Assembly: GCA_963676515.1 (NCBI GenBank) | Contig: OY781061.1 | Coordinates: 758,630 to 822,629, forward strand | Length of the DNA: 64,000 nt | Source of the DNA: Candidatus Cloacimonadota bacterium | Lineage (GTDB): Bacteria > Cloacimonadota > Cloacimonadia > G963667145 | Direction of reading: 5' to 3' | Shown: in pieces, positions 1 through 64,000 of the stretch | Numbering within the stretch: position 1 is the stretch's first letter | Layout of the letters: each line of letters begins with the position of its first letter | Notes under the pieces: generated by a model | Seen by the model: only the letters and a program-made list of their open reading frames with translations | Told to the model about the DNA's origin: nothing | Databases searched by the model: none | Program-made: the position numbers and the translations under genes

Positions 1-3000
1 GTTGTGGTGGTAAGGCGTATTTCGGGTTTTTCCATTTTTGCCCAACCAGTTGCACTTTCATCGGAGACTTCGGAGGTTGTATAAGCTTGTGAACTTTCAT
101 CATAAAATATTTTTTTCAGCTTGTAGATATACTTGTTGCCATTTTTCACCTTTTGTGAACTCTCTTTGGACTGTGCATAGCGAACAAGGCAAGTGTCGTC
201 TGTCGTGCCAGAATCTTGAGCGACATCTGAAGTCTGCAAATCGTACTCTACCCACATATACTTGATACCATCTACGAAACTTTCGTCGCCAGATTTTTCC
301 CAAACCACCACTATAGAATCTTGATAAGTTCCTTGTGTAGCAACGATTTCATTGTCATATAGCCCAGCTTGATTCCATCCTTTTTTCTCGCCCGATTCAT
401 TTTCTAGCCAAGTCTTGAAGGTGTCGGAAATCGCATCTTTCATTCCACTTTGATAGACCTGCACCATATACGCATACTGCACACCATCTTTCCCCTCTGT
501 AGAGGACAATATATCCTTACAGACATATTCAGTTTTAGCTGCATCATATTTCTTATCTGAGGGTGAAATTTTATTATAGCTACCCCAGTCATTTTCTGTG
601 TTATTTACGGTGGCTGTGTCTGCACTTCTATAGACTTCCAGCTCAAAGCCAGGATCATCATAACCAATCTGCAGTTTCACAAAGCCGACGGAGTCTTGCG
701 ACAATGTAACATGCTCTGGTGAATAGAACTTCAGATACCCAATATCTGAGGACACATCAGAATAAACTCTTTGTCCGTCATAATAACAGCGACTATTCCA
801 CGCTGCTATGGCAAATCTATACTTCTTACCTATCTCCACATTAGAGATGCTTGCACTGACCAAGTTTACAGTACTATCTTGCGATGGTACCTCAGCCGAA
901 TCTACTAAATCTCCTGTAGCGTCCTCACTAATCCAAATAAAGTATCCGTCTGCTCTGGCGACTGTGTCCCACTCGGCTACTATCATCTCCGAAAACTTTC
1001 CATCGCTGGCAGTTAGCCATGCTGGAGTCTGCAGTTTGGTATAAGAGGTCAGAGGATCTCCATTCTTCGAGTACCTTTCTTTGGCATAAGCTACACCATA
1101 GTATTTGTACATACTACCCGAGAGGATATCCTTTGTGTCTACATAGGTGAGCCAGCCCTTGTATGCTGTCACATTATCATCGAAGATGATAGTATCTATT
1201 ATATGGGAGTTCCCTTGATTGTTGTCTTCTCGATAGAGGAGTACACTATCCGCACCCGTCGATCTTCTTATGTTTAGATTTACCTTGTCGGTATAAAAGT
1301 CTCCATCTCTTAGTTGTTCTATCTCTGGTGGATTGACCTTGATCGTGCCACTATCTGGGATGTCGTACCATGGAGACGAGGACTTATCCATATTGTTATA
1401 GTCATTATAGTACTCTTGGCTGTAGAATCGCATCCTGTAATAGTAAACCTTGCTTGGAGTTAGATCTTTGCTGTCTGTGTACTCTTCCCATTCCAGAGAG
1501 TCTATACTTTTCAAAATGCTCTCTGTAAACGCATTAGCAGACTCTCTTCTTTGTATTTGGTATCTCACATCCAAATCTTGATAAGCTTTAAGGACATCAC
1601 CGTCATCAGTAAGCTCTGTCGTCCAGCTCAAGACTATCTGATTGTCTTCGTCTTTGGTCAAGTTAGCAGAGCTAGCAGGCAACATCAATCTAGTGTGACC
1701 AGAGTCTTGGCTAAGCTCTTCTGTTTGGAATGGCAGTTCTGAGCCTGAGGGAGTCTCACCTCTTATCTGGAACTGAGTCATTATCCCTCTAGTTAATGTG
1801 CCTTCCATAGAGAGAGTGATGTCGTAAAAATCGTCCTTGTTCGTTACCGCTCCATTGGCTAGCTGAACAGACTCACTTCCATTATCATAATAAATGACAT
1901 ATCTCGAGGTCTGGTCAAGAGCGGTGTCTGTATCCTCTAGATAGTTGTCCCAAGTAAACCTGATGGAGTCTGCGTACTTCCCTTTGGTGGCAGTGAAGTT
2001 TATCGGAGCGGGTAGTTTGAGCCAGCCCTCTACTATGTCACTCCAATCTGAGAGAACCTCTGATCTTTGGAATCTAATCCTGAAATAGTACTTCTTGCCT
2101 GGGAGTAGTCGCTGTTCTTCGCTTTCACTTCTTTCCAGTATTCCACTCGAGTCTGCTCCATTATTTACAAAGCTCGTTTCCATGATGTCTGCAGAGCTGC
2201 CAAAGCCATCTGCCGTCCACTGCACGACTACATCGCTGACCACATCATTATCCATCCTATTCCACTCTACTCTCAGCGTATCTAGCTTGCCATTGTATAG
2301 CTTGAGGTCTGGCTGTGCTATAGAGCTATAGAACTTTTTCGCTAGCGAGAAGTCAGAACAAATCTCAAAAACTTCTGTTCCTCCCCCAGCTGTCATCACA
2401 GTGGTCTTTGTTATATAGGTTTTTAGTTTTGTATAATACTCTTTACCCTCTACAAACCAATCCGAAGAACTGAACCTACCTATCAAATCGTCTGTAGTGC
2501 TGTCCTTTAGCGAGATAGAATCTAACGGGTTCACTACTTCATTGCCTTCTCCTACAAAAATCCTAGCCTTAGAATCTTCGTTGCCACCTTCTCTGCTCCA
2601 CTCCATCGCTATTTCTGGCGTATTTTTGGAGATAGTGACTATCTTTGGCTTCTTGAGCTTGGTGTATCCACCCCTATAGCTGCTGGCACTGGACAGATGC
2701 TGATCTCTTTTGGCTTGCACCTTGTAATAATAAACCGTTCCATCTTCCAATCCTACACCATTATTGTCGTCTAGATATTGTGTGGGTGAGCCGTCTACTG
2801 TATCTACGATAACAGAAGGATCAAACTCCGTATTTTCGCTCCGCAAGATGACATACTCTTTGGCATCTTTTGTCCCATACCACTTTATCGTTATCTGCCC
2901 AGTATCCACACCCTTGTCTGTATAGGACAAACTAGGTGTCAGGAGCTCCAAAGATGCCATCTTCACGGCGGAAGTGTCTGAGATGGTCATTCCATCTTTG

Positions 3001-6000
3001 TATGCTCTCATATAGTAGTAATAGTCCGTACCCAAGAGGCAATCCTCGTCTGACCAAGTATAGTTGTATTTGTTTACATCCACCGCCATCGTATAGACAG
3101 GATCTCTTTCTGGATCATCGTAGGCAGTTTTCCGATAGATGTAGAAACTATCGATATTCTTGATGTAATCTTGCTCGTATTGCCATTCTAGTGTTATCGA
3201 ATCTTCTCCGTATGGTGTCGCTCCGATGAGATAAGGAGGCAGCAACCTAGCATAAGCGACGATCTTTTCTGTCGGAGCTGAGCTAAGATAGCGAGGATGT
3301 CTGGCAGTGATAGTGTAAGTAAAGCAAACGCCCTCTTCTACATTCGTGGTGTCGCAGAAGCAGCCTGTATCTGAGAGGATTTTATATTCGGGGGTATAGT
3401 CCCTAGAAATAATATACTCTACCTCTTCGTTTCTACCGTGAGGCAACTCTTGCTTTGACCAGCGAAGAGTAATCGTGTCTGAGTTTTCGCCTATAGATGA
3501 GAACTCAACCTCTGGTGTCCTGAGCTTGTACCAGCCAGAGTCCAGAGCACTAAAAGCCGAAGAAATTTGTATCGCCTCGTCAAAATAGCAACTCTTGGCT
3601 TTGAAGTAATACATCGTAGCTGGAGCAAAATTCTGATTGTCTCTCGTGTTTATCATCAGATAGCCACTGGCAAGCTGACTATACTGTTTCTCCAAAGAGA
3701 GAAGCGATGTCCAATCATCTGCTGGCTCAGAGACGGTGTCGTAGTAAATGTCCAGCTTGTTTACTCTGCTGAATTGCTGAGCATTGGTATCCCAAGATAT
3801 CTTGATAGAGTCCGTCATCAATCCATCTTGCTCGTTGTCCACCGTAATCTCTAGTGGCTTAAGAGTAATCCAGCCGTAGTCACTCCATCCACTCCAGTCC
3901 GAGTAAATTGTTGCTTTCTTGCTCCTGACGCGATAGTCGTAGATGTAGCCATCGCTACTATTCAAACTGTTGTAGTCCTGCACCTTAATGGTGATACTGT
4001 CGGCAGATGAAGCATCTACGCTAAATCTGGTTTCATCATAGTCCACATCAAAGGTGTCTCTATCCTCTCTTGCTCTACGCACTATTTCATAGTTATCCAT
4101 ACCTGTCAGATTGTCAAAGGCTTTGAATGTGAGTGTGATGGTGTCTGTGCTCGTGCCTTGTGAGGCTCTGACATCCATAGGTGTAGTCAGTGCGATGTAG
4201 CCTGGATCACTGTTTGCTGTCTCTTTGTCGCCCTCTTTTGCCTCGGTGAAAGCTCGCACCCTAAAGTAGTAGCGAACTCCGACTTCCAACTTGCCGCCCT
4301 CTATAGACTCCTCGTATACATGGCGATCATCTGTGCTGGCAGGTCTTATCGTGTCCATCACACCGTAATCTAGCAGATTGTTGCTCTGGGCAGTATCTAT
4401 GATGTATCCTTCGACTTTCGTGAGGTTGTCCCAAGATATCACCACTTTATCGTGATATTCTCCATCGGTAGCTTCCACATTTTGTGGCACTGGCACAGAG
4501 ATATAGCCCGAGTCTATATCAGAGTAGTTTTTTTGCTCTTCGCCAAAAGTTACCGTTAAGTCATTTACAGCCAAGGCTTTGTAATAATAAATTTTACCGT
4601 AAATCAAATCGTCTATCGGGTCTTTGTATAGCAGTTCTGATGTTGTATTTATTTGTGCCCACTGAGAGGTAGTATCATCTGTTCTCCATACTTCGTAATA
4701 GTCTGCATTAGGAACGAGTGACCAGTTCAGACGGATAGTGTCTTCTAAATCACCTTTGGTCGCATTGAATCCTCCCACTTTGTCCAGCTGGGTGTATCCA
4801 GAATCTTGCTCCCCGTAACCATCAGAAGGCTGTAATTGCACCACAGAATTGTTTGCCCGCAACCTGAAATAGAATATCTCCCCTCTGTTAGATTCAATTA
4901 TATTCTTTAGAGTGTAAGAGTCTCCTATATCTGCTCTCGTGGTACTCCAGCTACCGGCAACTGCATCTTTTTGTAAATACTGCAAATTGTAATAGTCAGC
5001 GTTGGTATATGGTTGCCAGTCTATGCGGATAGAGTCCAAATAGTCGCCTTTGCTCACATATTTTATTTCCACGCCATCGAAGAGAGCAAACCCAGAGTCT
5101 GTGCATATCGTAGATTCTGTAGATGATGTGCCAAAGTCGGCGTCATAGAACCTCACTCCGAAGTAAATATACTTTCCTTGCTCACTTTCATCTTCTATCT
5201 CTACAGAGTATTGCGTGCCTTGCAGCGATATCAGCTGATTGTCCCACAGTGTAGCGAGTGTGTCGCTTTTATAAATCTGGGTAGTATAGTTTTTGGGGTT
5301 TTCCCATTGCAAGTAGATCGAGTCTGTGGCAAGTCCATCGCTAGCACTGAACCCCAAAGGAGTCGGCAGAGCCAGCCAGCCTGTAGCAGAGTCTGCACTC
5401 ATTAACGAGGAGTGAGCCACCGTCATATCGCCACTGGCAGCCATCATCGCTCTCACTTGATAGGAGTATTTGTGCTTTTCTTCTAGCTTCGCTGTCACAG
5501 CGTTTTGAGTCAAGATGATAGTATCGCCAGAGATAGTCATATCCCCCGGAGATAATATCTGCGTAGAGTCCACTATGCCTGTGGTCTCATCCTTCTGATA
5601 GACTCGGTAAGAGACCAAATCGTCGTGCTGATATGCATCGGACTTCTTCCACTTGACTACAATCTTCTTCTCATAGTCGCCTGTGCTAGCAGAGACCATA
5701 TCGGGAGTGGAAATGCGAGCATATCCTATAGCTGTGCCCGAGAGTGCCGAGTAATTGCCAGCACTAGAACGAAAGTTTACGCTCCCGTTTACATTCACTG
5801 CGAAGATATAACGGCGTCCTCTTTTGATGCCAAACCACTCATTTCCTGTTGTATATTTCGCCCCAACCTCTACGGTAAACTCAGGAGCTGTCGGTGGTAA
5901 ATCTGTGTAGTTTGCATCATTATTCCCTGTAATTCTCTTGCCCTCTTCAGGTTTGTCTTTAGTTAAATCAAAATCGTTAGAATTTAGAATGCTGTCGGTA

Positions 6001-9000
6001 TAAACATTATAGCTTATATCTGTTAAAGAAGCACTCTGCATGCCATCCCAAGAGACGACTATCTTGTCCTCGTACTCTCCATTTGTAGCTTCTATATTCT
6101 CTGGTGGCAAAAGCGGAGTCGTGATTGTCATAGTATCGCTATAGTCAGACATCCCTGTGATGTCTTTGTAAAATCTCACGCTGTAAGCATAAGTTGTCAT
6201 CATCATCAAGAATTTATTGTCCTCGAAGAAGCCTGGTACTCCTTGCCCTTCGTTAGGCCTCACGGCTACACTATATCTCTCATTTTGGCTTTCAGCCACT
6301 TCACGATAAAAGAAGATCGAATCCACCCAATCGTTCGGACAGGAGTAGCTGACTTTCACATATGAGCCGATAGTCAGTAAAGACGATATCACATCATCTA
6401 CCTCTGGAGTAGGCATCTTGGTGTATAGCGGCAACCACTCCGACCACGCAGAGTAACCGTATGTAGCTCTCTTTGAGCGTATGCGGACAGAATTATACTT
6501 AAATCTATCTGCCTCTTCTACAAAGATGGAGGTGTCTTTCGTCGTGCCGGGTATATCCTCGATGGTGTTTGCCACGGCTTCGCCTATCTTGTAGTCTATC
6601 TCATAGGTGATACTGTTCGGACTCAGCTCGCAGGGGTCTTCCCATGTCATACGGATGGAGTCTTCTATCAGAGCATACTCTCCGTCTTGGGCGGTGTATT
6701 TCACGAACTCTGGAGCGGGTATCTCTGCCCAACCAGAGTCTAGCATGCTCATCTCGGACTCTTGGGCTCCTACTTTGGCTATCAAGCCGTAATAGAACAT
6801 CTCGCCTATCTTCCTGTCGTCTAGGGCGTCCGTATAGCTCAGAGTCTTTTGGCTGTAGCCATCCCAGTCGCTTGGCTCTATATTACCGATGTAGTTCATC
6901 AGCTCTACGCTGTCACTCTCGCCTCTGTACACCAGATATTTAGTAGCTCCGTAGCTCGGGTTCGAGAGATTTTGAGGTGCATTCCACGAGACGATGATGG
7001 TGTCTTGCACATCGCCCTTGGTAGCTTCCACTCCATCGGGTGCCAAAAGCTGTGCTATACCGATGCACTCGTCCGACCAGTCAGATTTTTCGTTCTCGCA
7101 ATTTTCGTTGAGTGCTCTCACTTGGTAAACATACTTATGCCCTGTGAAAATGCCCACGACATCTTCCAAGCTCGTTGTTGTTACCGTTTGGTATGTCGTG
7201 TCTTCTTTGCCTGAGAAGTCGAAAGCTCGTTTCACTTCAAAACTTTTGGCAGCACTCGGTGTTGTCCATTCCAGATAGATAGCCATTATAGAGTCTTTCG
7301 TTATCTTAGTTACATACGGTGCAGGTGTCTTTGCCCATCCGTAATAAGGCTTACCTTCCTCTTGTTGCGAGAGTGGCGACCACACACCGTTTGGTGTCGT
7401 CTGCGTCCTGATCCGATAATAATATTTTGTTCCGGGGTGAAATTTACCAGCAGTGGCATTCACGGCGTTGTGCAGATAGAAGTAATGTGACTTACTGTTA
7501 TCTTCCACTTCTAGAGTGTCATACACATTTGTACCGTCGTTGTAGTCAGCGGCAGTTTGGTAAACGAATATCTGGAATCTGAGCTCATCGCCTGTAGGCA
7601 ATGATGGCCACGCAAGCCTAACATCCGAGAGATAAGTTCCCTTACTGACGGTGTCGAAGGTGATGGATGGTATGTCTATGTAGGTGTCAACCGTAACAAA
7701 TTCAGAGTTTTGCTCTATCCCTGTCGAGCCGACTCTGTTGGCTTGTGCTCTGTATTCGTAGGTCTTGCCCACTTTTAGATTCGCGTGTGTATAGTTCCCC
7801 TCTGTAGATGAGAGTGTTGCTAGTGGTTGGTATGTAGCGGCTACCTTCACCTCCAGAACTGTGCTGTCGGAGTTTTGGGATGGATCCCAGCTAAGATTGA
7901 TAGAGCTACTGCTCGAGATAGGCGTAGCTGCGAAGTTGGCTACTGGATACAGCTTGGTATAGCCAGTGACGACCTCGCTCTTGCAGCTAGCTCCAAACTC
8001 TGCACTGACTCCCTTCACGAAGAACTCTATATCCGCTCCGACCTCTTTTGCGGTGACGGTGTATTTGTACTCTTGCGTTATATCCGAGAGTTCACCTCGC
8101 ACCATTGCATCTTCTATGCCGTCATCATCGTTGCCCTCTTTCCACACTTGGTACTCTGTTACATCGTCCACTACGATCAGAGTGTCCCAAGTAATCACGA
8201 TGCTGTCTATCAGCCCTCTGCTCGCTTCCACATTCACTGGTCCTGCTATAGCTAGCCAGCCTACATCATAGAGAGCTTCCCATCCTTCCGAAATCTGTGT
8301 GCCTTTTTGCACAGCGATACGATACTCATACTTTTGTCCATCAAGCAAGGTTTCTTTTTTCTCATCCACAAACCTATTTGTCTCTATAGAAAAGCTAGTG
8401 GTGTCAGCAGAGCTGGTAGCTCCCACTCTAGATCTCTCTACGAAATAGCTCTCTGCCACAGCGACAGAGTCCCATGTCACCACGATGCTATCTCTATATT
8501 TACCGTCCGTTGCCTTTATGTTGCTCACATTGGGCATCTTGGTGTAACCTGTAGCTAAGTTCCTTTTGTATTCGGTGCTGAGGTCGCTATAACCCGTCTG
8601 ACCGATGTCTCCCAAGAACCCTCTAATCTTATAGGTGTAAGAGAACCCCTTGGCTACATTGCCATCATCGAGATAGACCGTATCTCCTGTAGTGGAAAAT
8701 CTCAGCTCGCTTGTATCTTTGGTAAAAATAGCAGAATCGCCAGACTCTATGTATCTGCATATTTGGTACTTTTCGGCTTTAGTCACCGCATCCCATTGGA
8801 CTACGATTTTGTCGGCATACTCTGCTTTGCTCGCTTCCACATGCTCTGGTGGTGTCGGCATCGCATAGCCAAACACGCTATCGCACGATACTTTTACATT
8901 TGGATAATCTTCCGTGGCGACAGCTAGCCTGTAGTAGTAATAGTGGTTAGCTTTTGCTGTCGCGTCTGTCCACTGGCTTACATCTTGCAGTCCACTAAAC

Positions 9001-12000
9001 ATCGTTACCCAAGCAACCGAGTCTTCTTCTCGCCTAAGACCAATGCAATTAACTCTGTCTCCCTTGTTCGTCCATGTCAGGAGTACACTGTCCTTCAGTG
9101 CTGTCTCTTGCGGACCTGTCGCCAAGAAGTTCCTTACTGCTGTCAACTGACTATAGCCAGTAGTAGTGTCCGAATATTCAGACCAAGCAGCACTCAAATT
9201 TTCTTCTGGGTAAACTGAGTCTATCTCTCTTTCAGCTGTTTTGTTTATCACCCGCACTCTATAAATGTACTTTCGCCCTTCTAGGACATTGTCTACATCT
9301 GTGTAATCTCCGTTGTTACTCACATCCAAGGTGACTTCTTCATTGCCTGTATTGGTCCTGAGCATCTGGTAAGTCAAAACATCGTCGCCAGCTTCTATCG
9401 TGTTCCACTTTATTACTATCTTGTTGTCTTCGCCTTTGCTCGCTCCATCGCTAAAGGTCAATATTGGCAACTCCGTGAAGCCCGGCTTGAACTCCGTCAA
9501 GACTGACTCTCTACCCTCATTAGGTTTGTAGGTGCTCAAGGCGAAATAAACCACTTGCCCAGTATCTGCATCTATGCTGCTATCTGCTGTCGCACCTTCG
9601 TAAACTGGCACGCTATAGCACATATAGCCATCACCTCTGTCATCTGCATCGGCATCAGCGATATAACCAAGCAGTTTTTTTTGCCCATGCTTTGCTGTTT
9701 TGTAATAAATCCCATAATTCACTGCGGCAGCTTTGCTAAAATACAAGTTGATCGTGTCGTCTTCGGTGGCTAAACTTGCCCTATCGAAATCTGGTGGCTG
9801 CAGCGAAACCCAGCCAGTATCAATATTAGAGGTGACCTCAGCATGCTTTTTGGTAGCGTAATCTGCTCTATGAGAAACTATTTTATAGAGATACTCCTTT
9901 TCGCAGTCCAGCGTAGAGCTTTCATCGTAATAAGTATATTCTGTACTTCCATCATTGTCTTTGTTCTCTATGACTTCGTAATCATCAGCACCACCTACGA
10001 CTTTTCTACATACCTGATACTTTGTCGCTCCGCTATTTTTCAAAGTCTTCCACTGAAGCATTATCTTGTCGGCGTATTCATCCTTCCCTGCGGTCAAGCT
10101 ATACGCAGCATCGAGCTTCATATAGCCTTCTACTATATTACTCAGGTCTGACTCTCCCCAGCCCTCTTTGCTCGTAGTGACCGCAAACTGGTAAATCTTG
10201 CCATAAGTCAGTTTGCCCTCTTCGGGGTAGAGAGTCACTGTAGAGTCGCCCACTGCCACACTTGTACCTTCTTCCCAGCCGTCATTGCTATCGTAATCTT
10301 TGTAATAAACTCTGTAGCTTTCGTTAGATTTGGACTCCCAGTATAAGATAATTTTGCTATCTAGGTTGTGAGAAACAGAGTCCAGCACAGGGATAGTAAG
10401 GGCTGTCATCGCACTACTGCTTAGCTCTACTTTCCCCGATGTCTCGTAATCTCCAGTGCTCAAAAGGATGCTACTTTCTGTCTCTATTTGATACATATAT
10501 TCCGTAGCTGTCGCCAAGCCAGTATCTTTGTAAGTCACCGTCTCGCCTGAAACTTTCTCTATAAAGGCGTAGGCGTCTGTGGTATTTTTTAGTTTGCGAT
10601 ACAAGTTGTAATTTTGTGCATATTTCACAGGATCCCACTCCAGATCTACCCAGTCAGTATTAACACCCACTGATTTAAATCCATCCGGAGCAGCTATCTT
10701 GATCCAGCCAGAATCTATGTCAGAATCTTCACTCGACTCTACATCGTTCTTACTACGGATCTTGTAAATATATTTCACGCCTCTATCTATGCTGTATTCG
10801 TCTTGTGTTAAGGTCATATTTGTTAGCAAGGTGTCCGCTGTTATAGACGGCAATCTAGCCCAGTCTCCAGCCATGCCTTGCTTGTATATCACTATATAAG
10901 ACTTAGCGTTTTCTACTTTATTCCATCGTACCACCACCACACTATCTCCGCCTTTGGTAGCAGACATGCTAAATGGAGGCTCGATCGCAGCGTATCCCAC
11001 TTTTTCGGTAGAATAATCGGACTCTCCTATCACCTTGCCACCGTCGCTTTCGTACACTGTAGCCGAGTAATAATATTTTTTACCTGGCTCGACATTACTT
11101 ATCACACCGTCTTCCAGCGTAATTATCCCCATACCGCCAGAGGAAGCAACCGCACCAAGCACATCCGTCAGCTTGACGACCGTTTCAGAGTTCAACTCTC
11201 GTCTATAAAGTTGCACCACCAGATCTTGCCCTTCTTCTGGAGCTACAGTTTGGACCTTTATTCGGATAAACCCAATAGAATCTTGTGTCGTCGTCAAGAT
11301 AGTAGGCGTAGGATATTTAGTGTAACCTAAGTTAAAATAATAACCTTCTGGATTTTTATCGTTCTCTCCACTGTTAGCTCCCGTCTCCTTGCCATCTTTC
11401 ACACAAGTCACTTTGAAGCGGTAGTTTACACCTATTTCAGAATCCATCCATTCGTAAGCTCTATTCTCAAATTCGTCACTACCATCTATTACTTCTGTTA
11501 CAGGTGTATAGCTCGTTTCGCTCTCTTTTTTCACATAGATTATATAACCCTCTATGCCATAGACTTCATCCCATGTAATGCGGATCTTGTCACTATAGTC
11601 TCCCTTACTGGCATATACATTCTCTGGCGACTCTACACTCGTCCATCCAGAGTCCAGTGCCGTCATCTCCGAAGATTTCTCGCCCTCATCCACGATCACT
11701 ATCTGTGTCTTGAAATAGTAAATCATCCCTTTGAGAATGTCGTCTTCCAGCTCCATGCCTTCACTGTTCTTGAGCTCAGACAAAGATATCGACACCTCAT
11801 TCTCTGTCACATTTTTGCTATCCGTGGAGTAATATATCATCGCATTGCCCAGCAAACTTTGCTCTGCAGCTACTTTGATCCTATCGGGGACATTCCAAGA
11901 GATACCGATCTTCTTTGGAAAGATACCCTTGGTAACTTCGACATTATTTAGAGTAGGAATCTCCAGCCATCCTATAGCTGGAGTGGAACGAGGCAGAGAT

Positions 12001-12347
12001 TTGGTCGTTCCTCGCACAGAACGCACCTTATAATAATACGCTTTACCCGGAGCCAACTGCAAATCGCTATCCACATAGCGAGTAGCCTGCACTTGCCCTA
12101 TGGAATAATAATCCTCGGCAAAGTTGCTGGAGTTTATCGACGCCCTGTATATCTCGTAATCGGAGACACCCGTTACCGAGTTCCACTCGATGACGATCTG
12201 TTCCTCGTATACACCCTGTGTCGCTGCAGCAACTGGGCTAGAAATTGTTGCTTCCATTTCTGTGGTACATCCCACGAAAAGGGATACAAACAACAATAAA
12301 GCTAGTAGAACTTTTTTTATTTTTTTCTGCCTACTATAAGCTTCCAT
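1..12347 (-). CDS. Giant surface lipoprotein with tandem Fn3/Ig-like beta-sandwich repeats (partial; the 3' end lies beyond the window start)
   Basis: ATG at 12347-12345 (minus) with AGGAGA 6 nt upstream. The N-terminus MEAYSRQKKIKKVLLALLLFVSLFVGC is a signal peptide plus lipobox Cys. Hand translation of the reverse complement shows a continuous open frame to base 1 (at least 4115 codons). The ORF track lists no other minus-strand ORF between 304 and 12534, which is what an unterminated giant ORF would produce. About 85-90 aa units recur, with motifs such as ATKGDYxDKIxVxW...YxVYR...YYYxVxA. Confidence 0.8.
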   Translation of the reverse strand, partial: MEAYSRQKKIKKVLLALLLFVSLFVGCTTEMEATISSPVAAATQGVYEEQIVIEWNSVTGVSDYEIYRASINSSNFAEDYYSIGQVQATRYVDSDLQLAPGKAYYYKVRSVRGTTKSLPRSTPAIGWLEIPTLNNVEVTKGIFPKKIGISWNVPDRIKVAAEQSLLGNAMIYYSTDSKNVTENEVSISLSELKNSEGMELEDDILKGMIYYFKTQIVIVDEGEKSSEMTALDSGWTSVESPENVYASKGDYSDKIRITWDEVYGIEGYIIYVKKESETSYTPVTEVIDGSDEFENRAYEWMDSEIGVNYRFKVTCVKDGKETGANSGENDKNPEGYYFNLGYTKYPTPTILTTTQDSIGFIRIKVQTVAPEEGQDLVVQLYRRELNSETVVKLTDVLGAVASSGGMGIITLEDGVISNVEPGKKYYYSATVYESDGGKVIGESDYSTEKVGYAAIEPPFSMSATKGGDSVVVVRWNKVENAKSYIVIYKQGMAGDWARLPSITADTLLTNMTLTQDEYSIDRGVKYIYKIRSKNDVESSEDSDIDSGWIKIAAPDGFKSVGVNTDWVDLEWDPVKYAQNYNLYRKLKNTTDAYAFIEKVSGETVTYKDTGLATATEYMYQIETESSILLSTGDYETSGKVELSSSAMTALTIPVLDSVSHNLDSKIILYWESKSNESYRVYYKDYDSNDGWEEGTSVAVGDSTVTLYPEEGKLTYGKIYQFAVTTSKEGWGESDLSNIVEGYMKLDAAYSLTAGKDEYADKIMLQWKTLKNSGATKYQVCRKVVGGADDYEVIENKDNDGSTEYTYYDESSTLDCEKEYLYKIVSHRADYATKKHAEVTSNIDTGWVSLQPPDFDRASLATEDDTINLYFSKAAAVNYGIYYKTAKHGQKKLLGYIADADADDRGDGYMCYSVPVYEGATADSSIDADTGQVVYFALSTYKPNEGRESVLTEFKPGFTELPILTFSDGASKGEDNKIVIKWNTIEAGDDVLTYQMLRTNTGNEEVTLDVSNNGDYTDVDNVLEGRKYIYRVRVINKTAEREIDSVYPEENLSAAWSEYSDTTTGYSQLTAVRNFLATGPQETALKDSVLLTWTNKGDRVNCIGLRREEDSVAWVTMFSGLQDVSQWTDATAKANHYYYYRLAVATEDYPNVKVSCDSVFGYAMPTPPEHVEASKAEYADKIVVQWDAVTKAEKYQICRYIESGDSAIFTKDTSELRFSTTGDTVYLDDGNVAKGFSYTYKIRGFLGDIGQTGYSDLSTEYKRNLATGYTKMPNVSNIKATDGKYRDSIVVTWDSVAVAESYFVERSRVGATSSADTTSFSIETNRFVDEKKETLLDGQKYEYRIAVQKGTQISEGWEALYDVGWLAIAGPVNVEASRGLIDSIVITWDTLIVVDDVTEYQVWKEGNDDDGIEDAMVRGELSDITQEYKYTVTAKEVGADIEFFVKGVSAEFGASCKSEVVTGYTKLYPVANFAATPISSSSSINLSWDPSQNSDSTVLEVKVAATYQPLATLSSTEGNYTHANLKVGKTYEYRAQANRVGSTGIEQNSEFVTVDTYIDIPSITFDTVSKGTYLSDVRLAWPSLPTGDELRFQIFVYQTAADYNDGTNVYDTLEVEDNSKSHYFYLHNAVNATAGKFHPGTKYYYRIRTQTTPNGVWSPLSQQEEGKPYYGWAKTPAPYVTKITKDSIMAIYLEWTTPSAAKSFEVKRAFDFSGKEDTTYQTVTTTSLEDVVGIFTGHKYVYQVRALNENCENEKSDWSDECIGIAQLLAPDGVEATKGDVQDTIIVSWNAPQNLSNPSYGATKYLVYRGESDSVELMNYIGNIEPSDWDGYSQKTLSYTDALDDRKIGEMFYYGLIAKVGAQESEMSMLDSGWAEIPAPEFVKYTAQDGEYALIEDSIRMTWEDPCELSPNSITYEIDYKIGEAVANTIEDIPGTTKDTSIFVEEADRFKYNSVRIRSKRATYGYSAWSEWLPLYTKMPTPEVDDVISSLLTIGSYVKVSYSCPNDWVDSIFFYREVAESQNERYSVAVRPNEGQGVPGFFEDNKFLMMMTTYAYSVRFYKDITGMSDYSDTMTITTPLLPPENIEATNGEYEDKIVVSWDGMQSASLTDISYNVYTDSILNSNDFDLTKDKPEEGKRITGNNDANYTDLPPTAPEFTVEVGAKYTTGNEWFGIKRGRRYIFAVNVNGSVNFRSSAGNYSALSGTAIGYARISTPDMVSASTGDYEKKIVVKWKKSDAYQHDDLVSYRVYQKDETTGIVDSTQILSPGDMTISGDTIILTQNAVTAKLEEKHKYSYQVRAMMAASGDMTVAHSSLMSADSATGWLALPTPLGFSASDGLATDSIYLQWENPKNYTTQIYKSDTLATLWDNQLISLQGTQYSVEIEDESEQGKYIYFGVRFYDADFGTSSTESTICTDSGFALFDGVEIKYVSKGDYLDSIRIDWQPYTNADYYNLQYLQKDAVAGSWSTTRADIGDSYTLKNIIESNRGEIFYFRLRANNSVVQLQPSDGYGEQDSGYTQLDKVGGFNATKGDLEDTIRLNWSLVPNADYYEVWRTDDTTSQWAQINTTSELLYKDPIDDLIYGKIYYYKALAVNDLTVTFGEEQKNYSDIDSGYISVPVPQNVEATDGEYHDKVVISWDNLTKVEGYIIDTAQSNNLLDYGVMDTIRPASTDDRHVYEESIEGGKLEVGVRYYFRVRAFTEAKEGDKETANSDPGYIALTTPMDVRASQGTSTDTITLTFKAFDNLTGMDNYEIVRRAREDRDTFDVDYDETRFSVDASSADSITIKVQDYNSLNSSDGYIYDYRVRSKKATIYSDWSGWSDYGWITLKPLEITVDNEQDGLMTDSIKISWDTNAQQFSRVNKLDIYYDTVSEPADDWTSLLSLEKQYSQLASGYLMINTRDNQNFAPATMYYFKAKSCYFDEAIQISSAFSALDSGWYKLRTPEVEFSSIGENSDTITLRWSKQELPHGRNEEVEYIISRDYTPEYKILSDTGCFCDTTNVEEGVCFTYTITARHPRYLSSAPTEKIVAYARLLPPYLIGATPYGEDSITLEWQYEQDYIKNIDSFYIYRKTAYDDPERDPVYTMAVDVNKYNYTWSDEDCLLGTDYYYYMRAYKDGMTISDTSAVKMASLELLTPSLSYTDKGVDTGQITIKWYGTKDAKEYVILRSENTEFDPSVIVDTVDGSPTQYLDDNNGVGLEDGTVYYYKVQAKRDQHLSSASSYRGGYTKLKKPKIVTISKNTPEIAMEWSREGGNEDSKARIFVGEGNEVVNPLDSISLKDSTTDDLIGRFSSSDWFVEGKEYYTKLKTYITKTTVMTAGGGTEVFEICSDFSLAKKFYSSIAQPDLKLYNGKLDTLRVEWNRMDNDVVSDVVVQWTADGFGSSADIMETSFVNNGADSSGILERSESEEQRLLPGKKYYFRIRFQRSEVLSDWSDIVEGWLKLPAPINFTATKGKYADSIRFTWDNYLEDTDTALDQTSRYVIYYDNGSESVQLANGAVTNKDDFYDITLSMEGTLTRGIMTQFQIRGETPSGSELPFQTEELSQDSGHTRLMLPASSANLTKDEDNQIVLSWTTELTDDGDVLKAYQDLDVRYQIQRRESANAFTESILKSIDSLEWEEYTDSKDLTPSKVYYYRMRFYSQEYYNDYNNMDKSSSPWYDIPDSGTIKVNPPEIEQLRDGDFYTDKVNLNIRRSTGADSVLLYREDNNQGNSHIIDTIIFDDNVTAYKGWLTYVDTKDILSGSMYKYYGVAYAKERYSKNGDPLTSYTKLQTPAWLTASDGKFSEMIVAEWDTVARADGYFIWISEDATGDLVDSAEVPSQDSTVNLVSASISNVEIGKKYRFAIAAWNSRCYYDGQRVYSDVSSDIGYLKFYSPEHVTLSQDSVGFVKLQIGYDDPGFELEVYRSADTATVNNTENDWGSYNKISPSDKKYDAAKTEYVCKDILSSTEGKDGVQYAYMVQVYQSGMKDAISDTFKTWLENESGEKKGWNQAGLYDNEIVATQGTYQDSIVVVWEKSGDESFVDGIKYMWVEYDLQTSDVAQDSGTTDDTCLVRYAQSKESSQKVKNGNKYIYKLKKIFYDESSQAYTTSEVSDESATGWAKMEKPEIRLTTT

Positions 12348-12699
12348 ACAGTGTCTCCTTCTTTATAAAATCGTGCAAGTTAAACGCATTTTTAAACATT
12401 TTTGGCATTTTTGGTAAATTTCCTATCTCTTTATAAAATAATATAGTTATCACTACTACTCCGACCTCTTTCACTCATTTTAGGGGTACAAAACACGCCC
12501 ATACTATCCAAGCTGGTCTTCCGTGTAGTTTTTGTCAAATATTTTTTAATCTTTTACCCACATCTCGTATTTTACCCAAAAACAAGCAAATACGGACAAC
12601 GAAAAAGAAGTAATCCACACAAAGACAACACTTTATCCACAACAAAACCAGCACAAAAAAACAAAAAAAAAGAAAAGAAGTAAACAAAACTAAATAAGA

Positions 12700-12744
12700 A
12701 AAATTACTGAAAAACAAATAAATGTTTCAATTTTCAGTAATTTT
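12700..12744. terminator. Perfect 14-bp inverted repeat (aaaattactgaaaa / ttttcagtaatttt) with a 17-nt loop, flanked by A/T tracts. It could be a bidirectional terminator or an operator, about 350 nt upstream of the giant gene.
   Basis: The palindrome is read directly from the sequence. U-rich flanks are present on both strands. Confidence 0.4.
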
Positions 12745-12949
12745 CTTTTATCCATTTAACTTTTTGTTTTCCAGTTAGATATGCACTTAGATTTTTTTTG
12801 CTTTTTTTTTCTGTTTTTTTAAACTACAAGAGAATAAAGAGTAAGAAATTGTCGTTTTTTTTCATAAATGGGCAAAAATAGCAATTTTTAATTGATAATA
12901 GAGGATTTCTACTTTTCTCTTTTAGAAACCTACTTTGTTAAAATCTGCT

Positions 12950-13625
12950 CTCCTGACGACAGATTCCCTCATCCTCACGAAAGCTAAGAACCAAAACCAC
13001 AGATGGACACGGATTTCCTCATCCTCGCGAAAGCGGGGATCCAAAGGCGGGCTAGTGATGGCGGTTCTCTCTCGCTAGGCGGGTGGGGTTTCCTCCGCTT
13101 CACGGGCAGAGCCAGAAACACAGTCAGTCGTCTTTGGCACTGCAAAGCCAACAATCGAAAATGCACAGCTAAGAACAAATCTCGGAGGTGCTCTCCACCA
13201 CGGACAACCTACACACCTCACGCCATATCTCCGGAGGATTGAAGCGGAGCGGTTTTCTTTTCTCCTCCAATCTGACCACATAAATGAAATCTCAAATGAT
13301 TAGCTATATTTATGTGGTCAGGGCGGGAAACAAGGTGTGGGAGTGGCTAGTAAATAATTAAAACAGAAAGCGTAAAATTCGTTTACCGCCCAAAGCTACG
13401 CTGACGACGAAGTGCTATATCACCTATGAAAGACAAAATGCGATTCATAGCACGAGGCTGACAGCGTGCGAGGAAGGTTTAGAATTTAGCTTGCTGATTT
13501 GGTATTTTGACTTTACCTTTTGTTACTTTTCGCTTTGGTCAACCAAAGGGAAAAGTAAGACCCTCCGTCAGGAGGCCAGCTAAAAGAATGGATTCCTGCT
13601 TCCGCAGGAATGAGGAATGGTGGTA
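12950..13625. repeat. Mosaic hairpin-rich intergenic repeat, copy 1 (module order A', A, B, C, D, E)
   Basis: It shares long near-identical segments with 36625-37111 (direct) and 35255-35470 (inverted). It contains a GNRA-loop hairpin (atcctcgcgaaagcggggat), a long module-C hairpin (acgctg..gtgctat..atagcac..cagcgt), the module-D hairpin (ttacttttc..ctttggtcaaccaaag..gaaaagtaa) and the module-E hairpin (attcctgcttccgcaggaat). The copy is bounded by ctcctgacg at 12950 and cgtcaggag at 13565. Confidence 0.75.
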
Positions 13626-13634
13626 GCACGATAC

Positions 13635-13671
13635 AAAAAGAGGTCAAAGCAAAAGCTCTAACCTCTTTTTT
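13635..13671 (-). terminator. Hairpin with an A tract before and a T tract after, immediately 3' of the EamA transporter gene
   Basis: aaaaagaggt..(loop)..acctcttttt; the stem is agaggt/acctct. Confidence 0.5.
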
Positions 13672-13685
13672 AAAACCATCAATTT

Positions 13686-14627
13686 TTAGTCACTCTGGCT
13701 CATGAGAGCTTTTTCCCTATCCCGCACGATGAAAGAGAGTGCCAACAGAAGCACAGCACAACCTGCTAGTTGCACAGTGTTTAGCGTATTTCCATTGATG
13801 AAGTAATCCAAAACTATCGCCGTGAGTGGCCAAAAAAGCTCGAAGAGCGTGGCGATAGATGCGGAGATTTTCTTGAGACCGAAGTAGTAGAGGAAAATCG
13901 CTCCTGCTCCGCTGGTGCAGAGGATCAGCCCGAAAAGCAGCCAGTGGGAGAGAGTAAAGCTTTGTGTTTGCACGATTTGCCCCGAGACACAGATGTAAAG
14001 CAAGGCTATCAAGGCGGTGAACCCAAATCGCAATGAGGTAGCCGCTTTGAAATCCAGATCGCTGACGATCCGCTTGCCAAAAACCGTAGAAGAGCCAAAA
14101 CTAAAAGCTGCTATCACTGCAAAAAAAGCTGCGTTGTGTGTCAGATCCAGATCTTGCCAATTTAGCCCGTGTTTGCCGAAAGCGATAAAATAAGTGGCGA
14201 AAACAGCCACCATTGCCCAGAGGTAAAAAACTTTCCCCATTTTTTCTTTGAGGAGCAAACGAGCGATCAAGATGGCAAAAATTGGTTGCAGTTTTTGCAG
14301 GACGACCACAGTCGCAAAAGAGATTTCTCCGTTGACAGCGGCAAAAAAAGCTTTGGTGATGAACAAAGTGCCCAAAAAGCCTCCTAAGAGGCAAATCCAG
14401 CCTATTGCCAGCCAATCTCTTTTTTGCAGTGCTGCAATCTCTCGAAAATATTTTATGCCGAAAGGGAGCATAATTATCGCTCCGAAAAAATGCTCCCAAA
14501 AAACCACCAACGCTGGGGGAAATCTGTAAAACTGAGGACGGATGAAAACTCCGTCGGCACTCCACATAGAAGCTGCCAAACCTACCGCCAAGCAGCCAAT
14601 TATCAACTGCAAATTTTTCTTGTTCAT
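13686..14627 (-). CDS. EamA/DMT-family membrane transporter
   Basis: 313-aa ORF made of hydrophobic helices throughout, with the overall EamA-like duplicated 5-TM character. Confidence 0.6.
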   Translation of the reverse strand: MNKKNLQLIIGCLAVGLAASMWSADGVFIRPQFYRFPPALVVFWEHFFGAIIMLPFGIKYFREIAALQKRDWLAIGWICLLGGFLGTLFITKAFFAAVNGEISFATVVVLQKLQPIFAILIARLLLKEKMGKVFYLWAMVAVFATYFIAFGKHGLNWQDLDLTHNAAFFAVIAAFSFGSSTVFGKRIVSDLDFKAATSLRFGFTALIALLYICVSGQIVQTQSFTLSHWLLFGLILCTSGAGAIFLYYFGLKKISASIATLFELFWPLTAIVLDYFINGNTLNTVQLAGCAVLLLALSFIVRDREKALMSQSD

Positions 14628-14648
14628 TTTCGTTTCGTCCTTTTTGAT

Positions 14649-15110
14649 TTATATCTGCTTCAAAAGATTTGCCATCTCCAAAGCACAAACGGCAGCCTCG
14701 GCTCCTTTGTTGCCCGCTTTCGAGCCTGCTCTCTCTATAGCTTGCTCCAGCGTGAGCGTGGTGATAACTCCGAATATCACGGGCACTCCGGTCTGCAACA
14801 TCACATTGGCGATGCCTTTGCTCACCTCCGCACCTACGAACTCGTAATGGCTGGTTTGCCCTTTGATGACAGCTCCCAAGCAGATGATGGCGTCGTATTT
14901 GCCACTAATGGCAAGTTTCTGTGCCGCTAGCGGTATCTCGAAAGCTCCTGGCACTTTGACAATCTCGATGTTGTCTTCTGCTACCTCGTGCCTTTGCAAA
15001 CTGTCCACTGCTCCTTCTACGAGCCTCGTGCCGATGAAATCGTTAAATCTGCTGACCACGATAGCAAATTTACCGCCTGTTCCTATCAATTTTCCTTCAT
15101 AAGTTTTCAT
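14649..15110 (-). CDS. ribH: 6,7-dimethyl-8-ribityllumazine synthase
   Basis: 153 aa; [26 protein letters not shown]...GAFEIP is typical of RibH. Confidence 0.85.
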
Positions 15111-15131
15111 AATTTCTCTCCCAGTATAAAT

Positions 15132-16328
15132 TCAAAATTTCAACAAATGTCCCATTTTATTCTTTTTCGTTTTCAGATAATAGTCGCTTTCGCTGCTGTG
15201 CTTTATTTGGATCTGGACTCTTTCTACGATTTCCAAATCGTATTTGGATAATCCCGATATCTTGTGAGGATTGTTGGTGAGCAAGCGGATCTTGCCAACT
15301 CCCAAATCGCTCAGTATCTGAGCTCCTGTGCTATATTCTCGCATATCTTCGGGGAATCCCAACGCCAAATTCGCCTCCACCGTGTCCATGCCTTGGTCTT
15401 GCAAGTCGTAAGCTTTTATCTTATTCAAGATGCCGATGCCCCTGCCTTCTTGTGTCATATAGAGGAAAACGCCCGTGCCAGCTGACTCTATCAGCTTCAG
15501 AGCTTCCGCTAGCTGTCCTCCACAGTCGCAGCGAAGCGAGCCGAAGGTGTCGCCTGTCAAGCATTCGGAATGCACTCTCACCAAGCACGGCTCATCCTTT
15601 TGCGGTCGTCCCTTTACCAAAGCGATGTGATGCTTGCCAGTGTGAATCTCTCGATATCCCACCATCTGGAATTTGCCATATTTGGTCGGCAACTCGGCAG
15701 ATGCGACTTTTTCCACCAGCTTCTCCTGCTTTTTGCGATATGCTATCAGAGCCTCGATGGTGACAATCTTCAGGCTGTGCTCACGAGCAAACTCTACGAG
15801 TTCAGGCACTCTTGCCATCGTGCCGTCTTTGGACATAATCTCACAGATAACTCCAGCAGGTTTACACCCTGCCATGCGAGCCAAGTCGACTGCAGCCTCT
15901 GTGTGCCCAGCTCTTTCCAGCACTCCTGCATCTTTGGCTGCCAGAGGAAAGATGTGCCCCGGCTGAGTAAAATCCTGGTTCTTGCCGTTATTGTCCAGCA
16001 GTGCCTGAATAGTGCCCGACCTCTCGAAAGCGGAGATGCCCGTAGTGCAATCTTTGTGGTCGACCGAGGCGGTGAAAGCTGTCCCCTTGGCATCGGTGTT
16101 CTTGGCAACCATCGGGAGCAGTCCCAGACTGTCCAGCTTGCTCTGCGTCATCGGCACGCAGACCAGCCCTCTGGCGTGTGTCACCATAAAGTTGATCACC
16201 TGTGGCGTGGCGTGCTCGGCACAAACCAAAATGTCGCCCTCGTTCTCCCGATTCTCATCGTCCACCACGATCACCATCTTTCCCAGTTTGAGGTCAACAA
16301 TAGCTTCCTCTATCTTATTAAAAATCAA
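15132..16328 (-). CDS. ribBA: Bifunctional 3,4-dihydroxy-2-butanone-4-phosphate synthase / GTP cyclohydrolase II
   Basis: 398 aa; the N-terminal DHBP synthase part ([14 protein letters not shown]) and the C-terminal GTP cyclohydrolase II part (CxxC...C zinc motif) are both present. Confidence 0.85.
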
Positions 16329-16364
16329 AATATCCTCCTATTATGAGTAATTGTGCAAATAGTA

Positions 16365-17012
16365 TCAAAAAAATCCGTTCTCCGCTAAAAACTGCGGTGT
16401 TATCTCTTGTCCTTTGGGCGATGCATCTCGCCTGAGCAGAGACTGGCAATATTTCCCCAAGATGTCTGTTTCCAAGTTTAACTGCTGTCCGACCACGGCG
16501 TTGTGCAAGATTGTGTGCTGACTCGTATGCGGTATGAGTGACACACCAAATCCGCTCTCCACTACTGAATGCACCGTGAGACTAACGCCACTGACGGCGA
16601 TAGAGCCCTTGTCCACCAACAGAGCAAGGATTTCATCGGCAGCACCTATCTGCAGGAGCGAGGCGTTGCTTTGTTGTGTGATGCTCTGCACCCAGCCCAC
16701 ACCATCGACATGCCCCGTGACGAAGTGTCCGCCGAGGCGACCGCCGACTTTGAGAGCTCGCTCCAGATTTATTCTGCTACCTGAGCGTAAAGAGCCCAAG
16801 GTGGTGATTTGCCAAGAGACCGGCATCACATTCACCACAAAGCTGTTTTGCTTGAGCAGGCTCACCGTTAGGCACACACCATCTGTCGCCACGCTGTCAC
16901 CCAGTGCCAAATCGCTTTGGATGTGCGGAGCGGCTATCTCCAGCCTGCCACAGTCGCTGCCTTTGTCGATGGCGACTATCTCGCCCAACTCTTCCACTAT
17001 GCCTGTAAACAT
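16365..17012 (-). CDS. ribE: Riboflavin synthase alpha subunit
   Basis: 215 aa; MFTGIVEELGEIVAIDKG plus an internal duplicated lumazine-binding repeat. Confidence 0.85.
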   Translation of the reverse strand: MFTGIVEELGEIVAIDKGSDCGRLEIAAPHIQSDLALGDSVATDGVCLTVSLLKQNSFVVNVMPVSWQITTLGSLRSGSRINLERALKVGGRLGGHFVTGHVDGVGWVQSITQQSNASLLQIGAADEILALLVDKGSIAVSGVSLTVHSVVESGFGVSLIPHTSQHTILHNAVVGQQLNLETDILGKYCQSLLRRDASPKGQEITPQFLAENGFF

Positions 17013-18118
17013 CTATTGTCCTCCTTGGGATACGCCGTTATCAGCAAATCTTCGCCCACTTTTTGCACGCTGTCCGTCCGCAAATCTGGGGCGTCTTGCA
17101 ATCGTGCTACACCTTTTCCTGCAAAAATAGAGAGAGCCTCTTGCCCGCCGATGATTTTAGGAGCTAAAAAGAGCAAGAATTTATTTATCGCCCTCGCTTG
17201 CAAAAAAGCGGTCGCCAAAGTCGCTCCACCTTCCAGCAATATCGAGTCTAGCCCTAATTTCCCTAGCTCCACCAAAGTCTGCCACACATCCAGTTTGCCG
17301 CCTGTGGCTTTCACTTTTAGCACTTTTGCTCCCAAGCTCTCATACTCGGCTTGCTTTGCTGGGCTGATAGTAATGGCACAGACCAAGATGGTCTTGGCTT
17401 TCGTCGGTTGAGTGAAAATCTTCGCCGTCGTGGGAGTTCTGCCAAAAGCGTCCATTATTACCCGATAGGGCTCTGCAACTATCTTGCCCTGCTTCCTCGC
17501 TGTGAGCGATGGGTCGTCTGCCAGCATCGTTCCTACTCCCACCATCACTGCCATCACCGCGGAACGCACCTGATGCACCATTTCTCTGGAATCTGGGCAA
17601 GAAATCCACTGCGACTCTCCTGTGGCGGTGGCGGTCTTACCGTCCAGAGATGCTGCCGATTTGAAGACAACGAAGGGCGTCTGCTTTTGGATGTAATGCC
17701 AAAAAATCTCGTTCTGCTTCTTCACCTCTCGGGGCAATAAGTCACTCTCCACAGCCACGCCAGCTTCTTGCAAAAGAGCGATTCCCTTGCCTGCTACCAG
17801 AGGGTTGGGGTCGATAGCTCCGATGTAGACTCGGCGAACGCCAGCTTTGATGAGAGCCACGGCACATGGGGGTGTCTTACCGTAATGAGAGCAAGGCTCT
17901 AAGGTAACATACATCTCTGCATCTCGTGCTTGCTCTGCCGCTGCTCGCAGGGCATTCACCTCCGCATGAGCTTGCCCATAGCAGTGGTGGTAGCCTTCAC
18001 CGACTATCTGTCCATCCTTCACCAGCACAGCACCCACCAGAGGGTTAGGGTTTGTCCTTCCTCTCCCTTGCTCTGCCAGCTCCACCGCTCGTAGCATATA
18101 TTTCTTATCGTAACTCAT
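16997..18118 (-). CDS. ribD: Bifunctional diaminohydroxyphosphoribosylaminopyrimidine deaminase / 5-amino-6-(5-phosphoribosylamino)uracil reductase
   Basis: The deaminase zinc motif HAEVNAL...PCSHYGKTPPC and the reductase domain are present. Start chosen at the second Met (MSYDKKYMLRAVELA), which has a GAGAGG RBS. The first ATG at 18151 lies inside the leader terminator. Confidence 0.8.
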   Translation of the reverse strand: MSYDKKYMLRAVELAEQGRGRTNPNPLVGAVLVKDGQIVGEGYHHCYGQAHAEVNALRAAAEQARDAEMYVTLEPCSHYGKTPPCAVALIKAGVRRVYIGAIDPNPLVAGKGIALLQEAGVAVESDLLPREVKKQNEIFWHYIQKQTPFVVFKSAASLDGKTATATGESQWISCPDSREMVHQVRSAVMAVMVGVGTMLADDPSLTARKQGKIVAEPYRVIMDAFGRTPTTAKIFTQPTKAKTILVCAITISPAKQAEYESLGAKVLKVKATGGKLDVWQTLVELGKLGLDSILLEGGATLATAFLQARAINKFLLFLAPKIIGGQEALSIFAGKGVARLQDAPDLRTDSVQKVGEDLLITAYPKEDNRCLQA

Positions 18119-18148
18119 CTTGAGCCTCTCTTTTTTTCCACAAAAAAA

Positions 18149-18178
18149 CACTTGCCCTAAAATATTTCAAGGCAAGTG
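18149..18178 (-). terminator. Intrinsic terminator of the rib leader (FMN riboswitch expression platform)
   Basis: Minus-strand RNA gcacuugcc-uugaaauauuuuag-ggcaagug followed by U7. Confidence 0.8.
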
Positions 18179-18194
18179 CTACTAAAAAACGCTC

Positions 18195-18335
18195 TACAAC
18201 TTCTCTCATCTAGACTTTAACTATCGGTCTTGGATTTGCACCAAATCAATCTTGCTCAAAGACAAAACTCGCGGACTATTACCGCCGGTCGGGAATTTCA
18301 CCCTGCCCTGAAGTGTTTATTTATAGACAAAGGAA
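18195..18335 (-). promoter_or_regulatory. FMN riboswitch (RFN element) upstream of ribD
   Basis: The minus strand reads GGGCAGGGTGAAATTCCCGACCGGCGGTAATAGTCCGCGAG...GGTGCAAATCCAAGACCGATAGTTAAAGTCTAGATGAGAGAAG, which is the conserved RFN core, upstream of a rib operon. Confidence 0.9.
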
Positions 18336-18390
18336 TTTTTTCATTTTCCCTGTCAACTAATTATTTTTCTTCGCTAGAAAGTTTGCTTTT

Positions 18391-20019
18391 TCAAAGTCGG
18401 TTTGACAATTGCAACTCTTTTACTGCTATCTCTCTCATTTCCACTTTGCGGATTTTACCCGTAATAGTCATAGGAAATTCACTCACAAACTTCCAGTAGT
18501 GAGGGATTTTGTAACTGGCTATCTGACCTTTGCAATAGGCTCTAAACTCCTCTTCCGAGACATTACCAGAGTCTTCTTTAAGGATAACCCACGCCATTAC
18601 CCGCTCACCATATTTTTCGTCTGGCACACCGATAACCTGCACATCATAGATTTTGTCGTGATTCCGCAGATACTCCTCGATCTCGTGAGGCGAAATATTC
18701 TCACCGCCACGGATTATCATATCCTTAATTCTTCCCACAATCTTGATGTATCCACTTTCGTCCATCTCCGCCATATCCCCAGTGTGCATCCAGCGACCTT
18801 CATCGATCACTTTCGCTGTAGCATCTGGGCTGTTCCAATATTTGAGCATCACAGAGTAGCCACGAGTGCAAAGCTCCCCGCGAGTATTTCTGGGAACGAC
18901 CTTTTTCGTCTCAGGGTCTATTATTTTTATTTCCAGATGAGGATGCACTTTGCCCACAGTGGCACACCTTCTTTGCTCGTTATCGTCCAAAAAGGTTTGC
19001 GTACTCACTGGAGAAGTCTCTGTCATCCCATAGCATATGCCCACATCTTTCATATTCATTTTCTCTCGAATATCACGCATAACAGATTCGGGACATTGCG
19101 AACCAGCCATAATGCCTGTCCTTAAACTGGAGAAGTCGTAATCATCTATTTCGGGGAGATTTAACTCGGCAATAAACATAGCAGGCACTCCATAGAGTGA
19201 AGTTATCTTCTCATCCTGAACAGTTTTTATCACAGTCAGTGGGTCAAAAGCTTCGCCCGTAAAAACCATGCAGCAACCATGGGAAGTACACGCTAGATTC
19301 CCTAACACCATGCCAAAGCAGTGATAGAGCGGAACTGGTAGACACACACGATCATTTTCCGTATACTTTAAACGCTTTCCAATAAAATACCCGTTGTTCA
19401 AAATATTGTGATGTGAAAGAGTTGCCCCTTTGGGAAATCCTGTCGTGCCGCTGGTGTATTGGATATTGATCGGTTCATCAAACTCCAGATTAGCCTCGAT
19501 AGCCTCTATCTGCTCATTGGTGATTTTTTTGCCCACGGCGATTAGTTTGTCCCAGTCGTGCTCTATTACCAAGATGTCTTGTAAATTGACACACGAAGAC
19601 CTTACTTCGTTGAGTATCTCGATATAATTCGTCTTCCGAAACCCTTTTGACATAATGAGCAGTTTGGTTTCCGATTGCTTCAAGGCAAATTTTAGCTCTT
19701 GAGCTTTGTAGGCTGGGTTCACATTAACCATAATCGCACCCATGCGAGCCGTGGCATACTGAAGGATAACCCACTCAAAACGGTTGGGCGACCAGATTCC
19801 CACTCGATCACCTTTCTTTATCCCGTAGGCAATCAGTCCTTTAGCAATTTCACTAATCTGATCCCAAAACTCGCTGTAGGTAGCACGATAATTTTGGTAA
19901 GGAACTACCAACGCCTCTCTGTTGGGAAATTTCTCCACTGTCTTTTTTAGATTCTCCGATATGGTCTCACCCAGCAATGGTATTGAGCTTAAACCTTGTT
20001 CATACGATTTTTTTTTCAT
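18391..20019 (-). CDS. AMP-dependent acyl-CoA synthetase/ligase
   Basis: 542 aa; AMP-binding motifs (YTSGTTGFPKGA and the GE/GW-containing central region) of the fatty-acid-CoA ligase family. Confidence 0.75.
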   Translation of the reverse strand: MKKKSYEQGLSSIPLLGETISENLKKTVEKFPNREALVVPYQNYRATYSEFWDQISEIAKGLIAYGIKKGDRVGIWSPNRFEWVILQYATARMGAIMVNVNPAYKAQELKFALKQSETKLLIMSKGFRKTNYIEILNEVRSSCVNLQDILVIEHDWDKLIAVGKKITNEQIEAIEANLEFDEPINIQYTSGTTGFPKGATLSHHNILNNGYFIGKRLKYTENDRVCLPVPLYHCFGMVLGNLACTSHGCCMVFTGEAFDPLTVIKTVQDEKITSLYGVPAMFIAELNLPEIDDYDFSSLRTGIMAGSQCPESVMRDIREKMNMKDVGICYGMTETSPVSTQTFLDDNEQRRCATVGKVHPHLEIKIIDPETKKVVPRNTRGELCTRGYSVMLKYWNSPDATAKVIDEGRWMHTGDMAEMDESGYIKIVGRIKDMIIRGGENISPHEIEEYLRNHDKIYDVQVIGVPDEKYGERVMAWVILKEDSGNVSEEEFRAYCKGQIASYKIPHYWKFVSEFPMTITGKIRKVEMREIAVKELQLSNRL

Positions 20020-20357
20020 AAATCCCTAACCAATTTTTAATTGCTTTTTCAAAATTTTTATTATTTAAAAGATAAAACCAAGCTTTTTGCTCCCCTGTCA
20101 ACGGTTTTAAGTGGTTCTTTCCTGCGGTTGGACTAATTGTTTTTTTTTGGCTAGCTTATTTTGCCTTGACAGTAAATTTGAGTTATTGTGTTTAGGCTAC
20201 AGATGAGTTGTTTTAATAAAACGAGAGAGTTAATGATTTTGAAGGGAAGGTATAGATAATGAAGATAGCATGCCAAATAAGGAAGATATAGATAATGAAC
20301 ATAGCAAGTAGTTATTCGTCATTTTTTTGAAAATATTTTAGAACTGGAGTAAATACT

Positions 20358-20450
20358 ATGAATATGAGAAATTTCGTTGCAGTTAACAAATCAACTCTTG
20401 AGAATTATTCTAATGTTGAGGCTTCACCATTCTCTATCTTTGAAATATGA
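20358..20450 (+). CDS. Small ORF (30 aa) with GGAG RBS. It is in frame with the next small ORF across a TGA.
   Basis: ATG 20358; TGA 20448-20450. The next ATG at 20475 is in the same frame. Confidence 0.25.
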   Translation: MNMRNFVAVNKSTLENYSNVEASPFSIFEI

Positions 20451-20474
20451 CCAAATGGAGGACAGACCATTGTA

Positions 20475-20615
20475 ATGGCAGTTGCAGCGGATGGAAATGA
20501 ACAAATTGAAAAAAATAAGTTTGGTATCGGTATAGATTTTAATACAGCATGCGATAATTTTATTTCTGATCTCAAGAAAATCTTGGACAATACATATAAA
20601 ATTAATGAATTCTAA
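20475..20615 (+). CDS. Small ORF (46 aa) with GGAGGA RBS
   Basis: MAVAADGNEQIEKNKFGIGIDFNTACDNFISDLKKILDNTYKINEF; its stop overlaps the RBS of the next gene. Confidence 0.3.
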   Translation: MAVAADGNEQIEKNKFGIGIDFNTACDNFISDLKKILDNTYKINEF

Positions 20616-20627
20616 AATTAAAGGAGA

Positions 20628-21002
20628 ATGAAAATGGATTATAAATGGAACAAGGTTATTAACGCTGGCCAAAAAGCAATTGGATATATTGATATTTATG
20701 AAACAAATGCCAAAGGGATCGATATTAGAGCGATTGTTAACTTTTACCCAAATATAGAACAATTTGGAGATAATCGGATATGTAATACAACAATTTTATA
20801 TTCTTGTTCTAAAAGTGATATTACTGATGCATTTTTTCATTTTATTAACGATGATATTATTAAATTAATACAAGGTGAAGAAACTGAGAAATTTGATTCA
20901 ACAACTAAAAAGTTTGAACTGATGATGACTCAACAGTTCTTTGTAAAGGAACTCCCTGAAATGGATTACTTTACTCACGGAGATTATTCAGCAGAAGGAT
21001 AA
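20628..21002 (+). CDS. Hypothetical protein (124 aa) on the low-GC island
   Basis: Strong AAGGAGA RBS; no recognisable motif. Confidence 0.4.
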   Translation: MKMDYKWNKVINAGQKAIGYIDIYETNAKGIDIRAIVNFYPNIEQFGDNRICNTTILYSCSKSDITDAFFHFINDDIIKLIQGEETEKFDSTTKKFELMMTQQFFVKELPEMDYFTHGDYSAEG

Positions 21003-21032
21003 ACTTTAACCACAAAAAAACGACGTATAACA

Positions 21033-21097
21033 GCGAGTACCCGCTACGCTTCGCTCCGTCCAAATTGCTCCCTTCGGTCGCAACTTCGGGTACTCGC
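21033..21097. other. GC-rich hairpin (11-bp stem gcgagtacccg / cgggtactcgc, 43-nt loop) inside the AT-rich island
   Basis: The inverted repeat is read directly from the sequence. Its GC content contrasts sharply with its surroundings. Confidence 0.4.
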
Positions 21098-21183
21098 GGA
21101 ACATTGGGCACAATACAAGAAAAAAAACAGCATAGTTAGATGAAATACTTTACCTTTGCGATTAGACTTTAAATAGAATATTT

Positions 21184-21972
21184 ATGATTAAAATAGAACG
21201 ACTAAAAAAAGCCGATTTAGTGCATTATTGTCAGCAAATAGGCATTGATACAAAAGACAAAAACAAAGATATATTAATTGAAGAAGCTGTTAATTATGGC
21301 AATAATGAAATAACACAAGCATTGAAGAATAATAATGGTATTGAACTACTAACAACTAAAATAGAATGTCTTGCTGAAGATTATTCATCTAACTTAGATT
21401 TGAAAATTTCAGATAGAAAAGCTGAAATGAAAAAAGACGATAATTCTCACTATTTAATTTATCGAGTTTTGGGAATTACACAAGAAGATGGTCGCTTGAT
21501 TGATGAATATCAGAATACTGGACGTTTTTTATATAAATATGCAGGTTCATTTCTTGAAGAGGCAGCTTCTCTTTGTCTGAAATTTAAGAATATAAATGGA
21601 GGAAAAACCCTAATCGATAATAACCAAGGTAAGAAGCCTAAGACATTTGAAATTGACTTTTTGGATGGCAATGATGCTATCGAGATAAAATGGAGAGACG
21701 CAACAACGGACGGTGACCATATTACAAAAGAACACACTAGAGTAAAAGCAATAGAAAGTCAAGGTTATACACCTATTCGTGTTATGTTTTATTATCCTCA
21801 ACGTGAACAAGCAAAGAGAATACAAGCAACTCTTAAAACTATCTATGAAGGTGTTAATGGCAGCTATTTTGCAGGTGACGATGCTTGGACTTTCATTGAG
21901 AGTCATAGTGGCTATAACTTAAAAAAAATATTAACAAAAATTGCAGATAAAAGAACACCACTTAATGGATAA
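21184..21972 (+). CDS. Type II restriction endonuclease (PD-(D/E)xK fold)
   Basis: 262 aa; FEIDFLDGNDAIEIKWRD gives a D...EIK catalytic motif. Its stop overlaps the start of the adjacent methyltransferase (ATGGATAA). Confidence 0.6.
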   Translation: MIKIERLKKADLVHYCQQIGIDTKDKNKDILIEEAVNYGNNEITQALKNNNGIELLTTKIECLAEDYSSNLDLKISDRKAEMKKDDNSHYLIYRVLGITQEDGRLIDEYQNTGRFLYKYAGSFLEEAASLCLKFKNINGGKTLIDNNQGKKPKTFEIDFLDGNDAIEIKWRDATTDGDHITKEHTRVKAIESQGYTPIRVMFYYPQREQAKRIQATLKTIYEGVNGSYFAGDDAWTFIESHSGYNLKKILTKIADKRTPLNG

Positions 21973-23173
21973 AAATAGAATATATAAAGGAAACTGTCTT
22001 GTGCAATTAGCTAAGATTAATTCCGAATCAGTAGATTTAGTATACTTCGACCCACCATTTTTTACACAGAAAAAACATTCTCTTGTAACAAAAGATAACA
22101 CTAAAAAATACGAATTTAGTGACAGTTGGAATTCTATAGAACAATATCTTGAATTAATAGAATTATGTCTAGTTGAATGCCGAAGAATTCTTAAAAAGAC
22201 TGGTAGTGTATTTTTACACTGTGACAAAATTGCGTCACACTATATACGAGTAGCTCTTGACAAGGTATTTGGTGTGGAGCATTTCAGAAGTGAAATAATA
22301 TGGAGTTACAAAAGATGGTCAAACTCTAAAAAAGGTCTTTTAAATTCACATCAAAACATCTATTTTTACTCTAAGGGCAAAGATTTTAAATTTAACCAAT
22401 TTTATACAAATTATGCCCCAACGACGAATGTTGACCAGATTTTACAAGACCGAAAAAAAACCTCAACTGGTAAATCCGTTTACAAAACAGATGTAAATGG
22501 TAATGTCATATTAGGCAAGGAGAAGAAAGGAGTTCCATTATCAGACACTTGGGAAATACCATATTTGAACCCTAAAGCTAAAGAACGAGTTGGATACCCA
22601 ACTCAGAAACCTGTTTTATTACTAAAAGAAGTAATTAAAATTGTCACTAATGAAGGTGATTTAGTAGTAGACCCCTTTTGTGGTAGTGGTACAACTTGTG
22701 TTGCTGCTAAATCGATGTCTAGAAATTTCATTGGTATAGATATTTCTAGTGATGCAGTGGAACTAGCAAATAGTAGACTTGAAAAAATGATAATTACAGA
22801 TTCAAATCTATTAAAGAAGGGAGCCAATAGCTATTTAGAAAAAAATGAAGCTGACATTTCATTACTTAAAAGCATTGATGCAATTCCGGTACAACGAAAT
22901 TCAGGTATCGATGGATTTTTAAAAATGCATTTTAAAGACAAACCTGTACCTGTAAAGATTCAAGCTAAAACTGAATCATTAGATGATGCTATTGAAAAAC
23001 TGGAAAAAGCCTCGAATAAAAAAGGCTATGAATTAAAGATAGTAATTCAAACATCCAGTAATAATATCCCTAGCCTTTTTGAACATAATTCAGATATAAA
23101 AATAATAAAGTCCAATAAAATAATCATTGAAGAATTGGCAAACATAAGTACTGTGCCCAACAGGCTAGCATAG
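21965..23173 (+). CDS. DNA methyltransferase, beta-class N6-adenine/N4-cytosine (motif IV DPPF precedes motif I FCGSGTT)
   Basis: VYFDPPFF...DPFCGSGTTCVAAKSMSRNFIGIDIS; there is an about 130-aa C-terminal extension. Confidence 0.8.
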   Translation: MDKNRIYKGNCLVQLAKINSESVDLVYFDPPFFTQKKHSLVTKDNTKKYEFSDSWNSIEQYLELIELCLVECRRILKKTGSVFLHCDKIASHYIRVALDKVFGVEHFRSEIIWSYKRWSNSKKGLLNSHQNIYFYSKGKDFKFNQFYTNYAPTTNVDQILQDRKKTSTGKSVYKTDVNGNVILGKEKKGVPLSDTWEIPYLNPKAKERVGYPTQKPVLLLKEVIKIVTNEGDLVVDPFCGSGTTCVAAKSMSRNFIGIDISSDAVELANSRLEKMIITDSNLLKKGANSYLEKNEADISLLKSIDAIPVQRNSGIDGFLKMHFKDKPVPVKIQAKTESLDDAIEKLEKASNKKGYELKIVIQTSSNNIPSLFEHNSDIKIIKSNKIIIEELANISTVPNRLA

Positions 23174-23224
23174 ATAATATGGCAATGAGGCTGTTACTCC
23201 ATTTTCAGTGGTTTCTAGCAGCTC

Positions 23225-23285
23225 CGCCAAATCAGAGATTTGACAGTGTCTGAAATGGAAAGTTCACAGTAAAATCTCTGATTTG
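23225..23285. other. Perfect 16-bp inverted repeat (gccaaatcagagattt / aaatctctgatttggc) with a 29-nt spacer at the right edge of the R-M island
   Basis: Read directly from the sequence. No U tract follows on either strand. Confidence 0.4.
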
Positions 23286-23376
23286 GCTAAGTAATGGTCA
23301 GAACGATTTTTGATTTCTACATGCCATACTATCCATCTAGCAATCGTTAAAAACTAGGCTCAAGATAAATTTCTCT

Positions 23377-23949
23377 TTAATTTATCCCTTCCACCATCAA
23401 AACCTTTTGCCAGCCAAAAAATATTTCTAAGCTCTTTAATTGGCTCTGCTCGTACTCCAGTAATAATTTCACTCCTCCGTCCGAGATTTTCACAGGGTTA
23501 GCGTCTGCATCCACCTTTACTGTGGCTTCGCCTATCTTGTGGCTGCCACTCGTGTATATCTCATCCAGCCGACTTAACGCGTAAATGACGGCATATAGGG
23601 GCTTCGAGTGACTGTCTGTTGCTTTTATCACCCCTGCAGAAGTTTTGGTGCGATAAGAGATTTGCTTGCCGAGTACCTCCACAGATAGAGTCGGTGTGGG
23701 CGTCATACCCATTACACCTCCTCCGTAGCAGAGCATGCGAAATTGCTCGCCCTCTTTCTGGGCAAAAAATTTCTGGTGCAGCTCTCTGCCGTCTTCCCAA
23801 ATAGTGGCTTCGCCCTTGAGGGTGTAGGCTTTCCACCTCTGCGACTGACTACCGAGAAGCCCTGCATCCAGCTGACTGATGCTCACACTACACCCACAAA
23901 AAAAGAAAGTGCTAAAAAGTAGCACTTTCTCTAAGAATTTAATTCGCAT
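23377..23949 (-). CDS. Lipoprotein, function unknown
   Basis: 190 aa; the signal peptide ends in FFCGC (lipobox). Confidence 0.5.
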   Translation of the reverse strand: MRIKFLEKVLLFSTFFFCGCSVSISQLDAGLLGSQSQRWKAYTLKGEATIWEDGRELHQKFFAQKEGEQFRMLCYGGGVMGMTPTPTLSVEVLGKQISYRTKTSAGVIKATDSHSKPLYAVIYALSRLDEIYTSGSHKIGEATVKVDADANPVKISDGGVKLLLEYEQSQLKSLEIFFGWQKVLMVEGIN

Positions 23950-23958
23950 AGCTTCCGC

Positions 23959-24735
23959 TTAGTTGCGGTAAATTTTCACGATCATAAAAGCAGCTACACC
24001 TATCATCAGGAAGCTCAGCAGTTGACCCATAGTGAGCCATCCAAAGAGGATGTAACCCAGCTGTATGTCTGGTTGGCGGAAGTTTTCCACGATTGTGCGA
24101 AAAACCCCATAAAGACCGAAGAACATCCAAAAGACGACTCCGTCTGTCTTGATTTTCTTGAGAGCAAACCAGCTAACCAGCCCGAGCACAACTCCTTCCA
24201 AAAGAAACTCATAAAGTTGCGAAGGATGCCGTGGCAAAGCTCCACCATTGGGGAAAACCATCGCCCAAGGAACATCGGTGACTCTACCAAAAAGCTCGCC
24301 GTTGATGAAGTTGCCCAGTCTGCCCATACCCAAACCGATAGCTGCGTAAGGGGTGAAAACATCTGCCATTTTGGAAAAATTGTAACCATGCTTGCGAACA
24401 AAATACCAGCCGGCTGCGATTACTCCCAGTATTCCCCCGTGAAAGCTCATCCCTCCGTGCCAGACGGCGACTATTTCCAGAGGGTTAGACAAATAAAAAG
24501 GCAGATTGTAAAACAAAACATAGCCCAGTCGCCCGCCTAGAATAATGCCCAACACGACAAAGAAAACAAAGTCTTCGTAATTTTTTTTGCTGATTTCCAT
24601 TCCGCGTGCCATGAGAGATTTTCGATAGAAAATGTAGCCAAAAAATATGCTCAGCAAGTAACAGACGCCGTACCAGCGGATTTGCAAAAAGCCAATCCTA
24701 AATATCGTCGGGTCTATCTCGGGATATGTTAACAC
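23959..24735 (-). CDS. lgt: Prolipoprotein diacylglyceryl transferase
   Basis: 258 aa; HGG...GNFINGELFGR...RHPSQLYE conserved Lgt motifs. Confidence 0.85.
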   Translation of the reverse strand: MLTYPEIDPTIFRIGFLQIRWYGVCYLLSIFFGYIFYRKSLMARGMEISKKNYEDFVFFVVLGIILGGRLGYVLFYNLPFYLSNPLEIVAVWHGGMSFHGGILGVIAAGWYFVRKHGYNFSKMADVFTPYAAIGLGMGRLGNFINGELFGRVTDVPWAMVFPNGGALPRHPSQLYEFLLEGVVLGLVSWFALKKIKTDGVVFWMFFGLYGVFRTIVENFRQPDIQLGYILFGWLTMGQLLSFLMIGVAAFMIVKIYRN

Positions 24736-25106
24736 TCAGCGACAGCCTCGATTTCTACTTTGGCGTATTTCGGCAAATTGGCAACCTCTACAGCTGCACG
24801 AGCAGGAGGATTGGATGTGAAGAACTTTGCGTAAACTTCGTTCATCGCAGCGAACTCTTTGATGTCAGCTAGGAAGATGTTCACTTTCGCGATCTTCTCG
24901 ATAGATGAGCCCGCAGCCTCTACGATAGCCACAAGGTTTTTGAGCGATTGCTCTGTTTGACTGGCGATATCGTCTCCAGCGAACTCCATTGTCGCAGGGT
25001 CTAGCGGTAATTGTCCCGACACGAAAAGTAAATTGCCTACTTTGGCAGCTTGTGAATAAGGTCCGATAGCAGCAGGTGCTTTGTCTGTTTTGATTAACTC
25101 TTTCAT
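24729..25106 (-). CDS. ridA: RidA/YjgF family reactive-intermediate deaminase
   Basis: 125 aa; PAAIGPYSQA...ARAAVEVANLP. Confidence 0.8.
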   Translation of the reverse strand: MKELIKTDKAPAAIGPYSQAAKVGNLLFVSGQLPLDPATMEFAGDDIASQTEQSLKNLVAIVEAAGSSIEKIAKVNIFLADIKEFAAMNEVYAKFFTSNPPARAAVEVANLPKYAKVEIEAVAEC

Positions 25107-25132
25107 AATATTTCTCCTTAATATTGGTTTTT

Positions 25133-25837
25133 TTAGTCTCTACTTCCCATACTCATAATGCGTAAGATGAAAAGAAACATATTTATAAAATCTAGATAGA
25201 GCTTCAAAGCTCCATAAAGAGAGAGCTTGAGCAATGACGCTTCGTCTTGTGTAGAGAGGGCGAGCCTTTTGAGGTACTGGGTGTCGTAAGCGGTGAGTGC
25301 ACAAAAAAGCAACACTCCAATATAAGAGATAGCTTTGGACAATCCAGAAGAAGCCATAAACATATTCACGACAGAGGCAATCACGATGCCAATCAAGCCC
25401 ATAAAAAGGATGTTGCCAAGTTTGGAAAGGTCTGTCTTGGTGATGTAGCCGTAAATACACATCGTCCCGAAAGTGCCAGCGGTAACAAAAAAAGCTGAGG
25501 CGATAGTCGAGCCAGTATAGACGACGAAAAGCCCTGCCATCGAGATGCCATTGAGGGCAGCGTAGAGCAAGAAGAGGTTGCGAGCTTTGCCGTACTCCAT
25601 CTTCATCAGATGCGACACTAGATAGAAAACCAGCCCGAGCTCTGCGATCATCACCGCAAAGAGCAGCATCCTATTGGCGTAAAAAAGCGAGAGCAACCTC
25701 GGAGAAGACGCTACGAGCATTGCCACCACGCCAGTAACAAAGAGCCCTATTCCCATCCACAAATATGTGGCGTACATAAACCGAGCCACCAAAGATTGAC
25801 CCATCGTGCGGTCTTCATAAATTATATTTTGTTGCAT
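25133..25837 (-). CDS. Bax-inhibitor-1/YccA family membrane protein
   Basis: 234 aa; 7-TM pattern, BI-1 family character. Confidence 0.6.
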   Translation of the reverse strand: MQQNIIYEDRTMGQSLVARFMYATYLWMGIGLFVTGVVAMLVASSPRLLSLFYANRMLLFAVMIAELGLVFYLVSHLMKMEYGKARNLFLLYAALNGISMAGLFVVYTGSTIASAFFVTAGTFGTMCIYGYITKTDLSKLGNILFMGLIGIVIASVVNMFMASSGLSKAISYIGVLLFCALTAYDTQYLKRLALSTQDEASLLKLSLYGALKLYLDFINMFLFILRIMSMGSRD

Positions 25838-25930
25838 TGTATCCTCCTTAAAAGATAATAGCTTTGAATAGGTAACATTTGGAAATGAGAAGAAATTTTG
25901 TCAAACCTTAATCGGGAAATAATTGAATAC

Positions 25931-26938
25931 CTATTTAGTTACAACAGATAAATAAGCATTTTTAACACCTATATCTCTGAAATGGAATTGTCCCATTTGC
26001 CTATTTAATTTATCTGACCATAATTTTGGTGCTTTTTCCTCCCAAGGCAAAACATAAAAAGAAAAATGATTATTTTCTTTAAATTTTATCAATTCAGAGG
26101 GTATTTTTATACTAAATGACCTTATATTCCTGATTTCTTTATCAACCGTTTTTATTTCAAAGTTTTCTTCGTTTATAGAAAAATAAAAATTCTCAGCTTG
26201 TCCAAATCTAATCCCACTATGAAATCCATCAAAAATCAAAGTAATTTCAGCTTCTAAAAATTCTTTTTCTGTAATTCCATTATCCAAGAGAACAGATTGA
26301 GGCCTAAAATCTTTTACAAAAGCAATTGCTGCATATCTATCATAGAATCCAAAAGATTCTTTTAAATATTTAGTTTTTTCGTTTTCCTCATATAATAAAT
26401 TCCCGCTAAAACTTTGAAATTTGACACCCAAAGATAAAAGATTTTTTATATTTTTTTCTGTTTTTGCAATTGCTTTTATTCTCTTGTAATTGCTAAAATC
26501 ACAATCAGAAATTTTTTCCCTATATTCACTGACAAATATCCTTTGAATCTCAAGAGGGGAAACTGCACCAGCCAAGTAATTTTCATTCTCCTTATCTAAA
26601 AAAATAATTCCAGAAGATTTTTGAGAGGAAATAGTTTTATGCTGTGCATTGTAATTAAGTCCATTTTGGGAATAAACATTGTCACCCAAATGAATTTCTT
26701 GTTCATTCAAAAACCAAATAATTCCATATTTTGAAGGTTCTTTTTGGATAATTTCTATTTTGTTCCCAGTCCCATTGCTTTGAATATTTATATTTTCACT
26801 ACCTTCAGGAGAAAAGATGTTTTCTCCATCGGTCTTATTTGTCGAAGGATCTAAAATAATACCTACAATAGCCACTATCACGCTAACAAAAGCTAGAACA
26901 AGACCAATTATTTTAAATATTGGCAATTTTTTTTTCAT
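25931..26938 (-). CDS. Hypothetical N-terminally anchored protein (335 aa) on a low-GC islet
   Basis: Single N-terminal TM segment; rich in N, K, E and I; no recognisable motif. Confidence 0.45.
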   Translation of the reverse strand: MKKKLPIFKIIGLVLAFVSVIVAIVGIILDPSTNKTDGENIFSPEGSENINIQSNGTGNKIEIIQKEPSKYGIIWFLNEQEIHLGDNVYSQNGLNYNAQHKTISSQKSSGIIFLDKENENYLAGAVSPLEIQRIFVSEYREKISDCDFSNYKRIKAIAKTEKNIKNLLSLGVKFQSFSGNLLYEENEKTKYLKESFGFYDRYAAIAFVKDFRPQSVLLDNGITEKEFLEAEITLIFDGFHSGIRFGQAENFYFSINEENFEIKTVDKEIRNIRSFSIKIPSELIKFKENNHFSFYVLPWEEKAPKLWSDKLNRQMGQFHFRDIGVKNAYLSVVTK

Positions 26939-27036
26939 TTTTCCTCCTATGAAAAGAATTAATTTCCCCTTTAAAAACTAAAATTTAACAAAAAGGAGAG
27001 TCTTGCGACTCTCCCATTTTTATCTTAAAGTAAAAA

Positions 27037-28287
27037 TTACTTCTTAACAGTTTCGCCCAATTCAACAGCATACATAGCGTAGAAGGCAGAAGCCATCACG
27101 AGGTCTTCGATAGGACACCACTCGTTGGGAGCGTGTGCCAATACCTCGTTACCTGGTCCAAAACCAATCATAGGAATGCCGTGCTTACCGTTGATGGTAA
27201 CACCATTGGTAGAGAATGTCCATTTGTCCACTTTTGGATCTTTGTTAAAGAGTTCTTTGAAAGATTTAACGCCAACTTGTACAACTGGCTCAGACTCTTC
27301 CAACTTCCAAGTTGGGAAATATTTTTTCATCCCGTACTCAAGACCTGTCCAAGCTTTCTCTTTGTATTCCAACACTTCAACTTTAGCCTCTTTGGTGAAG
27401 CCAAGTTTGTCGATGATGTTTTGAATCTCTTTGCAGGCAGAAGTCTCTGTCTCGCCCCAAGTAAGACGACGATCCAAATGGAAGTAAGCATAGTCGGCTA
27501 CAGCACAGAGTGATGGAGAACCAGACTCAATGTGAGATACAGTTACAGTTCCTTTGCCCAAGAAGTTTCCTTCGTCAGGTTGCAAATTCTCGTTCAATTT
27601 TTCGATTTCTACAAGAACTTTAGAAGCCATATAAACTGCGTTTTTGCCACGCTCTGGAGCAGAACCATGACAAGAGATGCCACGGAAAGAGACACCAATT
27701 TCCATTCTGCCACGGTGTCCACGATAGATGTTCATATTGGTAGGCTCAGTAGAGATAGCAAAGTCTGGTTTTAAGCCGTGCTCCTCTATGATATAGTTCC
27801 AGCAAAGACCATCGCAATCTTCTTCCATTACAGAACCAACAACCCAGAGAGTAACCTTGTCGCCAAGACCAAGCTCTTTGAGGATGCGACCAGAAGTAAC
27901 AGCAGCAGCAGGTCCACCTTCTTGGTCAACTGTTCCGCGACCAAAAATTTTGCCGTCTTTGATAGTTCCGCAGTGAGGATCGAAATCCCAGTTGTCCATA
28001 TTGCCTACACCTACTGTGTCCATATGTCCGTCCACAGCAAGGACAATAGGTCCATTTCCAATGCGACCCAACACATTTCCAAGTCCGTCAATGACTACTT
28101 CGTCAAATCCAGCCTCTTCCATTTGTCTTTTGAGTTCTTTTTGCACACCTTCTTCTTGCATACTTTCAGAAGGGATGTTTACTAATTTGGCAAGATTTTG
28201 AGCAGTATAATCTCTATACTTTTCTGCCAACTCCATGATTTGTTTAGCTACGCTCATCATGAATCTCCTTTGGTTTAAATTTTTCAA
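27037..28287 (-). CDS. M20-family metallopeptidase/dipeptidase
   Basis: 416 aa; M20 metal-binding blocks (DGHMDTV, GRGTVDQEGG, EED). Confidence 0.7.
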   Translation of the reverse strand: MKNLNQRRFMMSVAKQIMELAEKYRDYTAQNLAKLVNIPSESMQEEGVQKELKRQMEEAGFDEVVIDGLGNVLGRIGNGPIVLAVDGHMDTVGVGNMDNWDFDPHCGTIKDGKIFGRGTVDQEGGPAAAVTSGRILKELGLGDKVTLWVVGSVMEEDCDGLCWNYIIEEHGLKPDFAISTEPTNMNIYRGHRGRMEIGVSFRGISCHGSAPERGKNAVYMASKVLVEIEKLNENLQPDEGNFLGKGTVTVSHIESGSPSLCAVADYAYFHLDRRLTWGETETSACKEIQNIIDKLGFTKEAKVEVLEYKEKAWTGLEYGMKKYFPTWKLEESEPVVQVGVKSFKELFNKDPKVDKWTFSTNGVTINGKHGIPMIGFGPGNEVLAHAPNEWCPIEDLVMASAFYAMYAVELGETVKK

Positions 28288-28344
28288 TCTCCCGACTTAA
28301 CTCTGAAGATTATCGCTCAATTTCCGTTCTTGTCAGATTCTATG

Positions 28345-29013
28345 TCAAATCTTTTGTCCTATTTTTTTGGATAAATAAAGGAAAGGCGTGTCCACCAAAG
28401 CTGTAAGCCATTTGAAAAGGTAAGTGGTGAAGACGATTTGCCACCAGACATCCAGCGAAAATACACCAAAAAAGGCGATAAAAGCAAACACAAACGAGTC
28501 TAACAACTGACTAATCATCGTGGAAAAATTATTGGCAATCCAAATTTTACCTGTTCGCTTTTTCCAAAAGGTGTAAGCCCATATATCGTGCGACTGGCTG
28601 ATAAGGTAAGCAGTGATAGAGCCTGCCACTATGCGAGGCATTATCCCGAACATCTTTTGCAAGCTACCTTGAATAAAGTCACTCTCGTGCGGAGTGAAAA
28701 GGAGTGCCATCTGCATCACCACTAGCATCACCACCATAGAGCCAAACCCGAGGAGCATCCCTTTGGTGGCAGCTTTTTTCCCGTGATTCTCGCTCAATAT
28801 ATCTGTCGCCAAAAACCCTGTGGCATACATAATATTCCCCAGAGTAGCCACCATCCCGAAAATCTCCACCGTCTTCAACACTTGGATATTCGCCAAAATG
28901 GTGGAAATAGGTATCCAAGCATATAAACCAGCTTTACCAAAATAACGATAAAATCCCAAAATCAAGCCAAAGTTGACCAACATAAACAAAAGCCACAATA
29001 TTTCGTTTCCCAT
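28345..29013 (-). CDS. Queuosine-precursor transporter, YhhQ/DUF165 (VUT) family
   Basis: 222 aa integral membrane protein with the YhhQ-family pattern. Confidence 0.6.
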   Translation of the reverse strand: MGNEILWLLFMLVNFGLILGFYRYFGKAGLYAWIPISTILANIQVLKTVEIFGMVATLGNIMYATGFLATDILSENHGKKAATKGMLLGFGSMVVMLVVMQMALLFTPHESDFIQGSLQKMFGIMPRIVAGSITAYLISQSHDIWAYTFWKKRTGKIWIANNFSTMISQLLDSFVFAFIAFFGVFSLDVWWQIVFTTYLFKWLTALVDTPFLYLSKKIGQKI

Positions 29014-29334
29014 AAATCTCTTCCTTCGTTCTCTTCTCTTGAAAACTTCTTATAAAATGCTTATTCTTTCTTTTTTATTGATTTAAAGTAAGATAAAGGA
29101 GTTTACCCCTAGTTTGTCCACCTCTTGTTCTTAGTTATGCACAATTGCTATCTATCTGTTTATCTGTCTGTTAGCTATTGCGTTTGCCTCTAAATGCCTA
29201 ACTTCTGAGTGTTTGCTCACGCTGTGTTTAACTTTTTCCTTGTTACTCGCCAAATAGTAAGCAGTTAGGGGAAAAGAGCCAAAAAATTGAACACACACCC
29301 TAAGATTGAAGATGAGACCTCCTCTTTTTCTTTG

Positions 29335-29718
29335 TCATCTCTTTAGATAAGCAGTTGCCTTCTCTAGCATCTCTCGTGGCAAACTACCCACAATAATCAA
29401 GGCAAAGCCCAAAAAAGCTGTATAGAAGCCGAATTTCATCGAGACTACTCGCATTACCTCGCCACCACTGTAATAGGATATACACAAGGCAATTGCCGCT
29501 CCTATACCTGCTATAAGTGAGTGACGCACAACTTTTGTCCAGCAACTGAAGGCTGCACCTGCCATACTTAGCACCAAGAAGAATTTTATCGAGACTGGTA
29601 TTTGAGAGGTGCTTAGGACTTGCAAACCGTTGAACGACTCCCCAGCACAGCCACCTAATGGCATTATAAGCAAGGAGAGCAAAGCCACTATTGCACCTAG
29701 TTTTACTACTCTGTTCAT
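29335..29718 (-). CDS. Small membrane protein (127 aa). It overlaps the SulP stop by 4 nt.
   Basis: Four hydrophobic helices; translationally coupled to the upstream transporter gene. Confidence 0.45.
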   Translation of the reverse strand: MNRVVKLGAIVALLSLLIMPLGGCAGESFNGLQVLSTSQIPVSIKFFLVLSMAGAAFSCWTKVVRHSLIAGIGAAIALCISYYSGGEVMRVVSMKFGFYTAFLGFALIIVGSLPREMLEKATAYLKR

Positions 29719-31376
29719 ACATTTTCCTTTCTGTTTGTTCTTTCCAATATTTTTTTCGCTTTCTCGATAGATTTGTCGAAACTATCGAAGATGGAATCGT
29801 GTGTCAAAACTTTTTCGACTCCAAACCGCAGTAAGTCTTCGCGAACTTCGCCACTGACTCCCGAGAGGAGCACCCGTATGTGCTTGTGTTTGAGGATGCT
29901 GAGCACATTCTGGAGGTTGTGAAGTCCTGTCTGATCGACAAAAGACAGGTGTCGCATACGGATCACCAGCACCTGACACCGCAGACCTGCTTCTTGCAAC
30001 GCCTCTGAGTATCGCCTAGCGGATGCAAAGAACAGCGGACCGCTTATCTCATAAATCAACATTCCTTTGGGTAGGTCAGAATAGTTATCGATGACATCCC
30101 TATCGACGACATCGTTTATCCTCTTTTCGCTTATGTCCGACATCCTTTTCATAAAGAGGATTGCAGAGAGGATGACACCCACTTCTATAGCTAAGGTCAG
30201 TCCGAAAAAAATCGTGATGAAGAATGTGGTCAGCAGAACAATCACATCGAAGTATGAGCCCCGCATAATGGAGATGAAAGACCGCCATTCGCTCATATTG
30301 TAGGACACCACAAGCAATATGCCCGCAAGGCAACACATCGGGATGAGTTTTGCCCAATTGCCCAAAAAGAGCATAATCGCCAGCAAAGTGACCGCATGCA
30401 CCATTCCCGAGATGGGTGTTCTGCCGCCGTTCTTGACATTGGTCGCCGTGCGTGCTATCGCCCCTGTGGCAGGGATGCCACCCAAAAATGGCGTGAGCAC
30501 ATTAGCTACGCCTTGAGCGATTAGTTCTGTGTTCGAGCGATGCTTGCCGCCTATCATACCATCGGAAACGACTGCAGAGAGCAAAGATTCGATGCTCCCC
30601 AGCATAGCGATGGTGATGGCTGGCATCAGATATAGACTCAAGTCTGCAAAAGCGAACTGAGGCAATTGGAACTTGATCTTGCAGGGGATTGAGCCAAAAA
30701 AGGTTTCGATGGTGGTAACATCCAAAGCGAAAAAATTTACCAAGGAGGTGACCAACACGATGGCGATAAATGAGCCGGGAATCTTGGGAACGAACCTTTT
30801 GCTAAAGACGATTATCAGGATAGTCACGGCTGTGAGGGAAAATGCAGTCCAGTTGATGAGGTGGAGATGCTGGAAATAAACGCACCATTTCTGGTAAAAT
30901 TCCGACGGCACGGAGGCGAGAGGCAAACCAAGGGCGTCTGGTATTTGTGTAGAAAAGATGACCAAAGCGATGCCGCCTGTAAAGCCGACGATTAAAGGCT
31001 GCGGAAAATATTTGAGCACCGTGCCGAGTCGCAAAAGACCGAAGATTATCATGATGAAGCCAGCCAAAACTGTGGAGATGAAGAGCCCATCTAGCCCATA
31101 TTGCTGCACGATGCCGTACACGATGACGATAAAAGCTCCCGTGGGACCTCCTATCTGCACGCGACTGCCTCCCAAGAAGGAGATGATAAATCCTGCGACT
31201 ATCGCCGTCACTAGCCCTTTTTCTGGTGACACTCCCGATGCGACGGCAAAAGCTATCGCTAATGGCAAAGCCACGATACCGACCACTATTCCCGACATTA
31301 TGTCCGACGAGATTTGCTTTTTAGTTATTCCTAACTTCAAAAGCGAAAAAAATTTTGGTTTAAAAATGGTGTTCAT
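29715..31376 (-). CDS. SulP-family anion transporter with C-terminal STAS domain
   Basis: 553 aa; SulP TM core plus a C-terminal STAS-like domain. Confidence 0.75.
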   Translation of the reverse strand: MNTIFKPKFFSLLKLGITKKQISSDIMSGIVVGIVALPLAIAFAVASGVSPEKGLVTAIVAGFIISFLGGSRVQIGGPTGAFIVIVYGIVQQYGLDGLFISTVLAGFIMIIFGLLRLGTVLKYFPQPLIVGFTGGIALVIFSTQIPDALGLPLASVPSEFYQKWCVYFQHLHLINWTAFSLTAVTILIIVFSKRFVPKIPGSFIAIVLVTSLVNFFALDVTTIETFFGSIPCKIKFQLPQFAFADLSLYLMPAITIAMLGSIESLLSAVVSDGMIGGKHRSNTELIAQGVANVLTPFLGGIPATGAIARTATNVKNGGRTPISGMVHAVTLLAIMLFLGNWAKLIPMCCLAGILLVVSYNMSEWRSFISIMRGSYFDVIVLLTTFFITIFFGLTLAIEVGVILSAILFMKRMSDISEKRINDVVDRDVIDNYSDLPKGMLIYEISGPLFFASARRYSEALQEAGLRCQVLVIRMRHLSFVDQTGLHNLQNVLSILKHKHIRVLLSGVSGEVREDLLRFGVEKVLTHDSIFDSFDKSIEKAKKILERTNRKENV

Positions 31377-31480
31377 ATTTCCTCAAATCTGTTTAATCGC
31401 TCGGAAGTTTGCCCGCCTTGATTTCTGTCAAGGGATATGCCCGCCATTTTCATCCTGTTCTATTTTCATAATTAAAGCCC

Positions 31481-31510
31481 AAAAAAAAGAGACCTTTTAC
31501 AGTCTCTTTA
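31481..31510 (-). terminator. Intrinsic terminator after the SPFH gene
   Basis: Minus RNA aaagagac-uguaaaag-gucucu followed by U8. Confidence 0.7.
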
Positions 31511-31529
31511 GTGTTTGATTTTTTTATTT

Positions 31530-32528
31530 CTACTTAACGAACATCTCTTTTATGCTTTTTATTGAGCCTAGCAAAGCTGACGATTCGTAAGGCACGACTA
31601 CCGTTTTATCGCCGTGTTGGGTCACTTTTTGGAAAGCCTCGATGTATTTGAGAGCCATCAGATACTGTGCAGGGTCTGTGCCTGTCGCTTGCACGCTGGA
31701 GGAGATTTTGCCGATAGCTAACGCCTCTGCATCTGCCACCAACAGCCTAGATTGAGCTTGTCCCTCGGCATTTTTGATAGCCGACTCTTTCGCTCCTTCT
31801 GCTTCCAATATCAGTGCCATCTTGCTACCTTCTGCTGTGAGTATCTTGGCTCGCCTGTCCCGCTCTGCACGCATCTGCTTCTCCATCGCTTCCCTTATCT
31901 CTTTCGGCGGATTGATGTCTTGCAGCTCCACTCTGTTCACCTTGACTCCCCATTTGTCTGTGGCGTCGTCCAAGATGTCCCTCAGCTTAGCGTTGATAGT
32001 ATCGCGAGAGGTGAGCGTCTTGTCCAAATCCATCTCGCCGATCACATTCCGCAATGTCGTCTGTGTCAGCTTCTCGATAGCATTGGGCAAGTTGATAATC
32101 TTATACACCGATTTCACGGGATCCATCACTTGGAAATAGAGCAGTGCGTTAATCTCGATGCCCACATTGTCCGCGGTAATCACATTTTGCCTCGGGAAAT
32201 CGTAAACTGTCTCTCGCAGGTCAATCCTGCTGACCATCCTCGATGACACAATCGTTTGCCCTTGCATATTCGTTCGCAAAGTCCGCCACTCGATCGTCCT
32301 GATCTTGTCCAAGATTGGGATGATAAAACCGATACCGCTTTGCAAAGTCCTAGAATAGCGACCCAGCCGCTCTATGATGATTACCTCCGATTGCTTGACG
32401 ATTACCACACCTTTGGCAATAAAAACAATAATCAAAATCAGCAATAAGACGGGAAAATAATTACTTAACATTCTTCCTCCATTTTTTTCTTTATTTAGTA
32501 GGCATCCTTTTGCTCTCGCTTTCGTCAA
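31530..32528 (-). CDS. SPFH/band-7 (stomatin/HflC-like) membrane protein
   Basis: 332 aa; N-terminal TM anchor, then an SPFH domain and a coiled-coil. Confidence 0.7.
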   Translation of the reverse strand: MTKARAKGCLLNKEKNGGRMLSNYFPVLLLILIIVFIAKGVVIVKQSEVIIIERLGRYSRTLQSGIGFIIPILDKIRTIEWRTLRTNMQGQTIVSSRMVSRIDLRETVYDFPRQNVITADNVGIEINALLYFQVMDPVKSVYKIINLPNAIEKLTQTTLRNVIGEMDLDKTLTSRDTINAKLRDILDDATDKWGVKVNRVELQDINPPKEIREAMEKQMRAERDRRAKILTAEGSKMALILEAEGAKESAIKNAEGQAQSRLLVADAEALAIGKISSSVQATGTDPAQYLMALKYIEAFQKVTQHGDKTVVVPYESSALLGSIKSIKEMFVK

Positions 32529-32582
32529 TGTTAATCACTGAGAATATACAAAAGAAAAATAATTGACAACTTTTAGTTAAAT

Positions 32583-32609
32583 TAGCAATCTGGCTTCAAG
32601 AGTGCTAGT
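32583..32609 (+). promoter_or_regulatory. CIRCE-like HrcA operator (TTAGCAATC-N9-GAGTGCTAG) in the clpB promoter. A TTGACA -35 hexamer lies at 32563-32568.
   Basis: Matches TTAGCACTC-N9-GAGTGCTAA with 3 mismatches; located 30 nt upstream of the clpB ATG. Confidence 0.55.
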
Positions 32610-32638
32610 TTTTAGCACCAAAACTTTTAGGAGGAAAT

Positions 32639-35179
32639 ATGAACTTCAATAAATACACCATTAAATCGAAAGAGTGTTTGCAAAAAGCCGCCGATTTGGC
32701 TACAGAGTACGGACATCAGGAGATAAGAGGTCTGCACCTTTTGCTCGCTGCTCTGACAGTAGAGGACTCGCTCGTGCCGACTTTGCTCCAAAAGGTGGAA
32801 ATCCAGCCTACTGTAGCCCAAGAGCGGACAAAAGCAAAGCTGAGCGAGTACCCGAGGGTAGAGGGCAGCTCTCCGGCTTACCTCAACGCAGAAGCCAACA
32901 AAGCTCTTTTGCTTGCCGAAAAAATCGCTGGTCAGTTTCAAGACGAGTTCGTAAGCCTAGAGCATCTTTTGCTCGCTTTGGTGAAAAGTTGTCGCGACAT
33001 CCAAGAAATATTGGGCAATCCCCAAGAGAAAGATTTGCTCAAAGCTATCCAAGAGATAAGAGGCAACCACAAGGTGGACAGCGAGAATCCCGAAGCGAAG
33101 TACCAAGTATTGGACAAATACACGCGAAACCTCACGGACTTGGCGAGAAAGGAGAAGCTCGACCCTGTAATTGGCAGAGACGATGAAATCCGTCGCACTA
33201 TCCAGATATTGTCTCGTCGCAGGAAAAATAACCCTGTGCTCATCGGAGAGCCAGGAGTAGGGAAGACAGCCATCATCGAAGGCTTGGCACGGAGGATTAT
33301 CGACCGTGATGTCCCCGAAAACCTCAAGAACAGAACAGTTTTGGAGCTAGATATGGCTTTGCTACTAGCAGGGGCGAAATACCGTGGCGAGTTTGAGGAA
33401 AGGCTCAAAGCGGTCTTGAAAGAGGTGGAGAGCTCCAACGGCGAGATTATCCTCTTCATCGACGAGCTCCACACCATAGTGGGAGCCGGTGCTGCCGAGG
33501 GGCAGAGCGATGCCTCCAATATGCTCAAGCCTGCTCTCGCCAGGGGCGAGCTGCGTTGCATAGGTGCGACCACCCTGAGCGAGTACAAGAAGTACATCGA
33601 AAAGGACGCCGCTCTCGAACGCCGCTTTCAACCTGTAATTGTCGGAGAGCCAAGCATTGCCGACACCATCTCCATCTTGCGAGGCATAAAGGACAAATAC
33701 CAAGTGCATCACGGCTTGCAAATCACCGACGAAGCTCTGATAGCAGCAGGCAAGCTCTCTGCACGATACATCAACGATCGGTTCCTACCCGACAAAGCTA
33801 TCGACCTGATGGACGAAGCGTGTGCCTCGGTGCGGATGCAAATCGACTCGATGCCCCAAGAGCTGGACGATATGAAACGCAAGATACAGCAGTTGGAGAT
33901 AGAAGAGCTTTCTTTTAAAGGCGAAGCCAAAGGGAAAAGGGAAAAGGCTCAATCTGAAATCGCTAATCTCAAAGAGAAGTTTTCTATTATGATGGACAAA
34001 TGGAAGCAAGAGAAGGACAATCTGAACAAAATCGGTGATGTGAACGACAAGCTGGACAAAGCCAAGTCGGAGATGGAGATTGCCCAAAGAAATGGCGACC
34101 TAGAGACTGCGTCGCGGCTGAAATACGGCACGATTATTGCACTGGAAAAACAACTGGAAACTGCCAAGGAGAATTTGAGTAAGAAGGCGGAAGGTTCTCA
34201 GATGGTGAGCAAAATCGTGGACGCCGCTACCATCGCCACGATTATCTCCAAATGGACGAACATCCCGCTGGAGAGCCTGCTAAAGAGCGAAGCCGAAAAA
34301 CTGACGAATATGGAAGAGATTCTGAGCAAAAAGGTCATCGGGCAAAAGGAAGGCATCGTCGCTGTGTCCAACGCCATCCGCAGAGCCAGAAGCGGATTTT
34401 CCGATGAGAACGCTCCCATCGGCTCGTTCCTCTTTTTGGGTCCAACCGGAGTCGGCAAAACTTACCTCACGCAAGAGCTGACTCGCCTTTTGTTCAACGA
34501 CAAAAAAGCGATGTTCCGCTACGATATGAGCGAGTTTATGGAGAAGCACTCCGTCTCCAGACTCATCGGTGCTCCTCCGGGATATGTCGGTTACGAAGAA
34601 GGCGGCAAGCTCACGGAAGAGGTGCGACGACACCCTTATTGCGTTTTGCTGTTTGATGAAATCGAAAAGGCTCATCCCGATGTTTTCAATATTTTCTTGC
34701 AAATCTTGGACGAAGGCAGACTCACCGATGGCAAAGGTCGCACGGTCAATTTCCGCAACACCATCATCGTGATGACCAGCAACATCGGAGCGAATCGCCT
34801 ACTGGAAGCCAAAAACAGCCAAGATGTGGAAGCGGAAGTTTTGCAAGACATCAAGTCACATTTTCGCCCAGAGTTCATCAACCGCATCTCACAGACGGTG
34901 GTTTTCCACAAGCTAAAAGAGAAAGAGATCAAGCAAATCGTCCTTTTAGAGCTTTCCACTCTGCAAAAACGCTTACAAGAGAAAGGGTTTACGCTGTCGT
35001 TGAGTGATAGAGCTGTGGACGCTCTTGCCAAAATTGGCTTCGATCCGCAGTTTGGAGCAAGACCGATAAAAAGAGCTATCCAAGAGAATTTGGAGAATAT
35101 GCTCGCTCAGAAGTTTCTGCAAGGCGAGCTCCCAGAAAAAGTGGAAGTGGATTATGATAAGGGGTTTGTGATTAAATAA
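32639..35179 (+). CDS. clpB: ATP-dependent chaperone ClpB
   Basis: 846 aa; two AAA+ modules ([16 protein letters not shown]) and a middle coiled-coil. Confidence 0.9.
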
Positions 35180-35192
35180 TCTCAGTATCTTG

Positions 35193-35226
35193 CTGGCGAG
35201 CTTTCTGGCTCGCCAGTTTTGTTTTT
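35193..35226 (+). terminator. clpB intrinsic terminator
   Basis: ctggcgagc-tttctg-gctcgccag followed by ttttgttttt. Confidence 0.85.
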
Positions 35227-35254
35227 CGCTCTTCTCTTTAAAGGTGTCCGCCTA

Positions 35255-35470
35255 CAGCGGATTACTTTGTCACTTTTCCCTTTTGATGAAAAAAGCGAAA
35301 AGTAACACAAAAGGTAAATTCAAAATACGAAATCAATTAGCTAAATTCCTAAACCATCCATCTCACGCTAATACTGCTCGTGCTATGAATCACTTTTGTT
35401 CTTTTTTTGGTGATATAGCACATCGCAATTAGCGTAGTTCAGTCGGTATAAGTAATTTTACGCTTCTTGA
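35255..35470. repeat. Mosaic hairpin repeat, copy 3 (inverted copy of modules D and C)
   Basis: The reverse complement aligns along its length with 13395-13580 and 36880-37111. The outer stem of module C has changed from acgctg/cagcgt to gctaat/attagc, a compensatory change. Confidence 0.75.
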
Positions 35471-35587
35471 TTTGAGTATTTCCTTGGTGGCTTCTGGGGA
35501 TTTGTGTCAAATACTTGAAAAACCACATGTGGTATGCCTAGTTTGAGCGGGCTAAAGCCCTTGAGTTTACTGCTAAACGACAATTAT

Positions 35588-36430
35588 TTATGAGCTAGTG
35601 TTAAGCAATGCCTTTTTTATTTTAACCATTTTTAACTCATTAGATTTCTCAAGAGTTATAATTTTATCCATAAAATCAGAAAATCCTTTCTTGGTAACGA
35701 CAAAAATATATGCCATTTTTGATTCTTTCTTATAATGGTAATTAAAAACAAGAATTGAGGACTCAACTTTTATTAGTTTTTCTTCTTGCATTTCATATAA
35801 ATCTTCATTTATTAAAAGAATTGGCATATATAAAAAGTGTCTAAAATGCTCATTCGCAGAAATGGATTCTGGATTACCAATCTCAAATAATTCCAACCTA
35901 GATTCACAATATTCTACAATTTTTGATAATCCGCTATGGATATTGTCTGGATGAAAAGCCATTAATTCATCTTTGTTTTTCTTTTTTTGGAATGAGCAAT
36001 ATTGCGTATAGGTTTTTACCTTTTCATTTTCTATTAGTGAAGTATAAAATGAATCATGCAATCTATAATCGATACCCACAGGTAATGTAAATGCTTCTTT
36101 CAAACCACACCATGCTTCAATGTTTGGTGAAGGTTCAGCTTTTGTTAATAGTATTAGGGGTAATCTGTTATTTTTAAGCTCAAAAACAAATTTTGTCTTG
36201 CAAATAACCTTTTCTTCGACATACCTATAGTATTCTGCAGTAATGTCAATTTCTCTGCTTTTGCCAGTAATTGGGTCTTCAATAGCTTGGTTTGATTCTA
36301 CGAAAAATCCAGCTTTAGAAAGACTTGAAGATATTTCTGATTCCAATAAATATCCTGACCTTTTTAAAGCTTCTAGCATTTTTTCCTCTGACAATTTATT
36401 GTGAGTGCTCATTTCTTTAAGGTTTTGCAC
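35588..36430 (-). CDS. Hypothetical protein (280 aa) with an N-terminal PD-(D/E)xK-like nuclease motif, on a low-GC islet
   Basis: GY..ESEI...REIDITAE...FVFELK has the spacing of a restriction-endonuclease-like catalytic core. The gene is flanked by inverted copies of the repeat family. Confidence 0.4.
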   Translation of the reverse strand: MQNLKEMSTHNKLSEEKMLEALKRSGYLLESEISSSLSKAGFFVESNQAIEDPITGKSREIDITAEYYRYVEEKVICKTKFVFELKNNRLPLILLTKAEPSPNIEAWCGLKEAFTLPVGIDYRLHDSFYTSLIENEKVKTYTQYCSFQKKKNKDELMAFHPDNIHSGLSKIVEYCESRLELFEIGNPESISANEHFRHFLYMPILLINEDLYEMQEEKLIKVESSILVFNYHYKKESKMAYIFVVTKKGFSDFMDKIITLEKSNELKMVKIKKALLNTSS

Positions 36431-36624
36431 AACAATCCACTCCCCTCAACATGTCTCACACACTTCCATATTGGCACAGTATGCGAACGCTTTGTTCGGT
36501 TATTCTCTATTCCTTCGCATAATCTTTTCATCTATACCCTCTCGCTCTTTCCCGCATAATAGCTGTTCCTATTTCCTGTCAATCAAAATAAGTTACGCCC
36601 GAAATTTGGAAATTCATAGATAAA

Positions 36625-37111
36625 GGTCTGTGTCTCTGGCTCTATCCCGTGAAGCGGAGGAAACCCCAACCCAACTAGCAAGTGAGAAAGCCCTACGACT
36701 CTCGTGCATCGTGTTAGAGAATGGATTCCCGCTTCCGCGGGAATGAGGGCTGGTGGGCAGGAATAATGGCTGGTGATAACGCAAAGCGAGTGGCGTGCAG
36801 GAATGATGGCTGGTGGTATGCTTTCTTGTTTCTCTATCCTCATCCTCGCGAAAGCGGGGATCCAGAGATGGGTTGGGCTAAGAAAAAACTTTAAGCAAGT
36901 AGCTTACAATTACTTATGCCGACCGAGCTACGCTGAAAAGCGATGTGCTATATCTCCCAAAAACGATAAAATGTGATTCATAGCACGAGTTTTGCCAGCG
37001 TGCGAGGGATGGCTTAGTAATTTTGCTAGTGGCTTAGGTTTTTTTGACTTTACCTTTTGTTACTTTTAGCTTTGGTCAGCCAAAGGGAAAAGTAAGACCC
37101 TCCGTCAGGAG
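36625..37111. repeat. Mosaic hairpin repeat, copy 2 (module order B-inverted, E with 3 tandem sub-repeats, A, C, D)
   Basis: Modules C and D are collinear with copy 1. The module-E hairpin carries the compensatory pair cccgc/gcggg where copy 1 has cctgc/gcagg. Module B is present as its reverse complement. Confidence 0.75.
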
Positions 37112-37388
37112 AGCAAATTAAAGAAAATGAACTATTATTTTGGGAATGCATAGCAAACAAAGCATACAGTTAATTAATTAACACATATACACTCCCAAGC
37201 TGGAGCTTGGGAGCGAAAAAAAAAATTTCATATTATTCTCCTACTTTAAAAGCCTAGCAAAATATTCGTGATGCAAATAAAACATTTTTTGAATTGAGTA
37301 CAACGGCTTGTATATAAATCGGTTAGCATTTCGAAGCCCATCGCTTCAAAGCACTATTAATTTTCTACATTATTGTGCACAGCATTTT

Positions 37389-38249
37389 TTATTCTTTATT
37401 AATCAATCCTCCTAAAATTACTGAAATCATACCTATCATATATACTAATAGAAATGGCTCCTTGAAAAATAAAATCAACAATATAGTTGAAATCACAGGA
37501 GTCAAAAAAACGAAGGGTGCCATAAACGAGGCTTTACCAATTTTTAGTGCTCCAATCCAGAAAATATATGAGATTCCGTTTACAAATATTCCGTTTATTA
37601 AAATCGGCAAAATAGTATCTTGTGTCGGCAATTTAAATTCCGAAAGAAGAATCATTGAAATAAATGAGATTACTGTTGCGGTTAAAAAATAAATTGTAAC
37701 AAGAGATAATGAATCAATTTTAACCTTTTTACTGAGTACAGAAAAAAGCCCAAATACGAACGCTGCTAACAATACAATACTATCAACAAAAAAATTATCA
37801 AAGTGAATATCAGTCAATTCCCCTTTAGTCAAAACCATAAAAACTCCGAAGAATCCTAGAATTATTGAAATCACTTTTCGCAAATTCAGTCTTTCTTTTA
37901 AAATCAAGATTGATAAAACTATCACAAAAATTGGCCAACAGTATTGTATTATAAGAACCTCAATGCCTTTTGCATTCGCGTATCCAAAATACACTAAAAT
38001 ATAGTACAAGTATGTTCCTAGCAATCCTAAAACAATTGATTGAATCCAATCTTTAGCTGAAAGCCTTAGAAGTAAAAAAACTTTTTTCTTTATCAGGATT
38101 ATCGCTAAAAAAGTCAAAAATGAAATCACGCTTGACCAAAAAAGAAATTGGTAATTATTAAGATTTGATTGTCCTAATTTTGAAACTACAGGAATCATTG
38201 CCCACAATAGGACACAAATCAGAACATATATTATTGATTTTGTTTTCAT
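37389..38249 (-). CDS. EamA/DMT-family transporter (second, divergent, low-GC copy)
   Basis: 286 aa; a 10-TM EamA-like pattern. Confidence 0.6.
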   Translation of the reverse strand: MKTKSIIYVLICVLLWAMIPVVSKLGQSNLNNYQFLFWSSVISFLTFLAIILIKKKVFLLLRLSAKDWIQSIVLGLLGTYLYYILVYFGYANAKGIEVLIIQYCWPIFVIVLSILILKERLNLRKVISIILGFFGVFMVLTKGELTDIHFDNFFVDSIVLLAAFVFGLFSVLSKKVKIDSLSLVTIYFLTATVISFISMILLSEFKLPTQDTILPILINGIFVNGISYIFWIGALKIGKASFMAPFVFLTPVISTILLILFFKEPFLLVYMIGMISVILGGLINKE

Positions 38250-38416
38250 CTTATCTTTTACTTTCTCCCCTATATAATAACTGTTTCTTTTGCTGTAAAT
38301 CCAAAATAGGTTACGCTCGAAATTTTGTAAATATTGTCAATCTCTTCCCTTTCGTTGGAAACTAGAGAAAAAAGGCAGGATAAATCCTGCCTTTTCGTTA
38401 TCGTTAAGAAATTGTC

Positions 38417-40630
38417 TTAATCTCTTTTTTTGTAGTCTCTTCTTGGTCTTCTGTCTCGGCTGTCTCGGCTATCGCGTCTATCGCCGGAAGGTCTCCTCTC
38501 AGTCCTTTTGTTGGGGTCTACCCCACAACTGGCTACTGTCGGGTTACCCTCTATGCCGTCCATAGCTAGGCTGATTTTGCCTTCCTTAAAGCCGACAAAG
38601 CGAACCTTGACCTTATCGCCAATTTTTACCAAGTCGGCAGGGTCATCCACGCGTGCGTTGTCCATTTTGGAGACATGCACCATACCTTGCTTGTTATACA
38701 TAAACTTCACAAAGGCACCGTAAGCCTCGACTCTGGTCACTTCGCCTTCATAGATTTTATCTCTTTCGGGGTCTTCCACAATGCTTTTCACGATAGCCAT
38801 CGCCTTGCTCAGAGCCTCAGCATCTGGCGAAGCGATAGACACTCTACCATCGTCGTCGATGTTGATATCCGCACCTGTAACCTCGATAATTTCTTTGATT
38901 ACCTTGCCACCAGCACCGATTACTTGGCTTATCTTGTCTTTGGCAACCATAATGCTCTCAATCTTCGGAGCGTACTTACTCAGCTCTTTCGATGGCTCAG
39001 AGATGCATTCCTTTATCTTGCCCAAGATGTGGAGTCTGGCGATTTTCGCTTTTTCCAGAGCCAACTTCATTATCTCTTTGGTAATTCCGTCTATCTTGAT
39101 GTCCATCTGAATAGCGGTGATACCGTCCTCAGTTCCAGTCACCTTGAAGTCCATATCGCCCAAGTGATCTTCCATCCCTTGGATGTCGGTGAGGATTACG
39201 AAATTCTCGCCATCCATCACAAGACCGTTAGCGATACCAGCCACAGCTTTTTTGATCGGCACACCTGCTGCCATCATCGCTGTACAGCAACTACACACAC
39301 TCGCCATAGAGCTAGAGCCGTTGGATTCCAAAATCTCGGAAACCGCTCTAATGGTGTAAGGGAAATCCTCACCATCTGGCATCACAGCGTACATCGACCT
39401 CTCAGCCAAGTGTCCGTGACCAAGCTCTCTTCTGCCCGGAGGACGCATAAATCCAGCCTCGCCCACACAAAATGGCGGAAAGTTATAGTGTAAAAAGTAA
39501 TTTTTGAAATGCTTCTCGCTCAAATCGTCTATCATTTGCTTGTCTCTAGGGCTACCCAAAGTTATCACACCCAAACTCTGTGTCTCGCCTCTGGTGAAAA
39601 GTGCCGAGCCGTGAGCTCTAGGCAATATGTCTTTTTCCACAGTAATCGGGCGAATTTGATCCAAACCACGACCGTCTGGACGACATCCAGCCAAAATCAA
39701 ATCGCGGACAATCTCTTTGAGGTATTTCTCAAAAGCGTCTTTGTAATCTGCTCCGCTCTCCAGAATCTCTTCCTCAGAAAGCTTCTCTTCCATCATCGTG
39801 ATAAGCTCTTGTTTGAGCTCTTTCAGAGCGTCATCTTTCGGCAATTTCTCGGTAATCTCGTTAGCTTTCTTTATCTTGTCGTAGAAATTGTCTTTCACGA
39901 AAGCCAGAGCTTCTTCTTTCAGCTCATGCACCTCAAAGACAAATTTCTCTTTGCTGCAATCTTTAGCGAACTCTTTTTGAAAAGCCACAATCTCTTTGAT
40001 CTTATCGTGAGCCATATAGATAGCGTCCAAAAGAACCTCTTCCGAAAGCTCCCAAGCACCTGATTCCACCATATTCACATTCTCGTATGTCCCCGAAACT
40101 GACAACTCCAACTCAGAGCCTTCTATCTGTTCTTTGTTGGGGAATACGACAAGCTCGTCTCCTTTTTTGGAAACGAAAGCTCCTGCTATCGGTCCTGCGA
40201 AAGGGATATCCGAGATAGTCAACGCGGCACTAGCGACGATTGAACCCAAAGAACCCAAATCGGCGTCTTCGTCGTAACTCATCACGGTCAGCACTACATG
40301 CACAGCGTTCTTGAACCCCTTAGGGAACAATGGACGCAATCCACGGTCTATCTCCCTTGCTATGAGTATCGAACTCACTGGAGGCTTAGACTCTCTCTTG
40401 AAAAATCCGCCCGGAATTTTGCCCGAAGCATACATCTTGGGGATAAAATCCACCGTAAGCGGGAAAAAGCCTTGCCCTTCCCTTGCTTGTTTTTCGCCAG
40501 TGGCTGCTGCCAAAATGACGGTTTCGCCATATGTTAGCAACACCGAGCCGTTAGCTTGTTTCGCCATTCTCCCTGTTTCTAGGGTCAGCGTTTTACCAGA
40601 AATCTCCATCGATTTTCTAATAATATTCAT
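38417..40630 (-). CDS. pnp: Polyribonucleotide nucleotidyltransferase (PNPase)
   Basis: 737 aa; two RNase PH domains, KH and S1 domains, and an Arg/Asp/Ser-rich C-terminal tail. Confidence 0.9.
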   Translation of the reverse strand: MNIIRKSMEISGKTLTLETGRMAKQANGSVLLTYGETVILAAATGEKQAREGQGFFPLTVDFIPKMYASGKIPGGFFKRESKPPVSSILIAREIDRGLRPLFPKGFKNAVHVVLTVMSYDEDADLGSLGSIVASAALTISDIPFAGPIAGAFVSKKGDELVVFPNKEQIEGSELELSVSGTYENVNMVESGAWELSEEVLLDAIYMAHDKIKEIVAFQKEFAKDCSKEKFVFEVHELKEEALAFVKDNFYDKIKKANEITEKLPKDDALKELKQELITMMEEKLSEEEILESGADYKDAFEKYLKEIVRDLILAGCRPDGRGLDQIRPITVEKDILPRAHGSALFTRGETQSLGVITLGSPRDKQMIDDLSEKHFKNYFLHYNFPPFCVGEAGFMRPPGRRELGHGHLAERSMYAVMPDGEDFPYTIRAVSEILESNGSSSMASVCSCCTAMMAAGVPIKKAVAGIANGLVMDGENFVILTDIQGMEDHLGDMDFKVTGTEDGITAIQMDIKIDGITKEIMKLALEKAKIARLHILGKIKECISEPSKELSKYAPKIESIMVAKDKISQVIGAGGKVIKEIIEVTGADINIDDDGRVSIASPDAEALSKAMAIVKSIVEDPERDKIYEGEVTRVEAYGAFVKFMYNKQGMVHVSKMDNARVDDPADLVKIGDKVKVRFVGFKEGKISLAMDGIEGNPTVASCGVDPNKRTERRPSGDRRDSRDSRDRRPRRDYKKRD

Positions 40631-40698
40631 TCTTTTCTCCTTGTGTTTTTGCCGACATCACGCCTTATCTTCGATTATTTAAAAGACAACAAGAAAAA

Positions 40699-40752
40699 AA
40701 GCAATAACCAAAAATTCTTTGTTTATTACAACCAAGAATTTTGATTATTGCT
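40699..40752 (-). promoter_or_regulatory. Long imperfect hairpin plus U tract between rpsO and pnp (terminator/RNase III-type leader structure)
   Basis: Minus RNA agcaauaaucaaaauucuu...aagaauuuuugguuauugcu followed by U7. Confidence 0.5.
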
Positions 40753-40843
40753 AAAAATCTGAATTTTGTCTTATTTTTCAAAAATTTACGGCGTTAAGTC
40801 GAACCTTTTTAAAATAATGAGAAAAGTAAAAGGTAAAACCCTT

Positions 40844-41113
40844 CTACTTCCTCAAACCTAATTTAGCTACTAAAGCTCTGTATCTTTCGATATCTTTACC
40901 TTTCAGATATTCCAAAAGTTTCCTTCTGCGTCCCACAAGTTTTAGCAAACCTCTTCTAGAGTGGTGATCTTTTTTGTGGATATCCAAGTGAGCGGTTATG
41001 TTCTTGATGTTGTTGGTCATCAGAGCTACTTGTACCTCTGGTGAACCTGTGTCTGTTTCGTGAAGTTTAAACTCTACCACGATTGCTTCTTTGGCTTGAT
41101 TAGTAAGTGCCAT
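40844..41113 (-). CDS. rpsO: 30S ribosomal protein S15
   Basis: 89 aa; typical S15 sequence. Confidence 0.9.
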
Positions 41114-41277
41114 GTCAGCCTCCTTATTTGTATCTTTGCACCAACATTTCGCTATATCGTTTATGCGTCAACATAATAATTGCCTTTCGCCAAAAAAAAC
41201 ACCCTCTTAGTAAAATAGTAGTTGACATTTTTTTTATCTCATTTTTTTACTGAAACAATTAAACTGAGGAGAAGAAA

Positions 41278-41703
41278 ATGAAAAATTTCTTGAAAATGAT
41301 GTTGGTAATGGGTTTGATGGCTCTTACCGTGAGCGGGTGTAATATTTTTGGCAACGATGATGATGACGATGGAAAAGAAATATACGGAACTTGGATTTTC
41401 ATAGATGGAGACGCATCTGAAACTCTTGTCTTTTCTGAAACTTTCATCACTAGCACTATCGTAAGAACTAAAGGCACGCCATATTCGTTTGAAGTCTCAG
41501 CCTCTATCACATAGAATGATACATCTTCCCCTAAATCTTTTACTAGTAGCTTATTTAAAGCAAAAAAAAAAGAAACATCAAATTCTGAGTGGGAAGATGT
41601 AGAAATAGATTCTTCCTCAGTAACTAACACCTACTCTATCTCTGGAGAGAAATTAACTCTCTCGAATGAAGACGAAAAAGAAACTGTTTACACTAGACAA
41701 TAA
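41278..41703 (+). pseudogene. Small lipoprotein gene interrupted by an in-frame TAG (41512-41514). The downstream frame continues the same protein to a TAA at 41701.
   Basis: Signal peptide plus TVSGC lipobox. After the TAG the frame stays open for 62 codons. An A10 tract lies at 41562-41571. Confidence 0.45.
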
Positions 41704-41775
41704 TAACTAGCTGTAAAATTTCAAAGGCAACCTCACCGGTTGCCTTTTTTCTATTTTGTTAGCTTTCAAACTGTG

Positions 41776-42399
41776 TCAAACCAACTTTCCCCACCATCCT
41801 TCGGGATCCAAAGACCACAATTTTGCAGAATAGTATTCAATCTCACTTAGATATTGCTCTTCTTTTGCCAAAGATAAAAGCGTGGAGAAATCGCTCAGAG
41901 TCTCTATTTTGAGATTGCTTTCCAGAGCATTTTTTGCCGAACTCTTGAATTGGTAGGTAAAGATAGCCACAATTCTTTCGACGATAGCACCCTCTTTTGC
42001 TAAATTCTCAGCCGCCTTGATGCTACTACCTCCCGTGCTGATAAGGTCTTCTATCAAAATCACCTTTTTGTTGTTGACCTCGGCTCCTTCCACTACTTTT
42101 GCTTTGCCGTGTTCCTTTTTCTTGTTACGGACATAAGCAAGGGGCTTATTTAAGCGATCGGCGATAATAGCCGCCCAAGGGATGCCTGCTGTTGCCGTGC
42201 CACAGACAACATCAAAATCATAATTGCTTAGTTTTTCCAAAAAAAGCTCAACAACTCTATCTCTTTCCTTTTTCCCGATTAAAATTCTGTTGTCGCAATA
42301 GATGGGACTTTTTATCCCCGAAGCATAGGTAAAAGGGTTGTTTGCATCCAGTTTTACCGCCTTGGTTCGTAGCAGTATTTTAGCAATTTCTCGTTTCAA
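41776..42399 (-). CDS. pyrE: Orotate phosphoribosyltransferase
   Basis: 207 aa; the PRPP-binding motif VILIEDLISTGGS. Confidence 0.85.
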   Translation of the reverse strand: MKREIAKILLRTKAVKLDANNPFTYASGIKSPIYCDNRILIGKKERDRVVELFLEKLSNYDFDVVCGTATAGIPWAAIIADRLNKPLAYVRNKKKEHGKAKVVEGAEVNNKKVILIEDLISTGGSSIKAAENLAKEGAIVERIVAIFTYQFKSSAKNALESNLKIETLSDFSTLLSLAKEEQYLSEIEYYSAKLWSLDPEGWWGKLV

Positions 42400-43573
42400 A
42401 ATTTATCTCCTTTCCTTTATCATTACTGACTATTTTGCCATCTCTGCAAGCCACTTTGCCTGCCAAAATGACCATCTTCACGCTTCCTTTAACCTCAAAT
42501 CCGCTAAACGGAGTCCAGGCGGCTTTTGAAAGAATCTGCGAATCGGTAATTTTTTCCATTTTGTGCAAATCTATCATCACGATGTCTGCATCGTATGAGG
42601 GTGAAATCTTGCCCTTGTTTTTTATCCCAAAGATTTTTGCGGCATTGCCACTGGTGAGGTTTTGCAGTTGCTCCAAAGTGATGATCTTTTGCCTCCACAG
42701 TTTGAGCATCGAGGCTAAAATAGTTTGTGTGCCAGGCACTCCAAACGCTTTCCCGCTAAGCTTTTCTGCGTCTGTATGAGGTGCATGATCGCTACCGATA
42801 GCATCTATAAAGTGAAGCGATTTTCTTAAAAAATCTCTGTCTTGAGTAGTTCCCAGAGGTGGTTTCATATAGAGTTTTGGGGTTTGATTTTGCTTGCTAA
42901 AAAAAAGATGATGCGGTGTAGCTTCAATAAAAACATTTCTGTCCATTTTTTTTGCCTCAAGAGCTTTCTCCATTTCGTACTTTGAACTAATATGGCAAAT
43001 GTAAAGTTTATTGTATTTGTTGTGAAAGTTGAGAGCAAGGTCAACACTTTTTTCCTCGGCGTGAACACAAATAATCGGTGAATTTTTAAAGTAGTAGTCG
43101 AGTATCTTTTCATCTGTTTGTTGCAAACTGCCCGTAGTTGCATCAAAAAAAATCTTGGTAGAAGCAATGTTTTGAGGCAATTTCGGTAATTTTGCAGATG
43201 TTCCAAAGTGAAAACCAAAATTCACGAGCGATTTTTTCCCTGCTAACGCTATCTTGTCATCCAATCTTTTTTTGCTGTTGGTGGGCGGATTTGTGTTAGG
43301 CATATCCAAAAAAGTTGTCACTCCTCCTGCCAAAGCTGACATCGAACCTCTTGCGAAGCCCTCTTTGTACACAAACCCCGGCTCACGCATATGCACATGA
43401 GGGTCTATCAAGCCAGGTATTGCCAGAAAACCTTGGCAATCGATGATGGTAGCGTCGCCTTGTTGGACTTCAGGAGAAATTTGCGTTATTTTGCCATTTT
43501 CTAAGAGTATGTCCACTTCTTTGGTGTCGTTGCCAGAAGTGACTATGAGAGCCTTTTTTAGAAGCATTCTCAT
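42380..43573 (-). CDS. pyrC: Dihydroorotase
   Basis: 397 aa; amidohydrolase HxH (DPHVHMREPG) and a metal-binding Asp. Confidence 0.8.
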   Translation of the reverse strand: MRMLLKKALIVTSGNDTKEVDILLENGKITQISPEVQQGDATIIDCQGFLAIPGLIDPHVHMREPGFVYKEGFARGSMSALAGGVTTFLDMPNTNPPTNSKKRLDDKIALAGKKSLVNFGFHFGTSAKLPKLPQNIASTKIFFDATTGSLQQTDEKILDYYFKNSPIICVHAEEKSVDLALNFHNKYNKLYICHISSKYEMEKALEAKKMDRNVFIEATPHHLFFSKQNQTPKLYMKPPLGTTQDRDFLRKSLHFIDAIGSDHAPHTDAEKLSGKAFGVPGTQTILASMLKLWRQKIITLEQLQNLTSGNAAKIFGIKNKGKISPSYDADIVMIDLHKMEKITDSQILSKAAWTPFSGFEVKGSVKMVILAGKVACRDGKIVSNDKGKEINFETRNC

Positions 43574-43607
43574 TGCCTGCCGAGACCTACAAGAAAATTT
43601 CCTGGTG

Positions 43608-44297
43608 TCATTGATTTATCTCTTTCAATATTTCTTCCACAACCAAAACTGGGTCTTTTGCCTTAGTAATGGGACGCCCTATCACCATATAATCCACGCC
43701 GTTTTTGATCGCCCAAGCGGGAGTGACCACTCTTTTTTGGTCGCCTTGCTCGCCGCCTTGAGGTCTAATGCCTGGGCAAACTGTGATGAAATCATTCCCT
43801 AATTTTTCTTTGAGCATCTTTGCCTCTTTCGCCGAGCAAACAACACCATTTAAGCCAGCTTTTTTCAACACATTTGCCAAATTAAAAACTACTTCAGAAA
43901 GTTTTTTTTCTGTTCCAAACATCTCAAAAATATCGTCTTGATCCAAAGAAGTCAAAAGTGTAACGCCGATGACAAGGGATTTACTGCCTTTTGCCTCTTT
44001 TGCCACCGCCTTCATCATCTGGTAGCCACCCGAGGTGTGGACATTGAACATAAACAAATCTTTTGCAAGGGCAAATTTTGCCGCATGAAGCACGGTATTG
44101 GGAATATCGTGAAATTTTAAATCTAAGAAAACCTTTTTGTTTTTGCTTCGTAGATAGTCCAAAATTTCTCCGCCCGTGTTCAAAAAAAGCTCTAAGCCTA
44201 CCTTAAAAATCTCTATTTTACTCGAGAGCTTGTCGATACACTCTTTGGCTTGATTCATATCGGGAAAGTCCAACGCTACAATAATTGGGTTTTTCAT
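43608..44297 (-). CDS. pyrF: Orotidine-5'-phosphate decarboxylase
   Basis: MKNPIIVALDF...DLKFHDIPNT are OMP decarboxylase motifs. Start placed at the internal Met carrying this N-terminus. Confidence 0.8.
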   Translation of the reverse strand: MKNPIIVALDFPDMNQAKECIDKLSSKIEIFKVGLELFLNTGGEILDYLRSKNKKVFLDLKFHDIPNTVLHAAKFALAKDLFMFNVHTSGGYQMMKAVAKEAKGSKSLVIGVTLLTSLDQDDIFEMFGTEKKLSEVVFNLANVLKKAGLNGVVCSAKEAKMLKEKLGNDFITVCPGIRPQGGEQGDQKRVVTPAWAIKNGVDYMVIGRPITKAKDPVLVVEEILKEINQ

Positions 44298-44343
44298 TTT
44301 ATCTCCTGTTTTTTTGGTAATGAGATTCCTGGGCAAAGTTTCT

Positions 44344-45261
44344 CTATTGGTGACAAACTCCCACAATCTCTTGCAGATTTTTTAGTCCCTCGTTTTCGCA
44401 ATATTTTTGTAAATCTTGCAAAATTTTGCCAACCATAAGCGGCTCGCTTAAAAGCATCGTTCCGATAGAAACAGCATTTGCTCCCACAGCCATATACTCC
44501 AGCACATCTTTTGCATTTGCAATACCGCCAACTCCGATGATGGGCAAGTTCGTCACTTGCCTAGCTTGGTACACACATCTGAGTCCCACGGGTTTGATCG
44601 CAGGACCCGAGAGCCCTCCGAAGGTATTACCCAAGACTGGCTTTTTTTTGCCGATATCTACCGCCATGCCAAGAAGTGTGTTTATCAAGGAGATGCCATC
44701 TGCCCCGCCTTCCGCAGCTGCAAGGACGATCGCTTGCATGTCGGTAACATTGGGAGAGAGCTTCACAATCACGGGCTTGCTAGTGGCTTGCTTTACAGCC
44801 AAGGTGATGTCGTGAACCATTTTCGCTTGTGTCCCAAAACTCATTCCGCCACTTTTGACATTCGGGCAAGAAAGATTTAGCTCCAGAGCGACTATTTTTT
44901 TGTGCTTATCCAGCTTTTTTGCCAAAAGAACATACTCTTCTGGTGTGCTTCCGTTGATGTTCGCGATTACAGGAATAGAAATCTTAGCTTCTATTTCGGG
45001 CAAACTTTCTTTGATGAATTTGTCATACCCTAGATTTTCCAACCCCACAGAGTTGAGCATTCCGCTAGCAGTTTCTATCACTCTTTCGCCAGAATTTCCA
45101 TCTTTTGGTTTTAGGGTAAGACCCTTTAAAATAGTGCCACCGAGGATGTTGGGATCGAAATATTCCAAGTAGCTCAAAGAGTTGCCAAAACAACCAGAAG
45201 CTGACAATATCGGATTGCTAAATTTTAGATTGGAAAGAAAATCAACAGACAACTTAGTCAT
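44344..45261 (-). CDS. pyrD: Dihydroorotate dehydrogenase 1B catalytic subunit
   Basis: SNPILSASGCFG...NLSCPN are class 1 DHODH motifs. It is adjacent to pyrK. Confidence 0.8.
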   Translation of the reverse strand: MTKLSVDFLSNLKFSNPILSASGCFGNSLSYLEYFDPNILGGTILKGLTLKPKDGNSGERVIETASGMLNSVGLENLGYDKFIKESLPEIEAKISIPVIANINGSTPEEYVLLAKKLDKHKKIVALELNLSCPNVKSGGMSFGTQAKMVHDITLAVKQATSKPVIVKLSPNVTDMQAIVLAAAEGGADGISLINTLLGMAVDIGKKKPVLGNTFGGLSGPAIKPVGLRCVYQARQVTNLPIIGVGGIANAKDVLEYMAVGANAVSIGTMLLSEPLMVGKILQDLQKYCENEGLKNLQEIVGVCHQ

Positions 45262-46006
45262 AAAAGACCTCCTTATCCAAGAAAACAGGTCCGTCAAGGC
45301 AAACTTTCTTCATTCCATTTTTAGTTTTGATGGAGCAACCCATACAAGCTCCTGTGCCGCAAGCCATATTTTTTTCCAAAGAGACAAAATGGGGAATGCC
45401 AGAAATTTCTTTAGAAAGAGCTCTTAGCATCTGCTCTGGTCCACAAGAAAAAACGACAGCAAACTTTTCTTTCCCCAAAAGCTCCTTTAGAGGGGTCAAA
45501 ACACTTCCTTTAATCCCTGTAGAGCCGTCCTCGCTGGTGGTAATAATCTTGAGATTGTAGGGCAAAAAGGTGCGAACTATTTTCAGTTCTTTAGCACTTC
45601 TTGCTCCTGCGATCATCGTCAAAGCGTTGTCTTCTCCAAGCTGTTTGGCTACATACAAAAATGGAGCAATTCCCATTCCCCCAGCTACTAGGAGAATTTT
45701 CTTTTTGCTAAATTCCTTAAATCCATTGCCAAGAGGACCCTGAAGAGAGACAGCTTCACCACTCTTTAGCCTAGAGATTTTTTGGGTTCCTTCTCCTTTT
45801 ACGGCGTAATAAAAGAAAAGCGATTTCCCGTCATAAAGGTGAATGCTGATAGGTCGCCTGAGTGTCATCCCCGGAAGTTTGAAGAGATAAAACTGCCCAA
45901 TTTTGGGAAGAACAAGAGAACCCTTTGTCAACTTTAGGCGGAAAAGATTTTTCTCTATTTCTTCATTTTCTTGCACGATGAGATTTTCTATTTTGACCAA
46001 GTTCAA
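45254..46006 (-). CDS. pyrK: Dihydroorotate dehydrogenase electron-transfer subunit
   Basis: 250 aa; FAD/NAD-binding fold plus a C-terminal CxxGxCxxC...C iron-sulfur cluster motif. Confidence 0.8.
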   Translation of the reverse strand: MNLVKIENLIVQENEEIEKNLFRLKLTKGSLVLPKIGQFYLFKLPGMTLRRPISIHLYDGKSLFFYYAVKGEGTQKISRLKSGEAVSLQGPLGNGFKEFSKKKILLVAGGMGIAPFLYVAKQLGEDNALTMIAGARSAKELKIVRTFLPYNLKIITTSEDGSTGIKGSVLTPLKELLGKEKFAVVFSCGPEQMLRALSKEISGIPHFVSLEKNMACGTGACMGCSIKTKNGMKKVCLDGPVFLDKEVFYD

Positions 46007-46017
46007 CTCTCCTTTTT

Positions 46018-46479
46018 CTATTTTATTTTGATGTCGGCTATTTCTACCAATTTTTCACAGTAAAAACAGCGGTAATATTTTTTCCCGTCTTTCCCCGTTT
46101 CCAAGAGCAGCTTGCTATCCAGAGATTCATCTTCCATATTTGTGATACACCTAATATTGGAACAGGCGGCTAAATTATTAAGAGTTTTAGGAATATTGAG
46201 CTTGAACTTCTCTACTCTTTTGCCATTTTTGATGATATTAACGCTAGCCATTTCAGCTAAAAGCGAGATTTTATCTAACTCTTTTTTATTCAAAAAGGTG
46301 CCTTCAATTTTTATCATTCCTTTCTTGCCCATTTTTTTACTGGACAGATTCCCTGCGACGATTATAACATGTTGGCTTTTGGGAAGATCGAGTATTTGGG
46401 CAATCTTGAAAATAAGCTGACTAGGAAGATGATCGATCACAGTTCCATTTTGGATCGGCTTAATTTTGATGTTCATCAT
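46018..46479 (-). CDS. pyrI: Aspartate carbamoyltransferase regulatory subunit
   Basis: 153 aa; C-terminal zinc domain CxxxxC...CxYC. Confidence 0.8.
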   Translation of the reverse strand: MMNIKIKPIQNGTVIDHLPSQLIFKIAQILDLPKSQHVIIVAGNLSSKKMGKKGMIKIEGTFLNKKELDKISLLAEMASVNIIKNGKRVEKFKLNIPKTLNNLAACSNIRCITNMEDESLDSKLLLETGKDGKKYYRCFYCEKLVEIADIKIK

Positions 46480-47396
46480 TAGTTTCCTCCCTTTTTGTTC
46501 AATAAAAGTGCCAAGAGAGCCTGCCGCACGGGCACTCCATTTGCTGCTTGCTGGAAATATCTGGCATAAGGAGCCTCATCAAGGTCTTTGCTTATCTCTT
46601 TTACCCGTGGCAGAGGATGCATTATTATCATATCGGGCTTGCATTTCCCCTCGACTTTTTCTTTGTTAATAATATAAACATCTTTGATTTTGTTATACTC
46701 TTCAATATCTGGAAAACGCTCTCTTTGCACCCTTGTCATATAGACGATATCGACCTTTGGTATCGTTTCGGTGAGGCTTTTTGTGATGTGATAGGCGATG
46801 TTGGCGTCATCCAACTCTTGTATGATGTAGCTAGGCATCTTTAGGCTCTCTGGTGAAACGAAATACATTGTCGCCCCAAAAAGCTTCATCGCTTGTGCCA
46901 GTGAGTGGATTGTGCGTCCATATTTGAGATCTCCCACAAAAGCTATTTTCAGATTGTCAAGTTTCCCTTTTTCTTTTTGGATGGTGTATAAATCCAAAAG
47001 CGTTTGGGTCGGATGCTGATTCGCTCCATCTCCAGCGTTGATTACAGGCTTTTTTGAGATGCTAGAAGCCAGCTTTGCCGCTCCCTCGCTAAAGTGCCGA
47101 ATAACAATCAAATCGGAATAAGCTTCTGCCATTTTTATTGTGTCTGCCAAGGTCTCCCCCTTTTTGGCAGAAGTGCCCTCTTTGGAGTCGAAGCCGTGTA
47201 CTAAGGCTCCTAGTTTTTGAGCTGCAGAGATGAAAGAAAGTCTTGTCCGCGTAGAAGGTTCAAAAAAGAGCGTTGAAACTATTTTACCTTGTAATAAGTT
47301 TGGCTGTGGATTTTCTTCCAGCTCTCTGGCAAGATTTAAAATTTGGAAAATATCCTCTTTTTTAAGATTTCTTATAGTAATGATATCTTTTTTCAT
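46479..47396 (-). CDS. pyrB: Aspartate carbamoyltransferase catalytic subunit
   Basis: 305 aa; STRTR and HPLP motifs. Confidence 0.9.
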   Translation of the reverse strand: MKKDIITIRNLKKEDIFQILNLARELEENPQPNLLQGKIVSTLFFEPSTRTRLSFISAAQKLGALVHGFDSKEGTSAKKGETLADTIKMAEAYSDLIVIRHFSEGAAKLASSISKKPVINAGDGANQHPTQTLLDLYTIQKEKGKLDNLKIAFVGDLKYGRTIHSLAQAMKLFGATMYFVSPESLKMPSYIIQELDDANIAYHITKSLTETIPKVDIVYMTRVQRERFPDIEEYNKIKDVYIINKEKVEGKCKPDMIIMHPLPRVKEISKDLDEAPYARYFQQAANGVPVRQALLALLLNKKGGN

Positions 47397-47404
47397 AATT
47401 CTCC

Positions 47405-47436
47405 CTTTTTTTGCAAAAAAAAGGACAATAGCTATA
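47405..47436 (-). terminator. Intrinsic terminator in the pyrB leader (candidate attenuator)
   Basis: Minus RNA ggacaguag-uuauag-cuauugucc followed by U8. It ends about 15 nt before the pyrB RBS. Confidence 0.6.
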
Positions 47437-47627
47437 ACTACTGTCCTTTTTCAAAATGGTCGCCTTTTTTGTCTCAAAAAAATCTCCTGTTCTTTTTTGA
47501 ATATGAAAAATGAGCGGGGATTTTTGTCAAGGACTTTGGTCATTATCGTGAGAAGAGCAAATAGAGATTAAAAGCGTCAAAAAATGTCCAGCATTTAGGG
47601 TTCATCTCCCGCAGTTGCCTTTTTTTA

Positions 47628-48723
47628 TTACATCTTATTAAATCGCAAAAACTCCTGAATGAAGCCATCCAGCTCGCCGTTCATCACCTTTTCCGTGTTT
47701 TTTAGTTCAAACTTGGTGCGGTGATCTTTGACCATCTGGTAAGGATGAAAAACATAGGAGCGAATCTGATTGCCCCAGCCAATTTCGGTTTTGGAGCTTT
47801 CCAGCTCTTTGTTCTCCTTCTTTTGCTCTTGGAGATAGTGCTGATATAGTCGGGACTTCAAGATTTTCATGGCGTGGTCTTTGTTCTTTAGCTGGCTTCG
47901 TTCGTTTTGGCACTGCACCACTATCCCTGTGGGGTTGTGGGTAATCCGCACGGCTGAGTCGGTGGTGTTCACGCATTGCCCGCCCTTGCCAGAGGCTCTG
48001 TAGGTGTCTATGCGGAGCTCACTGGGGTCTATGTCCACCTCTATCTGGTCGTCCACTAGTGGGTATGCAAACACTGAGGCGAAGGAGGTTTGTCGCTTGC
48101 CTTGTGCGTTGAAGGGAGATATCCGCACCAAGCGGTGGACTCCTGCCTCACAAGCCAGATAGCCGTAAGCGAACTGCCCTTTGATCTCCACGGTGGCACT
48201 CTTGATGCCAGCTTCGTCGCCTGCCTGTAACTCCACGATGTCCACCTTGAAACCTCGCTGTTCCGCCCATCGCAGGTACATCCGCAGTAACATCTCCGCC
48301 CAGTCTTGGCTTTCTGTGCCTCCTGCTCCAGGATTGAGAGTCAAGATGGCATCACCTGCGTCCAGCTCTCCAGAGAGCAGTGTCTTGATTTCTAGCTCCT
48401 GCAGGAACTTCTCCCACTGCATCAGCTCGTTTCCAGCTTCCGTGAGCAGTCCCGAGTCCTCTTGCAACATCTGCAAGTACACGCCCAAATCTTCGACGAT
48501 TGTGGCAAGATTTTTGCACTCCTCCTCTTTCGACTTGAGAAGATTAAGCTGTTTTATTATTTTTTGAGCTTTGCCCGTGTTGTTCCAGAATTCGGGTTGC
48601 ATCGTCTGCTTTTCTAGCTCTGCTATCTCTTTTTCTAATTTGACGAAGTCAAACCAACCTCCCAAGCTGCTCAGCTTTCAGGATTAGTTGGCTGGCTCTC
48701 TCTTTGAAATCTTGCATTTCCAT
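47628..48723 (-). CDS. prfB: Peptide chain release factor 2, with programmed +1 frameshift
   Basis: Frame 0 is ATG 48723..TGA 48651-48649, i.e. MEMQDFKERASQLILKAEQLGRLV then a stop. The +1 frame then continues DFVKLEKE... to 47628 and includes the GGQ motif. An internal SD GGGAGG lies 3 nt upstream of the shift site GTT TGA C. Confidence 0.85.
48648..48666 (-). other. prfB frameshift cassette (internal SD, slippery codon, in-frame UGA)
   Basis: CTT GGG AGG TTG GTT TGA C read on the minus strand. Confidence 0.8.
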
Positions 48724-48725
48724 CG

Positions 48726-50495
48726 TTACTCCTTATTTTGCAATGATGAAGCTATCACCTTTATTGCTTGTAAATGTTGTTGTGGATTCTTCGCTCCGGT
48801 CAAGATTAAAAAAACTTGCTTGACCATATTCTGCTTTTTGTCCCAAATCAAAGGCTCTTTCAAATCTATTTTTACCAAATATGGCTGCTCTAAACTTTCC
48901 AATCTGCAGTGTGGGATTGCCACATTTTGGGACATATAGGTAGAAGAGAGCTTTTCTCTTGCCATAAGTGAACTCAAAATCTCCGAGAAATTATCATCGC
49001 GGACGATGTTTAGCTCTCGCAAACTCTCCAGCCCTGAGATTAGGAGAGCTTTTGGGCTTTCTGCCTGAAGCAACAAACTCCTAGTTTCCAAAAAACAATC
49101 TTGCAGACTACTCTTTTTATTAACCGTCTGAGAGTAAATCTCCTTCTCGCCGATTGTCCAGTTTTTCCACTTAATCAGAGTCCTCTCCGAGAGTATCGCT
49201 CCACCCACTTCAAAAAAGACCAAAGCAGGGATGATGATATTGAAAATCATCTCGCCTCCACTGCCAGCAAGCACTGTGGCAACCAAAATCGTCTCTACCG
49301 CTGCCATGCCAGCTTGTGGGAGCATCAATTTAGGGAAAAAAGCCACAATCATGGGATCTTGCCCTGTGTATTTCGTGCCAAGGTGATTTCCCAGCAGTTT
49401 CCCCACAGTTCGCAAAGCTACATAAGCTAACGACAGACCTATGGTTGACCATGAGAAAGACTCTAGCTGGATAGATGCTCCGATGATGGCAAAAAAGAGC
49501 AGATTAAAAATCGGCATCACATTGTCGATCTTTAGGGAATCAAAGATGGCGTGGTAATGCAGGTTTGCCACCAAAAATCCAGCAAAAATAGCGGTGATGA
49601 GGAAAGGTAAATCGAGGTGAAGGCTGAAGGCTATCCCCACCGACACGACTCCGATAATAAACAAGAGCACTTCCACGGAGGGTGTGGGATGGTCGGACAG
49701 AAATGTGGACAGAAACCTTTCTTCTTTGCTGTCTTTGATTTCGTCTTGTGGACTTTTACCCCTCAGGAAGAAAAAAATTAGCACGAAGACAATAAAACCC
49801 AGAAGCAGCGACAAAGCTAGTTCCACCAAAAGGTGCTTCCCTAAGGCGAAAAAGCTCACCTCTTTGCCCATCTGGAGATACACTGCTACACCCAAGAAAA
49901 CAGAAAAGAAGATGACCTCCATCAAATCGTCAAGCACTACCACATTTGCCAGCAGGTTTTTTAGCTTCCCCTCTATGCTCAGCTTCCGCATCAGGATGAA
50001 AGTCAACGCTGGAGCGGTGGCAATGCCTATCGAGCCGATGATAAGCGAGTTGATGAGAGAAAAATCGAAGAAGAAATAAAAAGGGATACTCAGAACCACA
50101 AAAGTGATAACACCCTGCACGACGCAGATCGTCACCGCCGAGAAGCCCACCTCTTTTAGCCTGTCCAGATGTAACTCTTCTCCCAGAGAAAAGGCGATGA
50201 GTCCCAGAAAAAGGAAGACGAAAAAGTGAAAGCTCTCGATGATAGACTCATAGGAATGAAACCCGTCTGTGTGCACAAAGTGGTAGAGCCCCTGAAAGAT
50301 AGCGGGCAACTCTTGGCTGTCGTTCCAGCACCCGAGCAACGCTTGTAGCAAGTGAGGACCGACCAGCACACCGCCTACCATCTGCCCAATTACCTCACCT
50401 ATCTTGAGCTTTTTGGCAACAACTCCGCCCAAATAGCCAGCCAGCACTATCAAACCGATAGCCAAAATTTGCAATTTCATATACTGTAAGTTCAT
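48726..50495 (-). CDS. Cation:proton antiporter (CPA family) with a C-terminal PTS EIIA-Ntr-like domain
   Basis: 589 aa. About 400 aa form a Na_H-exchanger-type TM core. The C-terminus contains NVAIPHCRL, matching the EIIA type-2 phospho-His motif. Confidence 0.6.
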   Translation of the reverse strand: MNLQYMKLQILAIGLIVLAGYLGGVVAKKLKIGEVIGQMVGGVLVGPHLLQALLGCWNDSQELPAIFQGLYHFVHTDGFHSYESIIESFHFFVFLFLGLIAFSLGEELHLDRLKEVGFSAVTICVVQGVITFVVLSIPFYFFFDFSLINSLIIGSIGIATAPALTFILMRKLSIEGKLKNLLANVVVLDDLMEVIFFSVFLGVAVYLQMGKEVSFFALGKHLLVELALSLLLGFIVFVLIFFFLRGKSPQDEIKDSKEERFLSTFLSDHPTPSVEVLLFIIGVVSVGIAFSLHLDLPFLITAIFAGFLVANLHYHAIFDSLKIDNVMPIFNLLFFAIIGASIQLESFSWSTIGLSLAYVALRTVGKLLGNHLGTKYTGQDPMIVAFFPKLMLPQAGMAAVETILVATVLAGSGGEMIFNIIIPALVFFEVGGAILSERTLIKWKNWTIGEKEIYSQTVNKKSSLQDCFLETRSLLLQAESPKALLISGLESLRELNIVRDDNFSEILSSLMAREKLSSTYMSQNVAIPHCRLESLEQPYLVKIDLKEPLIWDKKQNMVKQVFLILTGAKNPQQHLQAIKVIASSLQNKE

Positions 50496-50513
50496 CGTTT
50501 CGCCTTTTTCCTC

Positions 50514-51197
50514 TTAACTTTTACCCAGCGGGAACTTCAAAGAGATGTTTTCCTGGAGCTTTGCAAAAAACCGATACAAACCCTCTTTTACCTTTGTCTC
50601 ATAATACGCTATCATCAGCTCGTCGTACTCTCCCTTTTGCTCGGGAGAAATATTTAAAGGCAAATATCCATTATCAACAAGAAAACCATTCATCATACAA
50701 AAAGCGGTTCGTTTATTGCCATCAAAAAAATATTGCGTGTCACACAGTGCTAGGTAATAATCTATGCCCGCTTTAAACTTGTCGGGGTTCTCTTGCGTAG
50801 ATTTTAGCAACTTTTGATAAGCACCTTCCAACTCTGTAACAGGGATTGGTTTCCAAATTTTTGTTCCTCTGATAGAAACAGCACTTGTCCGAAAGCTTCC
50901 CCACAGCAAAGCTTCATTCTCTGCGATTATGCCCTGATATTTTCGTAATCTTTGCACAGAAAGGTCGAACTTTTCGCTTTTCACCTCATTTAACATCGTT
51001 TGCCAACAGTTGACCATTCTCTTCGCTTGAAAAATCTCTTCTAATCGACCAGTTATTGGGCTATTGCGACAATAACGAATATCTTCTATCTGGGCGACAG
51101 TCGTATTATTGCCCTCGTGAACTGCTAAGCTGTCATGCACAAATTGTGCAAAATACTTGTCTGCCACAAAAATTGCCCAATCTCTCTTGCTTATCAT
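50514..51197 (-). CDS. Doc/Fic-family protein with a degenerate motif (QYFFDGNKR)
   Basis: 227 aa. The xFxDGNKR core is Doc-type, but the canonical His is replaced by Gln. Confidence 0.45.
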   Translation of the reverse strand: MISKRDWAIFVADKYFAQFVHDSLAVHEGNNTTVAQIEDIRYCRNSPITGRLEEIFQAKRMVNCWQTMLNEVKSEKFDLSVQRLRKYQGIIAENEALLWGSFRTSAVSIRGTKIWKPIPVTELEGAYQKLLKSTQENPDKFKAGIDYYLALCDTQYFFDGNKRTAFCMMNGFLVDNGYLPLNISPEQKGEYDELMIAYYETKVKEGLYRFFAKLQENISLKFPLGKS

Positions 51198-51222
51198 CTT
51201 TCCCTCATATTAAATATAGTAA

Positions 51223-51251
51223 GACGAAGGCAAAATAACTTTACCTTCGTC
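51223..51251 (-). terminator. Hairpin after the aldolase gene (8-bp stem gacgaagg / ccttcgtc)
   Basis: Read directly from the sequence. Confidence 0.45.
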
Positions 51252-51266
51252 CATTTTTCTTTTTGC

Positions 51267-52241
51267 TTATAATAGTATCGATGTGCTTTTTGCTCCTGCT
51301 ATCTCAACCAAGCTCTCTACAGCCGATTGCATCGCATTCTCGCCTTTTACCAGCCATTTACGCGGGTCAAACCTGCTTTTATCTGGAGAGTAGTGTTTCG
51401 CATCCGTGCCGCTAGGACACACGATAGCATCCTTTTCCACTTCCCAATACCCTTGCACAGCCGCAGCTATCTCCATTTGGTAACGAGTGTCTTTGTTAAT
51501 CTTGACCACACCATTAGCGACAGCATCTTGTTGTTGTTTGACGGTAAGCCCCGAAGCTCCGTGCAACACCAAGCCCGCATCGAGCTTCGCTTTAGCCAGC
51601 AGCAAGTCGATCTCTTTGATGAGCCCTAACCTGAGCACCACATCCGCACCCTTAGTCACTCCGTGATTTGTCCCCACAGACGCCGCAAATAAATCTACGC
51701 CAGTTTTTTGCACAAATTCCAAAGCCTCTTGGGGATTAGTATAAAGCTCGCCTTCGCTCACTAGCTCGTCCTCATTACCTTTGATGTAGCCAATCTCGCC
51801 TTCCACCAACACATTATGTTTGTGAGCAACAGCCACTACCTCTTTGGTAATTCGCACATTCTCGGCAAAGTCCTCATGAGAAGCGTCAATCATCACAGTA
51901 GACACCAGCCCTTGCTCTATGCAATACACGATGAAGTCAAAATCTTTGGGAGCACCGTGGTCGATATTCAGACCGACACCGCTGTTCTTGTATTGTCCTG
52001 CGATATTTTTGACCATATCGGAAATAAATCGTGCACCTAGTTTCAAATCTTTCGTCTGCCCAGCAGCAAACTTGCAAGCACCAGAGGAAATTTGTAGCAG
52101 TCCATCAGCCTGCATCGCGTTATATCCCTGGATCATCGCCCTCACAGAGGTGTCGAACACCACATTAGAAGCAATAATGCCGAACCGTTCTTTTTTCGCC
52201 TTCATAATAACTTTCTTCATCTGATCACCACTCAAAAACAT
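51267..52241 (-). CDS. Class II ketose-bisphosphate aldolase (fructose-/tagatose-bisphosphate aldolase family)
   Basis: 324 aa; the zinc-binding blocks DHG, EGEIG and HGASG. Confidence 0.7.
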   Translation of the reverse strand: MFLSGDQMKKVIMKAKKERFGIIASNVVFDTSVRAMIQGYNAMQADGLLQISSGACKFAAGQTKDLKLGARFISDMVKNIAGQYKNSGVGLNIDHGAPKDFDFIVYCIEQGLVSTVMIDASHEDFAENVRITKEVVAVAHKHNVLVEGEIGYIKGNEDELVSEGELYTNPQEALEFVQKTGVDLFAASVGTNHGVTKGADVVLRLGLIKEIDLLLAKAKLDAGLVLHGASGLTVKQQQDAVANGVVKINKDTRYQMEIAAAVQGYWEVEKDAIVCPSGTDAKHYSPDKSRFDPRKWLVKGENAMQSAVESLVEIAGAKSTSILL

Positions 52242-52254
52242 CTATCCTCCCTTT

Positions 52255-53580
52255 TTATCTTAATTTATCTTCATCCACTATCTCGATCCGCTCACCCATA
52301 ATGTAAGTCGCCAAGATATTGCGGTCGTCGCCCATCATCTGCAATCCAAAGAGCATCTTCTCCACATCCCACTTGCTTTCCCTTTGCAGATAATCTGTGC
52401 GAAGTTTTTGCAAGTAGGGCTTTTTGTAGCTCAGCACGATGAAATCTGCCTCTTTGCCTTTGCCAAAAGAACCAATCTTATCTTCCAGATGCAGAGCTTT
52501 GGCAGCACCCAGAGTCGATTTGTAAAAACTCTCGTAAGCGTTCATGGGATAACCGTTGAGCTGCTGAATCTTGTAAGCCTCGTTCATCGTACGCAAGAGC
52601 GAAAAGCTCGTGCCAGCTCCCACATCTGTGGCAATGGTCGTCTGCACGCCCATCTTGTTGGCTTTACCCATATCAAAAAGTCCACTGCCCAAGTAAACAT
52701 TGGAAGTCGGAGAGTGTGCAATAGATGCACCTGCTTTGGCTATCCTGCACATCTCGCTATCACTCAGGTGGATACCGTGAGCAAAAACGCTTCTGGAAGT
52801 AAGTAATCCGTGTTTCTCATAGATTTCCAGATAGTCCTCGCATTCTGGAAATAACTCCAAAGCAGTCTTTATCTCCAGTTTGTTTTCCGATATATGGGTT
52901 TGGAAATAAACGCTTGGATTTTCCCGCAAGAGTTCTCCCGACACCTTCAGTTGCTCTGCCGAACAGGTCAAAGCAAAGCGAGGAGTCACCGCGTAGGAGG
53001 CTCTGCCCTTATTATGCCACCTGTCGATCAGTTTTTGCGTCTGCTTCTTGTAATCTTTGCCGTCCATCAGGCACTCGGGGCAATTACAGTCCATCAGCAC
53101 TTTTCCGGCGATAATCCGCATATTGAATTGCGATGCCACCTTGAAAATCGCCTGTGCAGATTGTGGATGCACAGAGGCGTAGCACATACAGGTCGTCGTT
53201 CCGTAGCGAAAAAGCTCTTTGATGAAAATTTTCGCTATGCGAGTGGCGTATTCCGCATCGGCAAACTGACTTTCCACAGGGAAGGTGTAATTTTGCAACC
53301 AATCGATAAGTTGCTTGCCGTACGAGCCGATCATCTCCGTCTGCGGATAGTGGATGTGCGTATCAATAAAGCCCGGCATTATCAGGTTTTCGCCGTAATC
53401 TATCACCCTCGTGTCGGGGTGTTTTCGTTCCAGCTCATCGCTTTGCCCTACTTCCAAAATAAGACCATCTTCGATGCAAATCGCCCCTTTCGGCAAATAC
53501 ACACTGAAATCTTGAGGATTTTTTCCCAAGGAAGGAGCGTCCGTAAAATAAAAGATTTCGCCTTTTACAATTTTTTTCAT
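52255..53580 (-). CDS. guaD: Guanine deaminase (amidohydrolase superfamily)
   Basis: 441 aa; FIDTHIHYPQ, THISEN and AHSPTSN blocks. Confidence 0.7.
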   Translation of the reverse strand: MKKIVKGEIFYFTDAPSLGKNPQDFSVYLPKGAICIEDGLILEVGQSDELERKHPDTRVIDYGENLIMPGFIDTHIHYPQTEMIGSYGKQLIDWLQNYTFPVESQFADAEYATRIAKIFIKELFRYGTTTCMCYASVHPQSAQAIFKVASQFNMRIIAGKVLMDCNCPECLMDGKDYKKQTQKLIDRWHNKGRASYAVTPRFALTCSAEQLKVSGELLRENPSVYFQTHISENKLEIKTALELFPECEDYLEIYEKHGLLTSRSVFAHGIHLSDSEMCRIAKAGASIAHSPTSNVYLGSGLFDMGKANKMGVQTTIATDVGAGTSFSLLRTMNEAYKIQQLNGYPMNAYESFYKSTLGAAKALHLEDKIGSFGKGKEADFIVLSYKKPYLQKLRTDYLQRESKWDVEKMLFGLQMMGDDRNILATYIMGERIEIVDEDKLR

Positions 53581-53612
53581 TTTAACTTCTTTTTTATTTT
53601 TCTTTACTTCTC

Positions 53613-54383
53613 TTAAAGATTTTCACCTCGGCAAATCCTTACCCCTTCCGAAGCTCCTATTCTATTCGCTCCCGCTTTTAGCATCGCCAGAGCTGTCGCT
53701 CTATCACGGATGCCTCCAGACGCTTTCACGCCCATCTTATTGCCTACCACCTTTCGCATCAAAGCCACATCTTGCTTGCGAGCTCCAGCCATAGAAAAGC
53801 CTGTAGAAGTCTTCACAAAATCGGCTCCCTCTTTCTTCGCCAGCAAACAGGCAACGATTTTTTCGTCCTCAGTTAGTAAGCAGGTCTCTATTATCACCTT
53901 CAGCTTTGCTCCAAATTTATGGCATTCTTTAGCCAAGAGGTTTATCTCTTTTTGGACTTTGCCCAAATCGCTGTCTTTTAGAGCTCCGATATTTATCACC
54001 ATATCCACTTCATTCGCTCCTGCTTCTAGCACTTCTTTCGTCTCCGCTAACTTCACCTCTGGCGTGCTAGCTCCCAAAGGGAAGCCCACCACACAGCACA
54101 GCGGCACAGTTGGCAAGTGCTTCTTCGCCTCTTTCGCCCACACAGCGTTGACGCACACACTGACAAAATTATACTCCTGAGCCTGCTTACACAAGCGAGC
54201 GATGTCGGCTTGTTGAGCGTCTGGTTTCAAAAGCGTGTGGTCTATATATTGTGCTAGGTTTTCCAAATCAACTGCCACTTGGTCTGGCTCTGCTGACCTC
54301 TCTTGTTCCCAAAGGAAAAACTCCTCTTTGCCCTTATCGCCGAAAATATTTCGAATCTCTTGCTCTACTCTTTCGTCTTCCAT
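53613..54383 (-). CDS. deoC: Deoxyribose-phosphate aldolase
   Basis: DHTLLKP...KVIIETCLL...FVKTSTGF; the Schiff-base Lys context is present. Confidence 0.8.
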   Translation of the reverse strand: MEDERVEQEIRNIFGDKGKEEFFLWEQERSAEPDQVAVDLENLAQYIDHTLLKPDAQQADIARLCKQAQEYNFVSVCVNAVWAKEAKKHLPTVPLCCVVGFPLGASTPEVKLAETKEVLEAGANEVDMVINIGALKDSDLGKVQKEINLLAKECHKFGAKLKVIIETCLLTEDEKIVACLLAKKEGADFVKTSTGFSMAGARKQDVALMRKVVGNKMGVKASGGIRDRATALAMLKAGANRIGASEGVRICRGENL

Positions 54384-54384
54384 T

Positions 54385-55626
54385 TTATCCCCTTATCTGT
54401 CCATCGCCAGAAATAACATATTTGTAAGTTACCAGCTCATTTAATCCCATCGGACCTCTAGCATGCATTTTTTGGGTGCTAATGCCCATTTCACAGCCAA
54501 ATCCGAAAACCGCTCCATCTGTAAATCTGGTGGAAGCGTTCACATACACAGCAGCAGCGTCCACCTCCGTCTGAAACCTTTGGCAAGCATCATAATCGCT
54601 ACTCACTATCGCCTCAGAATGCAAACTTCCGTATTTGCCTATATGCTCTATGGCTTGCTCGATATTTTCCACCACTTTTACCGCTAATATCAAATCCAAG
54701 AACTCTTCTGCCCAGTCACTCTCTTCTGCTGGCTTGCACTTTATCACCTTTTGCGTTTGTGTGCAACCTCTTATCTCTACGCTGCCAGCGAGTTTTCCAG
54801 CCAAAGCTGGCAAAAACTCACCGCAAATTTCTTTGTCCACCAGCACAGTTTCGCAAGCGTTACACACGCCCGGTCTTTGTGTTTTGGCATTTTCGATGAT
54901 GTCCAGAGCCATCTGTTGGTCTGCCGAAGAGTGCACATAGATGTGGCAGTTTCCCACTCCTGTCTCAATCGTCTTGACTTTGGCGTTATTTACCACCATC
55001 TTGATGAGTCCTGCTCCTCCGCGAGGAATGATAAGGTCCAAATAGTCTGTCAGTTGCAGCATCTGCTCCACTTGTTTGCGGTCGGCTTTTTCCAGAAGTT
55101 GCACTACTTCGGGCGAGATTTTACTCTTGGCAAGTCCCAGTTTGATAGCCTTTACCAAAGCTTTGTTCGAATGCAAAGCCGAAGAGCTTCCTCGTAGCAA
55201 GATAGCATTACCACTCTTGAGAGCCAAAGCAAAGGCGTCTACAGTGACATTGGGTCGAGATTCGTAAATCATCCCCAAAACTCCCATCGGCACGCTTATC
55301 TTGCTTATCTTCAAGCCATTGTCTATCTGCCAACCTTCAAGTACTCTGCCCACAGGTTCTTTCAGGTTTGCCACTTCTCGCAGACTATCGCTTATATCTT
55401 TTATTCTGCCTTCATCCAAAAGCAGTCGGTCTATCAGAGGGGCACTCATTCCTGAGGTTTGTGCCACTGCCACATCCAAAGCGTTAGCTTGTAAGACAGC
55501 AGACATCTGCTCTATCAAGCAATCTGCCACAATCTTCAGAGCTTCATTTTTGTCTGCAGGTTTACAGGTAGCCAAAAAACTTTTTGCTTCTTTTAAAAGT
55601 TTTGCTTTCTCTATCAACTCTTTCAT
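54385..55626 (-). CDS. proA: Gamma-glutamyl phosphate reductase
   Basis: 413 aa; aldehyde dehydrogenase fold with the catalytic Cys in the NACETVLV context. Confidence 0.85.
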   Translation of the reverse strand: MKELIEKAKLLKEAKSFLATCKPADKNEALKIVADCLIEQMSAVLQANALDVAVAQTSGMSAPLIDRLLLDEGRIKDISDSLREVANLKEPVGRVLEGWQIDNGLKISKISVPMGVLGMIYESRPNVTVDAFALALKSGNAILLRGSSSALHSNKALVKAIKLGLAKSKISPEVVQLLEKADRKQVEQMLQLTDYLDLIIPRGGAGLIKMVVNNAKVKTIETGVGNCHIYVHSSADQQMALDIIENAKTQRPGVCNACETVLVDKEICGEFLPALAGKLAGSVEIRGCTQTQKVIKCKPAEESDWAEEFLDLILAVKVVENIEQAIEHIGKYGSLHSEAIVSSDYDACQRFQTEVDAAAVYVNASTRFTDGAVFGFGCEMGISTQKMHARGPMGLNELVTYKYVISGDGQIRG

Positions 55627-55643
55627 TTTATTCGCTTGCCTAT

Positions 55644-56087
55644 TTATTTTAGCCGAACGAGCTCTATTCCTGCTTCTTGTAAAATCTGTTTCGCCAAGTT
55701 ATCTTCATAGTCATCAGCAATATAAATCTTCGTGATCTCGGCGTTTACCAATATTTTCGCACAGATGCTACAAGGAGAGTTCGTGCAATACAACACAGCC
55801 CCTGAGATGCTTACTCCGTTTACAGCTGCTTGGATCACGGCGTTTTGTTCAGCATGCACAGCTCGGCAAATCTCATGCCTTTGTCCTGAGGGGATTTTTA
55901 GCTCTTCCCGCAAACATCCTCGTGACTCGCAGTGCTCTAGCCCTTTGGGCGAGCCGTTGTATCCCGTGGACAAGATTTGCTTATTCTTGACGATAATCGC
56001 ACCCACTTGACGCCTTAAGCATGTCGACCTTTTCGCTACCACTTTCGTTATTTCCATAAAATATTCATGCCAATTGAGCCTTTTCAT
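55644..56087 (-). CDS. dCMP deaminase (ComEB/cytidine-deaminase-like)
   Basis: 147 aa; the HAEQNA...PCSICA zinc motif. Confidence 0.8.
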
Positions 56088-57346
56088 ACGACCTCCCAGC
56101 CTTTGAAAACTTCATCAACTATTAACAAATAGCGACAATCCAGCCTGCTTTTAAGCTTTTCTTTGCTTACTCCGTCCAGCGTTATTCCTTGCGTATTGAA
56201 AACAGACGAAGACAAGCAAACCACTTTTCCGCTTCCGTTTACTTGCTCCACTATGTCCACAGCAGTCAGAAGTCCACTCACCGTCACAGAAGTTCCGAAA
56301 AAAAAGTTTTTCACTTTCACCACTTCCGTCAAAATATTTGTCTCAACCTCTATTTCCCCGCTTATTTGCTCGATATATTTAGCGATAGACTCTCCGCAGA
56401 CGAAAATCAAATCTGTCTGCAAATCTTTTACAAAGCGACAAAACTTTTTTTTTTCTTCTTCCCAGCCAAAAAGCATCTGTCTTATTAGCCCGATACCGTT
56501 TTCCAACTGAGGAAAATCTTGATAGTCATCAAAACTCGGCAAAGGCAAATCCGCCTGCAAAAACATCTCGTCGGAGCAAAACACATTGGGAAACTTTTGG
56601 GCTGTCTCTATGACCTTCTTTGCCTCTTGTGGTGTTAGTTTTCGCAGTGGTGTTAGTCCTTGGCGATATTTAGTCAAGCCTACAGGAACTATTCCTACAG
56701 ACTCTGGCTCGAACTTTTGTAAGCCAAGCAATGTCTTTTCAAACACTTCACCATCGTTATATTCTGGCACCAAGACTATTTGAAAATGAAACCTAATTCC
56801 TTGTGAAAAAAGATCTTGCAAAATTGGCTCAATATCTGTCACACCGCTGCCAGCGATCATTTTTTTGCGAACTTCTCGATCCAAGGCGTGCACAGAAACA
56901 TAAAGCGGAGACAGGTTTTGCTCTTTTATCTGCCTTATGTCTTGCGGGGTAATATTAGAAAAAGTAATGAAATTGCCATAAATGAAGGAGAAAAGGAAAT
57001 CGTCGTCCCTGAGGTAAAGAGTGGGTCTCATCCCCTTGGGCAATTGGCGGACGAAACAAAATACGCAATTATTTTGGCACTCTCTGCAACGATGTTGATG
57101 CGGCACTAAGCCCAAAGGTGTTTGCAAATCCAGCTGGCTTTGCTTCATTTTCCCCTCAGCAGATTTCCACTCTAAGCAAATTTTAGGGTCTGCACTGTAA
57201 AACTGCAAATCGAGAAAATTGTTTATTGCGCTTCCATTGATAAAAAAAACTTCGTCTTCGGGCTGAATGCCAATCATTGCAGCTGGAGATCCGCTAACAA
57301 CCTCTTTAATTTTAAGGCTCATTTGACAAATATTACTTGTAGTCAA
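56084..57346 (-). CDS. PDZ-domain plus DUF512-type protein (radical-SAM-related fold)
   Basis: 420 aa; an N-terminal PDZ-like segment followed by a [12 protein letters not shown] cysteine cluster. Confidence 0.45.
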
Positions 57347-58466
57347 GCCTTAAGATGGACTCGCTATTCACGGTAATCAAACTGCCATTGTACACCAACG
57401 GTAAAGATTTTTTATTCGCAAATTTCTTATGCCAGACCTCTCTATTCGAGAGCAAATCTACCGCCATAAAGTAGCCTCCTACATCTTGAGAGTAAGCATA
57501 ACTACCCACCACCATCGTCGGCAATTGGATATCTCCACCGCTTTTGATTTTTTTGATGAATTCTCCGTTTCGCTTGTCCAAAATGTATAAGTAATCGTCG
57601 TAAGAACCAACGATAAGTTTATTTTTGTAAATAGACGGTGAGCCTGTCACCCAGTAACCTGTTTTGTAGCTCCATTTTTCTTTGCCATTATTTACATCCA
57701 AGCAGTACACATTGTAATCTCTGCTCCCGATATAAACAGAGCCACCATCTATCACTGGGGCTGTCTCGATGTAATCTTGCGTCGAGAATTTCCACTTAAT
57801 CTCACCAGTTACCAAATCGCTCGCATACAAATTCCTATCTCCATACACAACTACGCCGCTTTTTTCGTCTATAGAAGGTGAGGTGTAAATTCTGCCGTCC
57901 AGCTTTACTTTCCACACCAGCTCGCCATTTTTGCAGTTCAAAGCGTACAAGTAATTATCCCAGCTGCCAAAATAGACGATACCGCCATAAACGACTGCGG
58001 AAGCTGTGATATAATTATCAGTCTTAAATTTCCAAATAAGCGAACCGTTAGAAGCGTTAATGGCATAAAAATGTTTATCGTAACTTCCCACATACACAGT
58101 GTTGTTCGCCACTGCAGCACTGGCTGAGTTCCGGCGTTTGGTGCGAAAAACCCAATCACAAACTCCTGAATTATAATTTATCGCCATAATGCAATTTTCG
58201 TAATCGCTAACTATTATCTTTTCGTTGTATATCACAGGAGAGGAGTAAACCGCTTTGTTTACAGGATATTGCCACTTTACCAATGATGGTGCTTGCTCTC
58301 GCAAAGATTGAGTAAAATAAAAGCCACTTCTGCCCAAATCTGACTGAAACATACTATTCTCACTATTGATTTCTTGTGAAATGTTGCGGTATTTCCCTTT
58401 TATCACATCTTTCCCGCATCCCCACAAAATCAAGGCAATCAAACTTGTTTTAAGCAAAAATTTCAT
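57333..58466 (-). CDS. PQQ-like beta-propeller lipoprotein (BamB-like)
   Basis: Lipoprotein signal ending LWGC. Repeated ~40-aa YALN..G...W blades. Confidence 0.55.
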   Translation of the reverse strand: MKFLLKTSLIALILWGCGKDVIKGKYRNISQEINSENSMFQSDLGRSGFYFTQSLREQAPSLVKWQYPVNKAVYSSPVIYNEKIIVSDYENCIMAINYNSGVCDWVFRTKRRNSASAAVANNTVYVGSYDKHFYAINASNGSLIWKFKTDNYITASAVVYGGIVYFGSWDNYLYALNCKNGELVWKVKLDGRIYTSPSIDEKSGVVVYGDRNLYASDLVTGEIKWKFSTQDYIETAPVIDGGSVYIGSRDYNVYCLDVNNGKEKWSYKTGYWVTGSPSIYKNKLIVGSYDDYLYILDKRNGEFIKKIKSGGDIQLPTMVVGSYAYSQDVGGYFMAVDLLSNREVWHKKFANKKSLPLVYNGSLITVNSESILRLDYK

Positions 58467-59823
58467 CTTTTCCTCCCAGAATTTTCCCAGCCAAAGGTGC
58501 TTTCTCTTTTACCAACACATCTATTTTTTTGGCAATCTCTTGTATCTCCCACTGTGCGTGCCTGTCGCCTCTTAATCTAGAAAAATGGTAAATCTCCCTC
58601 AGATTTGCTTTGAATAAAACGGTCGTTTTGTGAGCATTGGTTAAAATGTAATTTCCAAGCCCTTTTTTATAAGATTCCAGCTCAAGATAAAGCTCATTAG
58701 TTTGCTGCATAACTTTGCTTATTTTGTCTTCCATCTGCAAAGAGTTGATTAGCTCCGGTGTAACAAAACCTTTCTCTGGATGATACCCAGATTTTAGCAT
58801 GGTCGACATTCTGTGCCTTTTTAGCTGTCCAAAACAACAAGCCGAACAGCAAATCTCAAAAGTAAAATCTGCCAACTCAAAACCTCTGGGCATCGCAGAA
58901 TAAAACTTTGCTTTCGCAAATAAAGATGTAAAAATCTTTTCTTTTTCTGAGATACTAGCCTGAGCTAAATATTCGTTGCTCTGATGGTAAGAGAACCCTT
59001 CATCCAGAAGTAGCCCTTGCAACACCAGATCATCTGGGTTTTCGGAGCAACGCAAAAGTCGCACTTGTTTTTCACTCGATGTTTGCTTTGGTAAGGCTAT
59101 CTGCAAAGAGTGTTTGCCAAAGTCATCTGCACTTGTGTAACGAATCAAAGAAGGTGCAATTTTTTTTGCTTCTTCTTTCAGCTTTTCTCTTAGCTCTTTT
59201 GCTTCCCACAAATCTAGCTTATCTAGCCTCACGAGCAATTTTTGTAAGCTTCTAGCGTTAATGGTCATCCCCATCTGGGTTTGCGTAGAAAGAGATAAAA
59301 AATAGCGTGCATCTTCTTTAGCTTTTCCGTATAGTTCTCGTTTACTGCCCGCAAAGTTTTCCGCTTCCAGCTTTTGCTTCGCTTTTTCATACAACGCAAA
59401 ATAAAGCTCGTTTTGCTTCTCTATTGTTGAAACAAACTTCTCTTCCAGTGGGCTATTCTTTAGCTCTTGCGGTAAGTAAAAATCCCCTGCGAGAGTTACA
59501 TATCTTTGCGATTTCTCGGTGAAAGAAGCTAAGCGACTTCGCTGGATAAACTCTGTCAAATAGCGAGAAATACCGATTAAATCAAAATTGAAAACCGTAT
59601 GCTCAGCCACAGATGAGTGTCCCATCTCGAAGACGATGCTGTTATTTGAAAGTTTCGCTTTTTCCACATCTTGGATCGCCTCTTCTCTCAATTTATCAAC
59701 ACTTTTTTTGCTCCTACTGATCCTTGCATAAGCTGCCGAAATCGTCTCAGGGGTACTTTTCTGAGTCTTTTTCTTACCAATAAGATTTACATCTAAATTG
59801 TAACCAGACAAAAGAACTTTCAT
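58450..59823 (-). CDS. thyX: FAD-dependent thymidylate synthase ThyX, tandem-duplicated (degenerate N-terminal copy, canonical C-terminal copy)
   Basis: The C-terminal half has RHRMST...SGY and LRGDRHAQWEIQEIA, the ThyX RHR/SxRY-type and C-terminal signatures. The N-terminal half has EHTVFNFDL...QRSRLASFTEKSQRY, a degenerate version. Confidence 0.6.
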   Translation of the reverse strand: MKVLLSGYNLDVNLIGKKKTQKSTPETISAAYARISRSKKSVDKLREEAIQDVEKAKLSNNSIVFEMGHSSVAEHTVFNFDLIGISRYLTEFIQRSRLASFTEKSQRYVTLAGDFYLPQELKNSPLEEKFVSTIEKQNELYFALYEKAKQKLEAENFAGSKRELYGKAKEDARYFLSLSTQTQMGMTINARSLQKLLVRLDKLDLWEAKELREKLKEEAKKIAPSLIRYTSADDFGKHSLQIALPKQTSSEKQVRLLRCSENPDDLVLQGLLLDEGFSYHQSNEYLAQASISEKEKIFTSLFAKAKFYSAMPRGFELADFTFEICCSACCFGQLKRHRMSTMLKSGYHPEKGFVTPELINSLQMEDKISKVMQQTNELYLELESYKKGLGNYILTNAHKTTVLFKANLREIYHFSRLRGDRHAQWEIQEIAKKIDVLVKEKAPLAGKILGGKDEIFA

Positions 59824-59824
59824 C

Positions 59825-60580
59825 TTAGATTAGTTCCTCTTGTTTATCAAAATTGTGTTGTAAAAAACTATTTCCCAAGTAAACTTCTCGTGCCCTTTTA
59901 TCGTTTACCAATTCTGCTGATGTCCCCGAAAAAAGAATTTTCCCGTCAAAAACGATGTACGCTCGCTGAACAATTTTTAATGTTTCGATCACATTATGAT
60001 CTGTTACCAGCACTCCGATATTTTTTTCGCCCAACTTCTTGATAATATTCTGAATGTCTTCCACGGCTTTGGGGTCAACCCCTGCAAAAGGCTCATCTAA
60101 CAACAAGAAAGATGGGTTTGTCACCAACGCTCTGGTTATTTCTAGTTTACGCCTTTCCCCACCAGACAAAGTATAAGCTTTTTGCTTGCTAAGTTTAGTA
60201 AGATCAAGGTCTGCCAAGAGCTCATCTAGCCTTCTTTTTTTTTCCGCTTTAGAAATCTTGAGCATCTCCAAGATAGCCATCACATTTTGTTCAACGGTAA
60301 GATTATGGAAAATAGAAGGCTGCTGTGCAAGATAACCAATGCCCAATCTTGCTCTTTTGTACATGGGTAGATGATTGATTAACTTTCCATTGTACAAAAT
60401 TCTACCTTCGGTAGCTTTTATCAGCCCCAGCACGATGTAAAAAGTGGTCGATTTGCCAGCTCCGTTTGGTCCCATTATGCCGACACACTCACCTTGGGTA
60501 ATTCTTACACTGATGTCTCGCAAGACCAGCTTAGACCCATAATACTTTACGATATTCTCAATTCTTATTTCATTTTTCAT
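59825..60580 (-). CDS. lptB: LPS export ABC transporter ATP-binding protein
   Basis: 251 aa; Walker A GPNGAGKST, the signature LSGGERRKLEI, and gene context with lptA and lptC. Confidence 0.85.
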   Translation of the reverse strand: MKNEIRIENIVKYYGSKLVLRDISVRITQGECVGIMGPNGAGKSTTFYIVLGLIKATEGRILYNGKLINHLPMYKRARLGIGYLAQQPSIFHNLTVEQNVMAILEMLKISKAEKKRRLDELLADLDLTKLSKQKAYTLSGGERRKLEITRALVTNPSFLLLDEPFAGVDPKAVEDIQNIIKKLGEKNIGVLVTDHNVIETLKIVQRAYIVFDGKILFSGTSAELVNDKRAREVYLGNSFLQHNFDKQEELI

Positions 60581-60585
60581 AATTT

Positions 60586-61710
60586 TTAATTACTAAATTT
60601 AAAGACGCCTTTCACTTTCTTACTTTTCATCGTCATATATTCCAGCTTTTTATTGTCATTAAGACGCAAAAGCAAAGTGTCTCCATATATTTTATTCACT
60701 GACACCCCCGAACTGTCTTCGTTTATCAAACTAAGAGCCACATTTTCCGTGGCAACAATATCTTTAAGGTTAGATTCGCAAAAATCTAAATCTACTTTCC
60801 CCGAGGTCAACTTATTATCAAAGTTTTTCCCTTCTCCCGAAGGAAAAACTACTTCACAATCTTCTTCAAGAACGATATTTTTTATGTTTTTAAAAGATAA
60901 ATCAGAATAAAAATAAAACCTTTTTGCCTTCGCATTCAATTTTTCGGAGTAAAATTTTGGCTCTCCCAATAAAATCACTTTTTTTTCTTCGCTCAAATAT
61001 ATCAGCTCTTCGCTTTCTGTCCTGTGATAAGTCGAAAAAGTCTTCACTCCATACATTGCCCTTATTTTGCTATATCCATCCAGTATCTCTATCTTCTCCG
61101 CAATCAGTTTGGTAGAATCGTCGCTCGTGGAAAAAATTTCGGGGTCGTCCACCAAATAACCTTGCTTCGTTTTTAAGTTGTAACGCATCTTGCCACAATA
61201 TATTTTTAATTGCCTTTCTTGATCATAAACCCTTACATCTTTATCTGCTTTCATTTGCCCTGTTTTACGATCTATCTCCGCACGATTACAAGAAAAAGTT
61301 TTTATTTTATCGCTATTTGTTGTTTCAATTTTTATAAAAACATTGTCTACTAAATAAATTTTGTCTTCTTTTTTGAAATAAGTTACATCCTCAGCTTTTA
61401 CTGTGATTGTATCTTTTTTTATCTTCACATTTCCCAAGAGTTGCACTTTCTGTTGGTTTTCGTAAATATTAGCTCTATCGCCATAAAATTCAATGTCATC
61501 ATAAAAAAAATGAACATTACCCCTCATCTGAGAAATATTTTCATTGTTGCTTTTTTTTAGTTTAAGAACATCAGAGTTAATTATGCTATAGTTTTTTTTA
61601 TTGTTCCTTACTTTTCTACTTTCTAAACTTTTTACTTTGGCTCCATAGCAAAAACTAACAGATAGAAAAATAAAAAAACTAAAAGTTAAGGTTCTCAGTT
61701 TCAACCTCAC
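60586..61710 (-). CDS. lptA: LptA/OstA-family periplasmic LPS transport protein (long form)
   Basis: 374 aa; signal peptide and OstA-like beta-jellyroll repeats; sits between lptC and lptB. Confidence 0.6.
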   Translation of the reverse strand: MRLKLRTLTFSFFIFLSVSFCYGAKVKSLESRKVRNNKKNYSIINSDVLKLKKSNNENISQMRGNVHFFYDDIEFYGDRANIYENQQKVQLLGNVKIKKDTITVKAEDVTYFKKEDKIYLVDNVFIKIETTNSDKIKTFSCNRAEIDRKTGQMKADKDVRVYDQERQLKIYCGKMRYNLKTKQGYLVDDPEIFSTSDDSTKLIAEKIEILDGYSKIRAMYGVKTFSTYHRTESEELIYLSEEKKVILLGEPKFYSEKLNAKAKRFYFYSDLSFKNIKNIVLEEDCEVVFPSGEGKNFDNKLTSGKVDLDFCESNLKDIVATENVALSLINEDSSGVSVNKIYGDTLLLRLNDNKKLEYMTMKSKKVKGVFKFSN

Positions 61711-62242
61711 CTTCTCCTTTTATGTTGTCTAATTTCGCCGAGTTCAATTCAATATCTGTAAATAAATTTTTGCCATACATTACATTTTCTCCACGAGTTA
61801 TTTTTACTTTTTCTTGAGTAAAAACGCTATTATTTGCTAAGTTCCAATAAAGTTTCGTTGTCTCTAGCACGCCATTTTCGCTCAAGATTTTTACATTACT
61901 CCAAGCTTCCAGCATCTTTTTCACTTCGTTAATCTCAGCACTATCCGCTGTCATGGTTGACACTATCCGATCGTTATCGTCAAAGGCATAAATCTCTATT
62001 TCTTTCGCAAAAATTTGTTTTTTTTTCGCAAACTCTGTTATATGTTTCGCTTTCAAATACCAGTTAATTTTTTCGTTCTCAAGAGATATTAAAGTAACAG
62101 TGTCACTAGTTTTTTCGGGTAATTCGTCTTTACCTTTAAATTTTTTGTTGCGTTTTAGTATGTCTTCACCTTTTACACAACCCAAAAAAAGAAAACTAAG
62201 AAAGAAAACTAGATAAACTTTTGATAAAAATATTTTGTGCAT
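61679..62242 (-). CDS. lptC: LPS export system protein LptC
   Basis: 187 aa; N-terminal anchor; context between kdsC and lptA. Confidence 0.6.
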   Translation of the reverse strand: MHKIFLSKVYLVFFLSFLFLGCVKGEDILKRNKKFKGKDELPEKTSDTVTLISLENEKINWYLKAKHITEFAKKKQIFAKEIEIYAFDDNDRIVSTMTADSAEINEVKKMLEAWSNVKILSENGVLETTKLYWNLANNSVFTQEKVKITRGENVMYGKNLFTDIELNSAKLDNIKGEGEVETENLNF

Positions 62243-62729
62243 TTTCTAGCTCTTCTTTGGAATTCAAAATGTAATCTATTACCTCTCTTACACAACCTTT
62301 GCCTCCACCTTTATTGCAAACATAATCGACTTTATCAAGAAGAAATTCGTTTGCATCAGCAGGACAAACACTAAAATTTGCCTTGGTTAGGCATTGATAG
62401 TCATTCAAATCATCTCCAACATAAGCTATATTTTCCCAAGATAAACCTAATTCTTCTTTAAGCTTCTTTAAAACCTTTAACTTATCTCTTACCGCTTGGA
62501 ACAAATATTTTATTTTCAAATCTTTACATCTTTTTGCCAAGGCTTCGCTTTCTTTACCTGTAATTATCGCCACGGTATATCCAATTTGTTGGAACATCGC
62601 TATACCTAAACCGTCTTTGGTATTAAAACATTTTATCTTTTCGGGAAATCCATAATAAAAGAAACCTGGAGAAAGAACTCCATCGCAATCAAGAACCAAT
62701 AGCTTAATTTTGTTTACTTTACTTTGCAT
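62196..62729 (-). CDS. kdsC: 3-deoxy-D-manno-octulosonate 8-phosphate phosphatase (HAD family)
   Basis: 177 aa; DCDGVL...GDDLND HAD motifs. Confidence 0.8.
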   Translation of the reverse strand: MQSKVNKIKLLVLDCDGVLSPGFFYYGFPEKIKCFNTKDGLGIAMFQQIGYTVAIITGKESEALAKRCKDLKIKYLFQAVRDKLKVLKKLKEELGLSWENIAYVGDDLNDYQCLTKANFSVCPADANEFLLDKVDYVCNKGGGKGCVREVIDYILNSKEELENAQNIFIKSLSSFLS

Positions 62730-63226
62730 TTTAATTTATCCAATTTGTTCTTAATTTTCAATAAGTCTAGTTTATCTAAATAATCTACAAAAAGTTTCCC
62801 TTCTAAGTGGTCATTTTCATGTTGGATAGCTACAGCCAACAATCCTTCTGCTTTTATGGTGAATTTTTTGCCATCAATTCCGAGTGCTTCCGCTTCTACA
62901 TATTCAGCCCTAGGAACATCTGCATATATTCCTGGAACACTCAAGCATCCCTCTTCTCCTATATTTTTACCCACTAATTTTAAAATCTTAGGATTTATAA
63001 AAACTTTGAGATCATTTTTTTTAGAACTTATATCTATAATGAACAACCTCAAATTTTTCCCTACCTGCGGAGCAGCCAAACCTACTCCGCTATTATTATA
63101 CATCGTAACGCTCATATCTTCTATCAAATTAGTAATATAATCGTCTATCTTTTCTATTTTTACACTGGTTTCCCGTAAAGATTCTTGCCCATAAACAACG
63201 ATAGGGAATCTATTTTTGATTTTCAT
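62714..63226 (-). CDS. def: Peptide deformylase
   Basis: GVGLAAPQVG, EGCLSVPG and HENDHLEG motifs. Confidence 0.9.
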   Translation of the reverse strand: MKIKNRFPIVVYGQESLRETSVKIEKIDDYITNLIEDMSVTMYNNSGVGLAAPQVGKNLRLFIIDISSKKNDLKVFINPKILKLVGKNIGEEGCLSVPGIYADVPRAEYVEAEALGIDGKKFTIKAEGLLAVAIQHENDHLEGKLFVDYLDKLDLLKIKNKLDKLKCKVK

Positions 63227-63521
63227 TTTCTCCAGTTTTTAATATTTTTGTAGCTATTGTTGATTTAAAAAAATCAATTTTAACATTGTCACTAACTTTT
63301 ATAGTAACAATATTTTTATCTGCTTTTATATTAGCTACAACTCCATTTATTCCGCCATTAGTTATAACTTTATCTCCAATCTTAAGCTCTTCAAGCATCG
63401 TGTTGTGCTCTTTTTGCCTTTTCTTTTGTGGCCTTATTATCAAAAACCAAATTATTACAATCATCGCCACGAAAGGCAACAACCCAAGCATGCTTTGTTG
63501 AGCTAAAAATAAATAGTTCAT
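63210..63521 (-). CDS. yajC: Preprotein translocase subunit YajC
   Basis: 103 aa; one TM segment plus the conserved C-terminal region. Confidence 0.8.
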   Translation of the reverse strand: MNYLFLAQQSMLGLLPFVAMIVIIWFLIIRPQKKRQKEHNTMLEELKIGDKVITNGGINGVVANIKADKNIVTIKVSDNVKIDFFKSTIATKILKTGENENQK

Positions 63522-63533
63522 ATTTTCTCCTGT

Positions 63534-64000
63534 TTAATTATATTTTAGATTTATTTCGACTTTATTGTTTCTTTTTAATTTTTCTAATTCTTGTTTTAGT
63601 AAGTTTTCTCTGTTTTTCTTTATTAAAATCTCTTGTATTTTATCTTTTACTTGATCAAAGCTAAGTTGCATCTTAAAATCTTTTCTATCATACCATCTTC
63701 CTATTACATAGCCATCTGGCACATCTATCCACAAATATTTGTTTCTTTCGGAATTTATGAGTTTTTCCCAGACTATATCTTTTATGCTGTTTTTGTCTAC
63801 AAATCCAGTATAACCTCCATTTTTTCCATAAATATCTTCTGAAAATTGCTTTGCTAAATCACTAAACTTAACGCCTACATTTTGCGATATTTTATTTATA
63901 ATTACATCTTTTTTCTTTTTATTAGAGACATAAATTTTTTGAAACTTATATTTTGTAATTGTTTTATAAAAATTTTGGTAGTTTGCGTTGTAATAATCAA
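63534..64000 (-). CDS. Parvulin-type peptidyl-prolyl isomerase (SurA/PpiD-like), 3' part. The gene continues beyond the window end.
   Basis: The frame is open from 64000 down to the stop at 63534. It contains FSDLAKQFSEDIYGKNGGYTGFVDKNS...DIVWEKL, a PpiC/parvulin signature. Confidence 0.6.
   Translation of the reverse strand, partial: DYYNANYQNFYKTITKYKFQKIYVSNKKKKDVIINKISQNVGVKFSDLAKQFSEDIYGKNGGYTGFVDKNSIKDIVWEKLINSERNKYLWIDVPDGYVIGRWYDRKDFKMQLSFDQVKDKIQEILIKKNRENLLKQELEKLKRNNKVEINLKYN

Follow-up and report, generated by a model that had tools for sequence, protein, structure and literature searches.

A giant gene of tandem fn3 modules with a lipoprotein signal in a Cloacimonadota bacterium, and its plausible role as a surface fibre

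The window analysed here is a 64,000-nucleotide stretch of the genome of a Candidatus Cloacimonadota bacterium, and its first 12,347 positions hold the 5′ part of a giant gene that is real and intact (Table 1). Translation of the minus strand from the ATG at 12347 to base 3 gives 4,115 codons with 0 stops, which bears out an earlier, sequence-only reading that had described a single open frame of more than 4100 aa reaching the window edge. An in-frame TAA lies 6 codons 5′ of this ATG with no other start in between. A frame of 4,115 codons without a stop is impossible by chance and the protein is conserved in other assemblies, and the gene is therefore regarded as real. As that reading also remarked, the gene is overlooked by the ORF list, in which only short plus-strand ORFs appear for 1-12347, because ORFs running off the window are not listed. 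ORF tracks that need a stop inside the window overlook such giant genes in general, and assemblers break or fold back within them. The neighbours of the gene are a riboflavin operon and an EamA transporter, and its chromosomal position next to the rib operon is conserved. The mature in-window part of the protein has a mass of 460 kDa and a pI of 4.5, and the in-window composition is acidic, Ser/Thr/Asp-rich and Cys-poor.

Table 1. Features of the giant gene and its upstream region, in window coordinates.
Feature	Position	Strand	Remarks
Giant gene, 5′ part	1..12347	-	Open at window edge; bases 1-2 form a partial codon
Start of module 40, 21 residues	3..65	-	…GWAKMEKPEIRL…, …SATGWAKMEKPEIRLTTT; cut by window edge; fits the start motif G-W/Y-x-x-L-x-x-P
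fn3 chain, 39 modules, aa 24-4094	66..12278	-	Own HMM, Pfam fn3, AlphaFold/Foldseek, PDB profile matches
Lipoprotein signal peptide, aa 1-27 (predicted)	12267..12347	-	K/R-rich n-region, hydrophobic core, lipobox L-F-V-G-C, Cys27
Shine-Dalgarno-like AAGGAG	12360-12355	-	7 nt ahead of ATG; identical in L001 and L082
Conserved upstream block with TTGACA (12538-12533)	12495..12575	-	Only this upstream element is conserved across the four orthologous regions
Six A/T homopolymer runs, 7-9 nt	12655..12862	.	A-rich upstream block
Perfect 14-nt inverted repeat	12700-12713/12731-12744	.	AAAATTACTGAAAA / TTTTCAGTAATTTT; 17-nt spacer
Second perfect 14-nt inverted repeat	13272-13285/13308-13321		

A profile HMM built iteratively from the giant protein, and thus trained on the same protein that it scores, resolves 39 contiguous modules over aa 36-4087, with 35 aa ahead of module 1, gaps of 27 aa or less between modules and no non-fn3 domain types between them in the 4,115 aa in the window. 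The modules are longer and fewer than first supposed: their start-to-start spacing averages 104 aa (range 92-134) and not the proposed ~85-90 aa, and instead of ~45 or more there are 39 and the start of a 40th, at which the orthologous frames run on past the point where the window edge cuts it. The core motif given previously was essentially right, and agrees with the consensus over the 39 modules, …AS/T-K-G-x-Y-x-D-x-I-x-L-x-W…Y-x-I-Y-R…G-K-x-Y-Y-Y-K-V-R-A. Among its residues the W is present in 33/39 modules, the I and the G in 30/39 each and the Y in 31/39, and no module has lost the residues that define the fold.

The fn3-like beta-sandwich periodicity proposed for these modules is borne out by both profile and structural comparisons. 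Pfam fn3 (PF00041) scores 134.3 bits on the protein where the cutoff is 25 (E 1.8e-39), and six stretches pass singly; the remaining modules are too diverged for the Pfam profile and match the protein's own module HMM, while an NCBIfam search returned noise only. An AlphaFold model of a single module (pLDDT 88.1) is all-beta, and its top Foldseek matches in the PDB are all FN3 domains, namely Tencon, Fibcon and sDscam FNIII (TMq 0.61-0.66). The model of two consecutive modules (pLDDT 88.5, pTM 0.79) matches tandem FN3 pairs, aligning with extended fibronectin pairs (2gee, TMq 0.65 at 4.2 Å; 1fnf, TMq 0.64) and superposing on fibronectin EDB-FN8, fibronectin FN7-10 and titin A77-A78. A profile of the modules searched against PDB sequences found titin as its best match (1.7e-31) and also matched neogenin FN3 domains.

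The modules are highly diverged from one another, with a mean pairwise identity of 18.9% (maximum 35%) and 18.1% between adjacent modules, such that neighbours are no more alike than distant modules. No super-repeat was found among them at lags 1-20, and self-BLASTP gave no internal match at 1e-3, the repeats being visible to profiles only. Orthologous modules are 37-68% identical in the relative at locus L082 and 24-52% in that at L083, with averages of 51% and 36%; every module has its own ortholog in both, order and number are conserved between species, and the 1:1 colinear alignment with L082 contains only 99 gap columns over 4,115 aa. This combination of low paralogous identity, one ortholog per module and end-to-end alignment points to an old chain of fixed order that has not been homogenised. 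Concerted evolution, for which a check had been advised, is thereby refuted, and a recently amplified or homogenised tandem-repeat adhesin was rejected on the same comparison, 19% within the protein versus 51% and 36% between orthologs in colinear 1:1 order. Tandem domains tend to diverge and so avoid misfolding with each other, a principle that the low identity of neighbouring modules fits.

The N-terminus carries a lipoprotein signal, as originally proposed, with the layout RQKKIKK, VLLALLLFVSLFV and G-C27. The residues MEAYSRQKKIKKVLLALLLFVSLFVG before C27 match a PROSITE-style lipobox pattern (PS51257-type; regex scan) within the first ~35 residues, and the pattern is present in all five N-termini compared, those of the window and of the orthologs L001, L082, L083 and L087, in which the residue at +2 after the lipobox Cys is Thr or Asn and not Asp. 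Cys27 is thus predicted from the sequence to be the lipidated first residue of the mature protein. The window also encodes Lgt (23959-24735), LptB, an LptA-like protein, LptC and a BamB-like protein, and the presence of Lgt, the Lpt genes and the BamB-like gene indicates that the organism has an LPS outer membrane.

Relatives of the giant protein align over its whole in-window length, tblastn giving a single HSP for aa 1-4115 against the L082 gene (49.5% identity) and for aa 12-4110 against L083 (34.6%), and L001 is the closest relative. The first 700 aa have one close match only in the indexed protein database (P0001), and exact look-ups of the neighbouring EamA and RibH proteins gave no match, which places the source genome outside that collection. 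A pattern scan with the last 700 aa of the in-window protein found no relative in GTDB genomes or JGI metagenomes, and the six colinear family representatives among 1.84 billion representative proteins are all singleton clusters; this family of giant fn3 lipoproteins is very rare. Past the point at which the window ends, the frame stays open for 3,337 (L082) and 3,396 (L083) further codons, up to the locus ends, adding 26 and 25 more recognisable fn3 modules respectively, and Pfam finds only fn3 in these continuations. The called continuation products are 6,907 aa (L082) and 6,657 aa (L083) long, and a search with the first 700 aa of the former returned only the fragments P0156 and P0157. Sequence comparison with these relatives suggests a full protein of ~11,000 aa and a gene of ~33 kb, an estimate given by gene-caller lengths of products that run off the fetched loci, and the window probably holds ~37% of the gene. 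The size of the gene had been underestimated in the sequence-only reading. The PNPase in the window is 94% identical to that of a Ca. Cloacimonadales MAG with a 1.56-Mb chromosome, and the length suggested by the relatives would make the giant gene roughly 2% of a ~1.5-Mb genome.

We infer a plausible role as an adhesin or surface fibre, and the reading favoured here is that the ~33-kb gene probably encodes, in its ~11,000 aa, an N-terminally lipid-anchored, rod-like fn3 surface fibre that acts as an adhesin or spacer. After Sec export of the precursor, Lgt would lipidate Cys27 and signal peptidase II would cleave ahead of it, and the N-terminal lipid would anchor the protein in a membrane, of which the outer one is the likeliest. 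In an extended form resembling titin or fibronectin, the fn3 chain would be a rod that, at ~3.5 nm per domain, measures ~135 nm for the part in the window and >230 nm over the 65-70 modules known from orthologs. This rod may project its C-terminal part outward and so reach particles or syntrophic partner cells at long range, as an adhesin or spacer. A more specific and more tentative form of this reading, which we consider possible but would not assume, is a lipid-tethered surface fibre of ~1.2 MDa and ~11,000 residues, >250 nm long, composed of ~70-100 individually conserved fn3 domains and displayed by a syntrophic cell with a reduced genome of ~1.5 Mb. If true, no characterised bacterial lipoprotein would come near this ~1.2-MDa protein in size; its passage across the outer membrane would call for a route not yet described, and position-specific roles along the fibre would follow, such as a molecular ruler or a multi-site docking rail for partner cells, in place of that of a simple spacer.

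Enzyme- or toxin-bearing roles have been proposed for the giant proteins of Omnitrophota, and the literature ties giant proteins to cell-wall degradation (bioRxiv 10.1101/2023.11.21.568195; PMC12057145). In an alternative of this kind the fn3 chain is mainly a spacer, and its C-terminal region would be catalytic or lytic, for instance a peptidase or glycanase, and serve to degrade polymers or attack other cells. A hint in this direction comes from L083, in which an intact 11,084-aa gene adjoins the ortholog and ends in ~2,800 aa of non-fn3, GGxxG-rich sequence whose one family hint is the N-terminal region of IgA1-peptidase M26 at E 1.5e-5 and 24.8 bits, under the 27.7-bit cutoff. This neighbour is a different gene and not the ortholog, however, and searches with its tail came back empty, both for the last 700 aa against the indexed protein database and for the last 1,332 aa against the PDB. 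Pfam gave no T9SS CTD match on the 11,084-aa product. Pfam detects no catalytic domain, either in the 4,115 in-window residues or in the ~3,300 aa that follow in two orthologs, and an enzyme- or toxin-bearing arm is considered unlikely.

Lipoproteins of outer-membrane bacteria face the periplasm by default. The giant protein could accordingly be a scaffold inside the envelope, anchored on the periplasmic side of either the inner membrane or the outer membrane (inner leaflet) and lying along or around the cell as a belt or ruler; the strictly conserved number and order of modules would be in keeping with a fixed-length ruler. In the window the giant gene has no linked system for secretion or surface exposure, and ORFs of at least 150 aa in 12.3-64 kb (51 kb on the upstream side) include no T1SS gene set (ABC/MFP/TolC). 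A rod of >135 nm far exceeds the width of the periplasm, however, and an acidic, Ser/Thr/Asp-rich, Cys-poor, all-fn3 protein is typical of extracellular fibres. The characterised giant repeat proteins are also surface-located or secreted (PMC4053972; bioRxiv 10.1101/2023.11.21.568195), and on this evidence a location inside the envelope appears decidedly improbable.

The region upstream of the giant gene contains the perfect palindrome and the A/T homopolymer tracts noted previously (Table 1), and its short ORFs look spurious. The conserved TTGACA block is a candidate promoter or leader element; no canonical -10 hexamer lies 16-18 nt from TTGACA, a sigma-70 consensus scan of the upstream region found no minus-strand site, and an Rfam search there returned nothing credible. 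A sigma-54 reading of the block was dropped, as its GC element is not conserved in L001. The first inverted repeat, ~160-200 nt upstream of the TTGACA box, has one change in L001, and in L082 and L083 only its core TTTCAGT is invariant. The homopolymer tracts had been taken as a sign that expression might be phase-variable, with slippage in the upstream A/T runs, or in the two A7 runs (A7-T-A7 at 12312-12326) inside codons 8-12 of the coding sequence, toggling an adhesin. These runs do form the densest cluster of A/T runs of at least 7 nt in the window (8 in 650 bp versus 94 overall), and their lengths vary by 1-2 nt among the window, L001 and L082. The upstream runs are located 117-324 nt 5′ of the sole invariant box, however, and not between promoter hexamers, and what L001 and L082 conserve is an A-rich block, which would suit curved DNA or an UP-element. 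Of the coding-sequence runs, L001 has shortened versions and L082 and L083 have none. The window is AT-rich, and tracts of 7-9 nt abound in it; 34 runs of at least 8 nt occur over its 64 kb. Phase variation of this gene is consequently held to be very unlikely, and the suggestion is not upheld.

Several relatives of the gene are interrupted, with one frameshift each in the giant-gene orthologs of L082, L083 and L087 and a second giant locus, L086, split into at least 11 pieces, which may reflect decay of some copies or errors of assembly. A conserved programmed frameshift was considered, since ~135-195 codons separate the shifts of L082 and L083, both close to the window edge, and was rejected as the main reading: the two shifts are opposite (+1 and -1) and in different modules, both are single-base events in short A-runs, at L082:22400-22420 and L083:22660-22700, L084 reads in one frame across both sites, and L087 shifts elsewhere. 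The frames beyond the shifts in L082 and L083 remain open for >3,300 codons, an unexpected length for DNA without translation and a sign that the shifts are errors of assembly or happened very recently. That the giant gene is a decaying relic on its way to becoming a pseudogene, as these interruptions might suggest, is extremely improbable for a window copy with no stop in its 4,115 codons and with the fold of all its modules preserved, given also the long continuation products of L082 and L083 and the continuity of L084.

Cloacimonadota are abundant uncultured fermenters and syntrophs of anaerobic digesters. At ~2% of a genome of ~1.5 Mb, such a gene has to earn its cost, and in the L083 relative two such genes stand side by side and together take up ~4% of the genome; this share makes the giant protein a good candidate for a molecule of attachment to particles or to hydrogen-consuming partners. 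With no two of its domains alike and their order strictly conserved, the very long fn3 chain is also a clean natural case, useful for understanding how giant multidomain proteins escape misfolding, and a lipoprotein of such size raises the question of its export.

Among known systems, titin and fibronectin have the same head-to-tail fn3 chains with short linkers and low identity between neighbours, however the giant protein is bacterial, has an N-terminal lipid anchor and lacks both Ig domains and a 7- or 11-domain super-repeat, and there is no evidence of common descent with these chains beyond the shared domain. The RTX/T1SS adhesins SiiE, LapA and MpIBP of Gram-negative bacteria consist of Ig-like repeats that are often near-identical, with an N-terminal retention module, C-terminal RTX repeats and a T1SS signal, and their T1SS genes are adjacent. 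The giant protein resembles them as a very long, acidic, rod-like chain of beta-sandwich domains, which in these adhesins holds a distal binding region at a great distance from the cell; it differs in having a lipobox N-terminus and no retention module, in being built of fn3 modules 19% alike (maximum 35%) and not of near-identical Ig-like repeats, and in the lack of T1SS genes in the 51 kb upstream of its gene. SprB, a giant gliding adhesin, is a very large repetitive surface filament; it is no lipoprotein, its repeats are of a separate type, and a T9SS sorting domain stands at its C-terminus. Bacteroidota show many lipoproteins on the cell surface. SprB and these lipoproteins come from the same superphylum as the giant protein, and the surface lipoproteins are 50-100 times smaller.

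In Chlorobium chlorochromatii, the proteins Cag_0614 (36,805 aa) and Cag_0616 (20,646 aa) are hemagglutinin- and RTX-adhesin-like with calcium-binding repeats, are encoded in genomic islands, and are hypothesised to stabilise cell-cell contact (PMC4053972). They share with the giant protein their size, their repetitive nature and an FCB-group host, Chlorobium living in a tight metabolic partnership, whereas the protein described here is an fn3 chain with a lipobox, encoded at a conserved chromosomal position beside the rib operon. The giants of Omnitrophota and other candidate phyla combine many domains, including dockerin, transmembrane helices and carbohydrate-active or toxin-like domains (Seymour 2023, PMC10066038; West-Roberts 2023 bioRxiv); these are likewise giant genes in small genomes of uncultured hosts, thought to act in surface cell contacts, whereas the Cloacimonadota protein has one domain type in the part seen. 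Giant genes in Cloacimonadota are mentioned in neither of these two studies, and a literature search found no paper on them.

The minus-strand frame that opens at the ATG at 12347 runs to the window edge over 4,115 codons without a single stop, as the sequence-only reading had proposed. An in-frame TAA is located six codons 5′ of this ATG, with no alternative start codon in between. The giant gene is, as also claimed, missed by the mechanical ORF list, which holds only short antisense ORFs of 83–150 aa across 1–12347, because ORFs running off the window are not listed. The encoded protein begins with MEAYSRQKKIKKVLLALLLFVSLFVG followed by C27, in which every sequence feature of a lipoprotein signal is present, and four orthologs open with the same lipobox, bearing out the signal predicted earlier.

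A module HMM, built from the Y-x-Y-x-V strand motif as seed and refined by iteration until convergence, identifies 39 fn3 modules arranged head to tail (aa 36–4087), with the final 21 residues of the window part beginning a 40th. This HMM scores the same protein on which it was trained; independent support comes from the Pfam match, structural models and orthologs. Gaps between modules are at most 27 aa, with 35 aa ahead of the first, leaving no space for another domain type. Start-to-start spacing averages 104 aa (median 102.5, range 92–134), and the period of 85–90 aa given previously instead fits the domain core; the proposed 45 or more copies were an overcount. The conserved-core motif was correct in substance, and the Fn3-type beta-sandwich assignment holds: Pfam fn3 matches the protein with 134 bits (E 1.8e-39) overall, six stretches alone passing individually. 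Searches of the giant protein against NCBIfam returned no match, and self-BLASTP at 1e-3 returned no internal match. An AlphaFold model of a single module, built with the 39 modules as alignment, has a pLDDT of 88.1, and its top PDB matches are all FN3 domains. The two-module model (pLDDT 88.5, pTM 0.79) matches tandem FN3 pairs, with the best superposition to extended fibronectin pairs, and the best matches of the module profile to PDB sequences are titin fn3 arrays.

Pairwise identity between modules averages 18.9% (maximum 35%), adjacent modules (18.1%) are no closer to each other than to distant ones, and no super-repeat was detected among the modules at lags of 1–20. Each module is, by comparison, 37–68% identical to its own ortholog in the relative L082 and 24–52% in L083. 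The L082 gene (ENA contig ERZ21831251:ctg12887l) aligns to the whole 4,115 aa in a single tblastn HSP with 49.5% identity and just 99 gap columns, the L083 gene (1.54-Mb contig ctg13038c) aligns to aa 12–4110 with 34.6% identity (tblastn), and L001, a closer relative, shares 67% identity across the first four modules. Low identity between modules, together with module-by-module conservation between orthologs, shows that the array is old and fixed in order and number, which refutes the concerted evolution considered by the sequence-only reading. An exhaustive HMMER search with aa 1–1200 against 1.84 billion representatives returned 3,744 proteins at E ≤ 1e-3 and 120 at E ≤ 1e-30, many of them long fn3-array proteins. 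Colinearity with the query is limited to P0007, P0008, P0009, P0024, P0015 and P0001, of which all except P0015 align from the N-terminus, and the five of these six that were examined are unnamed singleton clusters. No paper on giant genes in Cloacimonadota was found in the literature.

The relatives also indicate how the gene continues. The called L082 gene is 4,138 aa long, with its stop 52 codons beyond the equivalent of the window edge; the expected module sequence then resumes in the +1 frame, from which a 6,907-aa product is called. In L083, a 4,256-aa product is followed by a −1 shift and a 6,657-aa product. Both shifts fall within short A-runs, and the frame beyond them meets no stop before the locus ends, over 3,337 codons (L082) and 3,396 codons (L083), encoding 26 and 25 further recognisable fn3 modules, respectively; Pfam detects fn3 alone, and no other domain, in these stretches. 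A third relative, L084, reads through both shift sites in a single frame. Since more than 3,300 open codons after each shift, called to 6,657–6,907 aa, are unlike untranslated DNA, the shifts most likely stem from errors in assembly or from very recent events. The ancestral gene was most likely a single ORF of ~11,000 codons, the 6,657–6,907 aa parts being gene-caller lengths, and the window quite likely carries just ~37% of its giant gene. The two shift sites (L082 22400–22420, +1; L083 22660–22700, −1) lie 52 and ~190–250 codons past the window end and ~135–195 codons apart, and the chance of two random sites falling this close in 11,000 codons is about 3%. This closeness probably reflects chance or an error in assembly, given the continuity of L084 and a shift at codon 1907 in the related locus L087.

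The L083 relative (ENA ERZ21831251 ctg13038c) carries a pair of giant genes in tandem that take up about 4% of its 1.54-Mb contig, as an intact 11,084-aa gene lies directly upstream, ending 540 nt before the ortholog (L083 1–9461). The last ~2,800 aa of this neighbour are non-fn3, with abundant GGxxG-type motifs and a sub-threshold Peptidase_M26_N as the sole family match; the last 700 aa lack a homolog in the indexed protein database, and no PDB relative was found for the last 1,332 aa. A second giant fn3 locus on the 198-kb contig of L082 (L086 10001–27053) begins with P0015 (2,350 aa), for which the start is called inside the lipobox itself (VGC…), followed by at least 10 successive same-strand fragments of 74–867 aa. 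Housekeeping genes on both sides are intact, and the locus resembles either a paralog in decay or an assembly that is error-prone at this place. Low-coverage ERZ25074352 contigs fold back inside the giant gene (L001 1–8138; L084 ~3400–3700), L001 forming a perfect 3.2-kb inverted duplication about a 1.7-kb centre; these are chimeric assemblies, from which seemingly complete proteins of falsely small size arise, P0001 (463 aa) among them.

Sequence conservation with L001 and L082 extends over approximately 600 nt 5′ of the ATG; across all four orthologous regions, invariance is limited to a TTGACA box (12538–12533), a TTTCAGT core and several short blocks. The perfect palindrome described earlier is present as a 14-nt inverted repeat at 12700–12744, which the closest relative alone retains, with a single change. 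The homopolymer tracts are likewise real, the A/T runs being genuinely enriched 5′ of the gene. The phase-variable expression suggested for them is without positive support, since the runs are situated 117–324 nt 5′ of the TTGACA box and are maintained from species to species as an A-rich block, and two A7 runs in codons 8–12 are not conserved, giving nothing in favour of slipped-strand switching. Between the EamA gene and this conserved region is a GC-richer insertion of ~650–700 nt (12950–13650), missing from the orthologous spacer of L001, with many hairpins and short repeats and a 37-nt direct repeat in two copies. Spurious ORFs within it read "MDPRFREDEE", "IPAFARMRKS" and "FLIPAEAGIHSF", which we take to resemble frames of widespread REP/MITE-like palindromic elements.

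The closest matches to the window PNPase come from two Ca. Cloacimonadales MAGs, at 94% identity (1.56-Mb chromosome) and 84% (1.59 Mb), the next best matches being about 50%. Cloacimonadota belong to the FCB group, and LptB, an LptA-like gene, LptC, a BamB-like gene and Lgt are all encoded in the window and show that the cell has an LPS outer membrane and lipoprotein machinery. Located 5′ of the giant gene are an EamA transporter and then a riboflavin operon headed by an FMN riboswitch. L001 and L082 likewise have the EamA gene next to the giant gene on its 5′ side, the ribBA-ribH-EamA order is retained in L001, and the EamA protein may be a riboflavin-related transporter. No secretion system linked to the giant gene was identified in the window gene annotation. 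Elsewhere, an ApaLI-like restriction endonuclease and an N6/N4 DNA methylase (21184–23173, plus strand), situated at a low-GC island (31% GC in 20–22 kb vs ~42% elsewhere), are probably a horizontally acquired restriction-modification system, and a 457-aa ORF (58450–59823) with two Thy1 (ThyX) stretches, about twice the usual ThyX length, may encode a tandem-fused flavin-dependent thymidylate synthase.

Coordinates of features in the window
Feature	Position	Strand	Remarks
Shine-Dalgarno-like AAGGAG	12360-12355	-	just 5′ of ATG 12347
Perfect 14-nt arms	13272-13321		inside insertion 12950-13650
ATTCCTGCGGAAGCAGGAAT	13592-13611		inside insertion 12950-13650
EamA-family transporter	13686-14627		after riboflavin operon
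Riboflavin operon	16997-18151, 16365-17012, ribBA 15132-16328, ribH 14649-15110		within 13686-18319
FMN riboswitch	18194-18319	-	110 bits; precedes riboflavin operon
Outer-membrane biogenesis cluster	57333-62729		BamB-like beta-propeller, LptB (ABC), LptA/OstA-like, LptC, KdsC-like HAD hydrolase

The giant lipoprotein would be exported by Sec and then lipidated at Cys27. In E. coli, Asp at +2 leads to inner-membrane retention; the residue at +2 after Cys27 is Thr, not Asp, so by that rule it would not be retained, and anchoring in the outer membrane is proposed on this basis. At ~3.5 nm per fn3, the window part of the chain would form an extended rod of about 135 nm, and the ~65–70 modules seen in orthologs one of >230 nm; the rod may hold out a distal region that adheres to particles or partner cells. 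The window part is acidic and Cys-poor (pI 4.5, 460 kDa), a composition that would suit an extracellular fibre. Other readings would make the protein a periplasmic scaffold, an enzyme-bearing arm or a phase-variable adhesin, or the gene a decaying relic, and specific sequence evidence stands against each. The proposed surface rod can be filed among the giant repetitive cell-surface proteins, a broad known group, and combines three unusual traits: an N-terminal lipid anchor, fn3 modules that are wholly non-redundant and conserved in order, and a predicted length of ~11,000 aa in a genome of ~1.5 Mb. In its mode of action it would resemble giant rod-shaped adhesins known from other bacteria, and its build is that of titin or fibronectin. 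It departs from the RTX/T1SS adhesin class in the features that define it, namely N-terminus, repeat type and repeat identity.

Follow-up and report, generated by a model that had tools for sequence, protein, structure and literature searches.

Repeat modules in the window

The window, a 64-kb stretch of Cloacimonadota DNA analysed here as a whole, carries at 12935-13630 (array 1) a mosaic of repeat modules in the intergenic site between the EamA-1 gene and a giant gene. The mosaic recurs at 36615-37220 (array 2) and, inverted, at 35246-35483, as well as in five related closed ~1.55-Mb Cloacimonadales genomes (below, G numbers stand for genomes and L numbers for loci). All features are listed in Table 1. 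The hairpins and recurrences of the original prediction, which was made from the sequence of the window, are all present, the recurrences being recovered by blastn and repeat search. By blastn, 13323-13588 resembles 36854-37125 (78% over 273 nt, E 7e-52) and 13349-13556 resembles the reverse complement of 35272-35484 (79%, E 4e-41); hairpin A recurs (13016-13051 with 36837-36872, 92%) as does hairpin E (13585-13623 with 36718-36756, 90%), and module B is inverted in array 2 as described, 13017-13136 matching the reverse complement of 36615-36748 at 70%. The modules listed for array 1 are there but the list was incomplete, as it lacked F, G and h, each of which was recovered independently in other genomes. 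Likewise, A and E exist as hairpins but are not separate modules; A is 79% reverse-complementary to E (blastn), and therefore the two represent one hairpin family in two orientations. Module C is a hairpin as proposed, yet it is not a complete unit but the tip of a ~160-nt rod.

Table 1. Coordinates of repeat modules and neighbouring features in the window
Feature	Position	Strand	Evidence and remarks
Degenerate REP-like hairpin A''	12967..12993	-	resembles 36838-36864 at 81% (blastn); repeat family D6
REP-like hairpin A, GGATCCCCGCTTTCGCGAGGATGAGG	13017..13042	-	8-bp stem, 4-nt loop; pattern search, fold
Module B, GC-rich	13049..13136	+	also in G1 arrays
Module F	13166..13273	+	recurs in G2 (L002, L006/L012), both orientations, 77-80%
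Module G, hairpin CTGACCACATAAAT...ATTTATGTGGTCAG	13272..13333	+	14-bp stem; recurs in G2 at 82-94%; fold z -6.2
Core copy w1	13350..13561	+	covariance-model match 196 bits; fold; covariation
Parts of w1	rod hairpin about 13350-13508; linker 13509-13522; hairpin D 13523-13558		
Small GC hairpin h, CCTCCTGACGGAGG	13562..13575	-	terminator scan, fold
REP-like hairpin E, GGATTCCTGCTTCCGCAGGAATGAGG	13590..13615	+	closes array 1, inverted relative to A
Self-complementary stretch between EamA-1 stop (13686) and array 1	13635..13670	.	palindromic self-match 78% (blastn)
h-type small hairpin beside core w3	35246..35262	+	sequence differs from h, position same; terminator-like on ClpB sense strand
Core copy w3, downstream of ClpB	35267..35483	-	covariance-model match 242 bits
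Module B, inverted copy, left edge of array 2	36615..36700	-	blastn, inverted-repeat search
REP-like hairpin E of array 2	36723..36748	+	minus strand reads CATTCCCGCGGAAGCGGGAATC
REP-like hairpin A of array 2	36838..36863	-	blastn, pattern search, fold
Core copy w2: rod, linker, D (37060-37095)	36882..37098	+	covariance-model match 225 bits
h hairpin of array 2	37097..37114	-	same family as 13562-13575; 37090-37127 resembles L008 1474-1511
Module K, hairpin at 37192-37213	37149..37220	+	9-bp stem; recurs in G1 (L008 6631-6702, 715-784) at 88-90%

The arrays range in size from 0.3 to 1.5 kb. At the outer edge of array 1, A'' is a decayed copy of the E/A family. The modules are non-coding, as had been claimed, which is supported by the lack of a conserved ORF in them, by longest stop-free stretches that are short and of low complexity, and by indels between copies. 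Folding far surpasses that of shuffled sequences in D, G, E and the h-type hairpin at 35246-35262 (z -3.2 to -6.2), and does so only marginally in both copies of A (z -1.9) and in the h hairpin at 13562-13575 (z -2.2). Hairpin h of array 1 is terminator-like because on the minus strand, the sense strand of EamA, it precedes the T-rich arm of D. Terminator-like sites, small hairpins followed by T-rich tails on the sense strand of the upstream gene, number 4 and 6 against 1.3 and 2.0 expected, and promoter-like matches near the arrays are no commoner than in shuffles. Read by eye, the self-complementary stretch at 13635-13670 is the intrinsic terminator of EamA-1 and lies outside the repeat family; its hairpin and T tail were taken directly from the sequence. 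A terminator scan of 12300-13750 omitted the site. In G1, module B overlaps the final codons of an EamA gene. Downstream of hairpin E in array 2, 36749-36820 holds loosely repeated GGAATRATGGCTGGTG motifs visible by eye, in which TRF found no formal tandem array.

Structure and constraint of the 217-nt core

The largest module, which we call the core, comprises 217 nt: a ~160-nt imperfect rod hairpin, a conserved T-rich linker and the 36-nt hairpin D, which are never separated and form one unit. The outer stems of the rod read AAATAC..AAATCAA..AGC / GCT..TTGATTT.GTATTT. The compensatory changes noticed between the window copies are real, both in E (cctgc/gcagg versus cccgc/gcggg) and in the outer stem of C (acgctg/cagcgt versus acgctaat/attagcgt), as is the change in D (GTAA versus GTGA). 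Extending the comparison to 15 core copies from four genomes, we find that the core stems are kept by compensatory double substitutions. In the model-fitted alignment 93.4% of the cells are paired and 43 of 63 pairs carry double changes, a value reached by none of 500 shuffles; a sequence-only alignment with a single-sequence structure gives 84% paired cells and double changes in 34 of 74 pairs. Both pairing and double-sided changes exceed all shuffled and slid controls. Thus, of the claim that covariation reflects selection on RNA or single-stranded DNA structure, stem maintenance is upheld, and the pairs fit RNA and DNA alike: 91% of the pair cells are Watson-Crick (2% are G-U and 1% A-C, 19 versus 9 counts) and pairing is conserved equally on both strands. 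Neither the G-U and A-C counts nor a symmetric fold test singled out one strand. The core folds with a z-score of -6.5, and its minimum free energy is lower on the strand taken as forward in 10/11 and 14/15 copies.

Conservation is not confined to paired positions. Unpaired stretches, the linker TTTTGAMTTTACCTTTTG and also GCGTGCGAGG and CGAG, are conserved, internal loops and bulges recur at constant positions even though the copies share only 50-80% identity, and several U-G pairs of the structure derived from w3 are retained. The apical loop varies in sequence and in length. Core paralogues are 50-85% identical, and three cores of G2 show zero mismatches over 63 pairs. Syntenic cores are 87% and 96% identical, as opposed to 54-57% at 4-fold codon sites and 73% in neighbouring non-coding DNA; syntenic copies therefore evolve several-fold more slowly than neutral sites. 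The higher value belongs to w3 and its syntenic G1 copy (L004 6754-6970). We considered it as a sign of extreme purifying selection and tempered this view, given a recombination tract of 97-100% identity nearby; the 96% could in part be due to recent recombination. Constraint on the core is still supported, because the second syntenic pair is 87% identical versus 54% at neutral sites. The 5' flanks of the cores are unrelated between copies, no common promoter was found in them, and no U run follows D.

The core is a low-copy element. A 20-nt pattern of its apical stem occurs three times in the window versus 2 and 3 times in two whole relatives of 1.56 Mb, and we estimate roughly 5-10 cores per genome, contrary to the expectation of many copies genome-wide. 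Among the collections scanned, the family is confined to one clade of closed ~1.55-Mb Cloacimonadales genomes. Matches in other genomes are due to chance. In metagenome and viral collections the apical-stem pattern likewise gave chance matches only; in viral scans the E hairpin pattern had no match, and linker plus D had one, an AT-rich chance match within a phage ORF. Array 1 had no BLAST match among phage and plasmid sequences, and an exact-protein look-up of two window proteins found neither on record. The original prediction proposed an Rfam search; in Rfam 15, with either the gathering score or E <= 10 as threshold, no family explains the modules of the window arrays or of seven related loci. 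At the gathering score just an FMN riboswitch and a tRNA were matched, neither of them within an array, and sub-threshold matches are miRNA-type noise on hairpin D. A 6S-RNA-like rod was considered and has no Rfam match; the same holds for retron msr/msd, IS200/IS605 or IscB/TnpB guide RNAs and group II intron remnants, and no RT, TnpB or IscB gene is adjacent.

E/A hairpins and known repeat systems

The E/A hairpins are REP-like, 26 nt long, with the consensus GGATTCCYGC-N4-GCRGGAATGAGG, and occur singly or as inverted doublets. Four lie in the 64-kb window and 14 in related loci, all intergenic, often at array edges and at a density of <=3 per 8-22-kb locus. They are seen in five of six genomes, with compensatory stem variants, and none was seen in the G1 loci examined. 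Taking inverted hairpins less than about 130 bp apart as REPIN-like doublets, we find one in the window (36723-36748(+)/36838-36863(-), 89 nt between the hairpins) and two more at L018 12948(+)/13036(-) and L019 8869(+)/8922(-); the remaining copies are singlets. Contrary to the view that the family resembles no classic bacterial repeat, its architecture is that of REP/BIME/NIME systems. The stretch 36724-36745 agrees with Neisseria RS3/dRS3 at 20/22 bases, the two mismatches falling in the loop (no match in 100 shuffles), the dRS3 consensus ATTCCCN8GGGAAT is exact at 36725-36744, three times in L015 and once in L019, and other copies carry the compensatory variant ATTCCT..AGGAAT. The E/A family is accordingly of the dRS3 hairpin type, ATTCCCNNNNNNNNGGGAAT, by which NIME are recognised, and its closest sequence match is the Neisseria REPIN master sequence ATTCCCGCGCAGGCGGGAATC (bioRxiv 10.1101/2021.07.10.451892). 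With its length and 8-bp stem it is also a REP sequence, that is, a short (20-40 nt) GC-rich imperfect extragenic palindrome.

Neisserial intergenic mosaic elements (NIME) form arrays of dRS3 hairpins and RS elements, with Correia elements scattered among them. NIME arrays lie at syntenic positions with variable content, beside variable genes such as those for surface proteins, and are targets of IS insertion; they were described as Neisseria-specific (PMC1797815). All of these traits of position and content are found here, at syntenic intergenic sites whose arrays vary from one related genome to the next in how long they are and what they contain. In both systems arrays of many different modules are punctuated by a 20-bp hairpin, whose stem here, CATTCCCGCG..GCGGGAATC, is identical to the Neisseria stem, IS elements insert into the arrays, and recombination tracts end beside them (PMC1797815). 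The systems differ in host, Betaproteobacteria as opposed to Cloacimonadota, and in copy number, which is apparently far lower here. Whereas the 19-214-bp RS families of NIME are each flanked by dRS3, most modules of families B, F, G, core, h and K lack brackets of their own; array 1 has five modules enclosed by one A/E pair. Furthermore, no counterpart is known from Neisseria for the dominant module here, a visibly constrained double hairpin of 217 nt.

What the hairpins have in common with the REP, REPIN-RAYT and BIME sequences of E. coli, Pseudomonas and Neisseria is a short, GC-rich palindrome outside genes whose stem varies in a compensatory manner, an arrangement as singlets or inverted doublets downstream of genes, vertical inheritance and a low duplication rate. 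Those systems number hundreds of copies per genome, as opposed to a handful of hairpins per 20-60 kb here, and BIMEs lack the long palindromic modules that these arrays contain. ERIC and Correia elements are imperfect palindromes over their whole length, like the ~160-nt rod, the modules recall the A/B/C-type composition of pneumococcal BOX, and a 3' untranslated location with RNA-hairpin potential is common to Correia/CREE, ERIC/IRU, RUP, BOX and the present family. In contrast to MITE-like repeats, the family lacks target-site duplications and has had no recent burst; nor does it have terminal inverted repeats in common with an IS, and its rod is always coupled to the linker and a second hairpin. 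Integron attC sites, such as the Vibrio cholerae repeats, are likewise species-specific families of imperfect palindromes that follow variable genes at their 3' ends, conserved in structure through compensatory change and thought to act as folded single strands. They differ in their R''/R' boxes (RYYYAAC / GTTRRRY), absent here, where the stem base is AAATAC/GTATTT; here there is also no adjacent integrase and no single co-oriented cassette array, and the element is longer and its copies dispersed.

Genomic sites and origin of the arrays

The arrays lie shortly beyond the 3' ends of genes, and their D end mostly points toward the gene (within 90-430 nt of its 3' end in 10/15 core copies). Modules are reused across G1, G2, G4 and G5 with order and orientation shuffled, and intragenomic duplication is recent and ongoing: cores of G2 are 95-97% alike, a beta pair of G1 is 95% alike, and in L008 segments of ~310 nt are repeated three times at 91-95%. 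A minor contig, L013, hints that one array has an inverted duplication beside it. A given intergenic site may hold an array in one sister genome and none, or a rebuilt one, in another. The site between EamA-1 and the giant gene is empty in G5, holds just an array in the window genome, modules with IS256 in G3, and array, 760-aa secreted protein gene and array in G1. Between ClpB and PNPase, G4 has a 40-nt spacer, G3 DarTG, G1 a core with GmrSD, G2 arrays with an IS and a 777-aa protein gene, and the window genome a core, an orphan gene, an array and EamA-2. Array sites are recombination-prone hotspots with defence, surface-protein and IS genes, DarTG, GmrSD, methyltransferases and IS elements among them; beside array 2 runs the recombination tract of 97-100% identity, in a background of ~84%, and a tRNA gene adjoins one array. 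Cargo is also found without arrays at the same hotspots (DarTG in G3, a 335-aa orphan in the window), which indicates that arrays are not required for cargo exchange, and arrays without cargo occur at the same sites. The modules show no similarity to the IS copies in L008, L012 and L018. Reading the sequence, we saw no target-site duplications or direct repeats at core or array edges, and no terminal inverted repeats common to a parent IS.

We favour, with a confidence slightly better than even, a lineage-specific family of non-coding hairpin repeats in mosaic arrays, of the same kind as REP/BIME and closest to NIME. It consists of two unit classes, the short E/A hairpins and larger palindromic modules, mainly the core and also G, h, K, B and F. 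A REP-associated transposase (HUH/Y1, RAYT-type) may move the E/A hairpins as folded single-stranded DNA, and the larger modules may spread and reshuffle mainly through recombination between dispersed copies. Once in place, the hairpins might act on the transcript of the upstream gene as terminators or as structures protecting its 3' end, and the arrays could provide scattered stretches of homology through which neighbouring variable genes are more readily exchanged. Transposition of the E/A hairpins by a putative mobilising enzyme is a step that we can purely infer. E. coli RayT gave nothing below E = 2 by tblastn in the window and 12 loci (~250 kb, about 15% of each genome), nor was another candidate mobilising enzyme found in this DNA, and PF01797 is not among the Pfam matches of the related loci. 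Against the NIME-like reading stand a copy number apparently far below that of classical REP or NIME systems, the lack of short-hairpin brackets around most modules, unlike RS elements in dRS3, the lack of visible target-site duplications or parent-IS terminal inverted repeats, and a conservation of the core in place (87-96%) and of its unpaired linker beyond what is expected of junk repeats. Core conservation and linker would likewise be compatible with a dedicated function as RNA or in protein binding.

That function is taken up by a reading we regard as rather unlikely, in which the cores are paralogous structured small-RNA genes or cis-acting RNA elements, such as antisense regulators that converge on the upstream gene or long duplexes cleaved by RNase III, around which unrelated repeats gather. 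Strong covariation in all helices, the conserved unpaired motifs and U-G pairs, the slow evolution of syntenic copies, and the fold z-score with its lower free energy on the forward strand are what such RNAs would display. However, the 5' flanks differ wholly and share no promoter, D lacks a trailing U run, G-U pairs are rare and pairing is kept equally on both strands, the apical loop is variable, Rfam is silent even at E <= 10, and residence in shuffling arrays that come and go between sisters is unusual for a housekeeping sRNA. Near-pure Watson-Crick pairing suits a DNA substrate, as would be the case if the arrays were scars, ends or att-like sites of integrative mobile elements, with hairpins serving as single-stranded recombination substrates in the manner of integron attC, the folded attP of CTX-type phage or filamentous-phage integration into dRS3, and marking the insertion of defence and surface-protein cassettes. 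The flanked genes are suggestive in this respect: the 760-aa gene of G1 lies between two cores of the same orientation, a 280-aa orphan of the window between inverted cores and the 777-aa gene of G2 between two arrays, and the defence genes, IS elements and tRNA gene at these sites point the same way. We nevertheless hold integrative elements to be highly doubtful, as the only recombinase trace is a 97-aa Phage_integrase fragment (L017) and none is consistently adjacent, cargo and arrays occur independently at the same sites, GTTRRRY-type core sites are not visible by eye at the stem bases, the 160-nt rod exceeds attC length, and phage or plasmid matches are lacking.

The repeats might also be neutral, decaying remnants of a formerly active MITE or REP burst, with covariation arising from hairpin-templated (quasipalindrome) correction and evolution of a master copy rather than through selection. 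Consistent with this are the almost exclusively Watson-Crick pairs with very few one-sided intermediates, the mismatch-free copies of G2 and the absence of strand asymmetry in pair conservation. Yet templated correction should erase loops and bulges, which here stay fixed across diverged copies, syntenic copies are far more alike than 4-fold sites and adjoining non-coding DNA, and orientation is biased relative to the upstream gene; we consider neutral decay very unlikely.

Returning to the REP/NIME-type family, a bolder form of it, to which we give little credence, would be a NIME/REPIN-type system that arose in, or was transferred to, a distant phylum, its core being an undescribed RNA or folded single-stranded DNA element, selected at the level of the host, that organises both terminator or insulator function and cassette exchange where these streamlined 1.55-Mb genomes have their few permissive intergenic sites. 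If the 8-bp REP stem is indeed the same as that of Neisseria, a related hairpin-specific transposase would be implied. The NIME architecture with an identical hairpin stem is now seen in uncultured Cloacimonadales with streamlined genomes, which points either to spread of a hairpin-transposase system across phyla or to strong convergence on one hairpin. If the arrays are merely selfish repeats, they neatly but unremarkably extend the list of intergenic repeats known from bacteria. The core, being well conserved and strongly covarying, can reasonably be put forward as a candidate new structured element, and the family offers a second, independent lineage in which to ask whether such arrays function in termination, in transcript protection or in gene exchange at defence and surface-protein hotspots.

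Modules and secondary structure of the arrays

The hairpin block of array 1 occupies part of a 1.34-kb intergenic space bounded by a gene for an EamA transporter (EamA-1) and the start of one for a giant fn3-rich lipoprotein, and its modules recur elsewhere in the window as the original prediction had it (table). The observation as a whole is confirmed: each hairpin named folds as claimed, and the compensatory changes quoted are present in the sequence. The module list needs revision. The module C hairpin is real but is just the apical end of a longer rod hairpin of ~160 nt; A and E are both real hairpins but not separate units, A being an inverted E (79% reverse-complementary); and the modules listed for copy 1 are present but incomplete, as F, G and h, which occur elsewhere on their own, are also there. 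The 217-nt core consists of this rod, hairpin D and, between them, a conserved linker of 14 nt, three parts that are constantly associated.

Positions of arrays, recurrences and neighbouring features (L-numbers, loci of related genomes)
Feature	Window	Related locus	Remark
Giant lipoprotein gene	3-12347		minus; runs off window start; left border of array 1 gap
Array 1 hairpin block	~12935-13630
EamA-1	13686-14627		minus; right border of array 1 gap
Recurrence	13323-13588 and 36854-37125		78% (E 7e-52)
Recurrence	13349-13556 and 35272-35484		79%, reverse complement
Module A recurrence	36837-36872		92%
Module E recurrence	36718-36756		90%
Module B recurrence	36615-36748		70%, reverse complement
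FMN riboswitch	18194-18319		minus; 110 bits
Low-GC stretch	20000-23200
335-aa orphan gene, Bax1-I to M20 peptidase site	25931-26938
ClpB to PNPase	35180-38420
Unique ~80 nt beside core w3	35490-35569	L004 6977-7055	88% conserved, window vs G1
Start-codon module	36495-36612, 38243-38330	L020 15062-15171, 16338-16425	77-87% identical
Near-identical tract	37338-38540	L020 15433-16640	97-100% identical
Module B over EamA end		L017 10900-10950	G1
760-aa protein		L017 12637-14919	G1
777-aa protein		L012 14449-16782	G2
Inverted duplication		L013 1786-2768, 3669-4651	perfect

The structure of the core is conserved through compensatory change. In a model-fitted alignment, standard pairs make up 93.4% of 899 pair cells (821 Watson-Crick, 19 G-U, 9 A-C, 50 other) and 43 of 63 pairs show two-sided changes; none of 500 shuffles matched this covariation, and sliding the pair partners lowers pairing to 38-51%. 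Given that such an alignment is biased towards structure, the count was redone after aligning the copies by sequence only (MAFFT) and taking the minimum-free-energy fold of one single copy as the structure. This recount gives 84% pairing, compared with 75% in shuffled and 38-49% in slid controls, and double changes in 34 of 74 pairs, compared with 19 and 10-15. Compensatory change above both controls supports the earlier reading of selection on secondary structure. The outer rod helices and hairpin D are best supported, and the internal loops stay in place among copies only 50-80% identical.

Structures derived from either strand conserve pairing equally, minimum free energies being somewhat lower on the strand termed forward; the acting form may be RNA, folded single-stranded DNA or a DNA palindrome. 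The cores share no upstream promoter, because their 5' flanks are unrelated; no U run comes after hairpin D, and the arrays hold no conserved ORF, as predicted. On the strand opposite to forward, which carries the upstream gene's sense sequence, T-rich tails come after the small GC hairpins h and E, and these hairpins score terminator-like; two scans counted 4 and 6 sites of this type where 1.3 and 2.0 were expected. In 10 of 15 core copies the D end points towards a gene 3' end, 90-430 nt away.

Distribution and constraint of the core

One genome per species, metagenomes and viruses were scanned with a 20-base apical-stem pattern, which matches the family only in G1 (OZ223280.1) and G2 (OZ245797.1), both closed "Candidatus Cloacimonadales" chromosomes of 1.56 Mb; matches in other genomes, in metagenomes and in viruses show no similarity beyond the pattern itself. 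ClpB and EamA homologue searches delimit a clade of the window genome (1,581,858 bp) and five relatives, G1-G5 (each 1.54-1.59 Mb), the next relative having a ClpB identity of only 63%. Across the window and related loci a covariance model finds 15 full core copies (window 3, G1 7, G2 4, G4 1) and one weak match in G3. Given that the exact pattern occurs only twice in the whole of G1 and three times in the whole of G2, the family is low-copy, and the many copies genome-wide expected earlier are not found.

In the comparison of the window genome with G1, identity at 4-fold degenerate sites is 57% (ClpB) and 54% (EamA-1), and in the non-coding stretch upstream of the giant gene 73%; for the syntenic cores it reaches 96% (w3/L004) and 87% (w1/L017c), the former value needing caution because a recent recombination tract lies only 2 kb away. 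This tract, covering a second EamA gene (EamA-2) and the PNPase 3' end, stands out from a flanking ClpB and PNPase background of ~84% and ends ~120 nt from array 2, and its near identity shows recent recombination between the two lineages. Even on the w1/L017c pair alone, the cores still evolve at a rate several-fold below that of neutral sites. Copies group both by locus across genomes (w3 with L004; w1 with L017a/c) and by genome (95-97% among three G2 copies, 95% for one G1 pair); the core family is therefore old and inherited vertically, with duplication still going on.

Variable intergenic sites

Corresponding intergenic sites differ in content between sister genomes. The gap from EamA-1 to the giant gene is empty in G5 (terminator and AT-rich upstream region), holds an array only in the window genome, an array, a 760-aa secreted protein and another array in G1, and a few modules with IS256 in G3. 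The ClpB-PNPase gap, compared in L012, L014, L015 and L020, is a variable-gene hotspot: a core, a 280-aa orphan, an array and EamA-2 in the window genome; a core, GmrSD and EamA-2 in G1; arrays, IS and a 777-aa secreted protein in G2; DarT/DarG and no arrays in G3; and nothing but a 40-nt spacer in G4. Between Bax1-I and the M20 peptidase lie a membrane-anchored 335-aa orphan (28% GC, no Pfam match) in the window genome, a 983-nt repeat array in G2, and restriction-type genes (methyltransferase and GmrSD) in G3.

At 34% identity, the signal-peptide proteins of 760 aa and 777 aa are homologues; they occupy different loci, each with repeat arrays on both sides; neither has a Pfam match above gathering score, the 777-aa protein matching DUF4957 below threshold (E 5e-4, 20 bits). 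DUF285/fn3 surface proteins and IS copies also adjoin arrays. Given that arrays are found without cargo and cargo without arrays, their link may reflect shared use of a few permissive, recombination-prone gaps in a compact genome.

Several further observations concern these sites. In G1 the EamA gene runs at its last codons into module B, which gives it a C-terminus unlike that of the window orthologue. The gene beyond the unique ~80 nt beside w3 is replaced between the window genome and G1, with the cargo-swap junction at ~35570. A ~100-nt module that immediately precedes the start codon in three genes (280-aa orphan, EamA-2 and G1 GmrSD) may be a portable promoter or 5' leader. L013, a minor-coverage contig (52x against 1241x) from the sample of G2, carries an inverted duplication of an array and flanking genes around Bax1-I, which is either a rearrangement of low frequency or an artefact of long-read foldback. 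The window holds the 5' part (4,115 codons) of the giant gene, whose orthologues in G1, G3 and G5 are ~11,000 aa long although those genomes measure only 1.55 Mb. EamA-1 is the last gene of a ribD-ribE-ribBA-ribH operon preceded by the FMN riboswitch; it may be a riboflavin transporter, since many Patescibacteria homologues carry a fused flavokinase domain (PF01687). The low-GC stretch (~3 kb at 30-33% GC, ~44% around, GC skew locally reversed) may be a foreign island.

Relation to known intergenic repeats

No Rfam family accounts for the repeats in the search proposed originally, the array has no phage or plasmid similarity, and no RAYT (REP-associated transposase) occurs in the ~250 kb searched (window and related loci). 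The claim of no likeness to a classic bacterial repeat does not hold. The E/A hairpin (GGATTCCYGC-N4-GCRGGAATGAGG) is found in five of six genomes with compensatory stem variants, being absent from the G1 loci examined; it forms inverted doublets and fits the dRS3 consensus ATTCCCN8GGGAAT, part of Neisseria intergenic mosaic elements, NIMEs (PMC1797815). Window 36724-36745 (CATTCCCGCGGAAGCGGGAATC) shares 20 of 22 bases with Neisseria RS3 (CATTCCCGCGCAGGCGGGAATC), also the REPIN master sequence tied to a Group 2 RAYT (bioRxiv 10.1101/2021.07.10.451892); both mismatches lie in the loop, and no such match is expected in shuffles. NIME arrays vary in content at syntenic sites, adjoin surface-protein genes, take up insertions of IS elements and Correia palindromes, and mark the ends of recombination tracts (PMC1797815); in variability, neighbours, invasion and tract ends the Cloacimonadales arrays match this description. 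Unlike NIMEs, they belong to another phylum and are low-copy, the hairpin does not flank each of their modules separately, and a constrained 217-nt core dominates them. We file the Cloacimonadales arrays as working like REP/BIME/NIME arrays, a known kind of system, and not as a member of the Neisseria family.

Follow-up and report, generated by a model that had tools for sequence, protein, structure and literature searches.

How did a restriction-modification (R-M) pair come to sit between the promoter of an acyl-CoA synthetase gene and a lipoprotein/lgt operon on a Cloacimonadales chromosome, and which of the repeats around it, if any, mark where it went in? An earlier note on this DNA described the surroundings of the pair as a horizontally acquired, AT-rich island whose edges carry direct and inverted repeats, and proposed these repeats as possible recombination or att-like boundary sites. 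We consider it quite probable that the island is instead a short, decaying array of integron-type cassettes without an integrase, similar to a CALIN, with the R-M system as one of its cassettes. The features on which this reading draws are as follows.

20110-20244, no strand: left remnant of the island, without ORFs, common to the closest relative L001 and missing from the relatives L002 and L003
20233-20262, plus: tyrosine-recombinase remnant, first codons MILKGRYR-stop, aligning with the start of the L001 ORF MALKGRYKKYKPKK...
20245-20270, plus: direct repeat copy 1, GGAAGGTATAGATAATGAAGATAGCA, from a repeat search
20281-20306, plus: direct repeat copy 2, GGAAGATATAGATAATGAACATAGCA, ending 5 nt ahead of the G|TT of cassette 1
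20311-20329, plus: 5′ junction of cassette 1, G|TTATTCGTCATTTTTTTG; the cassette spans 20312-21103
20358-20615, plus: ORF-A, an orphan of 85 codons with an in-frame TGA at 20448-20450
20628-21002, plus: ORF124, a small orphan protein to which profile searches assign no function
21025-21109, plus: putative degenerate attC site (attC1), with R″ GTATAAC, an 11-bp GC-rich stem and R′ ATTGGGC
21104-23346, plus: R-M cassette (cassette 2), from its 5′ end TTGGGCACA to the crossover point in its attC-like site
21104-21112, plus: 5′ end of the R-M cassette, TTGGGCACA, the reverse complement of 23152-23160
21151-21158, plus: promoter-like motif TACCTTTG, 25 nt upstream of R
21184-21972, plus: R, Type II restriction endonuclease of the ApaLI family with an N-terminal SAP-like segment (PF09499, PADLOC)
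21965-23173, plus: M, beta-class N6_N4 DNA methyltransferase (DPPF) with a conserved C-terminal extension (PF01555, PADLOC)
23155-23352, plus: attC-like site of the R-M cassette (attC2), with R″ GCCCAAC inside M, arms GCTAGCATAGATAATATGGCA and TGCCATACTATCCATCTAGC, and R′ G|TTAAAA
23226-23287, no strand: 16-bp perfect inverted repeat, an internal hairpin of attC2, from the repeat search and folding
23347-23376, no strand: tail past the last crossover, common to L001, missing from L003, reaching the lipoprotein stop codon

The AT-rich block is as the earlier note described it: the island (20110-23376, 3.27 kb) has a GC fraction of 0.319 against 0.428 in the remainder of the 64-kb window, by which we mean the whole stretch of DNA analysed, and GC3 is 0.19-0.24 in its four ORFs, whereas the genes on either side have 0.47-0.57. 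Low GC by itself is no proof of transfer here, since core genes at 60.5-63.9 kb form a block that is just as AT-rich, and it is synteny, not composition, that proves acquisition. In L002 and L003, two related Cloacimonadota genomes, the synthetase promoter nearly abuts the lipoprotein stop codon, and the island is therefore absent there; their alignment with the window diverges past the conserved CTGTCAAC at ~20109, the -35-like TTGACA of the minus-strand synthetase gene. In L001 the same slot holds other cargo, namely an Abi_C gene with a 79-aa ORF, and AbiLi/AbiLii. The locus was therefore acquired horizontally and varies between relatives. This is the synteny comparison that the earlier note had proposed, and it upholds the claim of horizontal acquisition.

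Both genes of the pair are what they had been called from their motifs. R matches RE_ApaLI (PF09499) with E 3e-83 in Pfam and the PADLOC profile REase_II with 4e-81, and its residues D158...E167-x-K169 do not vary among 12 homologs drawn from several phyla. M matches PF01555 with E 1e-55 and the PADLOC profile MTase_II with 7e-172 over residues 2-392; DPPF (motif IV) stands ahead of FCGSG (motif I), the beta-class order, and its best relatives of solved structure in the PDB are CcrM, MboIIA and RsrI. The DPPF motif suggests adenine methylation, and M probably methylates adenine at N6. The genes overlap by 8 nt, ATGGATAA, which is read directly in the sequence as previously reported, and the R-then-M order is kept in more than 70 loci. 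Both proteins are full length against their homologs and retain the invariant residues, and the intact R gene encodes a PD-(D/E)XK endonuclease of the ApaLI/XbaI family. From their sequences, both enzymes would be active on a common recognition site, which M would methylate on host DNA while R would cut unmethylated incoming DNA. As in other pairs of an ApaLI-family (PF09499) and a beta-class N6_N4 enzyme, the domains, gene order, short overlap and catalytic-type residues are all present. The family takes its name from ApaLI (GTGCAC), yet one homolog, from Microscilla (63% identity), bears the name R.XbaI (TCTAGA) in UniRef, the sole lead to XbaI. Counts of the two sites in the 64-kb window reveal no avoidance of either and are uninformative (TCTAGA 8 against 10.2 expected; GTGCAC 6 against 10.4 expected).

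The nearest homologs of R and M are from Bacteroidota, at 75-81% amino-acid identity (for R, with 5110 homologs, the nearest is from Flammeovirga at 81%), and the island DNA is only ~74% identical to any Bacteroidota sequence. One family of closely similar R-M cassettes (63-81% amino-acid identity) has members in Bacteroidota, Cloacimonadota, Desulfobacterota, Cyanobacteria, Vibrio and others. Integron recombination sites accompany the cassette in the subfamily closest to the R-M system of the window; more distant loci, with M ~53% identical, have no cassette-end motifs. For the carriers of such arrays, the only pointer to Bacteroidota is the named homologs.

The unit that carries the pair is delimited by TTGGGCACA at 21104 and by an attC-like site whose R″ lies inside the coding sequence of M. 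The reverse complement of TTGGGCACA, TGTGCCCAAC, is the R″ core within the last codons of M, so that TTGGGCACA pairs with TGTGCCCAA in the window; at other loci TTAGGCACA, TTAGCCACA and TTGTGCCT are each complementary to the 3′ end of their own M gene. Across 53 homologous loci the 5′ end (TTRRRY) and the R″ core at the 3′ end of M co-vary: the mean longest inverted repeat is 7.38 against 6.46 for mismatched pairs, and none of 10,000 permutations reached the observed sum. Linearisation at G|TT gives an integron cassette a 5′ end complementary to its own R″, and such complementarity is seen here. The cassette also contains the promoter-like TACCTTTG. In homologous cassettes the 5′ leaders keep this motif as TTTGTA(C/T)CTTTG, and we take it to fit the Bacteroidetes -7 consensus TAnnTTTG.

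At the other end of the cassette, 23155-23352 has R″ and R′ cores around imperfect inverted repeats, as judged by a hand-built test. The two 20-nt arms match at 17 of 20 positions, and the crossover falls at 23346|23347. In a hand-built scan, trained on sites chosen by structure and distinct from the published IntegronFinder model, attC2 scores 21.1 and ranks first among 3330 AAC...GTT candidates in the 64-kb window, a score reached in 0 of 100 shuffled windows (maximum 19.3). Its bottom strand folds at -31.2 kcal/mol (z = -4.28) and its top strand at -29.4 kcal/mol; bottom-strand folding is favoured at four of five attC sites of homologs, with extrahelical L-box bases assessed loosely. At 198 nt, with three internal hairpins, attC2 is longer and more complex than a typical attC. 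The attC sites of homologous R-M cassettes measure 131-134 nt, compensatory changes occur in 13 of the 14 stem pairs of this 131-nt class, and attC sites upstream in other loci are canonical (52-74 nt or ~131 nt). A covariance model of the 131-nt class, R1, built from 14 sites that are all foreign attC, finds no match anywhere in the window, attC2 included. The same model matches L001 at 8176-8308 (60.9 bits, E 2.6e-11), a canonical 132-nt attC that ends at the same G|TTAAAA junction, and homology between the window and L001 resumes at CG|TTAAAAA.

The perfect inverted repeat that the earlier note placed at the right edge is present, 1-2 nt from the coordinates given there, and is an internal hairpin of attC2, not the right boundary. 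Its arms (23226-23241 and 23272-23287) extend to 23 nt at 91%, and the 171 nt around it fold with z = -4.96. This hairpin is absent from homologous cassettes, and neither a pattern scan of viral contigs nor a short-word blastn search of 85 loci returned a match.

Upstream of the R-M unit, the case for another cassette (20312-21103), with two orphan ORFs, is weaker. Its TTATTCGTCATTTTTTTG arm forms an inverted repeat with CAAAAAAACGACGTATAAC (21013-21031), 17 of 19 positions being complementary, and the arms begin with GTT and finish with AAC, the arrangement that a 5′ end and the R″ region of the same cassette should show. ORF-A is a probable pseudogene, with no match in Pfam or PADLOC and no homolog other than itself. 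ORF124 has no match in Pfam, NCBIfam or PADLOC; its sole homolog (62% identity) comes from a 1.5-kb metagenome contig whose context is unrelated, and its AlphaFold model is poor (pLDDT 45.6). The putative attC1 pairs 21033-21043 with 21087-21097 in its stem, reads ATT in R′ where GTT is expected, and has atypical R″-L″ spacing. Its bottom strand folds as DNA at -17.6 kcal/mol (z = -2.85), and its score of 17.1 ranks sixth in the window in the hand-built scan, which is not significant alone. It abuts the start of the R-M cassette, the position at which homologous loci have a canonical attC; its support comes from this context and from the 17-of-19 pairing with the cassette 5′ end. The stretch in common with other R-M loci is limited to 21098-23173, and the island as a whole is mosaic, built of two or more cassettes together with remnants, and not a single insertion.

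The left side of the island preserves traces of a recombinase. Window positions 20001-20260 are 84% identical to L001 10013-9759 (blastn), and the L001 ORF with which the remnant aligns encodes 97 aa, matches PF00589, and over 103 aa has 46% identity to a recombinase, broken by a frameshift, upstream of the cassette array on the metagenome contig L082. In L001 and L082 these remnants lie upstream of the arrays in the same orientation. Their best NCBIfam match is TIGR02249, integron integrase, where they reach 84-90 bits (cut-off 265), only ~6-13 bits above their XerD scores of 77-78; all their scores fall short of the curated cut-offs, and the IntI-specific insert is not visible in these remnants, which are fragments. 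The 64-kb window has no integron integrase; of the tyrosine recombinase it retains ~8 residual codons, and tblastn found no other tyrosine recombinase there. The 19-bp direct repeats that the earlier note placed at the left edge are real and unique in the window, at 20252-20270 (1 nt from the position first given) and 20288-20306, and extend to 26 nt with 24 of 26 positions identical; a search of the window returned no further copy, with 0 expected by chance. They are set 130-200 nt in from the left edge of the island, shortly before the G|TT junction 20311|20312, and are not the left boundary. Their first 10 nt derive from the decayed tyrosine-recombinase gene, and copy 1 contains the 9-mer ATAGATAAT, also present in the L″ arm of attC2. 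A 20-mer from the repeats gave one chance match among viral contigs, in a giant-virus sequence, and the repeat stretch gave none in a short-word blastn search of the 85 loci. Site-specific recombination sites do lie at the edges of the island, as had been proposed, and the two repeats named for that role are not the boundaries.

The main cargo of the array, in the slot between the synthetase promoter and the lipoprotein/lgt operon, is the two-gene cassette at 21104-23346 with its intact Type II R-M system, which has its own promoter-like element and an attC-like site running from the last M codons to G|TTAAAA. This cassette was presumably captured when a tyrosine recombinase of the integron-integrase type recombined single-stranded attC at G|TT. 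Deletion has left only a few codons of the recombinase gene. At the deletion junction sit the direct repeats, which could be either a scar of rearrangement or, in an attI-like region, accessory sites bound by the recombinase; we infer both the identity of the recombinase and any function of the repeats.

A conventional genomic island, brought in whole by an integrase of phage or ICE type with the direct and inverted repeats as its att-like ends, would account for two real repeats that are each unique in the window, for a tyrosine-recombinase remnant adjoining one of them, and for two relatives without the island. We judge it very improbable: the boundaries lie at ~20110 and 23376 and the repeats at 20245-20306 and 23226-23287, the repeats on the left bear no relation to the one on the right, and the target is not duplicated. 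The island is also a mosaic, with only 21098-23173 common to other R-M loci; its homology with L001 breaks at a G|TT core, away from the hairpin; and the first 10 nt of the direct repeats are recombinase coding sequence. A joining of a Bacteroidota fragment into a Cloacimonadales contig during assembly or binning would suit an apparently metagenome-assembled chromosome whose R and M have their nearest homologs in Bacteroidota at 75-81%, and we give it almost no credence, since both flanks run into host sequence within one contig, the outer 150 nt and the 30-nt tail are common to the independently assembled L001 at the same locus, and ~74% DNA identity to Bacteroidota is not contamination-grade.

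The R-M pair might also be a self-contained mobile unit with 9-10-bp terminal inverted repeats, TTGGGCACA/TGTGCCCAA, that moved by transposition or by R-M-promoted illegitimate recombination with no integron machinery. The inverted repeat flanks both genes and co-varies between loci, Furuta, Abe and Kobayashi reportedly described R-M units with short flanking repeats, and the same R-then-M pair occurs on a 6-kb Psychrobacter plasmid without the cassette-end motifs. What makes this very improbable is that the motifs fit the integron cores GTTRRRY and RYYYAAC, lie within R″-L″...L′-R′ palindromes with compensatory stem changes, and are found in arrays beside other cassettes, and that no transposase is consistently linked to the pair. 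A further possibility, which we hold to be rather unlikely, keeps the integron-type cassettes and assigns the arrays carrying the R-M cassette (that of this genome, that of L001 and those on metagenome contigs, L082 among them) to an integron lineage of their own. Such a lineage may use a small XerC/D-like enzyme encoded upstream of the cassettes in the same orientation, and may have its own ~131-nt attC family and an attI-like region of TATAG/TATAC-type repeats; the 26-bp direct repeats may then be accessory recombinase-binding sites, sharing ATAGATAAT with the L″ arm of attC2.

The integrase-less array that we favour has close counterparts. R-M systems, XbaI included, are given as integron cassettes in a passage of PMC10661359 that cites Rowe-Magnus 2001. 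Like the XbaI cassette of the Xanthomonas chromosomal integron, the cassette described here is a two-gene R-M unit that starts with TTRRRY, finishes in an attC with an R″ that reaches into the 3′ end of its last gene, and stands in an array with other cassettes, and its R family is named R.XbaI in one source; it differs in its Cloacimonadales host, in having no integron integrase, and in its 198-nt attC-like site with extra hairpins. A CALIN is defined in doi 10.1101/2025.06.18.660453 (citing Cury 2016) as a cluster of attC sites lacking an integron-integrase. The island resembles one in its co-oriented cassettes, its attC-like sites <4 kb apart and the lack of an intact integrase nearby, and signs of decay are seen in a G-to-A change in one R′ core and the stop codon in ORF-A; a CALIN has at least two attC sites, whereas only attC2 of the two attC-like sites here is statistically convincing, leaving a single attC if attC1 is rejected. 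With the recombinase remnant still visible, degraded chromosomal integron may be the better name for the locus, although it falls short of a complete one (intI with its specific domain, attI and an array), having only ~8 residual recombinase codons.

As in defence islands and hotspots, the slot holds different systems in different genomes, R-M here and Abi_C with AbiLi/AbiLii in L001, and is empty in two relatives; unlike them, it has an identifiable mechanism of turnover, exchange at G|TT cores, with a junction common to two genomes. What looked like a generic AT-rich R-M island thus becomes a case of one route by which defence genes cross phyla, and cassette turnover is documented at one chromosomal slot in Cloacimonadales, a group for which we found no paper in the open-access literature that links it with integrons or attC sites. 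The understanding of integrons and of R-M systems is unchanged, R-M cassettes in integrons being already known. For annotation, the locus illustrates that an attC may begin inside a coding sequence and be mistaken for a terminator or an att site.

The AT-rich block described in the earlier note is confirmed: across ~20020-23350 the GC content drops to ~0.30, from 0.44-0.55, and within limits set by synteny (20110-23376) the island has a GC content of 0.319, versus 0.428 in the remainder of the window. The four island ORFs have GC3 values of 0.19-0.24, versus 0.47-0.57 in the flanking genes. Composition alone is insufficient to establish transfer, and GC is a poor marker here, because core genes at 60500-63900 (probably LptA/LptC-like, KdsC, peptide deformylase and YajC, going by their translations) equal the island in AT-richness. 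Related Cloacimonadota chromosomes were retrieved via the flanking acyl-CoA synthetase, which is 95%, 87% and 85% identical at the amino acid level in L001, L002 and L003. In L003, the conserved promoter element of the synthetase, CTGTCAAC (coding strand: TTGACA), runs straight into the lipoprotein stop codon, and in L002 the sole ORF between these two landmarks is of 91 aa. The match between L001 and the window extends to ~20260 and resumes at 23345; between the matching stretches lie an Abi_C gene, a 79-aa ORF and a 97-aa tyrosine-recombinase fragment. Because its contents differ among the window, L001, L002 and L003, the slot is variable, and it is occupied by defence genes. The restriction-modification (R-M) pair is specific to this genome when compared with L001-L003, and synteny thus bears out the horizontal acquisition proposed earlier. 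L001 also carries a separate AbiLi/AbiLii pair (AAA_21 + RloB) at 6260-8183, inserted in the 3' end of the lipoprotein gene, with ~30-45 nt of the gene end duplicated on either side.

The island holds the following features:
20245-20306, direct repeats upstream of the first cassette
20312-21103, cassette 1, with two small ORFs (ORF-A and ORF124)
21025-21109, attC1, a GC-rich palindrome and candidate degenerate attC
21104-23346, putative R-M cassette
21184-21972, R, endonuclease gene (PF09499 RE_ApaLI, E 3e-83; PADLOC REase_II)
21965-23173, M, methyltransferase gene (PF01555 N6_N4_Mtase, E 1e-55; PADLOC MTase_II)
23155-23352, attC2, attC-like site of the R-M cassette

R and M are full length and keep their conserved residues; they overlap at ATGGATAA, as had been described. 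To judge from their sequences, the two most likely form a Type II system that is active. A comparison of R with 12 homologs from several phyla shows D158 and E167-x-K169 to be invariant. In M, DPPF lies upstream of FCGSG, the beta-class order, which agrees with the class first assigned to it, and DPPF would fit adenine methylation; the nearest solved structures are CcrM, MboIIA and RsrI. The cassette leader contains TACCTTTG at 21151-21158, conserved among homologs. Promoter and terminator consensus scans gave counts not above shuffled controls. The closest homolog of R besides the source itself is from Flammeovirga (81% identity), and a Microscilla homolog, 63% identical, is named R.XbaI by one source. 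TCTAGA and GTGCAC are undepleted in the window, as expected for a recent arrival. Exact-protein look-ups of the window R and synthetase returned no record. The R-M pair is also carried on a 6-kb Psychrobacter plasmid. In loci L106-L132 and L152-L171, R is 60-70% identical and the partner M falls into two lineages, ~75% and ~53% identical to the window M; one R subgroup among them is without the N-terminal SAP-like segment of ~55 aa. Tenacibaculum phages PTm1 and PTm5 (AP019524, AP019525) match only the last 50 residues of R, at 68% identity, in a product annotated as a type II restriction endonuclease.

Only 21098-23173 is common to the other R-M loci (~74% DNA and 75-81% protein identity). 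The repeats that the earlier note placed at the edges of the island are not its boundaries; they lie outside this shared module, as do the two small ORFs. The module begins with a conserved motif (GGAACATTGGGCACAAT in the window, GGAACGTTAGGCACAAT in L082, another of the loci compared), the reverse complement of which occurs in the last codons of M (ACTGTGCCCAAC and ACTGTGCCTAAT, respectively). Gene order, R then M, is conserved throughout the retrieved loci, and in the subfamily closest to the window pair the upstream motif and the M 3' motif co-vary.

Upstream motif and M 3' motif in R-M loci.
TTAGGCACA, with TGTGCCTAA
TTAGCCACA, with TGTGGCTAA
TTGTGCCT, with AGGCACAA

A further 80 loci were retrieved. 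Covariation was assessed on 53 non-redundant loci: complementarity is longer in true than in mismatched pairs, and 0 of 10,000 permutations reach the observed sum. The end motifs fit the core sites of integrons, G|TTRRRY and RYYYAAC. Linearisation of a cassette at G|TT leaves TTRRRY at its start and its own attC at its end, with the R'' of that attC complementary to the start.

In other loci, the palindromes 5' of the R-M cassettes follow the classical R''-L''...L'-R' arrangement and fall into two classes, of 52-74 nt and ~131 nt, and the cassettes' own attC sites measure 131-134 nt in L100, L103, L105, L133 and L169. When 14 sites of the 131-nt class were aligned, compensatory changes were seen in 13 of 14 predicted stem pairs. 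A covariance model of this class matches L001 8176-8308 over its full length (60.9 bits, E 2.6e-11) and has no match in the window, where attC2 falls outside the class. The ~131-nt family, with conserved internal motifs AGTGnTAAAT, TTTGTGCT and GCTTCGAAATC, surrounds R-M cassettes in many unrelated contigs (metagenome loci L095, L100, L101, L103, L133 and L152-L169), and L001 8176-8308 places it in a Cloacimonadales relative as well.

In the window, the R'' GCCCAAC (23155-23161) pairs best with G|TTAAAA at 23346-23352; the resulting site measures 198 nt and has the arms GCTAGCATAGATAATATGGCA and TGCCATACTATCCATCTAGC. Its bottom strand folds at -31.2 kcal/mol (z = -4.28) and its top strand at -29.4 kcal/mol. 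A simple purpose-built scan for attC-like sites, combining an R'' weight matrix with arm complementarity and trained on 23 sites from other loci, gave attC2 a score of 21.1, the highest among the 3330 candidates that the two strands of the 64-kb window yielded; this score was reached by 0 of 100 dinucleotide shuffles (maximum 19.3). The inverted repeat of the earlier note does have perfect 16-bp arms (23226-23241 / 23272-23287), but it is one of three hairpins inside attC2; a scan of IMG/VR with the hairpin pattern found no matches. L001 8176-8308 ends CCG|TTAAAAAAC and attC2 ends TCG|TTAAAAAC, and the two genomes are homologous from there on. With different cassettes and the same crossover junction, L001 and the window show the pattern produced by cassette exchange. 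Two other high-scoring candidates were rejected as attC: 12642-12819, which scores on both strands, is an intergenic palindrome of long A/T runs that looks like a low-complexity hairpin, and 36716-36878 is a GC-rich repeat with R' = ATT and no cassette-end complementarity.

On sequence grounds, then, the R-M unit works like an integron gene cassette with a Type II R-M system and falls within the sequence definitions of one. The locus resembles either a CALIN or a degraded chromosomal integron; it is not a complete integron, because the integrase is absent. XbaI R-M is stated in the literature to occur in integron cassettes (PMC10661359), and R-M and Abi cassettes in integrons are already established (PMC10661359; doi 10.1101/2025.06.18.660453). 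Among open-access papers, none was found that ties integrons or attC to Cloacimonadota.

Cassette 1 (20312-21103) is defined by a 19-nt inverted repeat with 17/19 positions complementary, G|TTATTCGTCATTTTTTTG (20311-20329) with CAAAAAAACGACGTATAAC (21013-21031). The palindrome at 21025-21109 (R' = ATTGGGC, fold z = -2.85) is plausibly a degenerate attC, with a scan score of 17.1 that is not significant alone. Two other readings of the GC-rich element at 21033-21097 were rejected: as a dispersed repeat, it has no second copy in the window, loci or viral contigs, and as a known RNA, it has an RNA fold z of -0.64. An Rfam search of the island with E up to 1 returned nothing. ORF-A, of 85 codons, has an in-frame TGA at 20448-20450; recoding of this TGA is not arguable, because ORF-A has no homologs, and in a decaying array a pseudogene is more likely. 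ORF124 has one homolog, in an unrelated context, and no family match, and it does not resemble the 123-aa ORF that takes the corresponding place in L082; its AlphaFold model (pLDDT 45.6) is too poor for a fold search.

The direct repeats reported earlier are present (20252-20270 and 20288-20306); each can be lengthened to 26 nt (24/26 identical), and they end 5 nt 5' of the first G|TT. That they are attI-type accessory sites is suggestive only: the 9-mer ATAGATAAT has three occurrences in the window, one per repeat and one in the L'' arm of attC2 (chance expectation 0.63), and TATAG/TATAC-rich repeats occur in the equivalent regions of L001 and L082. Alternatively, they may be a scar left by a duplication. 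The first 10 nt of the repeats (GGAAGRTATA) can be aligned to codons K-G-R-Y of the recombinase ORF in L001, which places the repeats at the site of a recombinase gene deletion; beyond ~8 residual codons of that gene, no recombinase remnants were found in window 20020-20420. Over 103 aa, the L001 ORF shares 46% identity with a frameshifted L082 recombinase. In NCBIfam, the top match of either fragment is the integron integrase TIGR02249, at 84-90 bits, far below cut-off and only slightly above XerD (77-78 bits). All 5 matches to the direct-repeat 20-mer in IMG/VR are one identical giant-virus sequence, and thus a single chance match. In L082, the frameshifted tyrosine recombinase (3687-4788) lies 5' of the cassette array, co-oriented with it; a second, intact recombinase (9389-10282; it runs past the end of the locus, which holds 297 of its residues) adjoins an IS91-family Y2 transposase at the opposite end.

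An Rfam run over the whole window at the gathering threshold found only an FMN riboswitch (RF00050, 110 bits, 18194-18319 (-)), upstream of the ribD/ribE riboflavin operon and adjoining the acyl-CoA synthetase gene. A further low-GC block at 35100-38600, with clpB on one side and pnp on the other, contains a 280-aa orphan ORF (35588-36430, -) and an EamA transporter gene; the GC-rich element at 36716-36878 includes three copies of a CACCAGCC(A/C)T(C/T)ATTCC(T/C)GC-like repeat without a GTT core. A second variable slot, 25931-26938 (-), holds a 335-aa orphan ORF (GC 0.28) that has no Pfam or PADLOC match and is absent from L001-L003. At this slot L003 carries ~5 kb of other DNA (2246-7441), including an N6_N4 methyltransferase homolog at 6433-7155.

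What the first reader, a model, noticed from the sequence alone, without database searches (positions are those of the whole stretch)
35255..37111. A 280-aa PD-(D/E)xK-like gene is bracketed by inverted ~200-bp copies of the repeat, a cassette-like arrangement
Copy 3 (35255-35470) is the reverse complement of modules C and D. Copy 2 (36625-37111) carries C and D in direct orientation. Together they form terminal inverted repeats with module D at both outer ends, around the low-GC ORF 35588-36430. That ORF has an N-terminal GY..EIDITAE..FELK motif resembling a restriction-endonuclease-fold catalytic core. The geometry resembles a MITE-flanked or transposon-like cargo, with the repeat family acting as its ends. 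Alternatively the repeats may be preferred insertion sites for foreign DNA.
Basis: partly seen in the sequence, partly recalled or inferred. Interest (0 to 1): 0.65.

Follow-up and report, generated by a model that had tools for sequence, protein, structure and literature searches.

The report
Swappable defence-gene slot between clpB and pnp
The gene flanked by inverted repeats is a foreign, restriction-enzyme-like nuclease sitting in a genomic slot that carries a different (mostly anti-virus) gene in each related bacterium, and the repeats are old structured intergenic elements, not the ends of a jumping unit.

Summary
Two ~215-255 nt repeat copies in inverted orientation (35256-35490 and 36861-37116, 79% identical) bracket a low-GC 280-aa ORF.

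The transposon or MITE-cassette reading fails.
- The arms share at most 17 identical bases in a row, and there is no target-site duplication.
- A sister genome (83-90% nt identity) keeps the left arm at the same site. It lacks the right arm and carries a different gene there, a GmrSD type IV restriction enzyme.
- Three further relatives have DarTG, an IS plus a radical-SAM gene, or a 777-aa secreted-type protein plus an IS between the same core genes, with no copy of the repeat.

The real unit is a ~3.2-kb low-GC variable islet (about 35195-38360) between the 3' ends of convergent clpB and pnp. This is a small defence hotspot.

The repeats are a lineage-specific palindromic element with compensatory changes. 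They are more conserved between species than the flanking coding sequence. Each lies downstream of a gene's 3' end.

The parts
35192..35217 (+). clpB intrinsic terminator (11-bp stem plus T-run). It marks the left edge of the variable islet; homology to the more distant relatives stops at 35154-35194.
35236..35500 (-). CD repeat copy 3, the left arm (core 35256-35490). The small hairpin 35246-35262 and the D hairpin 35272-35308 face the clpB 3' end. The long C hairpin is about 35321-35480. The copy is conserved at 93-94% in the sister genome.
35491..35572 (.). Conserved tail between the left arm and the 3' end of the cargo (89% identity to the relative). The left breakpoint of the cargo swap is at about 35572.
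35588..36430 (-). 280-aa cargo gene, with a probable true start at ATG 36412. The N-terminal ~130 aa form a PD-(D/E)xK nuclease domain (E30, D62, E84, K86). The C-terminal ~145 aa have no known fold. GC is 29.7%.
36409..36531 (-). 40-codon leader ORF (MKRLCEGIENNR...). Its TGA overlaps the cargo ATG (ATGA). The first 12 codons are conserved upstream of GmrSD in the relative.
36495..36599 (-). Block X, a 105-nt conserved upstream block (85% identity to the relative). It is a paralogue of the region just upstream of EamA, ATG included (38250-38330), and is presumably a promoter and leader. The right breakpoint of the cargo swap is at about 36497.
36625..36860 (.). Mosaic of short REP-like modules. 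36628-36688 is inverted relative to 13065-13123. 36718-36756 and 36837-36867 are direct copies of 13585-13623 and 13016-13046. A 20-nt tandem motif lies at 36737-36816. The whole stretch is absent from the relative.
36861..37116 (+). CD repeat copy 2, the right arm. The D hairpin (37060-37095) and the small hairpin (37097-37114) face the 3' end of EamA. The copy is absent from the sister genome.
37389..38249 (-). Low-GC (29%) EamA-family transporter gene, part of the islet. It is 99% identical in the sister genome and absent from the slot in three further relatives.
38369..38396 (.). Hairpin terminator downstream of pnp. It marks the right edge of the variable islet; homology to the more distant relatives resumes at 38359-38418.
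13330..13581 (+). CD repeat copy 1, with its D end facing the 3' end of a second EamA gene (13686-14627, - strand). In the sister genome this locus has two direct copies around an extra 760-aa gene.

Best explanation
The 1.85-kb 'cassette' is the inner part of a ~3.2-kb low-GC islet (window about 35195-38360). The islet lies between the 3' ends of two convergent core genes, clpB and pnp. In this lineage (closed genomes of about 1.56-1.58 Mb; the nearest named PNPase relatives are Cloacimonadota at 55-62%) that interval is a hypervariable slot. It holds a different, mostly anti-phage, gene set in each genome.

Shown: slot variability, the breakpoints, the foreign composition of the islet, and the nuclease fold with its catalytic residues.

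Inferred (a): the 280-aa protein is a stand-alone DNA endonuclease without a methyltransferase, of restriction or type-IV-like kind, that cuts invading DNA through the D62/E84/K86 metal site. Its C-terminal domain of unknown fold probably provides target recognition or regulation.

Inferred (b): cargo is replaced by recombination in the conserved flanks. These are the core genes, or the short conserved upstream block X and the 3' tail. In some relatives IS activity may contribute. The flanking repeats are not involved.

Inferred (c): the two arms are independent, old copies of a lineage-specific ~235-255-nt palindromic intergenic element, made of a ~160-nt long hairpin C, a 16-bp hairpin D and a small terminator-like hairpin. 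The element sits downstream of gene 3' ends, always with its D end toward the upstream gene. The inverted geometry therefore follows from clpB and EamA being transcribed toward each other. The element is under selection for its hairpin structure. It most plausibly acts at the RNA level as a 3'-end, terminator or stability element, in the manner of ERIC or BIME repeats.
For: Slot:
- The sister genome L004 has clpB, left arm, GmrSD (687 aa; PF03235+PF07510; PADLOC Orf5/mREase_IV), block X, EamA and pnp.
- L093 has pnp, DarT, DarG, clpB.
- L094 has a 777-aa protein plus an rve IS.
- L095 has a DDE IS plus a radical-SAM gene with a weak hit to candidate defence family PDC-M51A.
- Homology to the window stops at the clpB and pnp stop regions.
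- Slot GC is 30-42% against 42-47% for the loci.

Breakpoints: 35572 and 36497, both internal to the arms.

Protein:
- 323 homologues at 47-60% identity across phyla, with no Pfam, NCBIfam, PADLOC or PDB sequence hit.
- 1078, 427 and 75 cluster representatives at E<=1e-3, 1e-10 and 1e-30.
- Invariant E30, R59, E60, D62, E84, K86 and N87.
- AF2 pLDDT 90.2, pTM 0.89.
- Homologues sit next to the HEPN protein Ymh, Mrr, NERD, HNH, CBASS and HsdR, next to SieB and a DUF559 protein, or as solo islets between housekeeping genes. Ymh is described as occurring in operons with R-M systems (PMC3710099).

Repeats:
- The arms are 79% identical and the longest exact run is 17 nt.
- Orthologous copy 3 is 93-94% identical between species. 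clpB is 82.5% identical (third codon positions 61%) and a neutral spacer is 69%.
- Copy 1 is 84-88% identical to its counterparts, against 79% for the flanking coding sequence.
- The consensus structure has 68 pairs, 94.5% of cells paired, and 9 pairs with changes on both sides. None of 500 shuffles reaches this, and slid controls give 33-47% paired.
- The D-end hairpin plus T-run is flagged as terminator-like, facing the upstream gene, in all three window copies. The two strong copies in L089 have the same orientation relative to the gene upstream.
Against: - No experiment and no transcript data are available.
- The defence role rests on genomic position, neighbours and fold only. No PADLOC model matches, and there is no hit in the phage or plasmid collections.
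- Not every slot occupant is a defence gene (EamA; the 777-aa secreted-type protein).
- The RNA-level role of the repeat is uncertain. G.U pairs (17 against 0) and lower folding energy favour the C-to-D strand. The gene context favours read-through on the opposite strand.
- The high interspecies identity of copy 3 could partly reflect recent recombination, as seen for the adjacent EamA segment at 99%.
- Only six copies from two genomes could be sampled. In those two genomes the repeat does adjoin variable genes at two loci, so some role in rearrangement is not excluded.
Confidence: 0.7

Rival explanations
1. One reading: the two inverted copies are the terminal inverted repeats of a composite or MITE-flanked transposable unit that carries the nuclease gene as cargo and moves as a 1.85-kb block.
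For: Inverted ~215-nt arms with module D outermost. The cargo is foreign and low in GC.
Against: The relative keeps the left arm at the same site but lacks the right arm and has a different cargo, and the breakpoints are internal to the arms. The arms are 79% identical with at most 17 nt of exact match, and there is no TSD. No transposase lies in or beside the unit. Paralogous copies (77-83%) are more diverged than orthologous ones (88-94%), so the copies predate the species split. Homologues of the gene elsewhere have unrelated flanks.
Confidence: 0.04
2. The CD repeats are recombination substrates, either homologous or for a site-specific or ssDNA-hairpin recombinase (RAYT/IS200-like or integron-like). 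In that role they promote gain, loss or exchange of the genes next to them and so create the hotspot.
For: In the two genomes that have the repeat, it adjoins variable genes at two loci. One is the cargo swap at clpB-pnp. The other is a 760-aa gene flanked by direct ~500-nt repeat blocks in L089, where the window has a single copy. The hairpins are imperfect and strand-asymmetric (G.T on one strand only), like ssDNA recombination sites.
Against: The slot is equally variable in three relatives that have no CD copy within 22 kb. The swap breakpoints do not coincide with repeat ends. No integrase or Y1 transposase was seen next to any copy. The copies are old and diverged. The inverted orientation does not fit one-repeat-per-cassette arrays.
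Confidence: 0.15
3. The 280-aa protein is not an immunity nuclease. It is instead a toxin-like or selfish nuclease (such as an orphan restriction enzyme, a homing-type enzyme or an addiction gene), or a DNA-repair or structure-specific nuclease (Hjc/NucS-like) acquired horizontally.
For: The best structural neighbours include Holliday-junction resolvases and NucS. Some homologues sit alone between housekeeping genes. No defence-library model matches.
Against: The distribution is patchy across phyla at 50-60% identity. Homologues occur in defence islands next to HEPN, Mrr, CBASS and HsdR genes. The equivalent position in relatives is filled by GmrSD and DarTG. Repair nucleases are normally vertically inherited and have the host's composition, whereas this gene has 30% GC.
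Confidence: 0.2
4. The CD element is an independently transcribed small-RNA gene family (transcribed from C to D), and the arrangement around the nuclease gene is incidental.
For: The structure is conserved with compensatory changes. G.U pairs occur only on the C-to-D strand, and the folding energy is lower on that strand in 6 of 6 copies. Interspecies conservation exceeds that of coding sequence.
Against: No conserved promoter lies upstream of C. There is no Rfam match. No clear terminator follows D on that strand. The perfect-palindrome architecture is more typical of MITE, ERIC or REPIN-type repeats.
Confidence: 0.15

Closest known systems
Core defence hotspots (cDHS1/2 of Pseudomonas aeruginosa, PMC10250203; E. 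coli defence-island hotspots, PMC10121019) and Neisseria 'minimal mobile elements' (Saunders & Snyder 2002, cited in PMC1538595)
   Same: A fixed interval between conserved core genes carries different whole-gene cargo, largely defence genes, in related genomes. Here that cargo is the PD-(D/E)xK gene, GmrSD, DarTG or a radical-SAM gene. In three of the five genomes the interval holds no mobility gene. This resembles MMEs, where exchange is attributed to recombination in the flanks.
   Different: The slot is very small (2-5.5 kb, one or two genes) and sits between the 3' ends of convergent clpB and pnp, in an uncultured lineage with a small genome. A conserved upstream block and leader ORF persist while the ORF downstream is replaced. 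Only five genomes were sampled, and the exchange mechanism was not demonstrated.
PD-(D/E)xK nucleases: archaeal Hjc (1ob8), AF1548 (1y88), Can2 nuclease domain (7bdv), McrC (6hz4), FokI cleavage domain (2fok), NgoMIV/Cfr10I-type type II enzymes
Long palindromic intergenic repeats: ERIC/IRU, REPINs (PMC3116915), Correia elements (PMC2649163), BIME/NIME mosaics, pneumococcal BOX
   Same: The element is strictly intergenic and is an imperfect palindrome that folds into a long hairpin. It is modular and occurs in mosaics with other short palindromes, downstream of genes. Copies at orthologous sites are conserved between species. Its hairpins are terminator-like.
   Different: The sequence is unrelated to any of these families. 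No copy was found outside two sister genomes (metagenome scans). The copies are diverged (77-88%) rather than products of a recent burst. No TIR-plus-TA duplication (Correia) was seen, and no RAYT (REPIN) is known. Copy number per genome is unknown.
GmrSD-type (type IV, modification-dependent) restriction enzymes
   Same: A single-gene defence nuclease without a methyltransferase occupies exactly the same slot in the sister genome. This suggests functional equivalence.
   Different: There is no homology. GmrSD is DUF262 (ParB-like NTPase) plus DUF1524 (HNH-type), whereas the window protein is PD-(D/E)xK. Dependence on DNA modification is untested.

Membership tests
TIR-bounded transposon / MITE-flanked composite element | Near-identical terminal inverted repeats at the outer ends | tested here: not met
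   The arms are 78.7% identical over 216 nt, and the longest exact match is 17 nt.
TIR-bounded transposon / MITE-flanked composite element | Target-site duplication abutting both ends | tested here: not met
   No abutting direct repeat was found. The only shared word is TTAAAG, which is part of the repeat consensus and lies 12-17 nt from the left end.
TIR-bounded transposon / MITE-flanked composite element | Presence or absence of the whole unit in relatives, with breakpoints at the outer ends | tested here: not met
   The sister genome keeps the left arm, lacks the right arm and has a different cargo. The breakpoints, at 35572 and 36497, are internal to the arms.
TIR-bounded transposon / MITE-flanked composite element | A cognate transposase, in cis or elsewhere in the genome | not testable with these tools
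   None lies in 35180-38416.
PD-(D/E)xK nuclease superfamily | Restriction-endonuclease-like alpha/beta core fold | tested here: met
PD-(D/E)xK nuclease superfamily | Conserved catalytic D...(D/E)-x-K residues | tested here: met
   D62, E84 and K86, together with E30, R59, E60 and N87, are invariant in 67 homologues of 46-60% identity.
PD-(D/E)xK nuclease superfamily | Metal-dependent nuclease activity | not testable with these tools
   This needs biochemistry.
Defence hotspot / minimal mobile element between core genes | The same flanking core genes, in the same order, across relatives | tested here: met
   rpsO, pnp, the slot and clpB occur in that order in the window, L004, L093, L094 and L095.
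Defence hotspot / minimal mobile element between core genes | Different gene content in the interval among relatives, enriched in defence genes | tested here: met
   The occupants are the PD-(D/E)xK gene, GmrSD, DarTG, and a radical-SAM gene with a weak hit to candidate defence family PDC-M51A. Non-defence occupants are EamA and a 777-aa secreted-type protein.
Defence hotspot / minimal mobile element between core genes | For an MME: no mobility genes, and exchange by homologous recombination in the flanks | tested here: inconclusive
   No mobility gene is present in the window, L004 or L093, but IS transposases occur in L094 and L095. The 99% identical EamA segment shows recent recombination. 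The mechanism was not demonstrated.
Integron gene cassette (ORF plus attC) | One attC-type imperfect palindrome per cassette, all in the same orientation, next to an intI/attI platform | tested here: not met
   The copies around the gene are inverted. The core is 235-255 nt with conserved sequence. No integrase ORF lies in 32000-41000.
ERIC/REPIN/Correia-like palindromic intergenic repeats | An intergenic, dispersed, imperfect palindrome that folds as a long hairpin | tested here: met
   There are 3 copies in the window and 3-4 in 43 kb of the sister genome, all intergenic. The structure has 68 pairs, 94.5% of cells paired, and 9 pairs with compensatory change.
ERIC/REPIN/Correia-like palindromic intergenic repeats | Sequence membership in a described family | tested here: not met
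   No Rfam hit. No match in the metagenome scans apart from 3 chance hits.
ERIC/REPIN/Correia-like palindromic intergenic repeats | A mobilising enzyme (a RAYT for REPINs) or TA duplication (Correia) | not testable with these tools
   The whole genome is unavailable, and no clean empty site was recovered.

The most novel reading that the evidence does not exclude
Two things may be new here. First, the ~280-aa family (about 1,000 cluster representatives, no curated model anywhere) may be a new single-gene anti-phage restriction-like system, with a PD-(D/E)xK head and a C-terminal sensor domain of novel fold. Second, the CD element may be a new class of structured 3'-flank element that, together with the conserved promoter and leader block X, forms a fixed 'expression socket' into which different defence ORFs are swapped.
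Probability: 0.2. Interest if true: 0.65.

Novelty: new member of a known kind. Interest (0 to 1): 0.4.

Why it matters
It turns an apparent mobile cassette into a cleaner and more useful object. This is a compact hotspot bounded by core genes (pnp-clpB) in a barely studied lineage with a small genome, whose nearest named relatives are Cloacimonadota. Defence genes are exchanged there ORF by ORF. Such hotspots are productive places to find new immune genes. The occupant in this genome belongs to a sizeable, completely uncurated nuclease family that could be tested directly. The repeat is a lineage-specific structured element under selection, and it is worth a transcriptomic look. None of this overturns current concepts.

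Tried and rejected
- Two metagenome contigs pattern scans were run, one for the C hairpin and one for the D hairpin. They gave 0 hits and 3 chance hits with no CD homology.
- Rfam at gathering and at E<=10 gave only generic hairpin noise. ARAGORN found no tRNA, so a tRNA-derived origin, suggested by a D-arm-like GTAGTTCAGTCGGTA, was dropped.
- Sequence searches of the protein were all empty: Pfam, NCBIfam, PADLOC, PHROGs, PDB (single sequence and profile), and Pfam on 67 close and 10 distant family members.
- tblastn against the phage and plasmid collections gave no match.
- Foldseek against the PDB gave only weak hits to the nuclease core. The afdb50 library was unavailable.
- An integron-cassette reading and an invertible-segment (phase-variation) reading were considered and rejected. 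The grounds were orientation, arm divergence (17-nt longest identity) and the absence of a recombinase.
- The look-up of encoding contigs could not retrieve the window's own genome, so a genome-wide census of the repeat was impossible.
Full report
**1. Observation**

The region was read directly and scanned for repeats.

- A ~215-nt inverted repeat brackets ORF 35588-36430 (-). The arms are 35272-35485 and 36880-37093, 78.7% identical, blastn E=3e-46.
- A profile built from the copies places the common core at 35256-35490 (-), 36861-37116 (+) and 13330-13581 (+). It finds nothing else in the 64 kb.
These are shared with 13016-13123 and 13585-13623 in mixed orientations.
- The ORF has 29.7% GC, against 42% for the window and about 47-50% for neighbouring core genes.

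**2. Is it a mobile unit bounded by the repeats? No.**

Exact-sequence look-ups showed that ClpB and PNPase of the window have >90% identical counterparts on a second closed genome of 1,555,846 bp. The 280-aa protein has no such counterpart.

That genome's locus (L004) is 83-90% identical to the window at the nucleotide level. Its features are:
- The left arm is present at the orthologous site (L004 12619-12852).
- Homology breaks at window 35572, just after the stop codon of the cargo.
- The gene there is a 687-aa GmrSD type IV restriction enzyme (PF03235+PF07510, with strong PADLOC hits).
- Homology resumes at window 36497 for a 105-nt block ('X', 36495-36599).
- It breaks again: the whole right arm and its accessory modules (36600-37337) are replaced by 261 unrelated bases.
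- It resumes at 37338 through EamA, pnp and rpsO.

So the swap boundaries are internal to the arms, and one arm is dispensable. The arms also share no more than 17 consecutive identical bases. No target duplication abuts them, and no transposase or recombinase ORF lies between clpB and pnp.

**3. What the locus is**

A PNPase search turned up three more relatives (88, 84 and 83% PNPase identity). It also showed that the nearest named organisms are Cloacimonadota, at only 55-62%.

All three relatives keep rpsO, pnp, a slot and clpB in that order, but the slot holds:
- DarT-DarG in L093.
- A 67-aa ORF, a 777-aa signal-peptide protein and an rve IS in L094.
- A DDE IS plus a radical-SAM protein with a weak hit to the candidate defence family PDC-M51A in L095.

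Homology to the window stops at the clpB stop region (35154-35194) and resumes at the pnp stop region (38359-38418). None of these three loci contains a CD copy.

The real variable unit is therefore about 35195-38360. It runs from the clpB terminator (35192-35217) to the pnp terminator (38369-38396). It includes both arms, the cargo, block X and the low-GC EamA gene. Slot GC is 30-42% in every genome.

This matches the known pattern of defence hotspots between core genes (PMC10250203; PMC10121019) and of Neisseria minimal mobile elements (Saunders & Snyder 2002, cited in PMC1538595).

Two details are worth recording:
- Block X is a paralogue of the region immediately upstream of EamA, its ATG included. 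It opens a short leader ORF whose first 12 codons are conserved in both genomes (MKRLCEGIENNR / MKRLDEAIENKR). In the window this ORF ends in an ATGA overlap with the probable cargo start at 36412. The expression signals persist while the ORF behind them is exchanged.
- The EamA segment (37338-38416) is 98-99% identical between the two species, while pnp next to it is 86%. This is direct evidence of recent recombination in the slot.

**4. The protein**

No Pfam, NCBIfam, PADLOC, PHROG or PDB sequence match exists for the protein or for its family profile.

It nevertheless has 323 homologues at 47-60% identity. They are scattered over Bacteroidota, Pseudomonadota, Planctomycetota and unclassified metagenomic contigs. 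A profile search of 1.84 billion cluster representatives gives 1078, 427 and 75 hits at E<=1e-3, 1e-10 and 1e-30. Almost all are full-length proteins of 270-320 aa.

In 67 aligned homologues E30, R59, E60, D62, E84, K86 and N87 are invariant.

Genomic contexts of homologues:
- Two defence islands, where the gene is followed by a Ymh (PF09509) protein. The surrounding genes are Mrr, NERD, HNH, CBASS, PIN and HsdR. Ymh is a HEPN RNase family described as occurring in operons with R-M systems (PMC3710099).
- One islet with SieB and a DUF559/Vsr-like protein.
- Two solo insertions between housekeeping genes.

No homologue occurs in the phage or plasmid collections.

Taken together with the occupants of the same slot in relatives (GmrSD, DarTG), the most likely function is a stand-alone restriction-like DNA endonuclease without a methyltransferase, used in defence. 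This is an inference, which I put at about 0.55-0.6. The fold and the active site are shown.

**5. The repeat**

Six copies could be aligned: three from the window, the orthologue of copy 3, and two strong copies from the sister genome's locus L089.

- *Structure.* RNAalifold gives a ~160-nt long hairpin (module C), the 16-bp D hairpin and a small terminal hairpin.
- *Covariation.* Of 68 pairs, 94.5% of cells pair, and 9 pairs show changes on both sides (17 cells). None of 500 column shuffles reaches these values. Slid controls pair at only 33-47%. The numbers are small and the sequences are related, so this counts as supportive, not proof.
- *Strand.* G.U pairs occur only on the C-to-D strand (17 against 0). 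That strand folds more stably in all six copies.
- *Conservation.* Orthologous copy 3 is 93-94% identical between species. clpB is 82.5% (third codon positions 61%) and an ordinary spacer is 69%. Copy 1 is 84-88% identical to its counterparts, against about 79% for the flanking genes. Paralogues are 77-83%. The copies are therefore old and constrained, not a recent burst.
- *Position.* Every copy lies downstream of a gene's 3' end with its D end toward that gene. The pairs are clpB and copy 3, EamA-286 and copy 2, EamA-313 and copy 1, and EamA and the 760-aa gene for the two L089 copies. The D-end hairpin plus T-run is scored terminator-like in that direction in all three window copies.

The inverted geometry around the nuclease gene thus follows simply from clpB and EamA being transcribed toward each other.

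There is no Rfam family, and no copy outside these two genomes was found. The closest known kinds are ERIC, REPIN, Correia and BIME-type palindromic intergenic repeats (PMC3116915; PMC2649163). Membership in any named family is not met.

Function is uncertain. I favour an RNA-level role at mRNA 3' ends (termination or stability). However, the strand favoured by G.U pairs is opposite to the read-through strand. This remains unexplained.

**6. Residual link between repeats and variability**

In L089 a 760-aa gene lies between two direct ~500-nt repeat blocks that contain CD cores (11839-12346 and 15709-16145, 80% identical). The window has a single copy 1 and no such gene. The 760-aa protein is 34% identical to the 777-aa protein in the L094 slot.

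The repeats may therefore occasionally mediate deletion or duplication. This keeps the 'recombination substrate' rival alive at about 0.15. The hotspot itself does not depend on them.

**7. Verdict**

The finding is a new example of known kinds:
- a compact defence hotspot bounded by core genes;
- an uncurated PD-(D/E)xK family that is a reasonable candidate defence gene;
- a lineage-specific structured intergenic repeat.

Interest is moderate (0.4).

Noticed in passing
window 20100-23350 (and L089 1469-4908): This is a second variable defence islet. The window carries an ApaLI-like restriction endonuclease (21184-21972, PF09499, E=3e-83) and an N6/N4 DNA methyltransferase (21941-23173). At the same place the sister genome has AAA_21+RloB, an Abi_C protein and a phage-integrase fragment.
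   Followed up: partly
L089 11839-16145 vs window 12740-13690: In the sister genome a 760-aa signal-peptide protein (13117-15399) sits between two direct ~500-nt repeat blocks that contain CD cores. The window has one CD copy and no such gene. The protein is 34% identical to the 777-aa protein in the pnp-clpB slot of L094.
   Followed up: partly
window 37338-38416: The low-GC EamA gene and its flanks are 98-99% identical between the two species. The adjacent pnp is 86% and clpB 82.5%. This points to a very recent exchange or shared acquisition of the segment.
   Followed up: partly
window 36409-36531 (-); L004 15044-15100 (-): A short leader ORF starts in conserved block X. It has 40 codons in the window, with its TGA overlapping the cargo ATG as ATGA, and 18 codons in the relative, ending 7 nt before the GmrSD ATG. 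The first 12 codons are conserved while the rest differs with the cargo.
   Followed up: partly
window 1-12362 (-): A reading frame is open for at least 4120 codons and runs off the window start. The orthologue in the sister genome is called at 11,099 aa with no Pfam hit. A second giant gene (>3481 aa, DUF285) lies upstream of band-7/clpB in L004.
   Followed up: no
window 18194-18319 (-): An FMN riboswitch (Rfam RF00050, 110 bits) lies upstream of the ribD-ribE-ribBA-ribH operon.
   Followed up: no
window 36718-36867, 13016-13046, 13585-13623: Short GC-rich REP-like palindromes are present (GGATTCCCGCTTCCGCGGGAATGA; CCTCATCCTCGCGAAAGCGGGGATCC), together with a 20-nt tandem motif GCAGGAATGATGGCTGGTGG at 36737-36816. 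They recur in different orders and orientations next to CD copies.
   Followed up: no
window 37186-37219; L089 11752-11791, 12100-12141, 15659-15705, 16245-16284: Another palindromic module (GCTCCCAAGCTCCAGCTTGGGAG, scored terminator-like) recurs at least four times in 5 kb of the sister genome and once in the window.
   Followed up: no
L089 11551-11580 and 12503-12532: A variant of the D module has a different stem sequence (TTACTCTTTTCGG/CCGAAAAGAGTAA) but the same flanks (GTTACT...AGTAAGCCCTCCGCAGGAG). This suggests a broader family of hairpin modules whose stems covary.
   Followed up: no
L095 18232-22096: In one relative an MmeI-like type IIG/ISP restriction-modification gene (850 aa) and Type_ISP_C fragments lie on the other side of clpB. 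The neighbourhood of clpB attracts defence genes on both sides there.
   Followed up: no
whole window / related loci: The organism belongs to an unnamed lineage with closed genomes of about 1.56-1.58 Mb. The best named PNPase relatives are Cloacimonadota MAGs at 55-62%.
   Followed up: partly
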